Program-made: the position numbers and the translations under genes
NCBI RefSeq assembly: GCF_006345805.1
Contig: NC_043009.1
Coordinates: 12,090,001-12,154,000, forward strand
Origin: Octopus sinensis
Lineage: Eukaryota
DNA: 64,000 nucleotides
Direction of reading: 5' to 3'
Shown: positions 1 to 64,000 of the stretch, one piece after another
How positions within the stretch are numbered: position 1 is the stretch's first letter
How the letters are laid out: every line of letters begins with the position of its first letter
The notes under the pieces: model-generated
Told to the model about the DNA's origin: nothing
The model's database searches: none
What the model saw: only the letters and a program-made list of their open reading frames with translations

Positions 1-74
1 TCTATCTGTCTATCTGTCTATCTGTCTGTCCGTCTGTCTAACGTACCAAAAGTTTGTAAAATGTCATTTTATCT

Positions 75-345
75 TTCACTTGTTGCAGTCAACAGACTAA
101 GGTCATGCTGGGGCACAGCCTTGAAGGGTTGACTTGACCAAATCGCGTCCAGTCTTTATTTTTCTAAGTCTGGTAGTTACTCTATTAGTAGCTTCCGCTA
201 GTTTCCATCTACCATATTTACTTAAAAAGGCATTGGTCGACCAGGGGGCTAAGGCACGTGCCAAAGGTGCCGTGCAGTGAGACTGAACCTGAAACCACGT
301 AGTTGCAAAGCAAGCTTCTTTACCACACAGCCAAGCCTGCGCCTG
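75..345 (-). mobile_element. SINE-A, decayed
   Basis: Homology to 1024-1455; another decayed copy at 490-760. Confidence 0.7.
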
Positions 346-1023
346 TACTTTTGCATAATTGGTAGATAGGCATTTGATATTCCTAAGGGGACCAGCCGAG
401 TCGCAATTAGTTGACAGGAAACCTACGGCAATCACGCTGCATACGGACATTTATGACTTTATGCATGGCAGAGAAACTTTGCATTGCTAAAATTTGCAAT
501 TAGATTCTTTTTTCCGAACTGCTAAGTTACGGGGACGTAAACAAACCAGTACCGGTTGTCAAGTGATGGTGGTGGTGGTGGTGGAAAAACTCAGTCACGT
601 ACACACACACGTGGGGCTTCTAACAAATCCACTCATAATGCTTTTGTTGGCCCGGATCTATAGCAGAAGACATTTTCCCAAGGTGTTGCCAATAGGATTG
701 AAACTGTAACCATGGGGTTGGGAAGCAAACTTCTTACCACAAAGTCACATCTGTACCTGTATCTTTATAGCTTACTTGTTAACTATTTAACCAATTAACT
801 AATCGATTGCTTGATTAATCAATCGTCTGATAAATTAATCAGTCCGCTACTTTCGTCAGAGCATTTCCGTCGCCATTCGTGACCTCATCAAATGACATGC
901 CCTCTTCATCCCAGGTCATTGTTTAGGTCAAGACTGGAGACGAAAGTACTCTGACGAATTAGTTAATAGGATAAAGGATTAACTAGTTGACTGTCAATAA
1001 AATCTTTGAAAAGAAGTGAAATA

Positions 1024-1455
1024 GGCGCAGGAGTGGCTGTGTGGTAAGTAGCTTTCTTACCAACCACATGGTTCCGGGGTCAGTCCCACTGCGTGGCATC
1101 TTGGGCAAGTGTCTTCTGCTATAGCCCCGGGCCGACCAATGCCTTGTGAGTGGATTTGGCAGACGGAAACTGAAAGAAGCCTGTCGTATATATGTATATA
1201 TATATATATGTATGTGTGTGTGTTTGTGTGTCTGTCTTTGTCTCCCTAGCATTGCTTGACAACCGATGCTGGTGTGTTTACGTCCCCGTCACTTAGCGGT
1301 TCTGCAAAAGAGACCGATAGAATAAGTACTGGGCTTACAAAAGAATAAGTCCCGGGTTCGATTTGCTCGACTAAAGGCGGTGCTCCAGCATGGCCGCAGT
1401 CAAATGACTGAAACAAGTAAAGAGTAAAGAGTAAAAGAGTAAAAGAGTAAAGAGT
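1024..1455 (+). mobile_element. SINE-A (GCAGGAGTGGCTGTGTGG head), full length
   Basis: tRNA-like A/B boxes, CORE-like ccttgggcaag, internal (TA)(TG) tract, (AAAGAGT)n tail; more than 15 copies in window. Confidence 0.9.
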
Positions 1456-1714
1456 ACAGGATTAGTGTGTAGGTTTATTGTTAGCATATTGACACACTCC
1501 AAATACCACAAAATCGCAAGCTATTATTAATTTTTTTATTATTGAAGGCGGTGAGCTGGAACAATCGTTAGCGCGCTTAACAGTATTTCGCCCGTCGCTA
1601 CGTTCTGAATTCAAATCCCGCCGAGGTCGACTTTGCCTTTTATCCTTTCAGGGTCGTTCCCCCCCAAATCGCAGCCATTATTATTATTTCGTTATTGCAT
1701 GAAAGTAAGAATTT

Positions 1715-2066
1715 ACTCTTTTACACTTTTATTTGTTTCAGTCATTTTGACTGCGGCCATGCTGGAGCTCCGCCTTTAGTCGAGCAAATCGACCCTAGGA
1801 CTTAGTCTTTGTAAGCCTAGTACTTATTCTGTCGGTCTCTTTTGCCAAACCACTAAGTTACGGGGACGTAAACACACCAGCATCGGTTGTCAAGCGATCT
1901 TGGGGCGACAAACACGGACACACAAACACACACATACATTTATAGATATATACGACGGGCTTATTTCAATTTCCGCCTACCAAATCCACTCAAGGCTTTG
2001 GTTGGCCCGAGGCTATAGAAGACACTTGCCCAAGGTGCCACGCAGTGGGACTGAACCCGGAACCAC
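1715..2066 (-). mobile_element. SINE-A
   Basis: Reverse-complement match to 1024-1455. Confidence 0.85.
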
Positions 2067-2130
2067 ACAACCAGTAAAATATATTATGTAAAATGTACTT
2101 AATATGTGCAAAAACTAAAAAAAAACAACT

Positions 2131-2454
2131 GGTACTCCGTCGTTTACCACGAGGACTCCAGTTGATCCGATCAACAGAACGGGTCGCTCATGAAATTAAC
2201 GTGTAAATAGCTGAGCACTCCACAGGCACATATACGTACCCTTAACATAGATTCTCAGGGAGATACAGCGTGACACAGAATGTGACAATGCTGCCACTTT
2301 GAAACAAAATATGGGTACAACTCATTTTTGCCAATTGATTAGACTGAAGCAACGTGAAATTAAATATCTTGGTCAACGACAAAACGCGCTGTCAGGTATC
2401 GAAATCACGACCTTACGATCGTAAACCAAATATCCTAAACCCTAGGCCATGCGT
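2131..2454 (-). mobile_element. SINE-D head + tail X
   Basis: Head/core matches 44505-44752; tail matches 32570-32745. Confidence 0.75.
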
Positions 2455-2719
2455 ATTCACATGCAATGGTGTACTATGCAGTACGTACGGTATTTCAAAA
2501 CAGTTCTTGTAGTACTGTGGGCTAGTCTATGACGGGCAATATCTTTGTCATATGGCCAGCTGTTAGAACAAAGCGACACACATCCCTTAACAGTAGCACA
2601 TTGTTTCCCGTACATGCAAGACATATGAGGTTTCGTTTCTCGTCGCTTTGGTTCATTGTTCGTTTTCACTTTCAATTCGTTGTGAAAAGCCCACGTTTTA
2701 AGTTTAAAAAGTGTGCGTG

Positions 2720-2782
2720 TGTGTGTATATATATATATATGTGTGTGTGTATATGCATGAGCATACGTACGTACGTACCTAC

Positions 2783-2835
<53 letters not shown>

Positions 2836-2935
2836 GTATATATATATATATATACACTCATATTTATATATATACATATATACTTGTACATATATACGTA
2901 TATCTCTCCCCCTCTCTGTCTCTTCTCTCTCTCTC

Positions 2936-2984
<49 letters not shown>

Positions 2985-3180
2985 ATATTCACACTCCCGC
3001 ACACCTACATACATACATATACATATCTATATGTATGTAAATATATATGTGTGTGTGTGTGTGTGTATATAAGCACACATACAAACACGCACCTGCTTGC
3101 ATGTAAGAGGCTAATTGTACGCACGGATAGCGTTTGTGTGTGTGCGAGCGTGTGCGTGTGCGTGTGTGCGTGTGTAAGTG
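2720..3180. repeat. Compound (TG)/(TA)/(TC)/(CA) microsatellite
   Basis: Direct inspection. Confidence 0.95.
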
Positions 3181-3402
3181 TGTGTGAATTCAAACAAAGA
3201 AAGCAGGAAAGCCACAAGTCAGACAACAAAGTATTCTCCAGCTCTCGCCCTCAATGGAGGAACGGAGAAAATAAACAGCCACAACCGCTTAATCACTGTC
3301 TCCTTTGCTCCCCCTTCCTCTTTCTCTTTCTCGCCTTCTTCCTCCCTTCCTTGACATACTTATTCAAGTATATACGATTACATAAACCTACACACGTACA
3401 TT

Positions 3403-3451
<49 letters not shown>

Positions 3452-3679
3452 GTGTGCATGTGTCAGTGAATGCGCACACACATACACTTACACGCATACA
3501 CTCACAAAACATGTTAACATATACAGGCGCGCACGTGCGTGTACACGTACGCGCATGCCTGAGCTTAGGCGCGGCTGTGTGGTTAGGAAATTACTTCACA
3601 GTTACGTTCGATTCTGTTGCTTAGCATTTTGGTCATGTGCTTTCAACCCATGGTCCCGGGTTGATCATTATGCATGAGT

Positions 3680-3915
3680 AAAGGCGGCGAGCTGGCAGAA
3701 ACGTTAGCACGCCGGGCGAAATGCGTAGCTGTATTTCGTCTGCCGTTACGTTCTGAGTTCAAATTCCGCCGAGGTCAACTTTGCCTTTTCTCCTTTCGGG
3801 GTCGATAAATTAAGTACCAGTAAAGCACTGGGGTCGATGTAATCGACTTAATCCGTTTGTCTGTCCTTGTTTGTCCCCTCTATGTTTAGCCCCTTGTGGG
3901 CAATAAAAAAATAAG
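3680..3915 (+). mobile_element. SINE-B (AAGGCGGCGAGCTGGCAG head), monomer
   Basis: tRNA-like head, gtcgactttgcctttcatcctttcggggtcgata core, ...ccccttgtggg.agtaaagaaatagg tail; ~20 copies; partials at 1545 and 3968. Confidence 0.9.
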
Positions 3916-4054
3916 AAATAAGAATTTCTTAGCACGGCGGGTAAAATTCTTAGTCTGTCTTAAACCAATGTTCTGAGTTCAAATTCCGCCGTGGTTGAAT
4001 TTACATTTCACCCTTTCGGAGCCGATAAAATAGTACCAGTTGACGTAATCGACT

Positions 4055-4099
<45 letters not shown>

Positions 4100-4185
4100 T
4101 ATCTCTCTCGAACTTACTGGCCTTGTGTCAAAATTTGAAACCAGCGTATGAGTACGAATATGTGCGTAGGAGTGTGTGCGAGAGA

Positions 4186-4226
<41 letters not shown>

Positions 4227-4497
4227 TGGAGGGAGAGAGTGACAATTTATGCTGTTAATGTTCCGCTTCAGTTGTTGCAAGTCAACACCTGTTGAAAATA
4301 TCTTAGCAGGGAAAAGGGGCGGGTCGTTGTTCTGTGAAAGAAAAACTAAGTGGAGTGTTTAGTTAAGAGGTATAGTTCGGCGTCGATGACACAACATAAG
4401 TAATGAGAGGAGGGGAGAAGAGTGGTGAGGCAGTACCTGTTAGGGAGGTGACACGAGTCGAACCGATTCTGAAGAACAGAATAGATCGAATAGATTG

Positions 4498-4870
4498 AAG
4501 GCGGCGAGCTGGCAGAATCGTTAGAACGCCGGGCGAAATGCTTAGCAGTGTTTCGTCTGCCGCTACGTTCTGAGTTCTAATTCTGCCGAGGTCGAATTTG
4601 GCTTTCATCCTTTCGGGGTCGATTAATTAAGTACCAGTTAAGCACTGGGGTCGATGTAATCGACTTAATCCTAGTAAAGAAATAGGTATTTCGTCTGCCG
4701 CTACGTTCTGAGTTCAAATTCTGCCGAGGTCGACTTTGCCTTTTATCCTTTCGGGGTCGATAAATTGAGTGCCAGTTACGCACTGGGGTTGATGTAATCG
4801 ACTTAATCCTTTAGTCTGTCCTTGTTTGTCTCCTCTACGTCTAGCTCCTTATGGGCAATAAAGAAATAAG
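4498..4870 (+). mobile_element. SINE-B head + 2 bodies
   Basis: Junction gaaataGGTATttcgtctgccg at ~4680. Confidence 0.85.
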
Positions 4871-5079
4871 AATAGATCTAATACTCATTTTAAAATCTGA
4901 TACTCAGTCTATCAGGTTCTTATTACCGAGTTATTTAGCAACGGGGTCGTAAACAAACCAACACCGGTTGTCAAGCGTTGGTGCTACGTTTTCTGACCGC
5001 ATGTATTTCGTTTTTATGTGATTCAACTTATTACCTACCGCTGAGTAATGGGTATCCAACACAGTCACCATGGTCTACA

Positions 5080-5268
5080 GCTGATCTGTTATTTCAGAAA
5101 TGTGAAAATTCTTCTGTGAATCGGAGCTATTACAATAGCTCGCCGTTGATGTTCACACTAACGGTCCAGCCAACGTCTCTGATGACCATTTTTAAACATG
5201 AGGTGAAGAGCTTTGGAGAGATGACCTCTCCTTGTTTGACGCTCATCTCAGTTGGAACTCTTATATAT
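5080..5268 (-). mobile_element. RTE-clade RT fragment splitting a SINE-A copy
   Basis: SVKQGEVISPKLFTSCLKMVIRDVGW..VNINGELL.LRF. Confidence 0.7.
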
Positions 5269-5699
5269 ATGACCGGCTTTTTCACATTTCCCGCCTACCA
5301 AATTCACTCATAAAGCTTAGAAGACATTTGCCTTATGTGCCGCACTGTGTGACTGAACCTGAATCCACGTGGTTCCAAAGCGAGTTTCTTAAGCACACCT
5401 TGACCATGCTTGGTCACGTGAAATCACGTGAATCAATCGAGTCTCCATTCTTTGGATGGGGTTCAGGACGTCTCAACGTGTGTAGCAGCAGCAACGTCCC
5501 AGATGTGAGGGCAATATTCTTCTGAGAATTTCATCTGAGCTTTGCTGGTTGTCAACAAGTGTTAGAGGCTGAAGTAACTTCTGGGCCTTAAAAGAGGTGT
5601 CAGTCTTTAGGATGTGGTCCTACATGTTAAGTAAGTGTTTTCGTCAGGAAAATCCTTGATAATCATGATACCTAATACCGGCTTCAAATTCTGGCACAA

Positions 5700-6015
5700 T
5701 TCTCTTTTGCCAAACCACTAAGTTACGGGGACGTAAACACATCAGCATCGGTTGTCAAGCGATGTTGTGGTGATAAACACAGACACACAAACTTATACAC
5801 TCACACACACACATATATATACATATATATACGACGGGCTTCTTTCAGTTTCCGTCTCTCAAATCCACTCACAAGGCTTTGATCAGTCCGAGGCTATAGC
5901 ACTTGCCCAAGGTGCCACGCAGTGGGACTGAACCCTGAACCATGTGGTTGGTAAACAAGCTACTTACCACACAGCTACTCCTGTGCCTATACTTACCACG
6001 CAGCCACTCCTACGC
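5700..6015 (-). mobile_element. SINE-A
   Basis: Reverse-complement match; head end locally duplicated. Confidence 0.85.
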
Positions 6016-6059
6016 CCGGGATGTACATATACTTTCTTTTTTGTCTAATCACTATTTTA

Positions 6060-6580
6060 TTTTATAGTATTTTTGTCTGCTCTCCCATTACCTCTTACTG
6101 TAACTCTTACCTCCCTCTTTCTCTTCTTTCGCCCCCCCTGTCTTTGTCTCTTTGCCTCTCTCTACCTCTATCTCTCTCTTAAAAAATCTATTTATGTTTC
6201 TCATTCTATTACCTCCCCCTGCACCCTCTTTACAGCTGTCTCTCTTACTCTCATTTTTAGCCATTCACTTTGTCTGCCCGCCATTTTTCACTCTCCGACA
6301 CTATCTCTCTTCTGTTCTTCTTTCTCCGTAACACACACACACGCACACACAAACCCACACATATACGCACACAAATCCACCCTTTCTCTCTTTCCCTCCT
6401 TCACTTTTCTCTAACATCTTTCTCCATTCCTCCACAACACCTACCGGTGCAAACTTATAACAAACACTCCCTCAAACGCGCATACTCAAATATTTACATA
6501 TACAACCTCTCCTTCTCTCTCTCTCTCTCCCTCCCTCGCACTCCCTTTCCCTCTTTCTCTTCCTCTCTCTCTCTCATTCA
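6060..6580. repeat. Pyrimidine-rich low-complexity tract
   Basis: CT-rich + strand. Confidence 0.85.
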
Positions 6581-6865
6581 CACGCACAGACACGCGCGCA
6601 CACGCACTTCTTTGGCAGGTTTTTCTTTGTCCTCCAACTCGCCGTTCAGTCAAGCAATCAAACACTTTCCTCGACGTACCCGGATATTGAGGACTGCTAC
6701 CCTCACATGACATTGCTCAAGATCATTTCCTTCTCACTAAACAATGTAGAATTGTTGCTGTTGCTTTAATTCGGATCCCTCCCCCACCAACTGAGTAGAA
6801 CTATGATCAAAGTGGTGAAGAAGATCATTTTTCAACCTCGTGATTTCGAATTCCGTCTTACCGCG

Positions 6866-7305
6866 GGACCTTTTCGGTTTGAACGGCAGTTTTTTTCCAG
6901 CGGTATCATATGAAATTGTCAAACATAATTATGACCCTAGTTTCGATCTATTGCATTTCAATCTATTTTAGGGTTAGGGTTAGTTAGGATTAGTTAGGGT
7001 TAGGGGTAGGGGGAAGGGTATCTTTTTTTCTTCACAAATGTAAATAAACCCAATCTGTTTCTTAAACGAGGGACATATTCATACGGCACAGAATGTTTTT
7101 TACCTCAATACACCTCACTGATTGATTGAAATTGCAGAAATTGAAGAAAAAAAAACAACAAATATCTTACAAACTATATAATTTTCTCAATAAAACCAAG
7201 AGAGAAAGATGTTTTATAAACACATTCTACCAGTATACGAAGTTTAAAAGTGTTTAGTTATCTAGAAATTATGTTAAAAAACTGCCGTTCAAACCGAAAA
7301 GATCC
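6866..7305. mobile_element. MITE with ~30-bp GGA(C/T)C-initiated TIRs and an internal TTAGGG-like tract
   Basis: ggaccttttcggtttgaacggcagtttttt / aaaaaactgccgttcaaaccgaaaagatcc; subterminal sequence shared with 50784-51082; no TSD seen. Confidence 0.75.
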
Positions 7306-7319
7306 GGCAAGTGTTTTCT

Positions 7320-7615
7320 ACAATAGGCCTAGACTGACCAATGCATTGAGAGTTAATCTGGTAGACGGAAACTGTGTGGAGGCCCATCGTATACACACAC
7401 ACACACGTTTGTCTCTAAACCCCACTGCTTGACAGCCGGTGCTAGTTTATTTACGTGCCCACAACTTAACCACTTAGGCAAAAGAGGACGATTGAATAAG
7501 TGTCATAGGAAAAAATAACGACTGGGGTTGAATTGATCAACTAAACCCTTCAAGGCGGCACTCCTTCATGGCCGCTGTCCAATAACGGAAACAAGAAACA
7601 GACAAAAAATAAAAG
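7320..7615 (+). mobile_element. SINE-A, old
   Basis: Diverged match to body and tail. Confidence 0.7.
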
Positions 7616-8469
7616 ATCTCGTCTTATAGGGGTACTTATGACTGCATTATGTAATGTCTTCTTACTTTTAAGACAGTTTAGTGTTATCAAGGAATTTGGC
7701 TGCTTTACCTGGCAGATCAAGTAGCAACATAAAGTTGACTTCTGGGTGAATTCAGTAGAAGTTTACAATGGTGTACTTCAGAAATCCCCACAACCTCTTA
7801 TGCGGTGATGCAGAAAAACTCTAGGAAGTTAACAATGCTCCACATTAGGAAATTGTAATTAGAAAATGTTCCCAAGTTGTGATCATTCTTAGTTATGTTA
7901 ACTGTTATGCTGAGGTGGTGTAATAAGAGTGAAACATTTTCTCTACTTCGACAATCAGCTTTAAAGATTACACGCACTTTTGGGTAAATAGACATCCACA
8001 AATAAATTTAGTTCATTACCCACCACCATTAATTAATGGTGGTTGGTAATTGACTAAATTTATCTCAAACAGTAACAAGGCAATGTTGTCTAAACAAAAA
8101 TAAGCGGGCTGACTGAGTCGTTAAAACATCGAACAAAATACATTTTTTCCGGTTTCTTCCGTCCGTGTCCAAATTCTGTCGAAGTCAACTTTGTATCTCA
8201 GCCTTTCAGGGGTCGAGATAAAAGGTCGAGGCCCAGAAGAAGTCATGCGTAATACCCTTTTTCACTAACGGAACTATATATATTGGGGAGGGGGTCATGG
8301 TCAATCCCGTAACCGCTATTTTTTTTGAAAGACTATGACGTAGTCATGGGCAGGTATAAGAGTAAAACAAAATTAACATTGAAACTTTAAAAAAAATAGC
8401 TGACCAATTAGGTTACGGGACTGACCGTGACCCCCACTCCCCACTACATACAGGGATTCATGTATCTCT

Positions 8470-9043
<574 letters not shown>

Positions 9044-9589
9044 AATGATGACTGCACACGAACTTGTACATGATGAACAAAATGAATAACAACAATAATA
9101 ACGTAATATAAATAAAATGTCAAATGCCTTAGTGCTTTTTAGCCCACCCTGTAATTAAACTCTGGGATATGCTGATACGCATACAGATAGGGAGATCAAG
9201 GCTAATAAACCTGATAGTAATTGTTAAGGACCACCTGGAAAAAGAAGTGCCTCCCAACACACTTATCAGTCTCAACAGATAAAGGTGTATCTGTAAAACG
9301 AACTGGGAAACAGAGTTAACCTCAATGTAGGTTCTGAGAGGAAGAAATAATCCATGTAATAAATATGTGTTTCGAAAATAATAAAAGAAGCAGAGCCCAA
9401 AATGCGGAACTAACAAAAATGCATAATCTACAGAAAATTATGGCACTGCTATGCACTGAACACATTTTGCGCGGAGGCACTTTGAACTTTGAAGGAATAA
9501 TAATACCAAACAAACCACAGCACATATCCAAGGCACACAGAACTGAGCTCAGTGGTGCAGTGAAAGCGCGGAATATAAACATGATTAGA

Positions 9590-9609
9590 TAATAATAATA
9601 ATAATAATG

Positions 9610-9653
<44 letters not shown>

Positions 9654-9826
9654 AAGAAGAAGAAGAAGAAGGAGGAGGAGGAGGAGGAGGAGGAGAAGAA
9701 GAAGAAGAGGAAGAAGAAGAAGGAGAAGAAGAAGAAGAAGAAGAAGAAGAAGAAGAACAATAATAATAATGATAATGGTGATGATGATAATAATAATAAT
9801 AATAACAACAGCAACAATGATGATGA

Positions 9827-9858
<32 letters not shown>

Positions 9859-9950
9859 ATAGTAATAATAACAACAACAACAACAACAACAACAACAATA
9901 ATAATAATAATAATAATACTAAGAAGAAGAAGAAGATGAAGAAGAAGGAA
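9590..9950. repeat. Compound trinucleotide array (AAT)(AGA/GGA)(GAT)(GGT)(AAC)
   Basis: Direct inspection. Confidence 0.95.
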
Positions 9951-10162
9951 AAACGTTATCATCAGTGATAAGAAAGCATAAATATAATTGAATGTAGCAG
10001 AATTTTAAATTTGTTGCTTGACAAAAAGGAAAGACATTTTAAACAAAAAAAGTACTTTACACACAAAAGCTGGAAGTAATCATATAGCGTTTTATTGCCT
10101 TAAAAGTGAGTGAGTTTTATATTAATTTGATGTGTTTATGTATTTATTTTACATAATTATTT

Positions 10163-10505
10163 TTGAAAATTAGTGATCTTCCATTGACGAAAATGTGTTT
10201 AAATATGGTAAAGATTTGAATATGGCAGGAAAACGCAATAAAAAACAGTGAAACAGCAAAGTATTCACTGGTGTATCTAAATTAATTGCAAAACAATTTA
10301 TTGCTTTCTGGGGTTTTGCACTATTTGAAATTATGTTTGAAAATTAGTGATCTTCCATTGACGAAAAAGTGTTTAAATATGGTAAAGATTTGAATATGGC
10401 AGGAAAACGAAATAAAAAGCAGTGAAACAGCACAGTATTTACAGATGTATCTAGATTAATTGCAAAGCTAATTATTGCTTTCTGGGGCTTTGCCTTATTT
10501 GAAAT
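10163..10505. repeat. Two-copy tandem duplication, 174-bp period
   Basis: gaaaattagtgatcttccattgacg at 10165 and 10339. Confidence 0.9.
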
Positions 10506-10659
10506 GTAACAAGAGTTTACCTATTAAATCAACAACGCTTTAGTTTGTAGCATATCTACTATTTACAATGCGCTACAGCATTATTGATCTAATTCCTTTT
10601 AATTTCATCAAGAATAATTGAAACATGTTTCGTTCTATGTCTCAGCTGGAGATTATATT

Positions 10660-11010
10660 CTAAGTTGTCTTATTTCAGTCAATGGAGCGCTGCCTTGCTG
10701 GAGCACCACTTTCAGGGGACTTTAGTCGAAAAGATCAACCCCTTTAATTACCTTTTAAGTTTGGTACGTATTGCATTGGTTTTTTTTTTTACTGTACCAC
10801 TAAGTTACAAACCAACTTCGATTGTCAAAGACAAACACACAGTCACATGCGCGCGCACGTATACATAAGACAAGCTTTTTTTTCAGTTTCCGTCGGCCAG
10901 ATCTGCTCACATGGTTTTGGTGTCCGAGGCTGAAGAAGACGCTTGGCCAAAGTGTTCCGCAGTGAGACTGAACTCAAGACCACATGGTCGGCGTCGAAGA
11001 AACAAGCTTT
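10660..11010 (-). mobile_element. SINE-A, old
   Basis: Diverged reverse-complement match. Confidence 0.7.
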
Positions 11011-11119
11011 TTACCCCCAGAGTCCCGCCTGTGCAAAGATTATAAAATTGTACGACCCTACACCCATCGATTGTAATATCACTTGTACAAAATAAGCTCC
11101 GTAATATCACTTGTGCATG

Positions 11120-11215
11120 TCAATCCAGTTCATAGCAATTATGAAAAATAGAGGTAACAATACGCACCCCTGCTGAAGTCCAACACCTACATCGAAAAGT
11201 TACGAATTTACACAA
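11120..11215 (-). mobile_element. RTE-type RT fragment
   Basis: DVGVGLQQGCVLLPLFFIIAMNWID. Confidence 0.55.
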
Positions 11216-12523
11216 TTCATGCCCCAGTGAACCGCACGCGATAAAGGAAAAACTTATTTCCAAGCCAAGTTTTGTAAGTCTCCTTCTTTCTGGCTTTCTT
11301 GACTGAAGACGGAGGCCGGTAATGTAAACATTTATGGTTGTGGGTAATGTTTATGTTTAATTGCAGTTGCATATCCTTGATATTTTGCACACCTCCACCT
11401 GTCAACTTAACAATTATTACGTAATTTCAAGCCCCCAGAAACAGCTGTCGGACCTGAAATACCATGCCTTCTCTCCTTATTTTCCATTATTTTTTGTACT
11501 CTATACAATTCTGTTCTGTAAATGTATAATTATCTATATTCTTACATATGAATGTTCATCTTCCGAATATTATCAGCTTTTGTTTCTCTCTCTCTCTCGT
11601 TTCTGCTTATAGTATCATACTTAAACTCTGGATGGCCCGCATCATTGATAGAGAATAACTATGTGGTTCCAATGGAATCGTACATCCATACAAGTAATAT
11701 TCTAATAGTATTTTTCATTCATATTTCCTTTAATAAATATCTTTGTTGCTTGTTGTGGTCGTCTCTGCTCAGGCTGACTTATGACCTAGGGCATTCTAGC
11801 CGTGACTATCCCGTCATTTTAAGAGTATTTCTAGCTACATTAACTAATGTTTCCTCTTCTTAAGACGTAGGGTGTGTGCTTCCTCGTTGGTACATCTTTA
11901 TCAAATTTTTTTTCATTGAGTTTCAGAAATTATTTTCATATTTCAACATGCTTATTGCGTTGTTAAGTAGGTAAGAGACCCCTCTCGAGGTTTTACTCTC
12001 TGAGTGTGTGATATAAACAATTATAAATTCATTAAAATTTTAAACACTTCAGTAACGTCCTTGAAAATGACCACTTTACGCACTTAAAAGTTCAAGATTC
12101 GCTACCTTTGGTAAGTTCACTTTTGTTTTCTCTCCACTGGCTCTAAGAGTCATTTGTATCACTTTCAGAAATATATCTATGAATGTATATGTGCCAACTA
12201 TAGAATAAGCATTAGTTCTTGGTGCTATTCGTGTAGAATCTGTTGTTCCAGTTTGATATCTGGAACACGCAAGCACATACATGCACACACAAACAGGTGA
12301 TGCAAACAGGCAAAATAGAACTCAAAATATGAGTATATGTACATTTTAATCAATTTTTAGCAGAAGCAACAGAGTGACTCAAGGGCCGATAGTTGCGTTA
12401 GCACTTATCAAATTTATATACAATGTATGTGTATATATGTATACATACACGAATATATCCCCACAAATCTAGTGATTGAAATCCCAATAACTACTGAACT
12501 ACAAGTATATATATATATATAAA

Positions 12524-12571
<48 letters not shown>

Positions 12572-12575
12572 TATA

Positions 12576-12610
<35 letters not shown>

Positions 12611-12958
12611 AGAAGAAAATGGAAGGGATACAGAAATAGTATACATCAACTGTTAGACATTATATTATGTCTATTTATTTATTCTAAAACATTTATGAGA
12701 ATAACTACATATGTAAAGACTGCGTATTACATACATACGTACCAGTAATTCATAGAATAAAGAACAGTTTCTTACGGCCGTTTCTGCCAAGAGGTCGCAA
12801 TACCCCACATGTTATTTCCATCTCTTCAGTGTTCTATAGGGATCGGTAGATAAAATTAGGGTATTGGGTGTGCCTCTAGGCTTCATTAGAGAGTTTAAAA
12901 GGAGGACTAAAAAAGTTCAGGGGACTAATACATGTATATATAGATATACATATACACA

Positions 12959-13004
<46 letters not shown>

Positions 13005-13199
13005 CATACACGTATATATAAGAATCAGTTACCAGTAGCTACAGTTTATTATTCCTATTGAAGAGTGTATAAGAGTTTGAGAGGAGTACAACTTTGTAGA
13101 AATGAAAAGGTATACGAAAGGATATATATATATGTGCGTGAGTGTGTGTGTGTGTGTGGTGTGTGTGTGTGTATGTGTGTGTGTGTGAAATACAAATTG

Positions 13200-13625
13200 G
13201 GACAAGAACGTAAAACATCAGACAGTTAGGTGATACAAAACAGGGACAACAAAACATCCAGATAGATGATACGAAGAAAACAAGGACGGGTCACTCGGAG
13301 TTTTCTTTCCTCAGTCGAGTTCCAAATTATCTTTGCAATTTCGGCTGGTTATACTCGAGATTGCTCCAATCTGGCCAGTCCGAAGGAAAAACTAAGCTAA
13401 GAGCATTAGACTCCTTGGCTGAAAACAGTGAATGTATACAAAAAGAAGGACGAAAACAAAAGCGGACAATGTTACAAAAATACAATAAAAATAATAACAG
13501 GACATAACAACAGTATCTTTCGACTAAGGACGAATTAAATTAAGCTGGCGTGTGTGGAAATGAAGCCTAACGATAGAGATACAAGATTTCACAGAGAGAG
13601 GGAGGAATATCGATGCTGCACGGAC
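13200..13625 (-). mobile_element. Dispersed repeat, possibly a Penelope terminal region; 3' part recurs at 45215-45385
   Basis: Shared block acataacaacag.(a/g)tctttcgactaaggac.aattaaattaagctggcgtg...gcacggac; degenerate hammerhead-like pieces. Confidence 0.4.
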
Positions 13626-13878
13626 AACGGTCAGACCAAGAAAGAAAGATCAGGCTTGGCTGAATTCCGGTCACGTGGGAAGAGAAGAGAGAAAGAGGCA
13701 GAGGGACAGAAGAATTAAGGAGGAGCGAGAACAAATGACAGGGGCACAGTGAAGTGAAAAGTGGAGGGAAAGTAAGCAAGAAGAGAAGGCAAAGAAATGT
13801 GTGAGAGGGGGAACCAAAGAACGAAGAGTGGAATGAACGAATAAGCGCGAAAGCGCTGATACATTCATACATACATAT

Positions 13879-13916
<38 letters not shown>

Positions 13917-14059
13917 GTATACACAAACACACGCACACATCAATACACACATATATATATTCAGGGATTCTTTGAAATTCCGGAGTTTATTTTGTGCATG
14001 ACTTTGCCAGTTTCGTAGAGCTTGTTTGGAGTTGTTCTACACCATCCCTTTTCTGTTGG

Positions 14060-14520
14060 TATTTCATACTTTTGGAATATCTAAATTCAGATTCTTTCAT
14101 GTCTGTGGATCTGTGGATATATTATTTCTTGGCCAAGACTGAGTAGCTAGATACAATGTTGTTAATTGCTTACTCTTCATTTCCACGTATTCTTCACTTA
14201 ATGTATTTTGCTTCATTATATGCTTTTGGTGGTTTCTGGTGAGGAAGCGTTGATCCAGTGTTGCAGACAAGCACCGTTCTGTTACTGCTTTGAGTCCAGT
14301 GTTTCTCAAGCAGTGTTCAAATTTTCCTTTTGCTACTTCCTCTCTGTTTAGCTTTTGCAAGATTTGGCCATGCAAGTGCTTTTCTTGCCATCGATGGCAT
14401 TCTTGCTGCCCCAATTTTAGCTCAGATTTTAGCTACTTGGATTTCTGTTGTTTCTCCTTTTTCTTCCTAGCTATATCTTATCATTTCCGTCTATTTTGCA
14501 TTGGTTGTTTCCTTGAAAAC
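14060..14520 (-). mobile_element. R4/Dong-type C-terminal fragment
   Basis: WQEKHLHGQIL...GLKAVTE...DQRFLTRNHQKHI, then INNIVSSYSVLAKK.YIHR across a frameshift. Confidence 0.65.
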
Positions 14521-15499
14521 TGAAAACAATTTGTTTCGCATATGTTTCGTAACTATCTATTTTAATTTTCCCACGATTATATTCTTACAATTTCTAGAAA
14601 CAGACACCAAATAAAGGAAGGCCAAGCACAGAGGAAAACACTTTTACGGAATTGCTTTTCTATGTAGTACAAGTCACTTTGCAGATTCCAAATTAGGATA
14701 TTTCCAGTTTCTTTTTAGCAGCAGAAGACTTACATTAACGACACACAAATAATAAATCATTGTGGTGGTTTTGCGGCTTTCGTTATACAATAGGGACTCC
14801 GAAGTTTACATTTTTCCTTGTCCCTTTGTCCATTGCCGTAGGGACTCTATATAGATTTTACATTCTTTAAGGGAAACCAATGACTTACCTTGCTCTAAAA
14901 ATATTTTCTTGACTTTTCCGTAATGTATTCGCCAACGACACTTTTGGAAGGCGAAAATTTGCTCTTCGTGATGAATGCATATTTTCTTCTTTATCTTTCC
15001 CAAAATAGTTTTTAAAAAATCGATTGTGAAATCTAAGACAGAAGTTTAAATTTAGGTATGAAATATAGTTTCCACTAATAACATAGAAGTGTAAAATATG
15101 TCGAAAATCCCTGCCGCAATAATGTCAACAAATATTTTAGCAATGTTCAGTGGTTCAGTTGTGTCATCTAATGTGGCATCTCCAGTCGGCCAAGTTGCTG
15201 AGTTTCAATGTATTATGACCTCTGACTCAATATAACTTAACTCAACTCAACTCCCAACTTTCATTTGGATCCGAATCGAAAAAATAACCCTGTACATTAT
15301 ATTGGAGTAATATGATAATATGGCAGTAACCAGTTATTTGTAAAAGTAGTGCCAATCAGGTAAAACCAATGTAAGTTTTGGATTCAGCACCTACAAATTA
15401 TTGTAAATTCATTTGAATACTGTTGGTGATTTAAATGTCTTTGTCTTTTGTTGGCCAGTAATATCGCTAAAAAATGTTCTGACGTCGGAAGAAAGCAGC

Positions 15500-16850
15500 T
15501 AAAAGAAACACAAAGAACAAGAAATTTAAAGGCAATTAATCAGCAGTTTACAGATGTTTGAGCGGGAAAGAATAGATAAAATAGAAGCGCTTTCTAAAGA
15601 AAATACAAATTATTTCATGAGAAAATCTGTAAAGAGTCAATAGGGTTTTGTTAAAGTGTGAAGTGGATAAGAGAAGCCCAGAAGAGATATCACGGCTATA
15701 ATGTGCCCAAAGCAGTAAGAATCATTTACAAAACCTTCGAACAAGTGATTCAAAACCCCTAGGATAAGAAAGCGGCAAGGAGAGAGTTGGTTGTCGGAAA
15801 CAGATAGAAAAAGGAATGAAAGACAACACCTTCTATCGGATGTATCTTAGCGACAGTTACCAGCAGGATTTCAAACAAGACATAACCGTACTAAATAGGT
15901 AAATACCAGCTAATTCCATCCTAGAATGTTACGTATGAATCTTTTTTCTCAAGAATGGTTCTGATAATGGTTCTATCACAACTGAACGAGTACTTGAAAA
16001 GAAAAAAGTTCGAGGAAAGTACGGAACCACACTTGATCAATAAAACTGTGGCGTCAGCGGTACAGCGGTACAGGAGAAATTTAGTGTCCGATTGACCGTT
16101 TTACAAGAGAGCAGTCGCTTATGTTCTTCTGTTCAAGATGCTAGAGTCTCTTTTATTTGCTATGGGAAATTACTATTATCAAAGCCTTAAACAATGCGAC
16201 ATCGACCTGTGTCACTATTCTGAAATGAAAGTAATGGTTTTATCGGAGAGATCGATTTCAAGGCGACAGTCTCTCTATGATGGGTATTCCAATAAAATCT
16301 TAATTCCTTTTGTAAAGGCAATCTGAAAACTCACTATTGGATGAGAAGACAGCAACGAAAGCCTTTTTCTTGGATGATCTGAAAGTATGCTGGAAATGTA
16401 AATGGTGTGAAGAAAAACCTTAATTTGGTTACAAACATTCTCCAAAGATATACGAATTGAATTTGACTGATTGCTTTTATTTCAATGTAAAAAAAAAAAA
16501 ATCAGAAGCCTCTAAGGGCTCGACGAAAATATTTACTATGATGGTACCACTCACTAAAAACGAGTAATCAGTAAATATAATACCAGCACAGAGAATATAT
16601 AGACCGCTGAGTTTCTGCATTTAGTCATCAATAGCCAACAATGAGATTGCTGTAAAAGTACTGATACCAAACTTTACGCTACAACATAGGATACAACATA
16701 ACATCTGGTCTGTTGCTGTTAAAACTCGAAATTTGTTAGACCGTATCAGGAATTTCCTCAGCAACGGGGATGTAGAACACTTATAAGAGTGACGAAAGGA
16801 TGGCGGCTGGCTGTGGAATAACATAGATTCAAAGATCATTTGCATGTCGC
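15500..16850 (+). mobile_element. Heavily decayed R4/Dong-type RT remnant
   Basis: FQGDSLS (~16255), FFLDDLKVY (~16365), FSKDIRIEF and AVKTRNLL motifs across frameshifts. Confidence 0.65.
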
Positions 16851-17235
16851 ATCATATTTCTTCATCAGGCTTTTACTAAACACCAAATGTTGACGTTCAG
16901 CCGCGGAACAAATCTGTATATATGAAGCAGACAACATCATGAGATTGGAAAAGGAGATTTTCAGCAAGCATTCTGTGACTGATGACCCTACGTGTGTGTT
17001 TTGGGTGTGTGTTTGTGTTTGTGTGTGTGTGTGTTTTGTGAATAAGCCAACGAAGGCCCCACTTAATAGTAGTTACACCTGACAGGAAATAACAAATATA
17101 TTGACCTCAAATCACAGCCTGCTACCTTATTTGTATAATTATGACCTGACGACACATCTGGATTGTAGCTAAGTCTGATATAGAAATTATTCCCAAAACA
17201 AACTCATCTTGCTTACAAAATGTGTATGCTCGTAC

Positions 17236-17670
17236 ATGTATGTATGTATGTATGTATGTATGTATGTATGTATGTATGTATGTATGTATGTATGTATGTA
17301 TGTATGTATGTATGTATGCATGCATGTATGTATGTATGTATGTATGTATGTATGTATGTATGTATGTATGTATGTATGTATGTATGTATGTATGTCATTA
17401 TTCAGTTTTATTTCAAGACTTCTAGCCAATAGAGAAAGAGCCGGATTCTAGCCTAATTCCAAGTCTCTTTCATTGAAATTTCAACATCAACAGGGTATTT
17501 TTGCATGTACATCTGTATAAATGTAGCATTTGGAGTCAGTGTATGTATGTATGTATGTATGCATGCATGCATGTATGTATGTATGTATGTATGTATGTAT
17601 GTATGTATGTACGCACGAACGCACGCACGCACGGACGGGCGGACGGACGGACGGACGGACGGATGGATGT
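17236..17670. repeat. (TATG)n arrays and (GGAC)n
   Basis: Direct inspection. Confidence 0.95.
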
Positions 17671-18010
17671 ACGTATGATCATCTATGGTGTCCAAACGCT
17701 ATACTCGAGCATCAAGAAATATCTCTGTACATTATATTATACACATCCAGCAAAACAAGTTAAATCAATCTTTCTCATTTAACACCAAAATCATCGACAC
17801 GCCGCATATATGTACATATCTAAATTCATGTGTTTATACATGTACGCACACACGCCACCCCCCTAAAATGCTTGAATGTATGTTTGCATGTGTCAGTCTG
17901 AATGCATGTGCTTTTGATTTCAACTGTTTAGATGACTGTGTGTGCCAAATGTGATTTTAAGTAATAAATTAATTGAAAATCAAACCGTAATTTTGGTCGG
18001 TTAAATCACA

Positions 18011-18026
18011 ATTATGACGTCATAAT
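18011..18026. promoter_or_regulatory. CRE-type (TGACGTCA) site in a perfect 16-bp palindrome upstream of gene A
   Basis: ATTATGACGTCATAAT ~150 bp before the ATG; followed by Inr-like TCATTC at ~18057; identical upstream of gene B. Confidence 0.55.
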
Positions 18027-18178
18027 ACTGAAGTCAGAAAAACGCGATATTTTCCCTCATTCATTTGCGATACTTTGGCCATTGCTAACAGTTAACTTCT
18101 TGTAGGTTACTATTACAATCCATTGATTTGCGTTAATATATTTGCTAATAGCTTGTTTGTTTTAATAGATATCACCAA

Positions 18179-18407
18179 ATGTCCGACGTTCTACACCGCC
18201 CGGGCTTCCGTAAACGACTTCGTAAAGGAGCTCGAAACTTTTTCTCAAGATTAATACCCTGCGTACGACGACCGAAACTTGAAGACCCTTTGGAAGATGA
18301 CACAGATTTTTCTTCACCGTTATCATCAGACATCTCCTTGATGACAACTACAGAAGAAGATTTCCCGAGAAATCTCAATCAATCTGCTATAATTCCTCGT
18401 TGTGAGG
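18179..18407 (+). CDS. Gene A (unknown, lineage-specific-looking protein, 162 aa) coding exon 1
   Basis: ATG 18179; [76 protein letters not shown]; donor GAGG|gtgagt, phase 1; paralogous exon at 30195. Confidence 0.85.
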
Positions 18408-18951
18408 GTGAGTTTTGCTAAAAGTGTTTAAAATATATGCATAACACAAATGAGTTTTGTATTGTTTAATGTCTCTCTATATCAACCTATTTTTCTATCT
18501 ATCTGATTATGTATTTATCAATCTCACACATCTCTCAGTTTCTCTATTTCTCTTTATGTTGCTATAAGTTATTCAACAAGATTTCTATGTAGTCAAACTT
18601 AGACAAGTTATTCAACAAGATTTTCTAACATATCGCCGGTTGACACATGCATATATACCTACATAAGAACAATTAGACAGCTTAAGGCCGGTAAGAAAAT
18701 ATAACAGTAGGTCAGTTGAGTATTAAAGAACAGACAAAGGAGATCATTGGTAGACCCTTATCCGGGATCAATATCGACAGGAAGAGCTGTTCGTTAGACT
18801 TCAGAAAGTCAGATAACAGTCGACTGAATTTAATCCTTGTACGTATGTGTGTGTGTGTATACATACATACATAGTATGGCCGCGGCCATAGTGTGTGTAT
18901 ACATAGCATGGCTGCGGCCTTCGGGCTTAAACATTTTTAAGGATTTTAAGG

Positions 18952-19028
<77 letters not shown>

Positions 19029-19584
19029 GACCTTCGAAACACGGAGTAGACGAAGCAGGGGCAGCTGAAGAAGGGGAATATTCCTTGTGTTGTATGTCTT
19101 GTACTCTGTCTTTTCGTTGTTTGAAAAAAGTCCGTTTCCGTGGTTTTGTTTTTATGTTTTCGTTTCTCATTGTGTTCCACGTTTGTTTGGTGTCCTGTAC
19201 TTATATATGCATGTATATATACATATAGATGTAGGTATGTATATATATGTATGTATATATATGCATATGTTTTATTTATTATTTTGTTATGTGTAACTGG
19301 CATACACGTGTGTTACTTTGTAAATGACTGAGTGTGTCTGTCTGTGTGTGTGTAAGCCAGAAGCTGATGCTATGATTTGAGCCATGTTTTATAAGTATAC
19401 AATATATCTCATTCAAATAACACCTTTCCGTCCTATCTGTGTAAATATGTACGACAATGTGACGTAAAAAATCTGAGCGGGGCTAAACTTGCTAGATATA
19501 GCAACCAAAATCGCCCTCAAACTTCATCAGCTTCACTCACACATACATGTACGATTTCCATAATTATATTTGTATTGGTTTCAG

Positions 19585-19632
19585 ATTTTACCCCTATTGA
19601 CTACGACCAGTTTGAGCGAACATCTTGTCCAG
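19585..19632 (+). CDS. Gene A coding exon 2 (48 nt, phase 1-1)
   Basis: ttggtttcag|ATTTTACC...TGTCCAG|gtaaat; encodes DFTPIDYDQFERTSCP; same length and splice context as 31738-31785. Confidence 0.8.
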
Positions 19633-19799
19633 GTAAATATTCGACCTTCTTAAACTTCAGTTAACAAATTAATATACTCTGTTATGCATTAATATATATT
19701 TTCCTGTGTTGGTAAGAGAGTCTGAGTTATCTTTTCTTTTCGTATTTTTTGTTTTTGTTTGTAGTAATAGTTTTATCCATTGTCTGTTTTCTTTTCCAG

Positions 19800-19859
19800 A
19801 CTTACCCTCGATCGACACCGATTCCTTTGATGAAGAATTTCACGAACCATCAGAGTTTG
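19800..19859 (+). CDS. Gene A coding exon 3 (60 nt, phase 1-1)
   Basis: cttttccag|ACTTACCC...GAGTTTG|gtaagt; encodes DLPSIDTDSFDEEFHEPSEF; paralog 31964-32023. Confidence 0.85.
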
Positions 19860-20274
19860 GTAAGTTATTAATGCATTTTATCATTTTTTTACTATATATT
19901 ATAAACTACCTACTCGATTGTTTTGCATTTTCTGAATATTTAAATATGGTACATAGACATAGAGGATCGCGGTTTCGATTCCCAGACCGGGCGTTGTGTG
20001 TGTTTATTGAGCGAAAACACGACTACCGTAGCATGGCCGACTCAATCATGAATGTAATACCGCCAAGTACTATTTGAGAACAAACTTACAGCTTGTAGTG
20101 AATGATCGGGATATATCTATGCCTTGATAACTTAATGTCGTTGCGATACATATGTTCATGCATACATACTTTTCTCAAAATCCCTTTTCCATGTTTCTTT
20201 TTGTGTATAACATGAATTCTTATTTATTTGTTACTTTATTTATTTATTCATTTTATTTATTTGTTACTACATAG

Positions 20275-20426
20275 ATGATGGTAGCCAGACCGAAGAGGTC
20301 CCACCTTGTATTCCACTTATTGTATCCGACATCTTCATGCAAGCCAGTTCCGGTTTGCATCAAGTAGTACAGATCATCGTTTATTCTGTAAATGGTCATG
20401 TGACCATGTCCGTAAAACTTGGCTAG
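20275..20426 (+). CDS. Gene A coding exon 4 (stop TAG 20424-20426; exon continues to donor at 20431)
   Basis: tacatag|ATGATGG...CTTGGCTAGATCAG|gtaggt; encodes DDGSQTEEVPPCIPLIVSDIFMQASSGLHQVVQIIVYSVNGHVTMSVKLG*; spliced CDS 229+48+60+152=489 nt stays in frame. Confidence 0.85.
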
Positions 20427-20575
20427 ATCAGGTAGGTCATGATTGCATGTTTTGCAGTTTTAAAACACTACGATAAACTATTTAATTAGATATTATTTAT
20501 TCATCGATATGTTATATATATACATACAGGTATGGTGTCATTTTCATTTTTCTTTTTTTTTTGTTGTGGTTTCAG

Positions 20576-20885
20576 ATATGCCAAACACTTTGACCGCTGT
20601 GAAAATTGTACAGAGAAGCTGCCATACCTATACAGCACAAAACACTTGTCCTACGTTCCATTGAACCTGGAAATTCAGCGGAAATCCATAGGAGAACCGC
20701 TATACAGAAGAACACCATCAGAGTTATCCGGCCCCGGGTGCCAAATATGAAGAACACCCTCACCCTTTTTTGCTAAAGTGAAAAAATTTCGTAAATAAAA
20801 AAGAAAAAGGGATGCAACTATCGAGAGATAACCAAATGACTGAAAATTTATGGATAGTTTTTGTAATAAAAGATTAAAAATCATA
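20576..20885 (+). other. Gene A terminal (3' UTR) exon 5
   Basis: polypyrimidine tract + tttcag|ATATGCC; AATAAA at 20794 and 20865; homologous exons at 23870 and 33641; 3' end approximate. Confidence 0.7.
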
Positions 20886-21033
20886 TTCTTTTTATATTCA
20901 TTAAATATTACTCGCGGGAAAATAGCATCCGGATGGATACCAGTTAACTACTATAGATTTTGTATTATTTCATATTTTTGGATATGGAGGATTTCACCTA
21001 TGATATGCCATTTCCTAAGGTAAATTATTGGGG

Positions 21034-21103
<70 letters not shown>

Positions 21104-21140
21104 GCGCACACTTATGCACACGCACACAAACACAATAAGT

Positions 21141-21572
21141 CGGCGAGCTGGCAGAAACGTTAGCACGCCGGGCGTAATGCGTAGCCGTATTTTGTCTGCC
21201 GTTACGTTCTGAGTTCAAATTCCGCCAAGGTCGACTTTGCATTTCATCCTTTCGGGGTCGATAAATTAAGTACCAGTTACACACTGGGATCGATATAATC
21301 GACTTAACCCGTTTGTCTGTCCTTGTTTGTCCTCTCTGTGTTTAGCCCCTTGTGGGTAGTAAAGAAATAGGTAGTTCTGTGTTCAAATTCTGCCGAGGTC
21401 GACTTTGTCTTTCATCCTTTCGGGGTCGATAAATAAGTACAAGTGTTTCACTGGGGTCAATGTAATCGACTAAATCCCTTTGTCTGTCTTTGTTTGTCCC
21501 CGCTATGTTTAGCCTCTTGTGGGTAGTAAAGAAATAGGGATTTCGTTTGCCGTTACGTTCTGAGTTCAAATT
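21141..21572 (+). mobile_element. SINE-B multimer
   Basis: Head+body, second body, start of a third. Confidence 0.85.
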
Positions 21573-22099
21573 TCAAAAATTAGATTTTTATGGGCCCTAA
21601 AAGGTTGAAAGGCAGAGGCAAGCTTGACGAAATCTAAACTCAGAATGTAAAAAGGGACGAAATGCCGCTGAGCTTTTTGCCTGGCGTGCAAATATTAGCA
21701 GCAGAAAAAGGGTATTCGAAAGGATCTCTGTCAGTTACCATAGTTTCTGCATTATTTCGCGTTTCCTGACGTGAAAAAATACACATCGAACAGGTAATTC
21801 TTAATGTAAGTTGCTTGGGAGTATACACACACACACAGACAACACACACACACACACATACACACAGACGCACACACACAGACACAGACACACACAGCAT
21901 GCGCGCGCGTACCCACATCTATGTTTAAAAATGTTTTCAAACACATCGTTCTTAATATTTTTATACTAAGTTGTATTGGAAGATCCATGGTTGCAACCTC
22001 GTAACACTTCCAAGGCAAAACACTTTAAAAACGATTTGATAGTTGTTACAATTATATTACTGCTATAATTAGACGAAGAGAGACCGCACAATAAATGTG

Positions 22100-23420
22100 T
22101 TCCTCGCTCTTTGAGGGTGTTGACTTGCTGGCTGACAGCTGAGTTGACGAACTGGTAAACTCCGACTCTGTGATTCTGTTACTTTTTCTAGAAGGTTGAT
22201 AAAAGTGCAAAGAATCTTCTCAGAAACCTCAACTAAAAAGTCGATATGCATTTAAGGAAGAGTGAATGCTTTGTAGAGTTTGTTGCGGACAACAATAAAC
22301 GACAGTTTATTTGCTTTGCTACAAGTCTCAGCATTTATATATTAATGCTTATGTACAGCATTCATCCCCGTGCGTTACTATTTAGGTTATAGCTGCTTCA
22401 GTTGGGCCGTACAAAATCCTTTACTTTTTAGAAATAGGCATCAGTCATTAAGAGAAAAATAAATGAGATAGATTATGTACCTTCTAGCTGATTGTGTAAG
22501 GTGTATTTTCGTGATCCCCGTCCTGCTACATAGCAGCCCTCTGACGCTTTTGAGAATAAGCACCAACAATCTACGGAAGCCGCTGATGTAAAATTATTTC
22601 TCTAAATTTTCTTGATAGTTAGGCTTGCATTCTTGCAACGAAATGACTCTCACCTTATACAACAGAGCTCAAAGATATCGGCCACAGCTATACCTATTTC
22701 TTTACTACCCACAAGGGGCTAAACACAGAGAGGACAAACAAGGACAGACAAACGGATTAAGTCGATTATATCGACCCCAGTGCGCAACTGGTACTTATTT
22801 CTGCTGCGAGCTGGCAGAATCGTTAGCACGTTAGTTGAAATGCTTAGCAGTATTTCGTCTGCCGCTACGTTCTAAGTTCAAATTCCGCCGACGTCGACTT
22901 TGCCTTTCATCCTTTCGGGGTCGATTAAATAAGTACCAGTTACGCACTGGGGTCGATGTAATCGACTTAATCCGTGTGTCTGTCCTTTGTTTGCCCGCTC
23001 AATGTTTAGCCCTTTGTGGTTAATAAAGAAACAGGTACTTATTTAATCGACCCCGAAAAGATGATAGGCAAAGTCGACCTCGGCGGATCTTGAACTCAGA
23101 ACGCAACGGCAGACGATATACCGCTAAGCATTTCGCCCGGCGTGCTAACGTTTCTGCCAGCTCATCTAAAATTAACACATATCGAGGTAAAGAGAAAGTC
23201 TTCATGTGGATGACCGACTGAACAGAAATAGTTCCATGTCTCCTTCGTGATACAACCTGTCGGAGCGAAAAATAAGTACCATTGGAAATTGAACGTATAA
23301 CCGTGCCTCTAAAAGTTGATATTGCATTTCCCTTGCAGCACATTTCTGTAAGAAAGTTACCAATATGGTCAATTGCTACGTACAGTACATTATCGTTGTC
23401 TGTTATACAAGCGGCTAGAA
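22100..23420 (-). mobile_element. Possible very decayed piggyBac-like transposase, split by nested SINEs
   Basis: Weak motifs in the expected order (ITDN..., GTVIRS, SVIHM, SSYNL...NA, DFLVEVSEKIL); no TIR/TTAA located. Confidence 0.3.
22692..23162. mobile_element. SINE-B (+, 22801-23033) nested in SINE-B (-)
   Basis: 11-bp TSD GGTACTTATTT at 22790-22800 and 23034-23044. Confidence 0.9.
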
Positions 23421-23765
23421 AATATTTGAAAATATTATTACCTCTCCATTTAGCCAAATGCGTAATGCATACATGGTGGGACCCATGAGAAAGTAATTTA
23501 AAACCTTCAGAATATGTTAATACCAGGAAGTGAGTTGCTGGTGAAATATAACGGAATTCATTTCGGCGGCACCCAGAATAAATGCTACATTCGTATAGTC
23601 AAATAGTAACGGACAACCCGGAGACTCACTTAATGGTAACTATTCCTGACGATAATGAGAAATATACATCACTCATTTACCGCCTTGCTTATGTATGCAA
23701 ATATGCATCTATCCATCGATTTATCTGCCTATCTCTGTCTGTCTGTTTCTCTCTCTCTGCAAAAA

Positions 23766-24330
23766 TTTTGCAGTGTTAAAATACCACTATTTGATCCTAT
23801 GTGATTTATACATCGATATGTTATATATACACACAGGTTTGGTACAATTTTTATCTGCTTTGTTTTCAGATATGTCAAACCCTTTGACCGCTGTGAGGTT
23901 TGAATAGAGAAGCTGCCGTACCTATACAGCACAAAAGACTTGTCCTACGTTCTAATGAACCTGAATATTCAACAGTATAGCTGAACAGCTAAAGAGAACA
24001 CCATCAGAGTTATCCGGCCCAGGGTGCCAAATATGAAGAACAATCTGGCCCTTTTTGTTAAAGTTTAAAAAATTTTCGTAAATAAACGGAAAAGGAGATG
24101 CAACTATCTCGAAGAGATAACCGAATGACTGAAAACTCCTAGACGTATTTTAAATAAAAGATTAAAAATCATATCCTTTTTATTTATTTATTTGAATTAC
24201 TAGCAGAACATAGTATCTGAGGAGGGTGTCTGTTAGTTTTTGTCGTTATATCATTTTATATTTTGGGATCAGAAGAAATATTCTTCCGACATGCCATTAC
24301 CTAAACTTGGGAGATACTTGGGAGTACACA
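23766..24330 (+). pseudogene. Orphan third copy of the gene A/B 3' end (last intron tail + exon 5 + downstream flank)
   Basis: Closely matches 33537-34040 (gene B) incl. ttttcag|ATATGTC and AATAAA; no upstream coding exons found nearby. Confidence 0.7.
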
Positions 24331-24476
24331 CACACACATACGCACGCACGCACACACACGCACACACATACACACACACATACACACACACTCACACAAA
24401 CACAATCTCTCTTACACACTTACTCGCACATACATACACATAATCATAACTGTGTCAAGCGAGAGAGAGAGAGAGG

Positions 24477-24571
<95 letters not shown>

Positions 24572-24583
24572 AGCGAGAGAGAA

Positions 24584-24618
<35 letters not shown>

Positions 24619-24874
24619 AAGTGAAAGGACGTACAAAGGAAATCCTTGATATCGTATTCTTCTATTGGTTCTGTATCTTAAATATAATTTTACATGCACA
24701 CCCATGCGCACACTTGCGTGCACATACACACACACACACACATGGGTGTGTTGTTTGTGTTTTTGTCCATCTTTTATGCGACTACAAATCCAATACCCGC
24801 GCAAACATAATATTTCCTATTTCAATGGGTATAGATGGAGCACATATTTGGATAAAGAGAACAGCATTTTGTTT

Positions 24875-25052
24875 AATTTTTTTAAATTTGTTTAATTTTG
24901 TTTAATTTTGTTTAACTTTTAATTTTTTAAATTTGTTTGATTTTGTTTAATTTTGTTTAACTTTTGTTTAATTTTTCAAATTTGTTTGATTTTGTTTAAT
25001 TTTGTTTAACTTTTGTTTAATTTTTAAATTTGTTTAAATATTGTTTAATTTT
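24875..25052. repeat. AT-rich ~10-bp minisatellite (TTTTGTTTAA)
   Basis: Direct inspection. Confidence 0.85.
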
Positions 25053-25150
25053 TGAAATTCTCTCTTCCAATCGAAGATCTGAAAATTTTAGTGGTCAATT
25101 ATCTCCCTTCTACACTCTCTAGAGAAGAATGAGAGAATGCCAGAGAATGT

Positions 25151-25230
<80 letters not shown>

Positions 25231-25314
25231 AATAACGAGATAGAGGGATTCATGGAATGTTCTTTAAGCATACAATCACAACTCACTTTGAGCCAACCAA
25301 ATACAAAAAAACAA

Positions 25315-25897
25315 CAATGGTTTCAAGTTTTGGCACAAGGCCAGCAATTTCGGGGGAGAGGATAAGACGTATACATCGACCCCAGTGTTCAGCTAATACT
25401 TATTTCATTGACCCCGAAGGGACGAGAGGCAAAGTCGAACTCTGCGGAATTGAACATAGGACTTAAAGGCGGACGAGATGCCGCCGAACGTTTTATTCGG
25501 AGTGCTAACAATTCTGCCAGCTCGCCGTCATAGCAGGGACAAGAATATCAATAAGAACAATATCAACTATTGTTCAACAAGATCAATATCAACTAGATCA
25601 CTATATCAACAAGATCAATGTCAACTATAAAGGCAGCAGTTGGCAGAAACGTCAGCACGCCGGGCGAAATGCGTAGCCGTATTTCGTCTGCCGTTACGTT
25701 CTGAGTTCAAATTCCGCCGAGGTCGACTTTGCCTTTCATATTTTCGGGGTCGATAAATTAAGTACTATTTACGCACTGGGGTTGATGTATTGATGTAATC
25801 GACTTAATCCGTTTGTCTGTCCTTGTTTGTCCCCTCTGTGTTCATCTCCTTGTGGGTAGTAAAGAAATAGGTATTTCGTCTGCCGTTACGTTCTGAG
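25315..25897. mobile_element. Two SINE-B copies (25315-25530 minus with alternative tail; 25630-25897 plus)
   Basis: Consensus matches; the plus copy re-enters the body at the GGTAT junction. Confidence 0.8.
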
Positions 25898-26649
25898 TCG
25901 CGATATCTGGAATCTTCCAAATTTGTAAAAAGTCTTACGATTCAAAGGATGAACACTTGCACAACCGACGATGACAATTTCCTATTTGTTAAAACTTTGC
26001 CACCAGGAATGTGGCCAGTCAAAACTAAACTAAAACTAAGGGTAAGAATGAACACACACACACACAGATCCCCCCCCCCACTCAGCATCAGAAGTGAAGG
26101 CGCAGTGGACTGCTTATAAAATATCTTTGAAACGTTTTCTTCTACATTCATGCCGACTTCTCCAGCCTAAAACAGTAACGGGCTTATTTGTCCAATGATA
26201 CACAAGAAAAACACCTTTTGTTTACCAACGTAGCGTCGTATTCAGATCTGATTTTAAGAATACACCTTATACCACGTAGAATTTCGCAAACACGATCATA
26301 GTTGAAATTAATAAACAATACCACCGGCGAAAACAGCACTACAATAAGCTTTATAAAAATATGTTAGGTATTCCTTTAATTTTACTTGGACTCTACATTT
26401 AAACCATTATTTAAAACAGAAATGGCCTTTTTTGAAAAAACAGAAATGGTAAACCGTCGTGAAAACTAGCCAAAATCTGCCAGAAGAGACTTCGAAAATA
26501 ATGTAAACAAACCGCCCCCATTATTAAATTCTAGTGCCTCTCCAAATGTAGCTGAGTCAATATATTCAAGTTAGAAATATCCTGAAACCATAGCTCGTAG
26601 AAAACTTTTCTGCTTTTGCGAAACTATCGTTAAGCGATAGGCCATTCTT

Positions 26650-29380
26650 AAGATTAAGAAAAAAAAACCTAACAGCTCTAATGTTAAAAGTTATCAGTGA
26701 TGTCGCTGAAAAGCACATGGAATCATGTGATATTAATTTCTACAGTGAGGATATTAATATACTCTCATATACACAGCTGCTATCACTCTTAAGGAACACC
26801 TAGGAGAAATCTGCAGAATACATGGTAATGAAACTACTAAACGGAAGCAACCTAGATGAAAAACAGACCTTGAAGGAAACATCAACATTCTACGCCGCTA
26901 TATTTGATAGCAAACTATGATAATAAAATGTAAAAGGAATAATGAGTTTACACCTCATCAATTACATCTTATGAGCAAATTAACAAAACTCCATAGTAAT
27001 TCTTCACACCAAGGTCTTGAAGGAAGGTTAATTACACTAAAACACAAACTCAGTGCGCTGAGCGAAAGTCTTCGGTACTGTAGGCGAATTTTACTTCTAA
27101 CCGACTGACATTACATAAACATATGAGGAAGGAAAATGTTACCGTTGAGAAAGACCCCTCTCAAAGACATCTTGAATCATACTGATTGAAAGTCTTGAAC
27201 GAATAGAGGGAGCTCAAGCGCAATGCACCGTGGCTAAATGCAGTAAGGAGAGAAATCTGTGCCAACATCAACTGTAAAACATATGCAATTGACCCGGAAA
27301 CTTTCAGCATTTCTGTAGGCAAACATCCTAGTGGGAAGGCACCTGGAAGAGACCTAATAGCTGGATACTGATATAAAAGGCTGACATTTTACAGTTAACC
27401 ACTAATATGTATATTCAGAAGCACAATGGACGGTCAGATTTTTATACCAAATTGGCTTGCTATAGCACGGACAAATCCCGTATCCAAGAATGAAACTACC
27501 GAGTTGGCTGAAAACTATAGACCTATTGCTTGCCTAAATATTATATACAAATTGTACACAAGCTGCCTCAACCAATTCTTCCAGAATCACTATGGATCAG
27601 AGAATATAGTGACTGATGGGCAATCACTGTGCTTTTGGACTGATGAGCGGAATGGAATTTGTCCTAAAGAAATGTTCAAATTTGATTGTTTAACGGGAAA
27701 AAATCACTCTCCCAGATCCCACACCTGTTCATCAATGGTCTCATTATCTCACCTGTCCCACAGAAATAATGCTATAATTACCCAGATATTGATGAAAATA
27801 TATCATATGAACGTACTTTAAATAAATATAGAGTGACCCAAGAATATTATATCAGACTTAGAAAAATATGGCAGCCGGAAGTCTCCTCTAACGGCATGAC
27901 AATATTCCACATTTGGAATACTTGACTTGTCTGTTGAAGAAATCCACTCCATAGACGTGAAACCCGCAAGATACTGACATCAATTCCGAATCTCCACAGA
28001 AATAGTAGTAGGAGCACTCCGTCGGTGACGACGATGAGGGTCCCAGCTGATACGATCAACGGAACAGCTTGCTCATGTAATTAACGTGCAAATGGCTGAG
28101 CACTCCACAGACATGTGTACCCTTAACGTAGTTCTCGAGGAGATTCAGCGTGACACAGAGTGTGACAAGGCTGGCCCTTTGAAATACAAGTACAGAGAGA
28201 AACAGGAAGAAAGAGTGAGAGAAAGTTGTGGTGAAGAGTACAGCAGGGATCACCGCCATCCCCTGCCGAGCCTCGTGAGCTTTAGGTGTTTTCGCTCAAT
28301 CAAAAACACTCACAACGCCCGGTGTGGGAATCGAAAACCGCGATCCTATGCCCTAACCACTGGGCCATTGCGCCTCTACGACAGAAATAGTAATATCCAC
28401 AGGATCTACCTAAGAAGAGATAAAGGAGGTAGGGGCTTGAGATCAGTGCAGACAGCCTTTGAATGTCACAGTTTCTCTCAGACAGATCTTTAAATAACAG
28501 CAGCAAAAATAAACACATTTAATATGTTTATACTGAAAAGTGAAGAAAATAATGTCCTTCGTGTGGGCAGCGAGCCACTCAGAAAGTACTCTCTTCCTTA
28601 TGACCTCCCATACAAAAGATCCGGTCTAACATAAAAAAAAAGCTGGAGGTGAAATGCTCAGCATATACACACACACAAACGACCATGCATGGGTATGTTT
28701 GCAGTAGACTTGAAAAAAAAAACAGCAACTTTGACATGAAGCGAAGTCTTTCTTAGACTCGTGCCCGCTACATCACATCACATTTCCAAGACTATGCATT
28801 TGAAGACCAAAAAGTGGAGATTGTTAATAAATACCTAATAATACAAAAGAGACAGTGACGTCCTTGAGTACCAAGAGGCAACCGAAAATGTAGATTATGT
28901 TCTATTTCTGTAGGAGACGTGTCACTCATGTGATTAAAATGTCATCAAAGTACTACCAAAAATGTCATGAAGGTACTACCTCCCTATGGGACACGACGTT
29001 GTCATGAAAACGATATACATAACCATACGGAAAGAAGACTGCCATGGAATAAATTATAAAGAATACTCCGTTATTGAATTTTAGCACCAGGAATACTGGT
29101 GGAACATTCCTTTCAAAATATCTTCGAAGTGTAATCATAAGAGGCCAGATGCTGTTGCTTGGGGCAGACAAGGAAAAGTGTGTACCATCATAAAAGTCAG
29201 AGGTCATGCAGCTGTGAATAGCTCTTTGAAGATCAATGAGAAAGAAGATAACTATCGACATCCACTTCAAAACTTCCAGGTTCTATGTCCAGATTATGAA
29301 TTTATATTTATACCAATCATAATTGGTTTTGTAAGTAAATGCTTAACTGTCCGTCAAGATAAGCTTACAAGTCTGTAAGC
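26650..29380 (+). mobile_element. Decayed R4/Dong-clade (RLE) non-LTR retrotransposon
   Basis: KAPGRDLIAGY, ENYRPIACLNIIYKLYTSCL, IYLRRDKGGRGL, KCRLC, YYLPMGHDVV, RPD-like endonuclease and KEDNY...FIPIIIG motifs; many stops/frameshifts; central RT deleted. Confidence 0.85.
28008..28380 (-). mobile_element. SINE-C head + tail X, inserted in the R4 relic
   Basis: 12-bp TSD ACAGAAATAGTA at 27996-28007 and 28381-28392. Confidence 0.9.
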
Positions 29381-29629
29381 GGAATAGTGAAACTATGCAA
29401 GACTTTTCTCAGGTTTAAAATGTGATATTGTTTTTGTTATCAGTATTCCAGCGATGGATCTTTATATCTTTGTTAGAGACCAGCTCCGTCTCGAAAGGAA
29501 GAATTTAAATGATTAAAAATCCAAAAAGAATACACACACACACAATACATTTTATTATTCAAACAAGAAAATTTTGTACGTGTGAGTTTTTGTGTGGGCC
29601 ATTTCAGTTATATGTGAGTCTGTATGTTT

Positions 29630-29862
29630 TTTGTTTTTTTTACCCACAAGGGTCTAAACATAGAGGGGACAAACAAGGTCAGACAAACGGATTATGTTGA
29701 TTACATCGACCCCAGTGCGTAACTGGTACTTAATTTATTGACCCCGAAAGGATGAAAAGCAAAGTCGACCTCGGTGAAATTTGAACTCAGAACGTAACGG
29801 CACACGAAATACGGCTACACATTTCGCCCGGCGTGCTAACGTTTCTGCCAGGTCGTCGCCTT
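29630..29862 (-). mobile_element. SINE-B upstream of the gene B promoter
   Basis: Reverse-complement match. Confidence 0.9.
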
Positions 29863-30026
29863 GATGTAAGTCTGTATGTGTGACTATTGTAACTCTGTGT
29901 GTACATGTATGTATGAGTGCATGGCTGTGTTTGAAAGCATGTCCTTTTAGCAAACACTATGTGTCTTATGTTGTTAATAATAAATTAATTGAAATTCAAA
30001 ACGTAATTTTGGACGATTAAATCACA

Positions 30027-30042
30027 ATTATGACGTCATAAT
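30027..30042. promoter_or_regulatory. CRE-type palindrome upstream of gene B
   Basis: ATTATGACGTCATAAT, same position relative to the ATG as in gene A. Confidence 0.55.
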
Positions 30043-30194
30043 ACTGAAGTCAGAAAAACGCGATATTTTCCCTCATTCATTTGCGATACTTTGGCCATTG
30101 CTAACAGTTAACTTCTTGTAGGTTACTATTACAATCCATTGATTTGCGTTAATATATTTGCTAATAGCTTGTTTGTTTTAATCGATATAACCAA

Positions 30195-30420
30195 ATGTCC
30201 GACGTTCTACACCGCCCGGGCTTCCGCACACGACTTCGTAAAGGAGCTCGAAACTTTTTCTCAAGATTAATACCCTGCGTACGACGACCGAAACTTGAAG
30301 ACCCTTTGGAAGATGACACAGATTTTTCTTCACCGTTATCATCAGACATCTCCTTGATGACAACTACAGAAGAAGATTTCCCGAGAAATCTCAATCAATC
30401 TGCGATAGCTTGTAGAGAGG
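30195..30420 (+). CDS. Gene B (paralog of gene A, 161 aa) coding exon 1
   Basis: [75 protein letters not shown]; donor GAGG|gtgagt, phase 1. Confidence 0.85.
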
Positions 30421-30458
30421 GTGAGTTTTGTTGAAAACCGTTTGAAATATTTCTGTAC

Positions 30459-30459
<1 letters not shown>

Positions 30460-30514
<55 letters not shown>

Positions 30515-30523
30515 GTCTATCTG

Positions 30524-30569
<46 letters not shown>

Positions 30570-30613
30570 AATCAATCAATCAATCAATCAATCATCATCA
30601 ATCAATCAATCAT

Positions 30614-30679
<66 letters not shown>

Positions 30680-30934
30680 AGTTTATTTGCTTGTCTATTT
30701 AACTGTCTGTCTTCCTAACCAACCATTAAACTCTCTCTCTCTCTCCCTTTCTCTCTCTCTCTCCCTCTTTCTCTGTATATATGCATATGTACGTGCATTA
30801 TGTATAATGTATAATATATAAGACAGATTGGGCGTTCAAGCAACGATGGGAGCCTTAACGAGATTAATATCAGGGCCGAAACCTGTGATTTAAATGTCAC
30901 ACGAGGAGCGCATCAAATCGAACCTATATCGATG

Positions 30935-31013
<79 letters not shown>

Positions 31014-31095
31014 GTATGTATGTATGTATGTATGTATGTATGTATGTATGTATGTATGTATCTATGTATGTGTGTATATATATGTATATATATAT
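30460..31095. repeat. (TATC)n, (TC)n, (TA)n, (TATG)n arrays in gene B intron 1
   Basis: Direct inspection. Confidence 0.9.
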
Positions 31096-31104
31096 AGGGA
31101 TTAC

Positions 31105-31485
31105 GTCGACTATAAAGGGATTACGTCGACTTTGCTTTTCATCCTTTCGGGGTCAATAAATTAAGTACCAGTTACGCACTGGGTCGATGTAATCAACTTA
31201 TCCGTTTGTCTGTCCTTGTTTGTCCCCTCTATGCTTATATATATATATACATCAAGGCGGCGAGCTGGTAGAAACGTTAGCACGCCGGGCGAAATTCGTA
31301 GCCGTATTTCGTCTGTCGTTACGTTCCGAGTTCAAATTCCGCCGAGGTCGACTTTGCCTTTCATCCTTTCGGGGTCGATAAATTAAGTACCAGTTACGCA
31401 CTGGGGTCGATGTAGTCGACGTAATCCCTTTGTCTGTCCTTGTTTGTCCCCTCTGTGTTTAGCCCCTTGTGGGTAGTAAAGAAAT
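31105..31485 (+). mobile_element. SINE-B partial + full copy in gene B intron 1
   Basis: Full copy 31254-31485. Confidence 0.9.
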
Positions 31486-31737
31486 ATATATATATATATA
31501 TATATAACACTCCTGTGTGTTTGTGTGTGCAAACAAGCAAATAATCCTGCAATTTGTAGCCGTTAGATAAATAACATTTTCCCGTCATATCTATGGAAAT
31601 ATGTCTGACATTGGGAGGTAACCATCTTGATGGTGCTTCACGTGATGGATGTAGCAACCAAGCCCATCCCAAAACTTGATAAGAATCCCTCAAATGCACA
31701 TGAATAATTTTCATCATTGTTTTTGTGTTGCTTTCAG

Positions 31738-31785
31738 ATTCCCCACCTCGTGACTTTGACCAATGTGAACGAACTTCCTCTGAAG
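31738..31785 (+). CDS. Gene B coding exon 2 (48 nt)
   Basis: ttgctttcag|ATTCCCC...TCTGAAG|gtaaat; encodes DSPPRDFDQCERTSSE. Confidence 0.8.
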
Positions 31786-31963
31786 GTAAATATCAAAAAT
31801 ACATGGCCTTCTTAAATATCTGTGGACATATTATTATACTGTGCTATGTGTACGATGTGTGTGTGTGTGTGTGTGTGTTTGTGTGTGTTTGTGTGTGCCT
31901 GTACAACATTCAGAGTGCTTTTGTAGTAATATTCTTATCTTTTTGTCGTATTTCTGTTTCCAG

Positions 31964-32023
31964 ACATACCCACGACCCACACCGATCCTTGTGAAGAGTT
32001 CTTTGATGAACCATCATATTTTG
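31964..32023 (+). CDS. Gene B coding exon 3 (60 nt)
   Basis: tgtttccag|ACATACCC...TATTTTG|gtacgt; encodes DIPTTHTDPCEEFFDEPSYF. Confidence 0.85.
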
Positions 32024-32357
32024 GTACGTTATCTTTTCTGAACATTTACTTAGGACACACGCATACACACTTGTGTGTGTATATATATACACCAGTGTGT
32101 GTATATATATACACCAGTGTGTGTGTGTGTGTATATATATATATGTATATATATAACATACATATATATATATATATATATATAATATAATACTGATAGA
32201 GAGAGACAGAGAGACATACATACGTGAATACATACATACATACATACATACATACATACATACATACATACATACATACATACATACATACATACATACG
32301 TACATACAACTACGGTGATTAGGATTACAGCGGTTGCTCTATCTCTATCCAAGACTG

Positions 32358-32749
32358 TCGTGGAGGCGCAATGGCCCAGTGGTTAGGGCAACGGACTCGC
32401 GGTCATAGGATCACGGTTTCGATTCCCACACCGGGCGTTGTGAGTGTTTATTGAGCGAAAACACCTAAAGATCCACGAGTCTCCGGCAGAGGTGGTGCCG
32501 AACACTGCTGTACTCTTTCTCCACAACTTTCTCTTACTCTTTCTTCCTGATTCTGTTACATCTGTATTTTGAAGGGGCCAGCCTTGTCACACTCTGTGTC
32601 ACGCTGCGTCTCCCGGAGAACTACGTTAGGGGTACACGTGTCTGTGGAGTGCTCAGCCACGTGCACGTTAATTTCACGAGCAGGCTGTTCCGTTGATCAG
32701 ATCAACTGGAGCCCTCGTCGTCGCAACCGACGGAGAGCCACGAAACGAA
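32358..32749 (+). mobile_element. SINE-C (GGAGGCGCAATGGCCCAGTGG head) + tail X, in gene B intron 3
   Basis: 11-bp TSD ATCCAAGACTG at 32347-32357 and 32750-32760. Confidence 0.9.
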
Positions 32750-32851
32750 ATCCAAGACTGGCCTACTACTTCTTGAATCTGATATTTTGCACCAATCTGA
32801 AGAGCGTTTTTACAGTTTGTTGCGACTGATCATGATCTAGCTATATTTTGA

Positions 32852-33232
32852 TACTCTCTCTTTTACTCTTTTACTTGTTTCAGTCATTTGACTGCGGCCA
32901 TGCTGGAGCACCACCTTTAATCGAGCAACTCGATCCCTGGACTTATTCTTTTGTAAGCCCAGTACTTATTCTATCGGCCTCTTTTGCCAAACCGCTAAGT
33001 GACGGAGACGTAAACACACCAGCATCGGTTGTCAAGCAATGCTAGGGGGACAAACACAGACATAAACACACACACGCATATATATATATATATAATATAT
33101 ACATAAATACGACGGGCTTCTTTCAGTTTCCGTCTACCAAATCCACTCACAAGACTTTGGTCAGCCCGAGGCTATAGTAGAAGACACTTTCCCAAGGTGC
33201 CACGCAATGGGACTGAACCCGGAACCATGCGC
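32852..33232 (-). mobile_element. SINE-A in gene B intron 3
   Basis: Reverse-complement match; absent from the equivalent gene A intron. Confidence 0.9.
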
Positions 33233-33361
33233 CTATAACTTACTGTATTTGCAATACGTATTTACACGCGCATAGACTTTTCACAAAATACATATTCCAT
33301 GCTTCTTTTCGTGTGTAAAACGAATATCTATATATTGATGATTGTTTTTGTCACCGTATAG

Positions 33362-33513
33362 ATGATGCTAACCAAAACGAAGAGGACCCACCTTGTATTC
33401 CAATTATTGTATCCGACATCTTCATGCAAGCCAGTTCCGGTTTGCATCAAGTCGCCAACATCATCGTTTATTCTGTAAATGGTCATGTGACTATGTCTGT
33501 AACACTTGGCTAG
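33362..33513 (+). CDS. Gene B coding exon 4 (stop TAG 33511-33513; donor at 33518)
   Basis: cgtatag|ATGATGC...CTTGGCTAGATTAG|gtaagt; encodes DDANQNEEDPPCIPIIVSDIFMQASSGLHQVANIIVYSVNGHVTMSVTLG*. Confidence 0.85.
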
Positions 33514-33640
33514 ATTAGGTAAGTTATGATTGCATATTTTGCAGTGTTACAATACCACTATTTGATCCTATGTGATTTATACATCGATATGTTATACATA
33601 CACACAGGTTTGGTACAATTTTTATCTTCATTGTTTACAG

Positions 33641-33930
33641 ATATGTCAAGCACTTTGACCGCTGTGAGATTTGAATAGAGAAGCTGCCATACCTATACAG
33701 CACAAAAGACTTGTCCTACGTTCTAATGAACCTGAATATTCAACAGCATAGCTGAACAGCTAAAGAGAACACCATCAGAGTTATCCGGCCCAGGGTGCCA
33801 AATATGAAGAACACCCTGACCTTTTTTGTTAAGGTTAAACATTTTTTCGTAAATAAACGAAAAGGGGATGCAACTATCCGAATGACTGGAAACTTCTGGA
33901 CATATTTTTTATAAAAGATAAAAATCATAT
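33641..33930 (+). other. Gene B terminal (3' UTR) exon 5
   Basis: gtttacag|ATATGTC; AATAAA at 33852; homologous to 20576 and 23870; end approximate. Confidence 0.7.
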
Positions 33931-34148
33931 TCTTTTTTTTTACTTATTTATATAACTTGCAGAGTATGGTATCTGAGTATAGGTGTCTGCTAGTTTTCGA
34001 TTTTGCATAGTTTTCGATTTTAGGACCAGAAGAAATATTCTCTCCCTCACTATCTCTCCCTGTACTCCTCATATAATGTGACCGCGTGTGTATCGTTGGC
34101 GATTTTTTTCCTCCGTCTTCTCTTCCTTGGATTTTTCCTTTTCCTATT

Positions 34149-34181
34149 TTTCTGACGAAGAGCTCCGCTCGAAACGTTAAA
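34149..34181 (+). ncRNA. Minimal type I hammerhead ribozyme motif (Penelope-type)
   Basis: TTT-CTGACGA-A-GAGC-tcc-GCTC-GAAA-CGT-T-AAA: core, 4-bp stem II, palindromic ACGT stem III, U-A stem I. Confidence 0.55.
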
Positions 34182-34919
34182 TCTTCCTCCTTTCTTTCCT
34201 TTCCTGAGCGTCCAATAACACTATACTTGTTCCACGTCCTCGCGTTGTTGTGTTTTCTCTTTGTGTTTTCATGTTTGGATTAACTATATATATATATATA
34301 TATATATATAATTCATACACACATACACATACACACGCGCGCACACGCAGACACACACATACATACATATACAGATGTAACAGTATCCAGCATTTGAAAC
34401 CCTATCAGTTCAATAACCGGCGAAGACCACGGCATATGAAGTTTCCGTATTTGGTGGCGACTGTCTCCATCAGATGAATTTGAGACCCATATTTCAACCG
34501 TGCTTTTGTATTCGTGAGGTGTCAAGATTAATGGAAAATTCCTGGTTAGCTGGAGGCTATGCCGTTCCGACCTCGTGTTAAAAAGATTATCTTTCGCCAA
34601 GCACCAACACTTAACATTCTCACCTCTCTCCAAGCATGCATTCTCACACTGTAATAACTGGTTTACAGCATTGTAGCGTTTTTTTATTGTAATAACTGTA
34701 TATAAATCTGTAATGAAAGTGTGTGTGTATATGTTTGTGTGTCTGTGTTTGTCCCCCTAGCATTGCTTGACAACCGATTCTGGTGTGTTTACGTCCCCGT
34801 CACTTAGCGGTTCGGCAAAAGATAAGTCCCGGGGTCGATTTGCATGGCCGCAGTCAAATGACTGAAACAAGTAAAAGAGTTAAAGAGTAAAAGAGTATAT
34901 ATACATAAAAAAATAAATA

Positions 34920-35158
34920 CACCCTTTTAAAGCCTAGCCAGGCTCATGGGCCTAGTTTCCCAGTTTCTATGGCGTATGTGCTCCCCAGCTGGATGGGACG
35001 CCAGTCCATCGCAGCGTTACTCATTTTTGCCAGCTGAGTGGACTGGTGCAACGTGAAATGAAGTGTTTTGGAAACAACGCGTTGCCCGGTCCAGGAATCG
35101 AAACCACAATCTTACGATCATGATGCTGACACCCTATCCACTAAGCCACGCGCCTTCA
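34920..35158 (-). mobile_element. SINE-D head + tail Y
   Basis: Matches 44505-44752. Confidence 0.85.
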
Positions 35159-35384
35159 CACATATATATACATACATATATATAAATAAATGGCGTTAAG
35201 CGCTTAACTCCATTTATTTATTTATATATATTGTACGAAATATTTCACATCAACTCGGAGTTTCTACCTTTACAAACAGGGTGTTGCGTCCCTATTGCTT
35301 GTGTGATTTTTTAGCTGCCCTGGTAGCTGTCTGTTTATTTTTTTGCATGTTAATTGTAAACAAGGCAAAAATACACACATCCAT

Positions 35385-36700
<1,316 letters not shown>

Positions 36701-37475
36701 ACATATTTTTCGCGCACAAAATTAGCTGCCTTCTATTTGTCTGTTTGCATGTGTGGAGCCATCCCTAATCGCACTTCATCCTTATATAATCAAATAAACA
36801 AAGAAAGAAAAGAGAACTCCGCCAAGCGTTGATATGTTTTTCCATCCCCACACTCCGGATGTCTACTTAGTTGATGGCTTAGTAACACTGAAGTCAGAAT
36901 TCAGATGCCATCTGGAGTCAATTAGGTGAAACTCCCAAACTTACAAGCACGAACTCGAATACGAAACGATTCTTTCCTGGTTTGCTGTCTTCTATGACGT
37001 CATTGACCAGCTTAGAAAACATTCATGGAGTCGTCTTTAGAAGTTCCGAAGTACATGGCACACTTGTGGTCCTTGATAACAAAGATCGCGTTCAACTGTT
37101 TTATGTGTAATATGGAATTTCTCAGTGTGAACACAGCACGGTAAAATTTCAGTAACTGAATCAAGTAAACGCACATGTAAACATGTTCATATTTACACGC
37201 GTTCACACACGTGTATTTTGATTTTTTGATTTTTCCAGTTTCAGCTAATGAGCTGTGGCCATGCTGGGGCACCGCCGATAATTTCTGTATGCATACGAAC
37301 ATGTAAAGTTAGTATTTCCGTGCGTGTGCTTGCAACCATTTCTACAAACCACATACATATCCAAAACTCAAAATACAGCCACGTACATATGTTCATATGT
37401 ATTTATATAAATATATGTACGCATTTGTGTACCCTTTGTTATTAATAATGCTTCTGTCGCTATTGATTATATAGG

Positions 37476-37890
37476 GGCAGACGTGTCTGTGTGGTAAGAA
37501 AGTTGCTTCCCAACCACATGGTTCTGTGTTCAGTCCCACTGCGTGTCACCTTGAGCAACAATCTTCTACTATAACCCCGGGTCGACCAAAGACTTGTGAG
37601 TGGATTTGGTAGATGGAAACGGAAAGAAGCCTGTCACATATGTGCGTGCGCATGCGTATGTGTTTGTCTGTGTCTTTCTGTCAGTGTCTGTCCCCTACTA
37701 CCGCTTGACAACCGGTGTTGGTGTGTATACGTCCACGTTACTTAGTGTTTTCGGCAAAAGAGACTCATAGAATAAGTACCAGACTAAAAAGAGAGAAAGG
37801 AGTGGGATTGATTCTTTCGACTAAATTTTCTTCAACGCTGTGCCCCAGCATGGCCGTGGTCTGATGACTGAATCACGTAAAAGATAAAAG
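37476..37890 (+). mobile_element. SINE-A
   Basis: Match over full length. Confidence 0.8.
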
Positions 37891-37902
37891 ATAGAAATAT
37901 AT

Positions 37903-38320
37903 TAATTCTTTATTGCACACAAGGGGCTAAACATAGAGGGGACAAACAAGGATAGACAAAGGGATTAAGCCGATTACATCGCCCCTGGTGCGTAACTGGT
38001 ACTTATTTAATCGAACCGAAAGTATGAAAGGCAAAGTCGACTTCGGTGGAATTTGAACTTAGAACGTAGCGGCAGACAAAATACCTATTTCTTTACTACC
38101 CACAAGGGACTACGCACAGAGGGGACGGACAAAAACTGACAAACGGATTAAGTCGATTACATCGACCCCAGTGCGTAACTGGTACTTTATTTATCGACCC
38201 CGAAAGTATGAAAGGCAAAGTCGACCTCGGCGGAATTTGAACTCAGAACTTAACGACAGACGAAATACCGCTAAGCATTTCGCCCGGCGTGCTAACGATT
38301 CTGCCAGCTCGCCGCCTTAA
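37903..38320 (-). mobile_element. SINE-B dimer
   Basis: 13-bp TSD GATAGAAATATAT at 37890-37902 and 38323-38335. Confidence 0.9.
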
Positions 38321-38787
38321 ACGATAGAAATATATATACATACACACGCATAGACAGATACATACTCACACACACATATATACATGTGTGCGTATCTATA
38401 TTCATTCATTAATATACATATATATATATATATACATACATACATACATACATACATCCATACATACATACATACATACATACATACATACATACATGCA
38501 TACATACATACATAGACTCATGTACATACGCACAGAACATCTCTTAGGTCAAAACGTGATATATTATGTTGGGCTCAGACTTCACACTTAGTGATCTTTA
38601 TTCGAAAATATCAAAACCATCCCACAAAAAAAGGGCAAAAGACAAGAATTAAAGGTGCTTTCTATGCCTCATGGTCGGTTACACGGATTCTGTGACGTAT
38701 ATTTCCAAAACTGACGCAACATCGGTCCGGCGCAGGATTTTAAGTTACAAAACCATAAAACTATGAACAAATATTCCTAAAACATCC

Positions 38788-38845
<58 letters not shown>

Positions 38846-39741
38846 CCTCTTTCTATCTCTCTCCCTCTCTCTTTATCTCTCTCTCTCTCTTTATCTCTCT
38901 CTCTCCTCCTTTCTTATTTGCTCTTCCTATACATTTATGCATGTGTGTCTGTGTGCGCGTGTTCGTATGTGTGTGTGTGTGCGTGTGTATTTGTGTATGT
39001 GTGAGTGTGTATTTGTGTATGTGTGTATGTATTTGTGTATGTGTGTGCAAATGTGCGTATGTATGTGCATGAATGTGTGTGAACGTGTGTGTGAGTTGTG
39101 CGTCAGTTGTCTAATACACATGTGAATGAAAACAGCCTACCGCATTTAATAAGTTTTGGGATGAGACTGTAACACTCCACATATATCACCAGGGGACCCG
39201 ACATGGCTATCCCCGTCAGCGAAGGTGGTTGAGATACTAAATCGTTCTAATAGTTTGCTCTTCCTCTCGTCTCTGTTTAAAGCCATCAAAGTCGACAAAG
39301 ATGTCATGTAAGCGAGTGGGTTCAACACGATAATGTTTACGTTGTAAGTAAGTCGTAACTATAATTTATTAACCACATAATATAAGATATAAACGTTCGT
39401 GTTGTCATTATTTCCCCTAGTATATTATGTAAATAGAGATTGTTACAATCTTACTCTACTTTAAAATCTTTTCTTGTTTGGTTGTTGTTTTCTGCGTTTA
39501 TGAACGTCTCACATTCCGTTGGTTACGTATATCTGATCGTCTGTTACAGACACGCTGTTCTTCTAAATATTCGAAGTACAAGAGCCTCAACTTCTAAAAA
39601 ATGATATTGGAATAGAATAACCGACAGTATTATACCATATTCATACGAATGTGTGACCTTATAGTAATCTAAGAATTCAATATTAGGTAAGTCACTGCCC
39701 GTGTGACAGATAGAAAATATTACTCCTTTACAAGTGTTATA

Positions 39742-40309
39742 TTCGGTTGTCCGGAAAGTTTGTGCCGATTTTTAAAGGAAAGAAAAAGGTCAATATATAA
39801 ACTTGCCATTACATTTTTAATCAACCAAATATAAACCATTTTGTTGCACAATGCGTCTCCATCTTTCCTTTAACTTGAAAATACCCTCTTCCCAGAATTG
39901 AGGTGGTTCCATGGCAAAGAATTCATCAAGGTATCTTTTTACATCATCCAAGGTATTGAAATTTTTACCATTAAGACTATTCTGCAGAAACCTAAATAAG
40001 TGGAAATCCGAAGGAGCAATATCTGGTGAAGATGGAGGGTGGGGTAACGCATCCCAGCCGAGCTGCAGCAATTTTTGTCTGGTTCCCAAAGCATCAAGTG
40101 CCGAAAAGGAACTTTCTTATCTTCCATTTTAAAGGGTTACAGAATTAACACAGGTTATAAGAACATAAACCTTCTTCCACGAAAAGATAGCTTAAACTGT
40201 GCTCTAAATGGAGGTGTAGTCAAATTCTATTTTATGGACTCAACCATGTTCTAAAATAAGTCCAAATGTAAGCTACTATAAATCGGCACGAACTTTCTGG
40301 ACAACCCAA
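39742..40309 (-). mobile_element. Non-autonomous mariner element (568 bp, internally deleted)
   Basis: ~30-bp TIRs ttgggttgtcc(a/g)gaaagt..., TA flanks; transposase N-term MEDKKVPFRHLMLWE fused to C-term LGWDALPHPPSSPDIAPSDFHLF...NGLYLVD. Confidence 0.92.
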
Positions 40310-41104
40310 TATAAACAGTAGAAAGCTAGATGAAGGTCCTTATTATTAAGTCCAACCGGTGATTCCTAATTGAGTAGACCTCGGGCCGCATTAACAATGA
40401 TAACCGAAAGCGCGTGAACTCGTAGAGTAAAAATTTATCAAATTCTTCCTCGCCATCGTCAGGTCCTATCCCACTACTATATTAATTTCAACCTATTATT
40501 TTTAATTTAATTTATTTAACATTAATCAGCTGTAATGTAATATGATTTACTGACAACTAGAGCAACAGGAAAGCTTGCCAATTTTCAACAATTTTTTATT
40601 CATTAGAAACACAAAGCTGTTATACTTTACTAGGCAAGGCAGTCTGACAGTCTGATTAAAAGTACGTTTCACAATCGTGTAGCATCTTGGGCAATTATCT
40701 TCTTGCATGAATCTGGACACTGACCAAAGCCAAGTCAGTGAATCCGGAAGACGAAAACGGCTGTATAGAAGCCCGCCGTATATGGATATATACATGTGTT
40801 TCTCTGCGTGCATGCGGGTGTGTCTCTCAGTTTCTATTAGTTTCTAACTGTGCGACACCACTTTTATTTTTGATTATTTTCCTGTAACCTAGCGATTCGG
40901 CAAAAAGAGACGGAAAGAGTAAATATCCAGCTTAACTACTTGGATCTATTTGATCGACTAAACCTTTGAAGGAGGTAACCCAGTTTCACCATAGTTCAAA
41001 GACTGAGACAAGAATAGAATAAAATAATATTCTCCATGGTAAATATCAAGAAAACAGAAGCTCTTTGACGCTTATAATCCCTTGATGTCTTAATCACGTG
41101 CTTA

Positions 41105-41558
41105 TCTATATAAATAAAACGGAATTTGTGTGTATGTGTGTGTGCGCGGGCGTATTTTCCTTATGGATTCTAAAACTGAGTTTCCGATTTTGAAGTATAT
41201 GGAATCCAAAGACTCTAATCTTTCGGCTACCAAGTATGTTTTTTTGCACAACTCTTTTTCACTACGAAAATAACCTCGAAAACGAAACTGGGCCGCACAA
41301 TTTTGAGGGCTTTCGCCAACTCTGCCTGCAAAATTTTTGTCTTAGGAAAATGTTTAAAATGTTTAAAATACATGGAATGAAACTTCGAAGATATACCGTC
41401 AACTTTATTAGTAATATTTAGTAGATAATCTTGTAATATGAAGTATGTTTGTGTTTATGAAGTATGTTCGTGTGCCGATTCTGCCCATAAGAAAGGAACA
41501 AATAATACAATGTGGCTGTAGATCATAACACCCGAGCATCGCTGGGGTGCATCGCTAG
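41105..41558 (+). mobile_element. Probable non-autonomous Helitron
   Basis: A|TCTATATAAATAAAA 5' end; GC hairpin acccgagcatcgctggggt then CTAG|T 3' end; no TSD. Confidence 0.5.
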
Positions 41559-41896
41559 TGTTAGATAATGGTTAAACAGCTCATGACCTGGGCAAAGTGG
41601 TAATCTACACCCGGAAGCTCCAGCTCGGGAGCCAAGTCTTTAGGAAGAAGGGATGTACCTGTTACCATTACTCTCAGTTCCGCTCCGATCCAGGTGGGTA
41701 GTATCTGTTAAGGGTCTTAGTTATAGGACAAATAGCTAAAGATCGTCCTATGGCTAAAACACAACAATGAAATGGAAAAGAGCTGGCTCCGTAGACTTTT
41801 ATCACACAGATTGCTTTGAGTGGAAATAGTATTTATTCGCAGTTGACTCCTTTTCTTCATATTTGTCTGTTTGTCTGTCTTTTAATTCAACCATCC

Positions 41897-41931
<35 letters not shown>

Positions 41932-41992
41932 TCTCTCGCTATCTATCCATCGATCCATCCATCATTTATCTATCTATCTATCTATCTATCTA

Positions 41993-42036
<44 letters not shown>

Positions 42037-42110
42037 TTATCTATCTGTCATTCTACCTACTACCTATTTATCTATATGTGCATATGTGTATATATACACG
42101 TGTGCATTTG

Positions 42111-42161
<51 letters not shown>

Positions 42162-42443
42162 CACACATATACATACACACATCCATACATTCATGCATAC
42201 ATAAATACAAACAAACATGCATATGTTTATATTTGTATTTGAAGTGGGTATATTTGGGTTGTGGCGTGCGCGCGTGTATGGCTCTTTGCCAACTTACGAA
42301 ATTCCTATTTATTTGCTCCAATAATTATCTAGGCTCACTGATTTAAGTCTTGTGGTGAAAATTTGCGCTGAATTTTGGATATATGTCTCTGGTAGTTCTC
42401 TATTATCTCAAACGTTAAATGAACATCATGGATTCAAAGTTAA

Positions 42444-42492
<49 letters not shown>

Positions 42493-43062
42493 TATATATA
42501 TATATATACATATAATATATATATATTATATATATATTATATATATATATACATGCATATTTATATGTTTAAGGAATTGAACATCTGGGTGGAATATTCA
42601 AACAGGAAACTATGATTAAGGTGGAAATGGGTGGAGGAGGTTGGTGCAGAAAAAGGGGTGAAATGGGTGGGGGTCATTTTGTTATTGGCTGAAAGATGTG
42701 CGGCCATAATTACATTAGAGGTAGTGGCGGTGAAGGTGATGGCTGGTGGGGTTGATAGTGGAAGTGGTGTTATCTCCGGATACTCATAGGGTAGATGGGG
42801 GACTTGACACAGTTTAGATTTGTAGGTGCTGTTGTTGTTGTTGTTGTTGTTTGATCCCTAGCCAGCCCTGGTAGAGTAACCCTCTCATCGAAAGCATTTC
42901 CACCGCTTTGACCTGAATAAGTTTTTTTTTTACTTCAAAAATGGGTTATATTACCTGATGTGTTTTATCTAATTTGTAGATGATTGGGGTGGGGGGTGGA
43001 ACTTGTGGAGATTTGGCTGTTATTTCTGGGAGTGTAACCGAGAGTATAGAAACTCATGATCC

Positions 43063-43241
43063 CAAGCAGGAGTGGCTGTGTGGTAAGTAGCTTGCTTATG
43101 AACTACATGGTTCCGGGTTCATTCCCACTGCGTGGCACCTTGGGCAAGTGTCTTCTACTATAGCCTCGGGCCGACGAAAGCCTTGTGAGTGGATTTGGTA
43201 GATGGAAACTGAAAGAAACCCGCCGTATATATGTATATGTT

Positions 43242-43282
<41 letters not shown>

Positions 43283-43494
43283 TGTGTTTGTCCCCTTCAA
43301 CATCGCTTGACAACCGATGCTGGTGTGTTTACGTCCCCGTAACTTAGCGGTTCGGCAAAAAGAGACCGATAGAATAAGTACTACGCTTAGAAAGAATAAG
43401 TCCTGGAGTCGATTTGTTCGACTAAAGGCGGTGCTCCAGCATGGCCACAGTCAAATGATTGAAACAAGTAAAAGAGTAAAAGAGTAAAGAGTAA
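43063..43494 (+). mobile_element. SINE-A, full length
   Basis: Near-consensus, (AAAGAGT)n tail. Confidence 0.9.
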
Positions 43495-43723
43495 GCCCCC
43501 ATTGGCTTAATAGCAATATTCTTAATGGTAGAGAAAGTGATAATTGTAGTATCGCCATTGTTGTTGTTGTGCTGTTGCTGTTATTAACCCCAAGTCAGCC
43601 CTGATTTAGCAGACCTATGATCAAAGGCATTCCAACAATGGTCCCCTCATTTTTTTCCTCGTTATCTTGCATCTACAACTACAATGTTCTCATATACACT
43701 GTTTACATAAGTCACTGTGTCAA

Positions 43724-43812
43724 TGCCTATGGGCATAGCTTAGTGGATAAAGGCTCTGATTAATTCAGTGCAGTCACCTAGGCGTTCTGAGCTCAATCCC
43801 AGGCAAGGCAAT
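43724..43812 (+). mobile_element. tRNA-like Pol III head immediately 5' of the 43829 hammerhead
   Basis: A-box-like TAGCTTAGTGG 43736-43746, B-box-like GAGCTCAATCC 43789-43799, complementary ends tgcct..ggg/ccc.aggca. Confidence 0.5.
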
Positions 43813-43828
43813 TAGGCGAATCACAAGA

Positions 43829-43869
43829 CACCTGATGAAGGCTGGAGGTATACCAGCCGAAACGTAGTG
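43829..43869 (+). ncRNA. Minimal type I hammerhead ribozyme motif
   Basis: CAC-CTGATGA-A-GGCTGG-aggtata-CCAGCC-GAAA-CGT-A-GTG; predicted cleavage after A43866. Confidence 0.7.
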
Positions 43870-44504
43870 AAAGCAGCAATCAAGATTTGAACACCAGTCC
43901 CACCTATGTAAACAGTATTTAAGTAAAATTTGGTTGCTATTTTGAGAAGGTCAAGTGACTACGAACAGTATCCCTTGGGGGATAGTTGTCTTATTTTGCT
44001 ATTGTTGTTGTTTAACACAAGTTTAGTCTTAATGGAACAATCTATAATCAAATGCCTCCCTGTCGCGTTCATCCTGTCTTTTTAACACTTTTTTGCTCTG
44101 AGCTTGAAACCCACTAATACATTGTGCAGTGTCCTCTTTCCTAAGACCTGTGGTCTGTGATTGGAAGGAAATTTATCTACTGTTTATAGCAGACTGAACA
44201 CCACGCAGAGGTTAGTGGTGGTATTTGTGGTGGCACTGGGGGTGCTAGTGATGCTGGTGATGATGGTTTGGGTGTGGAGTGAGGGTGCGTTATAATGTGG
44301 ATCCTCGTCCACTTGCATGTTGTCAGCACTGTAATATTCTTGTCGCCACTATCATGTGGCAATATTCCGTGTTTTTTTTTTATCGTGCTATCGCTGATGA
44401 GCAGTCACGGAGAAACTCCCCCGTTGGTAGCAATGGTTATATCGGTAACAATGACATTGATCGTAATGGAGATGGTTATGCTGTAGTTAAAATAATAATA
44501 AATG

Positions 44505-44752
44505 CGCCCTTTTAAAGCCTAGCCAGGCTCATGGGCCCTGTTTCCCGGTTTCTATGACGTATGTGTTCCCCAGCTGGACGGGACGCCAGTCCATCGCAGC
44601 GTTACTCATTTTTGCCAGCTGAGTGGACTGGAGCAACGTGAAATGAAGTGTTTTGCTCAAGAACACAACGCGTCGCCCGGTCCAGGAATTGAAACCACAA
44701 TCTTACGATCATGATGCTGACACCCTAACCGCTAAGCCATGCGCCTCCACAT
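44505..44752 (-). mobile_element. SINE-D head + tail Y
   Basis: GGAGGCGCATGGCTTAGCGG head, cttgagcaaaacacttcatttcacgttgctccagtccactcagctgg core. Confidence 0.85.
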
Positions 44753-45378
44753 GCTACAGTTATGTTGACAGTAATAAAATAAATGGCTTTCCTCATCCCC
44801 TCTCCACATATTCAAACCAAAATTCCGGATGTTTTTAAATTCGGTCCTGTTTTTGCTAATGCGTAGAAGCTTTTCAAACCAATCACAGTTTTGAAATTCT
44901 AGGTTTCTTTATTTATTTATTTGTTTTGTTTTTTTGATAATTTCGAAATTCTTATTTGTCGGAAAGGTTTGAATCCGGGTGCGTGTTCGTCACCTTCGCC
45001 ACCTTCACCAAAAGGTACTTACCAAAGATACCACCATACTAGATCAAATCCAGGAACTTGTTACGCATTATTTAATATATCTTTCTGTTATTTTTAAGAT
45101 TGTAGAGTATGATTTCAGGGAGATTTGGTTTGCATTTCTAGCAGGCCGGACGGCCACGTAAAGACACGGTGCTTGTGGTTAGGATGGTATTAGTGATAGG
45201 AATGATATTGATGACGGAAAAAACGGAGAATGTTACACAAATACAAATAACATGACATAACAACAGGTGTCTTTCGACTAAGGACAAATTAAATTAAGCT
45301 GGCGTGAGTGGAAATAAAGCCTTACGCAAGGATACAAGATTTCACTGGCGCAGGGGGGACCATAGATGTTGCACGGAC

Positions 45379-45435
<57 letters not shown>

Positions 45436-45471
45436 GATAGATAGATATGTATGTGTGTGTGTATGTGTAGG

Positions 45472-45512
<41 letters not shown>

Positions 45513-45884
45513 GTGTGTGAGTGTGTGTGAGTGTGTGTGCGCGCTTGTGTTTGCCCGCTTCCCATTACCGCTTAACAATTTGTGTTGGTATGTCTACGTC
45601 TTCGAAATTTAACTGTTCGGTCCCTAAAATATGTACCAGACCTAAAAATAGGCAGTGGGAACGATTTGTTCGACTGAACCCGTAAAGGTGGCGTCCATGC
45701 ATGGCCGTAGTCCAGTGACTGAAACGAGTAAAAGAAAAAAAGGGGAAGGATATAGTTTTTAAAATTTTTTTTGTGTCATTAAAAGAAAAGAAATATATGT
45801 CGAGCTAGGTGCTTGGTGGTCACCACTACTCTCACTACAACATTTATCAGTATTCTTGCTTTCAATTTTGCTTCTCCAGTTGTA

Positions 45885-46090
45885 AGGCGGTGAGCTGGTA
45901 GAATTGTTAGCAGACTGGCAAACCTCTTAGCGCCATTTCGTCCGTTTCCTCGTTCTGAGTTCAAATTCCACTGAGGTCGACTTTGCCTTTCATCCTTTGT
46001 GGGGGATCGATAAAATGAGCACTGAGGTCAATATAATCGACTTACCACTCACTCGAAATTGCTGGCCTTGTGCCAAAATTTGAAACCAAT
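45885..46090 (+). mobile_element. SINE-B, alternative-tail form
   Basis: Ends cgaaattgctggccttgtgccaaaatttgaaacc; similar at 4090, 25320, 59255-59412; related copy 55290-55480. Confidence 0.8.
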
Positions 46091-46710
46091 ATTGTTCCTC
46101 CAATTCAGCAATGACAACGCACCAAACCTACTAGAAATAGCAGCCAAAAATTCCTCAGATTGCACTAAAACGGTAGATACCCCCTTCGGTCATGGGATTG
46201 CACCTAGAAAGTTACCCTCCGAGGCACAAGTCCCGCAAAGTTATTTAAGGAAGACCAGCTTGGCACCAATTGGATCGCAATACATTCCTACAGCTGAGTG
46301 AACTGCAACAACGCGAAAGAAAGTGTCCTACCCGAGAACCGACCACACTACACGAAGATAACGTTTCTGGTTTTCTTACACACTGATAAAAGGCGGGACT
46401 GTCATGGTTTGATGTAACGGGATTTTTATCATAGGGCTGTTAGATCGAAGCTCACCTTGGGCTGAAGTTATCACTATCAACAACTTGAAAATAGCATATC
46501 TATGCGGTAATTGACCTGCTAGAAATACAACCAAATACTCCTCAAATCACCACACACTTTTAGAAAAGGACACATTTCATAATGTTATCACAGATTCCCA
46601 ACATATAAGAAGAGACAGGATGGTCCCAAATGGGAAGCTTTTTTCTCAAACATAGCTGTTATGGGGTTAAACAAAAGCAACAACCGCGACAGCAAGAGCA
46701 GCAACAACAA

Positions 46711-47465
46711 GGAGGCGCAATGGCCCAGTGGTTAGGGCAGCGGACTCGCGGTCGGAGGATCGCGGTTTCGATTCCCAGATCGGGCGTTGTGTGTGGTTTA
46801 TTGAGCGAAAACACCTAAAGCTCCACGAGGCTCCGGCAGGGGTGGTGGCGACCCCTGTTGTACTCTTTCACCACAACTTTCTCTCACTCTTTCTTCCTGT
46901 TTCTTATCCCCGACTTCCTACGCAACCGCTGAGCCTGGATGCGCATTCATCCATCCGTCGGGGGTTGACCTGCTTTCTCTTCTGCGGGTCTTACGAATAG
47001 CAAAGGGCCACGTTTCGGACTTCTCCCATCTTGCGAGCTCTGGGACGAAGACCGTTCGCTCAACAGCAACAGCTCAACAGCAGCAACAAGGAGGCGCAGC
47101 GGACTCGCGGTCGTAGGATCGCAGTTTCGATTCCCAGACCGGGCGTTGTGTGTGTTTATTGAGCGAAAACACCTAAAGCTCCACGAGGCTCCGGTACGGT
47201 GTGGTGGCGACCCCTGTTGTACTCTTTCGCTACAACTTTCTCTCACTCTTTCTTCCTGTTTCTTGTCCCCGATTTCCTACGCAACCGCTGAGCCTGGATG
47301 CGCATTCATCCATCCGTCGATGCTCTCGGTGTCGGGGGTTGACCTGCTTTCTCTTCTGCGGGTCTTACGAATAGCAAAAGGACCACGTTTCGGACTTCTC
47401 CCACTACAGACACTCCCGAGGCGCGATCTTGCGAGCTCTGGGACGAAGACCGTTTCGCTCAACAG
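46711..47465 (+). mobile_element. Two tandem SINE-C copies with tail Z
   Basis: Copies 46711-47065 and 47090-47465, each with different microhomology-bounded deletions. Confidence 0.85.
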
Positions 47466-48829
47466 ACAGACAAATAAACAAACAAACAAACAGCAACAAC
47501 ATAAACTTCTTGTAGGAATGTCTTGCACGAAAAGTTAGAATTCCTTTTTTGTCATAACATAGACATTTATTCCATTTTCTGAACTGATTTCTGCTGACGT
47601 TTGCCATCGCTGGTGTCTTAGGAAAGGGGCTAGCGTTTCAGTTATGTTTGCGTAATTAGGGGAAGAAGGAGTGTGCACGCTTGCGCATGTGTGTGTATGT
47701 GTGTGTGTGTGTGTGTGTGTGCGTACATGTGTATACTGTCGAATATGCATGAAGAGTGTTGTGATAGAATGAAAAAATGTGTAAAGGAATGAGACAGTCT
47801 AGAAGCGTTAGAGTACGTTTGTGTTTGTGTATGTGTGTCTGTGTGTCTGTAAGAGTGTGTGTGTGTGAGTCAATAAGTGTGTGTGTGTCTGCAAGAGTGT
47901 GTGCATGTGAGTCAATAAGTGTGTGTGTGTCTGTAAGTGTAAATGTGTAACTGTAAGTGTGTGTGTATGTCTATAAGTGTATGTGTCTGTAAGTGTGTGC
48001 GTGAGTATGTGAGTGGTGGTGTGGGGGGGGGGCTGTAAGTGTGAGTGTGTGTGTCTGTAAGTGTGTGTGTGTTTGCGTGTGTGTGTGTTGTCTCCGAAGG
48101 AGAAAGAGAGTGGGGTGGGAGAGGTAGCAGCCGGAGTAAAAAGGAGCAAAAGTAAATAAATGAACGGTAAGAGAGGTGGGGTGGGGGGAATCTAAGAATC
48201 TGTGAAAGTGACAGACAGACAAAGAAATTAGACATGCAGATAGAGAGACATATAGACAGCGGGACGGATAGACAATTGTGTACATACGCGCGAACACACA
48301 CAGAGATACACACACATACACTTACAAACATGCACACACACTTACAGACACACACACACACTTACAGACACATATACACACACATACACTCACACACACA
48401 CACACACACACTCACACACACATATATATAGATACGGATATATATATATATATATATATAGGTTCATCAAAATTTAGATTCAGGTGAATATGGTACTTAA
48501 GTCAAAGGCACCAGAATTTTGTATGGTATTATCCATATAAATCTATGGGGTGATTACAATCAAAATAAGTAACAAGTATATCCGAGGTAATGTGGTACGA
48601 TCGTTTCATGCTACTTCATTTTATTAAACACTGTAAGTATTACATCAGTTTTAAAATGTCGAGCAATCTTCAGCCACTTATAGAAATTTTCCAATCAAAC
48701 GGACAATGCACATTCTTATCCCTGTAGGGATAAGAATGTGCATTGTCCGTTTGTGCATATATATAGATATATATATATATATATATATAATATATATGCA
48801 GATAGATAGAGAGAGAGAGAAAGAGAGAT

Positions 48830-48868
<39 letters not shown>

Positions 48869-48998
48869 CATACATACATACATACATACATACATACATA
48901 CATACATACATACATACATGCATAAAGGATTCAGAAATATAAAATCATAGAAGAGTAGAATGGAGTAAGTGGAGGAAGAGCATGCACGAAAACGAAAA

Positions 48999-49045
48999 TT
49001 GTCGCTGAAGAGGTCACAGATATGTGACGAAAGATTTCCGGACAA
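48999..49045 (+). ncRNA. Minimal hammerhead ribozyme motif, slightly decayed
   Basis: TTGTCG-CTGAAGA-G-GTCAC-agatat-GTGAC-GAAA-GATTT-C-CGGACAA; stem III one change from palindrome AGATCT, stem I has a 1-nt bulge. Confidence 0.55.
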
Positions 49046-49189
49046 AGGACATGAGTTAAAATAAAATAATAAAAACAGTAATAAACGAGTGAGGAACAAA
49101 TATATACTGTGTGTTTAACTGATAAAAAAAAGACACACACACACAAAGGACCATCCCGAAATACTATATGTGTATCTATATCTTACTTG

Positions 49190-49354
49190 TTTAACTTGTA
49201 TATGTGTATGTATATATGTATGCATGCATGCATGTATGTATGCATGTATGTATGTATGCATGTATGTATGTATGTATGTATGTATGTAGTAGTATGTATG
49301 TATGTAGCATGCATGCATGTATGTATGCATGTATGTATGTATGTATGTATGTAG

Positions 49355-49386
<32 letters not shown>

Positions 49387-50460
49387 GGTATGTATGATTA
49401 TGTATGTATGTATGATGTATGTGGTGGTATGTAGTCTGTATGTATGTATGTATGTATGTATGTATGTAGGGATGAGTTATGTATGTATGTATGTATGTAT
49501 GTATGCATGCAGCATGTAGTATGCATGTATGTATGTATGTATGTATGTAGGTATGTATGTATGTATGTATGTATGTATGTATGTAGGTATGTATGTATGT
49601 ATGTATGTATGTATGTATGTATGTAGGTATGTATGTATGTATGATGTATGTATGTATGTATGTAGTATGTAGTATGTATTATGTAGTATGTATGTATGTA
49701 TGTAGGTAGTATGTATGTCTGTATGTAGTATGTACGTATGTATGTATGTATTGTATGTATGTATGTATGTATGTAGGTATGTATGTATGTTGTTGTATGT
49801 ATGTATGTATGTATGTATGTATGTATGTATGTATGTATGAAGTATGTAGTATGTATGTATGTATGTATGTATGTCGTACGGTTATGCATGTAGTATGTAT
49901 GCATGTATGTATGTTGTATGTATGTATGTATGTATGTATGTATGATTGTATGTATGTATGTATGCAGTATGTATGTATGCATGCATGTAGGTATTGCATA
50001 TATGTATGCATGTATATATGATATATGCATGCATGCATGTATGTATGCATGTATGTATGCATGCATGTATGTATGTATGTATGCATGCATGTATGTATGT
50101 ATGTATGCATGCATGCATGTATGCATGCATGTATGTATGTATGCATGCATGTATGTATGTATGCATGCATGTATGTATGCATACATGTATATGTATGCAT
50201 GTATGTTTGTATGTATGTATGTATATATGTATGTATGTATGTATGCATGCATGTATGTATGCATGTATGTATGTATGCATGCATGTATGTAGGTATGCAT
50301 GCATCTATGTATGTATGTATGCATGTATGTATGTATGCATGCATGCATGTATATATGTATGTATGAATATATGTATGTATGTATATATGTATGCATGTAT
50401 GTATGTATGCATATATGTATGTATGCATGTATGTATGTATGTAGGTGGGTAGGTAGGTAG
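49190..50460. repeat. ~1.27-kb degenerate (TATG/CATG)n array
   Basis: Direct inspection. Confidence 0.95.
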
Positions 50461-50783
50461 GTAAGGTAAGTATTAAGAAACTGTAGGGTGAGCTGAACAG
50501 CAGAGGTTCTTCAGAGAAGAAACCCAAATCATGCAAGTGTCTGGCGCTTAACTCTTATACTCTGAGGCGGGGGGGGGGCAAGGTCGCATCCAGGTCATAA
50601 CTCCTGGTGCCCCCTTCGCCGTCACATTTTGTGAAACTATCTGCAATGCAACACTTCTTGGTGGTTAAGGTGCCCCAGATGCAAGGCACCTTGGTGATCT
50701 AACCAGTTCTTTTGTGGTTTCCACTCGCCCTCTGCCAAATTAAATTTGTAAAGTGATGGTCGGCCCGGGCCAATAGTAGAAGA

Positions 50784-51082
50784 GGATCTTTTCATTTTGA
50801 AAGCCAGATTTTTCAGATTTTTCTAGTTAACTAAATAATTTGAAACTTCGTATACTGGTAGAATGTGTCAAAAGAAAACAATAATTTCAACTAGTTTTTT
50901 TGACAAAAATGTATGCATCTATAATACACACACATTATAAATTACATTATAAACTTAGAAATTACAATTCCGTTTTCATTTTTGTTTACAATTATGTTTT
51001 CTTTTGACACATTCTACCAGTATACGAAGTTTCAAATTGTTTAGTTAACTAGGAAAATCTGGCCTTCAAACTGAAAAGATCC
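50784..51082. mobile_element. MITE with ~95-bp TIRs and 8-bp TSD (Merlin- or hAT-type), inserted in a SINE-A copy
   Basis: GTAGAAGA|ggatcttttc...gaaaagatcc|GTAGAAGA. Confidence 0.85.
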
Positions 51083-51272
51083 GTAGAAGACACTTGCCCA
51101 TGACGCTAGGTGGGACTGAACCCTAAAACATGTGGTTACAAAACAGGTTTCTTAACAACGCAGCCATGTCTACTAGACGTGGAAACTATATTCGATGTGT
51201 TCAACTATACTCGTCATAGCAGTGCTCCAGCATGGCTGTAGTCTAATGACTGAAACAAGTAAAAGATAAAGA

Positions 51273-51323
<51 letters not shown>

Positions 51324-51329
51324 CATACA

Positions 51330-52500
51330 AATACAGAAGTAGGAGAGAAGTGGAGTATATAGGAACAATGAGATAAAGAGACAGACATATGGACTGATGA
51401 GGAGACAAGAAGATGGGGAAACAGACAGATGGACACATGGTTAGGCAGACAGATGTACAGCGACAGCAACAGAGTTTCGAGAATAGAGATGAAGACAGAA
51501 CGAGAGAGAGAGAGAGGGAGGAGAGAGAGCGAGATACAGAATGAGAGAGAGAGAGAGAGAAGCAGAGAGAAGCAGGGAGACAGAAAGACTAACAAAAATT
51601 GGGTGTGATGAAAAACGGATAGATATTTAAGTAGAATAATTAATGAAGTGTTGAGAGAAAGGGGCAGGAAGAGAAAAGGGGGTAGAGAAAGTGAGAAAGA
51701 GGAAGGAGAGGGTGTGAAGCATAAAAAAGGCAGAAGAGAGAACAAAGAAGAAACAAGAGAAAGCAACAAATGTGCAAGAAAGAATATAAAATCTCAAAGC
51801 AGACAGAGAGAGAGAAAGAGAAGACGGACATATTGATGTGCAGACGGACAATGTGACATAGAGAGAAAAGGAAAGAGGAGTAGAAAGAGAAGCAAATAGA
51901 AAGAAAGGCATAAAGATAAGAATAAGAAAGGAAGCAAAGATTGAGAGAGGAGTAGAGGAAAAAAGTTAAACTAGAGAGATATCTACCGATCTCGCTAACA
52001 AAAGAAATATGGATAGAAAAAAGAGAAAAAAGCGTGATGAAATGAAAAAAAGAGGAAAAAGAACGAAGGAAAAGAAAATAAGTGTAATACAGAATGTAGG
52101 AAGGAAAGGAGGGAAGAAAAGAAGAAAGAGAATCATAAAGCCAGAGAGAAAAAAAAACATAAGAATAAAGAAAACAATACAAGAAATAAAGAATTATATT
52201 ATTAAAAAAATAAAGAAACAAAAATTGAAAGTGGATGGTGGAGAAGATGGAGAGAAAGAAGTGGCGAATAAGCAATCAACGTGAAAGAGGAAAAAATAAA
52301 GAGACAGAAGTTGAAATGGCAAGTTTATGGTGAAATAAATACGGCATGATATGGAAGGAGAAAGTATAGAGGAAATAAGAGAGGACCTAAGTAAGGGACG
52401 TAACCAGTGAGTTTAAATAGTTTAAAGTGGAGAAATACGATATGCGATGGAATGGGGAAGGAAAAGTGTATAAGCGAGAGGGAAGAGAGAAGGATATGAT
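51330..52500. repeat. ~1.2-kb purine-rich (GA/AAAG) low-complexity tract
   Basis: Strong strand asymmetry. Confidence 0.85.
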
Positions 52501-53439
52501 AATTATCTGGGTCTTTTCGCGCCAGTATGCGTATGTGAGTGTAGATAACTCATGCGTGTGTATATGTGTATGCATTTGTGTCTATAGTTATGCTCATCAA
52601 AAACGTATGTACACGCGTGTATATAAGCAAATATACGCACGAGAAAACTAATGATAACAAGATTATTAATAACTAGCACTAGTGCTTGCATATAGAGCTG
52701 CGTGCGTGCGCACATACACGCGAGTACTGTCCAAATCTCCGACCAACCACATACAGCTAGCTGGCATTCAATTGCCCTATCAAGTTTCGGGCATTTTGAT
52801 TGGGTTTTGGATAGAAAATTCACAAAAATGTCACTTCTATTGATTTTTTTATGGTTTTGCGGGGTGACTGGGGAAATGCAAAGATGTGCACGACCACCCT
52901 TGGACGGTTTTGAATGACCATAGAAAGTGCGAGCCCTCTAACTGAGAAATTGTGGATTTGTATAAAGGACACGCACACACACACACAGACATTTTGCCGT
53001 TTATATATAGAGAGATAACAGCAATAATAGCAAGAATAACCGTAGCTGTAAGAATAACGATACTAATGGGGATAGTAACAACAACGAAAATAGCGATGAA
53101 AGCATGCAAACCAACACAAACAATACTGGCAACAACAGAGACAACCAAAGGGATTGTAACGATAGAAAGGATAGAAAATAATACAAGAAGTATAAATGAC
53201 ACTAACTCCCTTCACACTCTACTTTTGAATCTATGTGATAAGTTGTACGATATAAGTCGCATTTATCCGATAACCCTAAGTTTCAACAAAATAGTTTGTA
53301 TCCCACGACAGACGCAATAGAAGCGCAATTCACCATAGCTTTTACAAAACTTAAGCAGTACCCTAGAATACAGAGTAGGAGAGACGTACAACAACTTGAT
53401 AAGACATCTGACCTGCACAAACTCACAGCGCACAAAAAG

Positions 53440-53705
53440 TAAGGAAGTTGAGTGTTTCTCTACGGACAAGTCCGGCAGAATGTCGACAGGCAGCCTGTCG
53501 AACTACAATGCGACTCCACATCACCAACATGAGGGAAACAACAGTACAAGTGTTTGAGGAGAGAGAAAAGATCCTCAATATTCACATGATGATGTGGCCA
53601 AACATCCTGGGAGCAAAGAAACGCACGGCCAACAACTTCCAGGCCACAAATAAGGACATTCCAACGCTGTATAGACTCTGCAAGGATCATAAAAAGACCA
53701 TTGTT
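53440..53705 (+). mobile_element. Penelope-like RT N-terminal fragment
   Basis: STDKSG...NY and IPTLYRLCKDHKK resemble the DK(S)G...P.LYGLPK.HK motifs; frameshifted. Confidence 0.45.
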
Positions 53706-53947
53706 CCAATGTCATTGACCATCAGAGGGTACCGGTGGGGACCTCATTACCACCGTTACCACCTGAAAACAAGAGAGATTGAACCCGGGCAAAAAATTGC
53801 TGTAGTATAACGTTTTAGCGGGAATATGGTCCTATACCACCTCAGTCTCTCTCCTCTCTCTCTCTCTCCTCTCTCTTTTTTTTCTCTCTCTCTCTGTTGC
53901 TCTCTTTCTCTTCCTTCCATGACCAATGTCTAAAAAATGTATCCTTA

Positions 53948-54332
53948 TAGGCGCAGGAGTGGCTGTGTGGTAAGTAGCTTGCTTAGGAACCACATGGTTG
54001 TGTCATCTTGGGCAAGTGTCTTCTGCTATAGCCTAGGGCCGACCAAAGCCTTGTGAGTGGATTTGGTAGACGGAAACTGAAAGAAGCCCGTTGTATATAT
54101 GTATATATATATGTGTGTGTATGTTTGTGTCTGTGTTTGTCCCCCTAGCATTGCTTGACAACCGATGCTGGTGTATTTACGTCGCCGTCACTTAGCGGTT
54201 CGGCAAAAGAGAGCGATAGAATAAGTACTGGGCTTACAAAGAATAAGTCCCGGGGTCGATTTGTTCCACTAAAGGCGGTGCTCCAGCATGGCCGCAGTCA
54301 AATGACTGAAACAAGTAAAAGAGTAAAAGAGT
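53948..54332 (+). mobile_element. SINE-A
   Basis: Near-consensus with a short deletion in the head. Confidence 0.9.
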
Positions 54333-54693
54333 TATTGACAGTGACAACTATAAGCCTTCAAAGCTAATGGAGATGATTAAAAAAACAAAAAAAATAAGAA
54401 AACAAAAAATACCACGCTGAGTATTCGTCTGCCTCCTCAACTATTATAAAAGGGAGATCTACCGGATACCTACTTCCCTACCAAATTTATCAGCGAACAG
54501 AGACACCTAAAATAGCCTCGTCTCCGCCACCGAGCACAAAAACACAATCATGAAATAACAAAAACATGATCGTGGATTCATATATGAATAGTAAATTAAA
54601 GAATATTGTGGCAGTTTCTACCTAATACTCACTTTGTATACTTTGTCCTGTCTTAGAGTAATCCATGCAATTTGTAAATATCCGGTAAGTGTA

Positions 54694-55259
54694 TTGGGTT
54701 ATCCGGAAAGTTTGTGCTGATTTTTAAAGGAAAGAAAATGGTCAACAAATACTTGCCATTACATTTTTAATCAACCAAATATGGACCATTTTGTTGCACA
54801 ATGCGTCTCCATCTTTTCTTTAACTTGAAAGTACCGTCTTCCCAGAATGGAGGGGTTTTCATGGCAAAGAATTCATCAAGGTATCTTTTTACGTCATTCA
54901 AGGAATTGAAATTTTTACCATTAAGACTATTCTGCAGAGACCTGAATAAGTGGAAATCCGAAGGAGCAATATCTGGTGAATATGGAGGGTGGGTTACACA
55001 TCCCAGCCGAGCTGCAGCAATTTTTGTCTGGTTCCCAAAGCATCAAGTGCCGAAAATGAACTTTCTTATCTTCCATTTTAAAGGGTTACAGAATTAACAC
55101 AGGTTATAAGGAATATAAACCTTCTTCCACGAAAAGATAGCTTAAACTGTACTCTAAATAGAGGCGTGGTCAAATCCTATTTTATGAACTCAACCATGTT
55201 CTCAAATAAGTCGAAATGTAAGCTACTATAAATCGGCACGAACATTCCGGACAACCCAA
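54694..55259 (-). mobile_element. Second copy of the same deleted mariner (566 bp)
   Basis: Same TIRs, TA flanks and deletion junction as 39742-40309. Confidence 0.92.
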
Positions 55260-56051
55260 TACTTTGAAAAGGCCTGATAATGTTGATTGATAACTGGCAG
55301 AATCATCAGCATACCACGACAAAAGACTTAGCGGCATTTGAGTTCAAATTATGCCGAGGTCGACTTTACTTCTCATCCTTTTGGAGTCGATGAAAAAGGT
55401 ACCAACTCAGCACTGGGGGCAATATAATCGACTTATCCCCTCTCCCAAGATTTCAGGATTTACGCCTACAGTAGAAAGGGTTATGGATATAGTGAGTTTA
55501 GCCCCTTGTGGGTAATAAAGAAACAATTATAAAATTTTATAATAAGTAGCTGACCCCGTAGAATTACAACAACCATATTGTGAAGGGTAACATGACATTT
55601 TAAATGTTATATTTATAAGTCATATGTTCATCCATAGAAACAATATATACAGTGCCTAATTGCACACACGCACGCACTCACTCACACACACACACACCTA
55701 ATCATTGTCTGTGTGTGTGTGTATGTCTGCGTGTGTACACCAGTAGCGTTTGTATGTGTATGAGTGTATGCGCCAATAGGGTTCGTCGGAATCTTTTTTC
55801 TTTCTTTCCTTCTTTCCTTTCCTCTCTTTTTTCTTTCTCTCCCTCCCCCAGTCTCTAGTCTCTCTCACTATCTGTATCTCACACACTTTTATCATTTCCT
55901 AAGCCCTATAATGTACCAGCAGCGTTCGTTTGAACCTCTCTCTCTCTCTCTCGCTCTCTCTTTCCCTCTCTCCCTCTCTCTTATCTCGTTAGCATTTTAA
56001 TGCAATCGTAGACGAGAGGAGTTGGGTAGATAGATAGATAGATAGATAGAC

Positions 56052-56082
<31 letters not shown>

Positions 56083-56469
56083 GATAGATAGATAGATAGA
56101 TAGGGAGAGACATTGATAGGTACATAAATGAATTGATTGAGAGAGAAAAAAATTAGTGCGTGAGGTTTTGTACCAGCAGCGTTCGTTTGAATCTTCCTCT
56201 CTTTTCCTTTCTCTCCTCATACCGCTCTTTCCCTCTCCCGTGCACACACCTTTACCGTTCTCGTTCTACAGCCTGACAGATTAGCAAGCACAAGAGGCAG
56301 TCGCTAGAAGAGTGTCTTACCTTGCTACATTTAATCATCTTTATATCATAATTTAGAATTACACGGCGTGTTAGAATTAGAATGTTCGATCTCATCCGAA
56401 TCAGACAAGTAACATAACAGGTAACACGCTAGACTAGTTTAGCCATGTTATTTTCTGCTTACCGTGTTC

Positions 56470-57290
56470 ACTTGACTTGAAATCTCCGGCTGGACTGACG
56501 GCTCATGTCGGTCGACCACATATCACATGGTCCCGACAGATGAGGAGGTATCTTGCGGAGATAGGGTCTGACTCAGACTGCACAACGGATCGTCCGGGAG
56601 AATCCGGTATTATACCTATTTCTTTACTACCCACAAGGGGCCAAACACAGAGAGGACAAACAAGGACAGACAAACGGATTAAGTCGATTATATCGACCCC
56701 AGAGCGTAACTGGTCCTTAATTTATCGACCCCGAAAGGATGAAAGGCAAAGTCGACCTCGGCGGAATTTGAACTCAGAACGTAACAGCAGACGAAATACC
56801 TATTTCTTTACTACCCTCAAGGGGTTAAACACAGAGAGGACAAACAAGGACAGACAAACGGATTAAGTCGATTACATCGACCCCAGTGCGTAACTGGTAC
56901 TTAATTTATCGACTCCGAAAGGATGAAAGGCAAAGTCGACCTCGGCGGAATTTGAACTCAGAACGTAACGGCAGACGAAATACCTATTTCTTTACTACCC
57001 TCAAGGGGTTAAACACAGAGAGGACAAACAAGGACAGACAAACGGATTAAGTCGATTACATCGACCCCAGTGCGTAACTGGTACTTAATTTATCGACCTC
57101 GAAAGGATGAAAGGTAAAGTCGACTTTGGCGGAATTTGAACTCAGAACATAACGGCAGACGAAATACCGCTAAGCATTTCGCCCGGCGTGCTAACGTTTC
57201 TGCCAGCTCGCCGCCTTTACATCGGTATTATACCGATGAATGATGAAAGCAGCGACGCGTTGCAACGGCGCATGCCCCAACACCTGAAGT
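56470..57290 (+). mobile_element. RTE 3' end remnant interrupted by the SINE-B trimer
   Basis: VGRPHITWSRQMRRYLAEIG before, and MMKAATRCNGACPNT* after, the insertion. Confidence 0.5.
56612..57217 (-). mobile_element. SINE-B head + 3 x 184-bp bodies
   Basis: Units start 56612, 56796, 56980; 12-bp TSD CGGTATTATACC at 56605-56616 and 57223-57234. Confidence 0.92.
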
Positions 57291-57424
57291 AACCATTATT
57301 CTCTGCTGTTATTCTGGCACAAGAAAGGTAACGTATTTACTTAAAAGTAATTTCGTCAGATAAAATTCTTAAAACAAATACATATTCGATGTTTCTCGGT
57401 GCAAAACTGGAAATATAAACGTTC

Positions 57425-57643
57425 TTCTTTTACTTGTTTAAGTCATTAGACAGCGGCTGAGCTGGAGCACCGCCTTGAAGAATCTTAGTCGAACGAATCA
57501 ACCCCTGTATTCATTTTTTAAAGCCTGAATTATATCGTCTATCAATCTCTTTTGCAGAACTGCTAACTTGCGGACTCTGTGTACGCATCAATAGAGTTTT
57601 TATGTGTGTGAGTGTCAAACAGTGGAGAGAGACAAACAAACAC

Positions 57644-57676
<33 letters not shown>

Positions 57677-57701
57677 CAAACACACACACAAACACACACA
57701 C

Positions 57702-57755
<54 letters not shown>

Positions 57756-57880
57756 ATAGACTTCTTTCAGTTTCCGTCAACCAAATCCACTCGACTTTGG
57801 TCGGCCCGAGGCTATAATGGAAAACACTTGCTCAAGATGCCACACAGAATCACACAGTTGGGAAATCACTTAACACAGCC
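57425..57880 (-). mobile_element. SINE-A with expanded (CA)n
   Basis: Diverged match; further partial copies at 34725, 40690, 45545, 58345, 59725, 60960. Confidence 0.75.
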
Positions 57881-58291
57881 ACGTAATATTTGAACATTCC
57901 AGAATTTAAAAAAATAAATTATCTTCCCAATTGTTATCCGAAAATTCTTAAAATATCGATTTTGTTCAATATATGAACACAAAAACATATAAATTCAAAA
58001 CAATACAATGAAACAATTTCCCTATTCGTCCTCTTGCTCCAGTCATTGGACTGCGGCCATGCTGGGATTCATTGATAAATGAAGTTATTATCTGTTATTA
58101 TGTATCTGTATTTTTATAAACATAAATCTGTCCTCAAGTATCTTACGCACCCTATATATAACCACAGTAACAGCATGCATCTTCATTTCTTGAGTAAGCT
58201 GAGGGTCTGCCATTATTATTTTCTGAAACAAAGATTATAGAGAGATAGTAAAAAATGTAGCAATGACCCCCAAAAGGTATGTCCTCAAATA

Positions 58292-58332
<41 letters not shown>

Positions 58333-58868
58333 CAACAAGAGTATTTCAGTTCCTATTTACTAATCCACTCACAAGGCTTTAGTAGGGCCGAGGATATAGT
58401 AGAAGACATGCCACGCATTAGGACCTAACCCGGAACCATGTTGTTGGGAAGCAAGCTTCTTACCACAGAGCCACGCCTTCGGATATAACTGAGAAGGCAG
58501 ATCAAATATCCAGAGAAAAAGATTTTCGCGAATGTGTGCGTGCGTGCGTGTGTATACATACAGACGTACATATATACATACATGCATACATAAATACACA
58601 CATGCATGCATACATGCATACATACAATATATAATTACATCAGCTGAAAGTAATAAATTCTGATAAACTTCCCTCCTTCTGCTCTCTCAGTTTCTACTCG
58701 CCCACCCCAACCTTCTCTGTATGTTTCTATCTAATATCAACTCACCAGCTTTTTCGACTCCTGGTCGTCTAGAATTGTACCTTCACCAGTTTTCGACTGC
58801 CATACCAAACCCCAAGCAGTCTTCCAGGCACACCCACCATCTGGTTAAGAAATAATAGTAATACACAC

Positions 58869-58920
<52 letters not shown>

Positions 58921-61424
58921 TATATATATTTCCCGGCAGCTTTAAATTAGATATAGATGCAAAGAAAAAAGAAGAGGAGGAGAAACGAGTTAATGAAATA
59001 AATTGGTGATTATCAAATCCAAGCTACAGCAGACGTAGTAATTACAATATTTGACAATCATTTAAGGCGGGGGAGCTGGTTGAATTGATAGCTTGCCGGT
59101 CAAAATGCGTGGCAGCATTTCATCCGTCTCTACGGTCCGAGTTCAAATTCCGCCGAGGTCGTCTTTGTCTTTCATCCTTCAACAGCAGACATAGTGATTG
59201 CAAATATGTCAATAAGTTAAGGCTGTGAGTCTTGGAAGACTCGGACTCGTTAGCCTGCCGGACAAAATGCGTAGCGGCATTTCGTCCGCCTTTACCTTCT
59301 GATTTCAAATTCCTGCTGGGGTCGATAAAATAAGTACCATTTGAACACTGGGGGCGGTGTGATCAACTTACCCGTTGCCCTGAAATTGCTTTGTGCCAGA
59401 ATTTGAAACCAGTATCTAACTATCATAATGAGGTTCATTGCTGAAACTTTGTTTTAGTCCTTATCATATGAGTGTGCACGCATTAGCAGGGTTTCCAATG
59501 TTTATTTCAGTGGGTTTTTTAGTTTATTAGCCCTAGTTGTCAAAACGATAGGCCACGTGTAGCAACGTAAACATTGACGCATACATGAGCGTGCATATGA
59601 ACTCGTGTGTTTAAATATGCACTGGATCATGAGTTTCTTCCATTTCAGCTTAACTGGAACTGCACAAGGACAACGCAACATGCATATGTCATGCTCTCTA
59701 GACACTGTCGAAAGAGATTGTATTGGCGCAGGTGTGGTTGTGTAGTCTACAGTTTGATTTCCAACCACATGGTTCCGGGTTCAGTCTCACTGCGTGGTGC
59801 CTTCTACTATAGTTCTTCTACTGTAGCCCTAGGCCCGACCAAAGCCTTGTGAGCAAATTTCGTAGACAGAAACTGGAAGATGCTCGTCATATGTATATGT
59901 GTGTGTATGTATGTATGTATATATGTATGTATGTATATGTGCATCGATTATGTGTGTCTGTGTCTGTATTTGTCCCTCACCACCACTTGGTGGGCTTACG
60001 TCCCCATAACTGAGCGGTTCGGTTAAAGCGACCGATAGAATAAGTACCAAGCTTAAAAAGTACTGGGGTTGATTCATTCTACTAAGAATTCTTCAAAGCA
60101 GTGCTACGGCATGGCCGCAGCCTGGTGAATGAAACAAGTAAAAAAACTTCATAAAATTTAAAAGATGGGACGATACTGAAGGTAACACGTAATGACATTT
60201 AGGTTTTGCTGAAAAGAAAATGATTTACCATTACAAGGAATATATCCGCACATTCTGAAGCTATTAATAAAATAGCAACCTAGATCAATTCGTGTAGAAA
60301 ATAATGATATAATTATAATGGGAGCCCCGCCCCCCGCCACCGTTTCATATCATGTCATGCAGGTTCAATCCTAAAGGATCCTAATCTTAAGCGCAGCCCT
60401 AAAACTAACCCTTACTCCTAAACCTGAATAAATGAATCGAACAAACTTTGTTCTGACAACACACACAAGAATATATTTCATAACCCTTTAAACTAACGTT
60501 CCCAGTTCACTGTCAATGACAGTCGACTTTTAAGGACCACAAATCACTTTAAAACTGAGTGATACTTATTTTCATGCAGAATAAAATGTATCAAATCCTA
60601 AGACTGCATCAATATAATTTTGCTTTTCTATTTTACCACTAATTCCTGCTACGTATCTTATTAAAACTCATAAAGTCCAAATGAATTAGGCAAACGTTTA
60701 AAGTTTCTCTATCAAATTTCAATTGCAAAATTAATAGCGATGGGAACTGTTATGAAATTGCCAAAATATAAAGCTCTGCCTCCCATGCAGTAAATACATA
60801 GAAAAGTCATATCATGTCATAGGGATATCACCACCACTAATACACTAACAAGCACTATTGGTTTCACAGAACTTTAGTACACAAGTCACCAGCATCATCA
60901 CAACAGGTAACTGCCTCATCAACATCTGAATAAAACTACAGCACTTTCAAAGTATACTATTTACTCTTTTACTCTTTTACTTGTTCCAGTCATCTGACTG
61001 CGGCCATGCTGGAGCACCGCCTTTAGTCGAGCAAAATATTTAGAAAATATTTAGAAATAAAGAGACCTCTTCATAGAAATGGATCGAAGTTTGGTAAGAC
61101 TTCATACTATGTCCCAGGCAATTTCAATTCCAATAAAGGAAACGAGTAAACTGCGTCTAAAACATGCTAAGTTTATTTCTCATGTTTTAAAAATGATCCG
61201 CTAGGTGCATACTCATTAACCGTTGACTTTAAGAATCATGAGATCACAGTGAAATTTGCGAATGCAATTTCCACCATAAACAGTAATTTTTTCTCGATCC
61301 AATCCCCTGATGTAGACAGTCGACCAAATGACCAAAAGATTTAACGAAACCTTCGTTTAAAAATGTAATCCCGTCTGCCTTCAATAATAATATGCACTCA
61401 GATTCAGACCCACGTGTACGCACA

Positions 61425-61459
<35 letters not shown>

Positions 61460-61970
61460 GCACACACACATACACACACACACACCACACACACGCATAC
61501 ACACACACATTGGCAGAGTCGTTTGCGCGTCGGATAGAGCGCATCGTTTCATAATGGTATTTGTTCCGACTATGTGCTCTGGGTTCAAACCCTGCCCTCC
61601 TAAGTTTTGCCTTTCATCCCATCGGGGTCGATAATTCATCCCAGTCTAAGGGGATGGATTGATGGTGCTGTTAGCGTGTCCGTAACCTTCCTGGTTCTTC
61701 GCATTATGGTGGGCCACGTCCACAACGACATTGATACTATGCTGCTTTGTTATTATCTTTTCCTTGGGCATCATCAGATGTTTGGGCACTTGACAGTCTT
61801 TCACAAAATCCTCTCAAAATCAGACTCTCACCTGGAATATTTCAGGTACGAATACACGTTATCAGCCATGTTTGAAGTGAGGCGCTATATAAACTCTGAC
61901 TAACGCTTATATTTTGTTAGTCTACATTCGTTTCGTTTCTTAATTTTGTATGAGTATATTATATCATGTA

Positions 61971-62272
61971 GAGGCGCAATGGCCCAGTGGTTAGGGCAGC
62001 GGAATTGAGGTCGGGGGATCGCGGTTTCGATTCCTAGACCGAGCGTTGTGTGTGTTTATTGAGCGAAAACACCAATAAAAGCTGCACGAGACTCAGGCAG
62101 GGGATGGTGGCCACCCCTGTTGTACTCTTTCGCCACAACTTTCTCTCACTCTGTCTTCCTGTTTCTTGAGTAACGCTGCGATGGACTGGCGTCCCGTCCA
62201 GCTGGGGGGAATACATACGCCACAGAAACCGGGAAACCGGACCCATGAGCCTGGCTAGGCTTGAACAGGGTG
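61971..62272 (+). mobile_element. SINE-C head + tail Y (V-domain-like)
   Basis: gagtaacgctgcgatggactggcgtcccgtccagctggg...catgagcctggctaggc tail. Confidence 0.85.
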
Positions 62273-62981
62273 ACGTTCATCGTTATATATATATCATATT
62301 TTCAGTTTCCTGTAGTGATATTTTCTCTTTCATTTCCGGTTTTGTTTTCGTCTCTTACGCTTATCATCCGTTCAAAATTTTAAAGATTGTTTCCCTGTCG
62401 CATAAATAATTCTATGTCACTTTATACATCTGCAAGATCTAATTCTACGTATTCAGTACATATTTGGAGAGTGACACAGCCTCACAGAAATTGTGGTTGT
62501 ATATGATATATTACAGTTCAAGAGTTTGGTTGATAACAGCTGGTTCTTAAATCCCTTGATAAAAAATAATCTACAGAAGTAAGCTTCGCAATTTTGCGTG
62601 TACCTGTAGGCATTCAGATATCTTTACACATTCCGAAACACTGGTTTATGTTGAAACTACTTTACATATGTGTTTGCGTACATTTTTGGTGAGTACAAGA
62701 CACAGGTAATTAAACAAAAATACGCTCACAAAAATGCATACATACATACATACACACATACATACATATATAAAAGTAAGGACAGGAAGAGATGCATAGT
62801 CCTACACACGCACGCGCGCACATAAATGTCTAATTTTTCAAAATGCCATTTGAAATCCCACGTGATCCCTAGATAATTCAGAATTTCATATATAATATTA
62901 CTCGAGAAATGCATATTATGTTTGCGTGTAGGCATAAGATCATGGGTGAGTATGTAGCCATGAATGTAAGTTACGTATATA

Positions 62982-63020
<39 letters not shown>

Positions 63021-63029
63021 TGTGTGTGA

Positions 63030-63069
<40 letters not shown>

Positions 63070-63134
63070 TTATTTATATATATATATGTATATATATATA
63101 CATAGACAGACAGACAACGAGTGTTATATATGTT

Positions 63135-63167
<33 letters not shown>

Positions 63168-63529
63168 TACACACAGTATTTGGTGCACACTCACACGTAA
63201 GCAGTAAGAATAGAGAGTTTATTAGGAATTGCGCCATAGCTCCAAGTTTATATTAATGCTGCGAGCGACACCCTGAAAGGTTTTCTAGAAAGTCAGAAGT
63301 ATCTGACTGTTCCTATTTTATTGTCCTCAGAAGGTAAAAAGACAGCAAAATGATGTAAAGTCAACGTGCGTATGGAACTCTTCAAGAATTTATCGGCCTC
63401 TCCTGTAGCGGAAGCACAGTGGCTCCCATGAAAGACACGGCACGTGTAGTACATCTTTTGGCAAAGTTTGACAGAACAAAAATATTAATAAACGGAAACT
63501 TATTTAATATCTATAGCATCTAAGTATGT

Positions 63530-63760
63530 TTGAAAGGCAGAAATGTTAGCATGCCGAGACAAATGCTTGGCATTTCGTCTGCCGCTGCGTTCTGAGTTCA
63601 AATTCCGCCGGGGTCGACTTGGCCTTTCATCCTTTCGGGGTCGATAAAATAAGTACCAGTCACACACTGGGGTCGATATAATCGATTTAATCCGTTTGTC
63701 TGTCCTTGTTTGTCCTCTCTGTGTTTAGCCCCTTGTGGGTAGTAAAGAAATAGGTATTTG
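63530..63760 (+). mobile_element. SINE-B
   Basis: Consensus match. Confidence 0.85.
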
Positions 63761-64000
63761 ATATCCCAAAAGGGAACACATTGTATAGGTATGCATGACG
63801 GCATTACACTTAATTTGGCAGAAAGAAAAAAATTGGAGAACTTGCGTGATTGTGTGAATTGGGACCTACTTATTTGATGTATGAATGCCCAGAATGTATA
63901 TACATGCAATACGTGTGTGTGTGATCACGCGCATGCGTGTGAAGGGATTAATTAATTTTTTCATTTTATATGAACGTTATTTTCAGGGACGTAGCTAGTG

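What the first reader, a model, noticed from the sequence alone, without database searches (positions are those of the whole stretch)
18179..33930. Tandem pair of 5-exon orphan genes missed by the ORF track
Seen: two genes with identical architecture (coding segments 229/226, 48, 60, 152 nt plus a 3' UTR exon), canonical GT-AG sites and open spliced frames of 162 and 161 aa, although their introns carry different SINEs. The protein has a basic N-terminus ([20 protein letters not shown]), a long acidic Ser/Thr-rich probably disordered middle, and a conserved hydrophobic beta-like C-terminus (PPCIPxIVSDIFMQASSGLHQVxxIIVYSVNGHVTMSVxLG). I recognise no known family. Inference: a cephalopod-specific family under selection to stay intact; the N-terminus could be an NLS or a basic-amphipathic/palmitoylation membrane anchor.
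Basis: partly seen in the sequence, partly recalled or inferred. Interest (0 to 1): 0.8.

Follow-up and report, generated by a model that had tools for sequence, protein, structure and literature searches.

The report
Octopus-restricted small-protein gene pair
Two neighbouring, intact genes for ~160-residue proteins found so far only in octopuses; they belong to a small uncharacterised family whose best-conserved feature is a compact promoter with a perfect cAMP-response element, and both are missing or mis-modelled in the public Octopus sinensis annotation.

Summary
The window is Octopus sinensis chromosome CM016871.1 (about 12.09-12.15 Mb). Both genes have the stated exons (229/226, 48, 60, 152 nt coding, plus a 3'UTR exon), GT-AG at every intron, and open 162/161-aa frames.

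They are not singletons. RefSeq models with homologous junctions exist in O. bimaculoides (LOC106880409/LOC106880408, LOC106880393). Gene 2 is LOC118765860, truncated in RefSeq. Gene 1 has no gene call. O. vulgaris fuses the two into one chimeric model.

Exhaustive sequence and profile searches find only Octopus proteins: about 20 models at loci on at least four chromosomes. Pfam, PDB sequence search and Foldseek find nothing.

Architecture, from AlphaFold2 on two paralogues: a basic N-terminal helix with an invariant Pro-Cys, a roughly 90-residue acidic PEST/CK2-rich disordered linker, and a C-terminal three-strand beta-meander.

Between positional orthologues dN/dS is 0.38 (N-terminus 0.14), and paralogues evolve in concert.

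A 16-bp palindromic CRE (ATTATGACGTCATAAT) lies 150-165 bp upstream of the ATG in 10 of 11 family members examined.

Best reading, inferred: bZIP-inducible, short-lived intracellular adaptors. No expression data could be reached. Moderate interest.

The parts
17965..18178 (+). Gene 1 promoter / 5' block, about 214 bp, conserved between paralogues and species
   Evidence: 97% identical to the gene 2 block and 88-90% to O. bimaculoides copies (96% over the proximal 92 bp). Homology stops abruptly upstream of it.
18015..18022 (+). Perfect CRE TGACGTCA, the core of the 16-bp palindrome ATTATGACGTCATAAT, 164 bp before the ATG of gene 1
   Evidence: A site at the same position occurs in 10 of 11 family members in three species.
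18128..18149 (+). Conserved TTGCGTTAATATATTTGCTAAT box (TATA-like), 51 to 30 bp before the ATG of gene 1
   Evidence: Near-invariant in all paralogue promoters aligned. A role as a TATA box is inferred.
18179..18407 (+). Gene 1 coding exon 1 (229 nt): basic helix, PEST/CK2 region, NLNQSA motif
19585..19632 (+). Gene 1 coding exon 2 (48 nt, phase 1-1)
19800..19859 (+). Gene 1 coding exon 3 (60 nt, phase 1-1)
20275..20431 (+). Gene 1 exon 4: the C-terminal beta module, stop TAG at 20424-20426, then 5 nt of 3'UTR before a GT donor
   Evidence: AlphaFold2 strands at residues 124-161.
20576..20885 (+). Gene 1 predicted 3'UTR exon, with AATAAA at 20794 and 20865
   Evidence: Conserved AG acceptor and poly(A) signals in three copies. 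No RNA evidence.
23765..24287 (+). Relic of a lost middle copy: the tail of the last intron plus a 3'UTR exon (acceptor at 23870), with no coding exons
   Evidence: 87% identical to 33536-34045. Collinear with the 3' end of O. bimaculoides LOC106880409, whose gene body is absent here. tblastn finds no coding exons.
29981..30194 (+). Gene 2 promoter / 5' block
30031..30038 (+). Perfect CRE TGACGTCA, 164 bp before the ATG of gene 2
30144..30165 (+). Conserved TATA-like box of gene 2
30195..30420 (+). Gene 2 (LOC118765860) coding exon 1 (226 nt)
31738..31785 (+). Gene 2 coding exon 2 (48 nt)
31964..32023 (+). Gene 2 coding exon 3 (60 nt)
33362..33518 (+). Gene 2 exon 4, with stop TAG at 33511-33513
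33641..33930 (+). Gene 2 predicted 3'UTR exon, with AATAAA at 33852
   Evidence: No RNA evidence.

Best explanation
What it is (confidence about 0.9): two intact members of an Octopus-restricted multigene family of small intracellular proteins. They sit in a birth-and-death tandem array (gene 1, relic of a lost copy, gene 2) on O. sinensis chromosome CM016871.1.

How it works (inferred, about 0.25-0.3):
- Each gene is driven by a compact promoter of about 214 bp. Its fixed palindromic CRE (ATTATGACGTCATAAT), with a TATA-like box about 115 bp downstream, makes the whole family a co-regulated target of a CREB/ATF-type bZIP factor. That would make it stimulus-inducible through cAMP, Ca2+ or stress.
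- The product is a two-module protein joined by a disordered tether.
- The first module is an N-terminal basic amphipathic helix (residues about 10-29, net charge +9/+10 over residues 1-33) ending in an invariant Pro-Cys followed by basic residues.
- The second module is a C-terminal hydrophobic three-strand beta-meander (residues about 124-161, with an Asn-Gly turn).
- Between them lies an acidic linker of about 90 residues (net -22/-24) with a strong PEST segment and a TTTEE casein-kinase-2 cluster. This predicts phosphorylation-tuned, rapid turnover.
- I propose that the helix docks on acidic membranes, with Cys28 as an S-acylation site, or alternatively packs on the sheet. The beta module would self-associate or capture a partner. 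The protein would then act as a short-lived, inducible adaptor.

The single confidence figure given (0.45) is a compromise between these two levels.
For: Shown:
- Exon models and open reading frames.
- The window is identical to O. sinensis CM016871.1.
- RefSeq O. bimaculoides proteins reproduce the homologous junctions.
- Collinearity makes gene 2 the orthologue of LOC106880408 and the relic the orthologue of LOC106880409.
- dN/dS for gene 2 against LOC106880408 is 0.38 (p = 1e-4): N-terminus 0.14, C-terminus 0.32, middle 0.47.
- Only Octopus proteins are found among 1.84 billion representatives and in profile searches of 5.8 billion clusters.
- The motifs GFxxRLRxG at residue 9 and PC[VILF][KRT][KR] at residue 27 are present in all nine full-length members.
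- AlphaFold2 gives helix, disorder, then a three-strand sheet for gene 1 (pLDDT about 80 at both ends) and independently for a 26%-identical paralogue.
- Charge partition, and no transmembrane segment.
- PEST score 14.2 for residues 34-63, with scores above 5 in most paralogues.
- A CRE lies 150-165 bp upstream of the ATG in 10 of 11 members on at least four chromosomes in three species. The eleventh has TGACATCA.
- Across species the proximal promoter (96%) is better conserved than the coding sequence (about 85%).

Inferred from established knowledge: full CREs close to a TATA box mark cAMP-inducible promoters; PEST segments mark unstable proteins; Cys next to basic and hydrophobic residues is a common S-acylation context.
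Against: - No transcript, protein or localisation data could be reached. No paper mentions any family member.
- The helical hydrophobic moment of the N-terminus is unremarkable (0.44; 18% of shuffles reach it).
- Mean pLDDT is only 59, and the alignment behind the model has 11 sequences.
- The middle region evolves nearly neutrally in one orthologue pair (dN/dS 0.88).
- Coding exons 2-3 are no better conserved than the flanking introns between species.
- A binding-site match does not show factor occupancy, and the transcription start site is unknown.
Confidence: 0.45

Rival explanations
1. Nuclear acidic co-regulator. The basic N-terminus serves for nuclear import or nucleic-acid contact. The acidic, aromatic-studded linker (D[FY]DQ, [DE][DE]FF[DH]EPS[YE]FDD; DFDLF and DELFDEQIDFDD in LOC106883218) acts as an acidic activation or cofactor-binding domain.
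For: - The linker has a net charge of -22/-24, with conserved acidic-aromatic short motifs.
- Gene 1 carries K-[KR]-x-[KR].
- A CRE-driven, PEST-bearing protein fits an immediate-early transcription cofactor.
Against: - The NLS-like motif is absent from gene 2 and from all O. bimaculoides orthologues.
- There is no DNA-binding or known cofactor domain.
- The linker is the least constrained part (dN/dS 0.5-1.0).
- This reading does not explain the invariant Pro-Cys or the hydrophobic beta module.
Confidence: 0.15
2. Mitochondrial protein. Residues 1-33 are a cleavable amphipathic, Arg-rich presequence, and the mature acidic protein works inside mitochondria.
For: The N-terminus is basic (+9/+10), predicted helical, and poor in acidic residues in this subfamily.
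Against: - The N-terminus is the most strongly conserved part of the protein, with invariant G9, F10, R13, L14, G17, A18, P27 and C28 down to 26%-identical paralogues. Presequences are usually poorly conserved in sequence (established knowledge).
- Subfamily B carries D/E inside the helix.
- No presequence predictor was available.
Confidence: 0.08
3. Young, fast-evolving open reading frames with little or no protein-level function. They would be transcribed noise or loci on the way to pseudogenisation, kept similar only by gene conversion.
For: - The array shows birth and death. One copy is reduced to a 3' relic in O. sinensis, and the positional orthologue of gene 1 is a pseudogene with a stop codon in O. 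bimaculoides.
- Gene 1 differs from LOC118765758 by 5 non-synonymous and 1 synonymous changes.
- Exons 2-3 diverge as fast as introns.
- Gene conversion is evident.
Against: - Six intact copies in two species keep the frame, phases and splice sites.
- dN/dS is significantly below 1 for positional orthologues (0.38, p = 1e-4), and the N-terminus is at 0.14.
- Both end modules and the promoter motifs are retained in paralogues on other chromosomes at 26-48% identity.
Confidence: 0.07
4. Cargo or a domesticated gene of a mobile element or virus, which would explain the dispersed copies with sharp homology boundaries.
For: Copies lie on several chromosomes. The high-identity unit begins sharply at -214 bp.
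Against: - No transposase, reverse-transcriptase or viral domain is present, and there is no match in Pfam or BFVD.
- Introns are retained, so this is not retroposition.
- Copy positions are syntenic between species.
- There are only a dozen or so loci.
- The sharp boundary is what gene conversion of a promoter-plus-gene unit would give.
Confidence: 0.02

Closest known systems
RefSeq 'uncharacterized protein' models of Octopus bimaculoides: LOC106880408 (XP_014785809.1), LOC106880409 (XP_014785810.1), LOC106880393 (XP_014785795.1). More distant: LOC106883218 and LOC106872864.
   Same: Same family, with 66-76% identity to the close three. They share the four coding exons and phases, the N- and C-terminal motifs and the promoter block. 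LOC106880408 is the positional orthologue of gene 2.
   Different: The full-length O. sinensis products are not in public protein sets. Gene 1 has no gene call. Gene 2 is truncated. O. vulgaris CAI9731604.1 fuses the two genes.
Clade-restricted tandem gene arrays of coleoid cephalopods (reflectins, suckerins, unnamed arrays; Albertin et al. 2022, PMC9068888)
   Same: A lineage-restricted family arranged in small tandem arrays, with no similarity to proteins of other animals (for the general phenomenon).
   Different: No sequence relation to those families. It is small (about a dozen loci) and is an intracellular-looking disordered protein rather than a structural material protein. Tissue of expression is unknown.
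CRE/TATA-driven, PEST-bearing immediate-early gene products of animals (for example c-Fos, NR4A, ICER). This is a works-like comparison from established knowledge.
   Same: A full palindromic CRE within about 165 bp of the start codon, a TATA-like box, a small gene, and a strong PEST region predicting instability.
   Different: No bZIP, nuclear-receptor or other DNA-binding domain. Inducibility has not been shown.
GAP-43 / BASP1 / MARCKS-type acidic disordered proteins with a basic, acylated membrane-binding end
   Same: An overall acidic, disordered protein with a short basic N-terminal segment next to a Cys that could be S-acylated.
   Different: No Cys-Cys at positions 3-4, no Met-Gly myristoylation signal, no IQ motif and no Pfam match. 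It has an ordered C-terminal beta module that those proteins lack.
Bearded-family Notch antagonists of arthropods (recalled from memory as a lead)
   Same: Small proteins with an N-terminal basic amphipathic helix and no known domain. One paralogue (LOC118765758 / LOC106880393) is nested in an intron of a DSL/EGF Notch-ligand-like gene.
   Different: None of the defining motifs as I recall them (NxANE[KR]L, GTFFWT, DRWVQA) is present. The copies in this window are not in that host gene. The nesting is probably coincidental.

Membership tests
Unnamed Octopus family (LOC106880393/408/409-like) | N-terminal motif [GC]FxxRL[RH]x[GR] at residue 9 and [PL]C[VILF][KRT][KR] at residue 27 | tested here: met
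   Present at the same positions in gene 1, gene 2 and all seven other full-length members (alignments).
Unnamed Octopus family (LOC106880393/408/409-like) | C-terminal module PxxxP[LI][IV][VL]x D[IF][FY]... [IF][IF]V[YF]xx[ND]G[HN][IV]xMxV | tested here: met
   Predicted as a three-strand meander in two paralogues.
Unnamed Octopus family (LOC106880393/408/409-like) | Four coding exons with phase 1-1 internal exons and the stop within 0-5 nt of a further GT donor | tested here: met
   Subfamily B has one extra internal exon.
Unnamed Octopus family (LOC106880393/408/409-like) | Promoter block with ATTATGACGTCATAAT at -150 to -165, CTTGTAGGTTAC, and a TTGCGTTAATAWATTT box | tested here: met
Any curated protein family (Pfam-A) or solved structure | Significant profile, sequence or fold match | tested here: not met
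   Pfam gives 0 hits at E<=10. The PDB profile search has a best E of 0.24 in a low-complexity region. Foldseek on PDB has a best E of 0.18 with TM 0.2. Foldseek on BFVD has a best E of 0.02 with TM 0.14.
GAP-43 / neuromodulin | Cys3-Cys4 palmitoylation motif and an IQ calmodulin-binding motif | tested here: not met
   Regex search negative in all nine members. No Pfam match.
Bearded family | Motifs NxANE[KR]L, GTFFWT and DRW[VA]QA (as recalled from memory) | tested here: not met
   Only the generic basic N-terminal helix is shared.
CREB/ATF-regulated immediate-early genes (functional class) | Rapid, protein-synthesis-independent induction by cAMP/Ca2+, and factor occupancy at the CRE | not testable with these tools
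   Only the conserved site is shown. RNA-seq time courses and ChIP/CUT&RUN are needed.
S-acylated peripheral membrane proteins (functional class) | Thioester-linked acyl group on Cys28, and membrane localisation dependent on it | not testable with these tools
   Only the invariant Pro-Cys followed by basic residues is shown.
Transposable-element or virus-derived genes | Transposase, RT, integrase or capsid-like domain, or terminal repeats | tested here: not met
   Copies are syntenic between species and retain introns. Terminal repeats were not searched for specifically.

The most novel reading that the evidence does not exclude
The family is an octopus-lineage invention that was wired into the CREB/ATF stimulus-response programme. 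It would be a clade-specific set of immediate-early effector proteins, for instance activity-regulated in the octopus nervous system. It would be kept co-regulated across at least four chromosomes by an almost invariant 16-bp CRE palindrome, and kept homogeneous by gene conversion over megabase distances.
Probability: 0.12. Interest if true: 0.75.

Novelty: new member of a known kind. Interest (0 to 1): 0.4.

Why it matters
1. It corrects public annotation. One O. sinensis gene is missing, two are truncated, and one O. vulgaris model is a chimera of two genes. The correct full-length proteins are in no public protein set that was searched.

2. It defines a previously undescribed, apparently Octopus-restricted protein family with two conserved modules. 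This gives a concrete handle on lineage-restricted genes in cephalopods.

3. The promoter is better conserved than the protein, and it carries a fixed perfect CRE in paralogues that share only about a quarter of their residues. That makes a specific, cheap prediction of stimulus inducibility.

4. If that prediction holds, the promoter offers a compact 214-bp candidate reporter promoter for cephalopod work.

5. The locus is a clear example of birth-and-death evolution combined with long-range gene conversion.

Tried and rejected
- Pfam scan of both proteins at E<=10: nothing.
- Profile search against all PDB sequences: only low-complexity noise.
- Foldseek of the AlphaFold2 model against PDB and viral BFVD: nothing below E 0.01, and TM about 0.2.
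- Rfam over 17.5-34.5 kb: only sub-threshold microRNA-model hits on TG/TA microsatellites.
- tRNA scan: none.
- Literature search for ten LOC/XP identifiers: no paper.
- The idea that the pair is nested in a Notch-ligand (DSL/EGF) gene: true for the paralogue at 10.8 Mb and its O. bimaculoides orthologue, but not for this window, where no host gene is called.
- Bearded-family, GAP-43, CaaX, myristoylation, IQ and PP1 RVxF motifs: absent.
- A calcineurin PxIxIT-like match (PCIPII / PRIPII): present in only 4 of 9 members, so dropped.
- C-terminal tail-anchor or transmembrane reading: the maximum Kyte-Doolittle 19-residue mean is 1.15-1.19 in genes 1 and 2, and the segment contains an Asn-Gly turn predicted as a hairpin.
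- Pfam on nine other long ORFs of the window: nothing. Most long ORFs are microsatellite translations.
- My first exon coordinates for the O. bimaculoides loci were off by one and were corrected.

Full report
**1. Observation**

Reading the DNA and assembling the exons gives two gene models.
- Gene 1: 18179-18407, 19585-19632, 19800-19859, 20275-20431. The stop is at 20424-20426.
- Gene 2: 30195-30420, 31738-31785, 31964-32023, 33362-33518. The stop is at 33511-33513.

The exon lengths are 229/226, 48, 60 and 152 coding nt. All introns are GT-AG. The products are 162 and 161 aa and 83% identical.

Five nucleotides after each stop there is a further GT donor. About 145/123 bp later there is a conserved CAG|ATATG acceptor, followed by roughly 300 bp with AATAAA signals. 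This is the proposed 3'UTR exon, and it rests on conservation only. tblastn finds no further coding copy in the window.

**2. Where the window comes from and what is annotated there**

A locus fetched for the RefSeq protein LOC118765860 is Octopus sinensis GCA_006345805.1, CM016871.1:12110195-12131926. It is 100% identical to window 20195-41926. The window is therefore about 12,090,001-12,154,000 of that chromosome.

The public annotation of the family is poor in two species.
- Gene 2 is LOC118765860, but the public model (116 aa) reads into intron 2.
- No gene call overlaps the 3' part of gene 1 in that locus.
- The exact full-length proteins of gene 1, gene 2 and a third O. sinensis copy are absent from a collection of about 15 billion proteins.
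- In O. vulgaris, CAI9731604.1 is a chimera of gene 1 exons 1 and 3 with gene 2 exons 2-4.

In O. bimaculoides, by contrast, RefSeq has full-length models: LOC106880393 (163 aa), LOC106880409 (164 aa, plus an isoform lacking exon 3) and LOC106880408 (164 aa). My exon reconstructions at the homologous junctions translate exactly to these proteins. This is independent support for the splice pattern.

**3. Family and taxonomic range**

Three searches were run: a single-sequence search, an exhaustive HMMER profile search of 1.84 billion representatives, and two profile searches of 5.8 billion clusters. Together with cluster look-ups they return about 20 models. All are from O. bimaculoides, O. sinensis or O. 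vulgaris, or from short unnamed Logan contigs that look genomic.

There are at least three subfamilies, on at least four chromosomes or scaffolds. Identity to gene 1 falls to 26%.

Conserved across all of them:
- an N-terminal block (M[ST]..V...GFxxRLRxGA........PC[VILF]++);
- an S-x-MTTTEE-like cluster;
- N[LR]N[QE][SC]A at the end of exon 1;
- a C-terminal block (P..P[LI][IV][VL].D[IF][FY] ... [IF][IF]V[YF]..NG[HN][IV].M.V).

Nothing outside Octopus was found. How well other cephalopods are represented in these databases is unknown to me, so 'Octopus-restricted' means 'as far as could be searched'.

**4. No known family**

Every comparison with described families was negative.
- Pfam gave no hit at E<=10.
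- A profile search of all PDB sequences gave only a low-complexity match at E 0.24.
- Foldseek of the model against PDB and BFVD gave nothing significant.
- Rfam and tRNA scans found nothing real.
- No paper in the library mentions any of ten identifiers.
- Clade-restricted gene arrays are a known feature of coleoid genomes (PMC9068888).

**5. Protein architecture**

AlphaFold2 with the 11-sequence family alignment predicts, for gene 1:
- a helix at residues 10-29 (pLDDT about 80);
- disorder at 32-110 (pLDDT below 50);
- three antiparallel strands at 124-136, 139-151 and 154-161 (pLDDT 76-87).

A paralogue with 26% identity gives the same layout, at lower confidence.

Residues 1-33 carry +9/+10, the linker -22/-24, and the last 42 residues about 0. 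There is no transmembrane-grade hydrophobic stretch. Residues 34-63 score 14.2 in a PEST-find calculation, where 5 is the usual threshold, and most paralogues have a segment scoring above 5. T56-T58 are three consecutive [ST]xx[DE] sites.

All internal exons are phase 1-1. This is why public models that skip exon 2 or exon 3 stay in frame.

**6. Selection and evolution**

*Synteny.* The two species carry orthologous three-position arrays.
- O. bimaculoides has pseudogene - LOC106880409 - LOC106880408, all in one orientation.
- The LOC106880408 locus is collinear with window 25318-38836, so gene 2 is its orthologue.
- The sequence 3' of LOC106880409 matches window 23766-24323. In the window only a 3' relic of that copy (23765-24287) remains.
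- The positional orthologue of gene 1 in O. bimaculoides is a pseudogene with a stop in exon 1.

*Selection (Nei-Gojobori).*
- Gene 2 against LOC106880408: dN/dS 0.38 (Fisher p = 1e-4). The N-terminus is 0.14, the middle 0.47 and the C-terminus 0.32.
- LOC118765758 against LOC106880393: 0.62 overall, with the middle at 0.88.
- Constraint is therefore real but concentrated at the two ends.
- Between species, exons 2-3 (77-83% identical) are no better conserved than neighbouring introns.

*Concerted evolution.*
- Paralogues within a species are more alike than positional orthologues. Gene 1 and LOC118765758 are 97.5% identical, and LOC106880393 and LOC106880408 are 90.7%. Gene 2 and LOC106880408 are only 72.5%.
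- Gene 1 and LOC118765758 lie 1.3 Mb apart in opposite orientation. LOC118765758 sits inside an intron of a DSL/EGF gene. The two are 98-99% identical through introns 2 and 3, but unrelated upstream of -214.
- Gene 1 and gene 2 are 97% identical in the promoter and exon 1. They then drop to random-level identity (55%) in intron 1.
- I read this as gene conversion of a promoter-plus-gene unit over megabase distances.

**7. Promoter**

The 214 bp before the ATG form a sharply bounded block. It is 97% identical between gene 1 and gene 2, and 88-90% identical to O. bimaculoides copies (96% over the proximal 92 bp). That is better conserved than the coding sequence, which is about 85%.

The block contains TGACGTCA at 18015-18022 and 30031-30038. 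The window holds three such sites, against 0.92 expected by chance.

In alignments and scans of eleven family members from three species, the extended palindrome ATTATGACGTCATAAT lies 150-165 bp before the ATG in ten. The eleventh has TGACATCA. These eleven include paralogues with only 26-48% protein identity.

CTTGTAGGTTAC and a TTGCGTTAATAWATTT (TATA-like) box at -51 to -30 are equally persistent. The start codons have A at -3.

That the site is bound by a CREB/ATF-type bZIP factor, and that the genes are inducible, is inference from the well-established properties of full CREs near TATA boxes.

**8. Explanation and rivals**

*What it is:* two intact members of an Octopus-restricted multigene family in a birth-and-death tandem array. 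I hold this at about 0.9.

*How it works:* this is inferred, at about 0.25-0.3. The genes would be bZIP-inducible. They would encode short-lived (PEST, CK2-tunable) intracellular adaptors. The basic helix with invariant Pro-Cys would dock on acidic membranes, possibly S-acylated, or pack on the C-terminal sheet. The beta-meander would self-associate or bind a partner.

*Rivals:*
- a nuclear acidic cofactor (0.15);
- a mitochondrial presequence protein (0.08);
- functionless young ORFs (0.07);
- mobile-element cargo (0.02).

The main weakness is the complete lack of expression, localisation or interaction data.

**9. Verdict**

The pair is not an isolated orphan, however. It belongs to a small family already present, unnamed and partly mis-modelled, in public annotations.

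The new points are these:
- the correct O. sinensis models;
- the definition of the family and its two-module architecture;
- the concerted evolution;
- the family-wide CRE promoter.

Interest is moderate. It would rise considerably if stimulus induction were shown.

Noticed in passing
window 23765-24287: A stand-alone copy of the last-intron tail plus the 3'UTR exon, with no coding exons. It is 87% identical to gene 2's 3' end. It is collinear with the 3' end of O. bimaculoides LOC106880409, so about 6.6 kb holding that copy's promoter and exons 1-4 is missing in O. sinensis. It could also serve as an alternative terminal exon for gene 1.
   Followed up: partly
L002 (O. sinensis CM016871.1, about 10.80 Mb) and L001 (O. 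bimaculoides CM046613.1, about 19.08 Mb): A third copy (LOC118765758 / LOC106880393) lies inside an intron, on the opposite strand, of a gene of about 1055 aa with DSL and EGF domains (Delta/Jagged-like) in both species. The O. sinensis RefSeq model is truncated (111 aa), although all four coding exons are intact.
   Followed up: partly
O. vulgaris CAI9731604.1 (P0018) compared with window genes 1 and 2: The O. vulgaris annotation fuses gene 1 exons 1 and 3 to gene 2 exons 2-4 in one 182-aa model. This is either a prediction artefact or a sign of read-through transcripts across the 12-kb spacer.
   Followed up: no
L004 1540-2971 (O. bimaculoides): The positional orthologue of gene 1 is a pseudogene, with an in-frame stop in exon 1 and only fragments of the last exon. 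Its residual sequence ([13 protein letters not shown]) resembles the O. sinensis state more than the functional O. bimaculoides copies do. This fits gene conversion among the live copies.
   Followed up: partly
L001 about 9700-9975 and 11278-11412: The O. bimaculoides assembly has a run of N directly upstream of LOC106880393 exon 1, and a second partial exon 1 with an intact promoter 1.3 kb downstream. This is probably a local assembly duplication around a gap.
   Followed up: no
window 31125-31486, 32360-32740, 32858-33229 (gene 2 introns), with many other copies in the window: Three families of short interspersed repeats, at 77-95% identity, with roughly 4 to 25 further copies or fragments each in the 64 kb. 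The 32360-32450 part looks like a tRNA-derived head, but ARAGORN and Rfam call nothing.
   Followed up: partly
window 26629-29627: An intergenic block of about 3 kb, 88-94% identical to O. bimaculoides. That is better than the surrounding sequence. It contains two ORFs of 131 and 135 aa with no Pfam match. It could be an old shared repeat or a conserved non-coding region.
   Followed up: partly
window 36995-37002: A third perfect TGACGTCA, about 3 kb downstream of gene 2. It is not next to any family exon. tblastn with both proteins finds nothing nearby.
   Followed up: no
window 48000-52500: A strong positive GC skew (up to +0.40) over several kb of CATA/TACA-type and CT-rich microsatellite arrays. 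This produces long spurious ORFs on both strands.
   Followed up: no
L012 (O. sinensis scaffold VCDQ01005617.1): Subfamily-B members LOC118761728 and LOC118761726 sit head-to-head about 5 kb apart with almost identical promoters. This points to a recent inverted duplication. A further uncharacterised 225-aa gene is called directly downstream.
   Followed up: no
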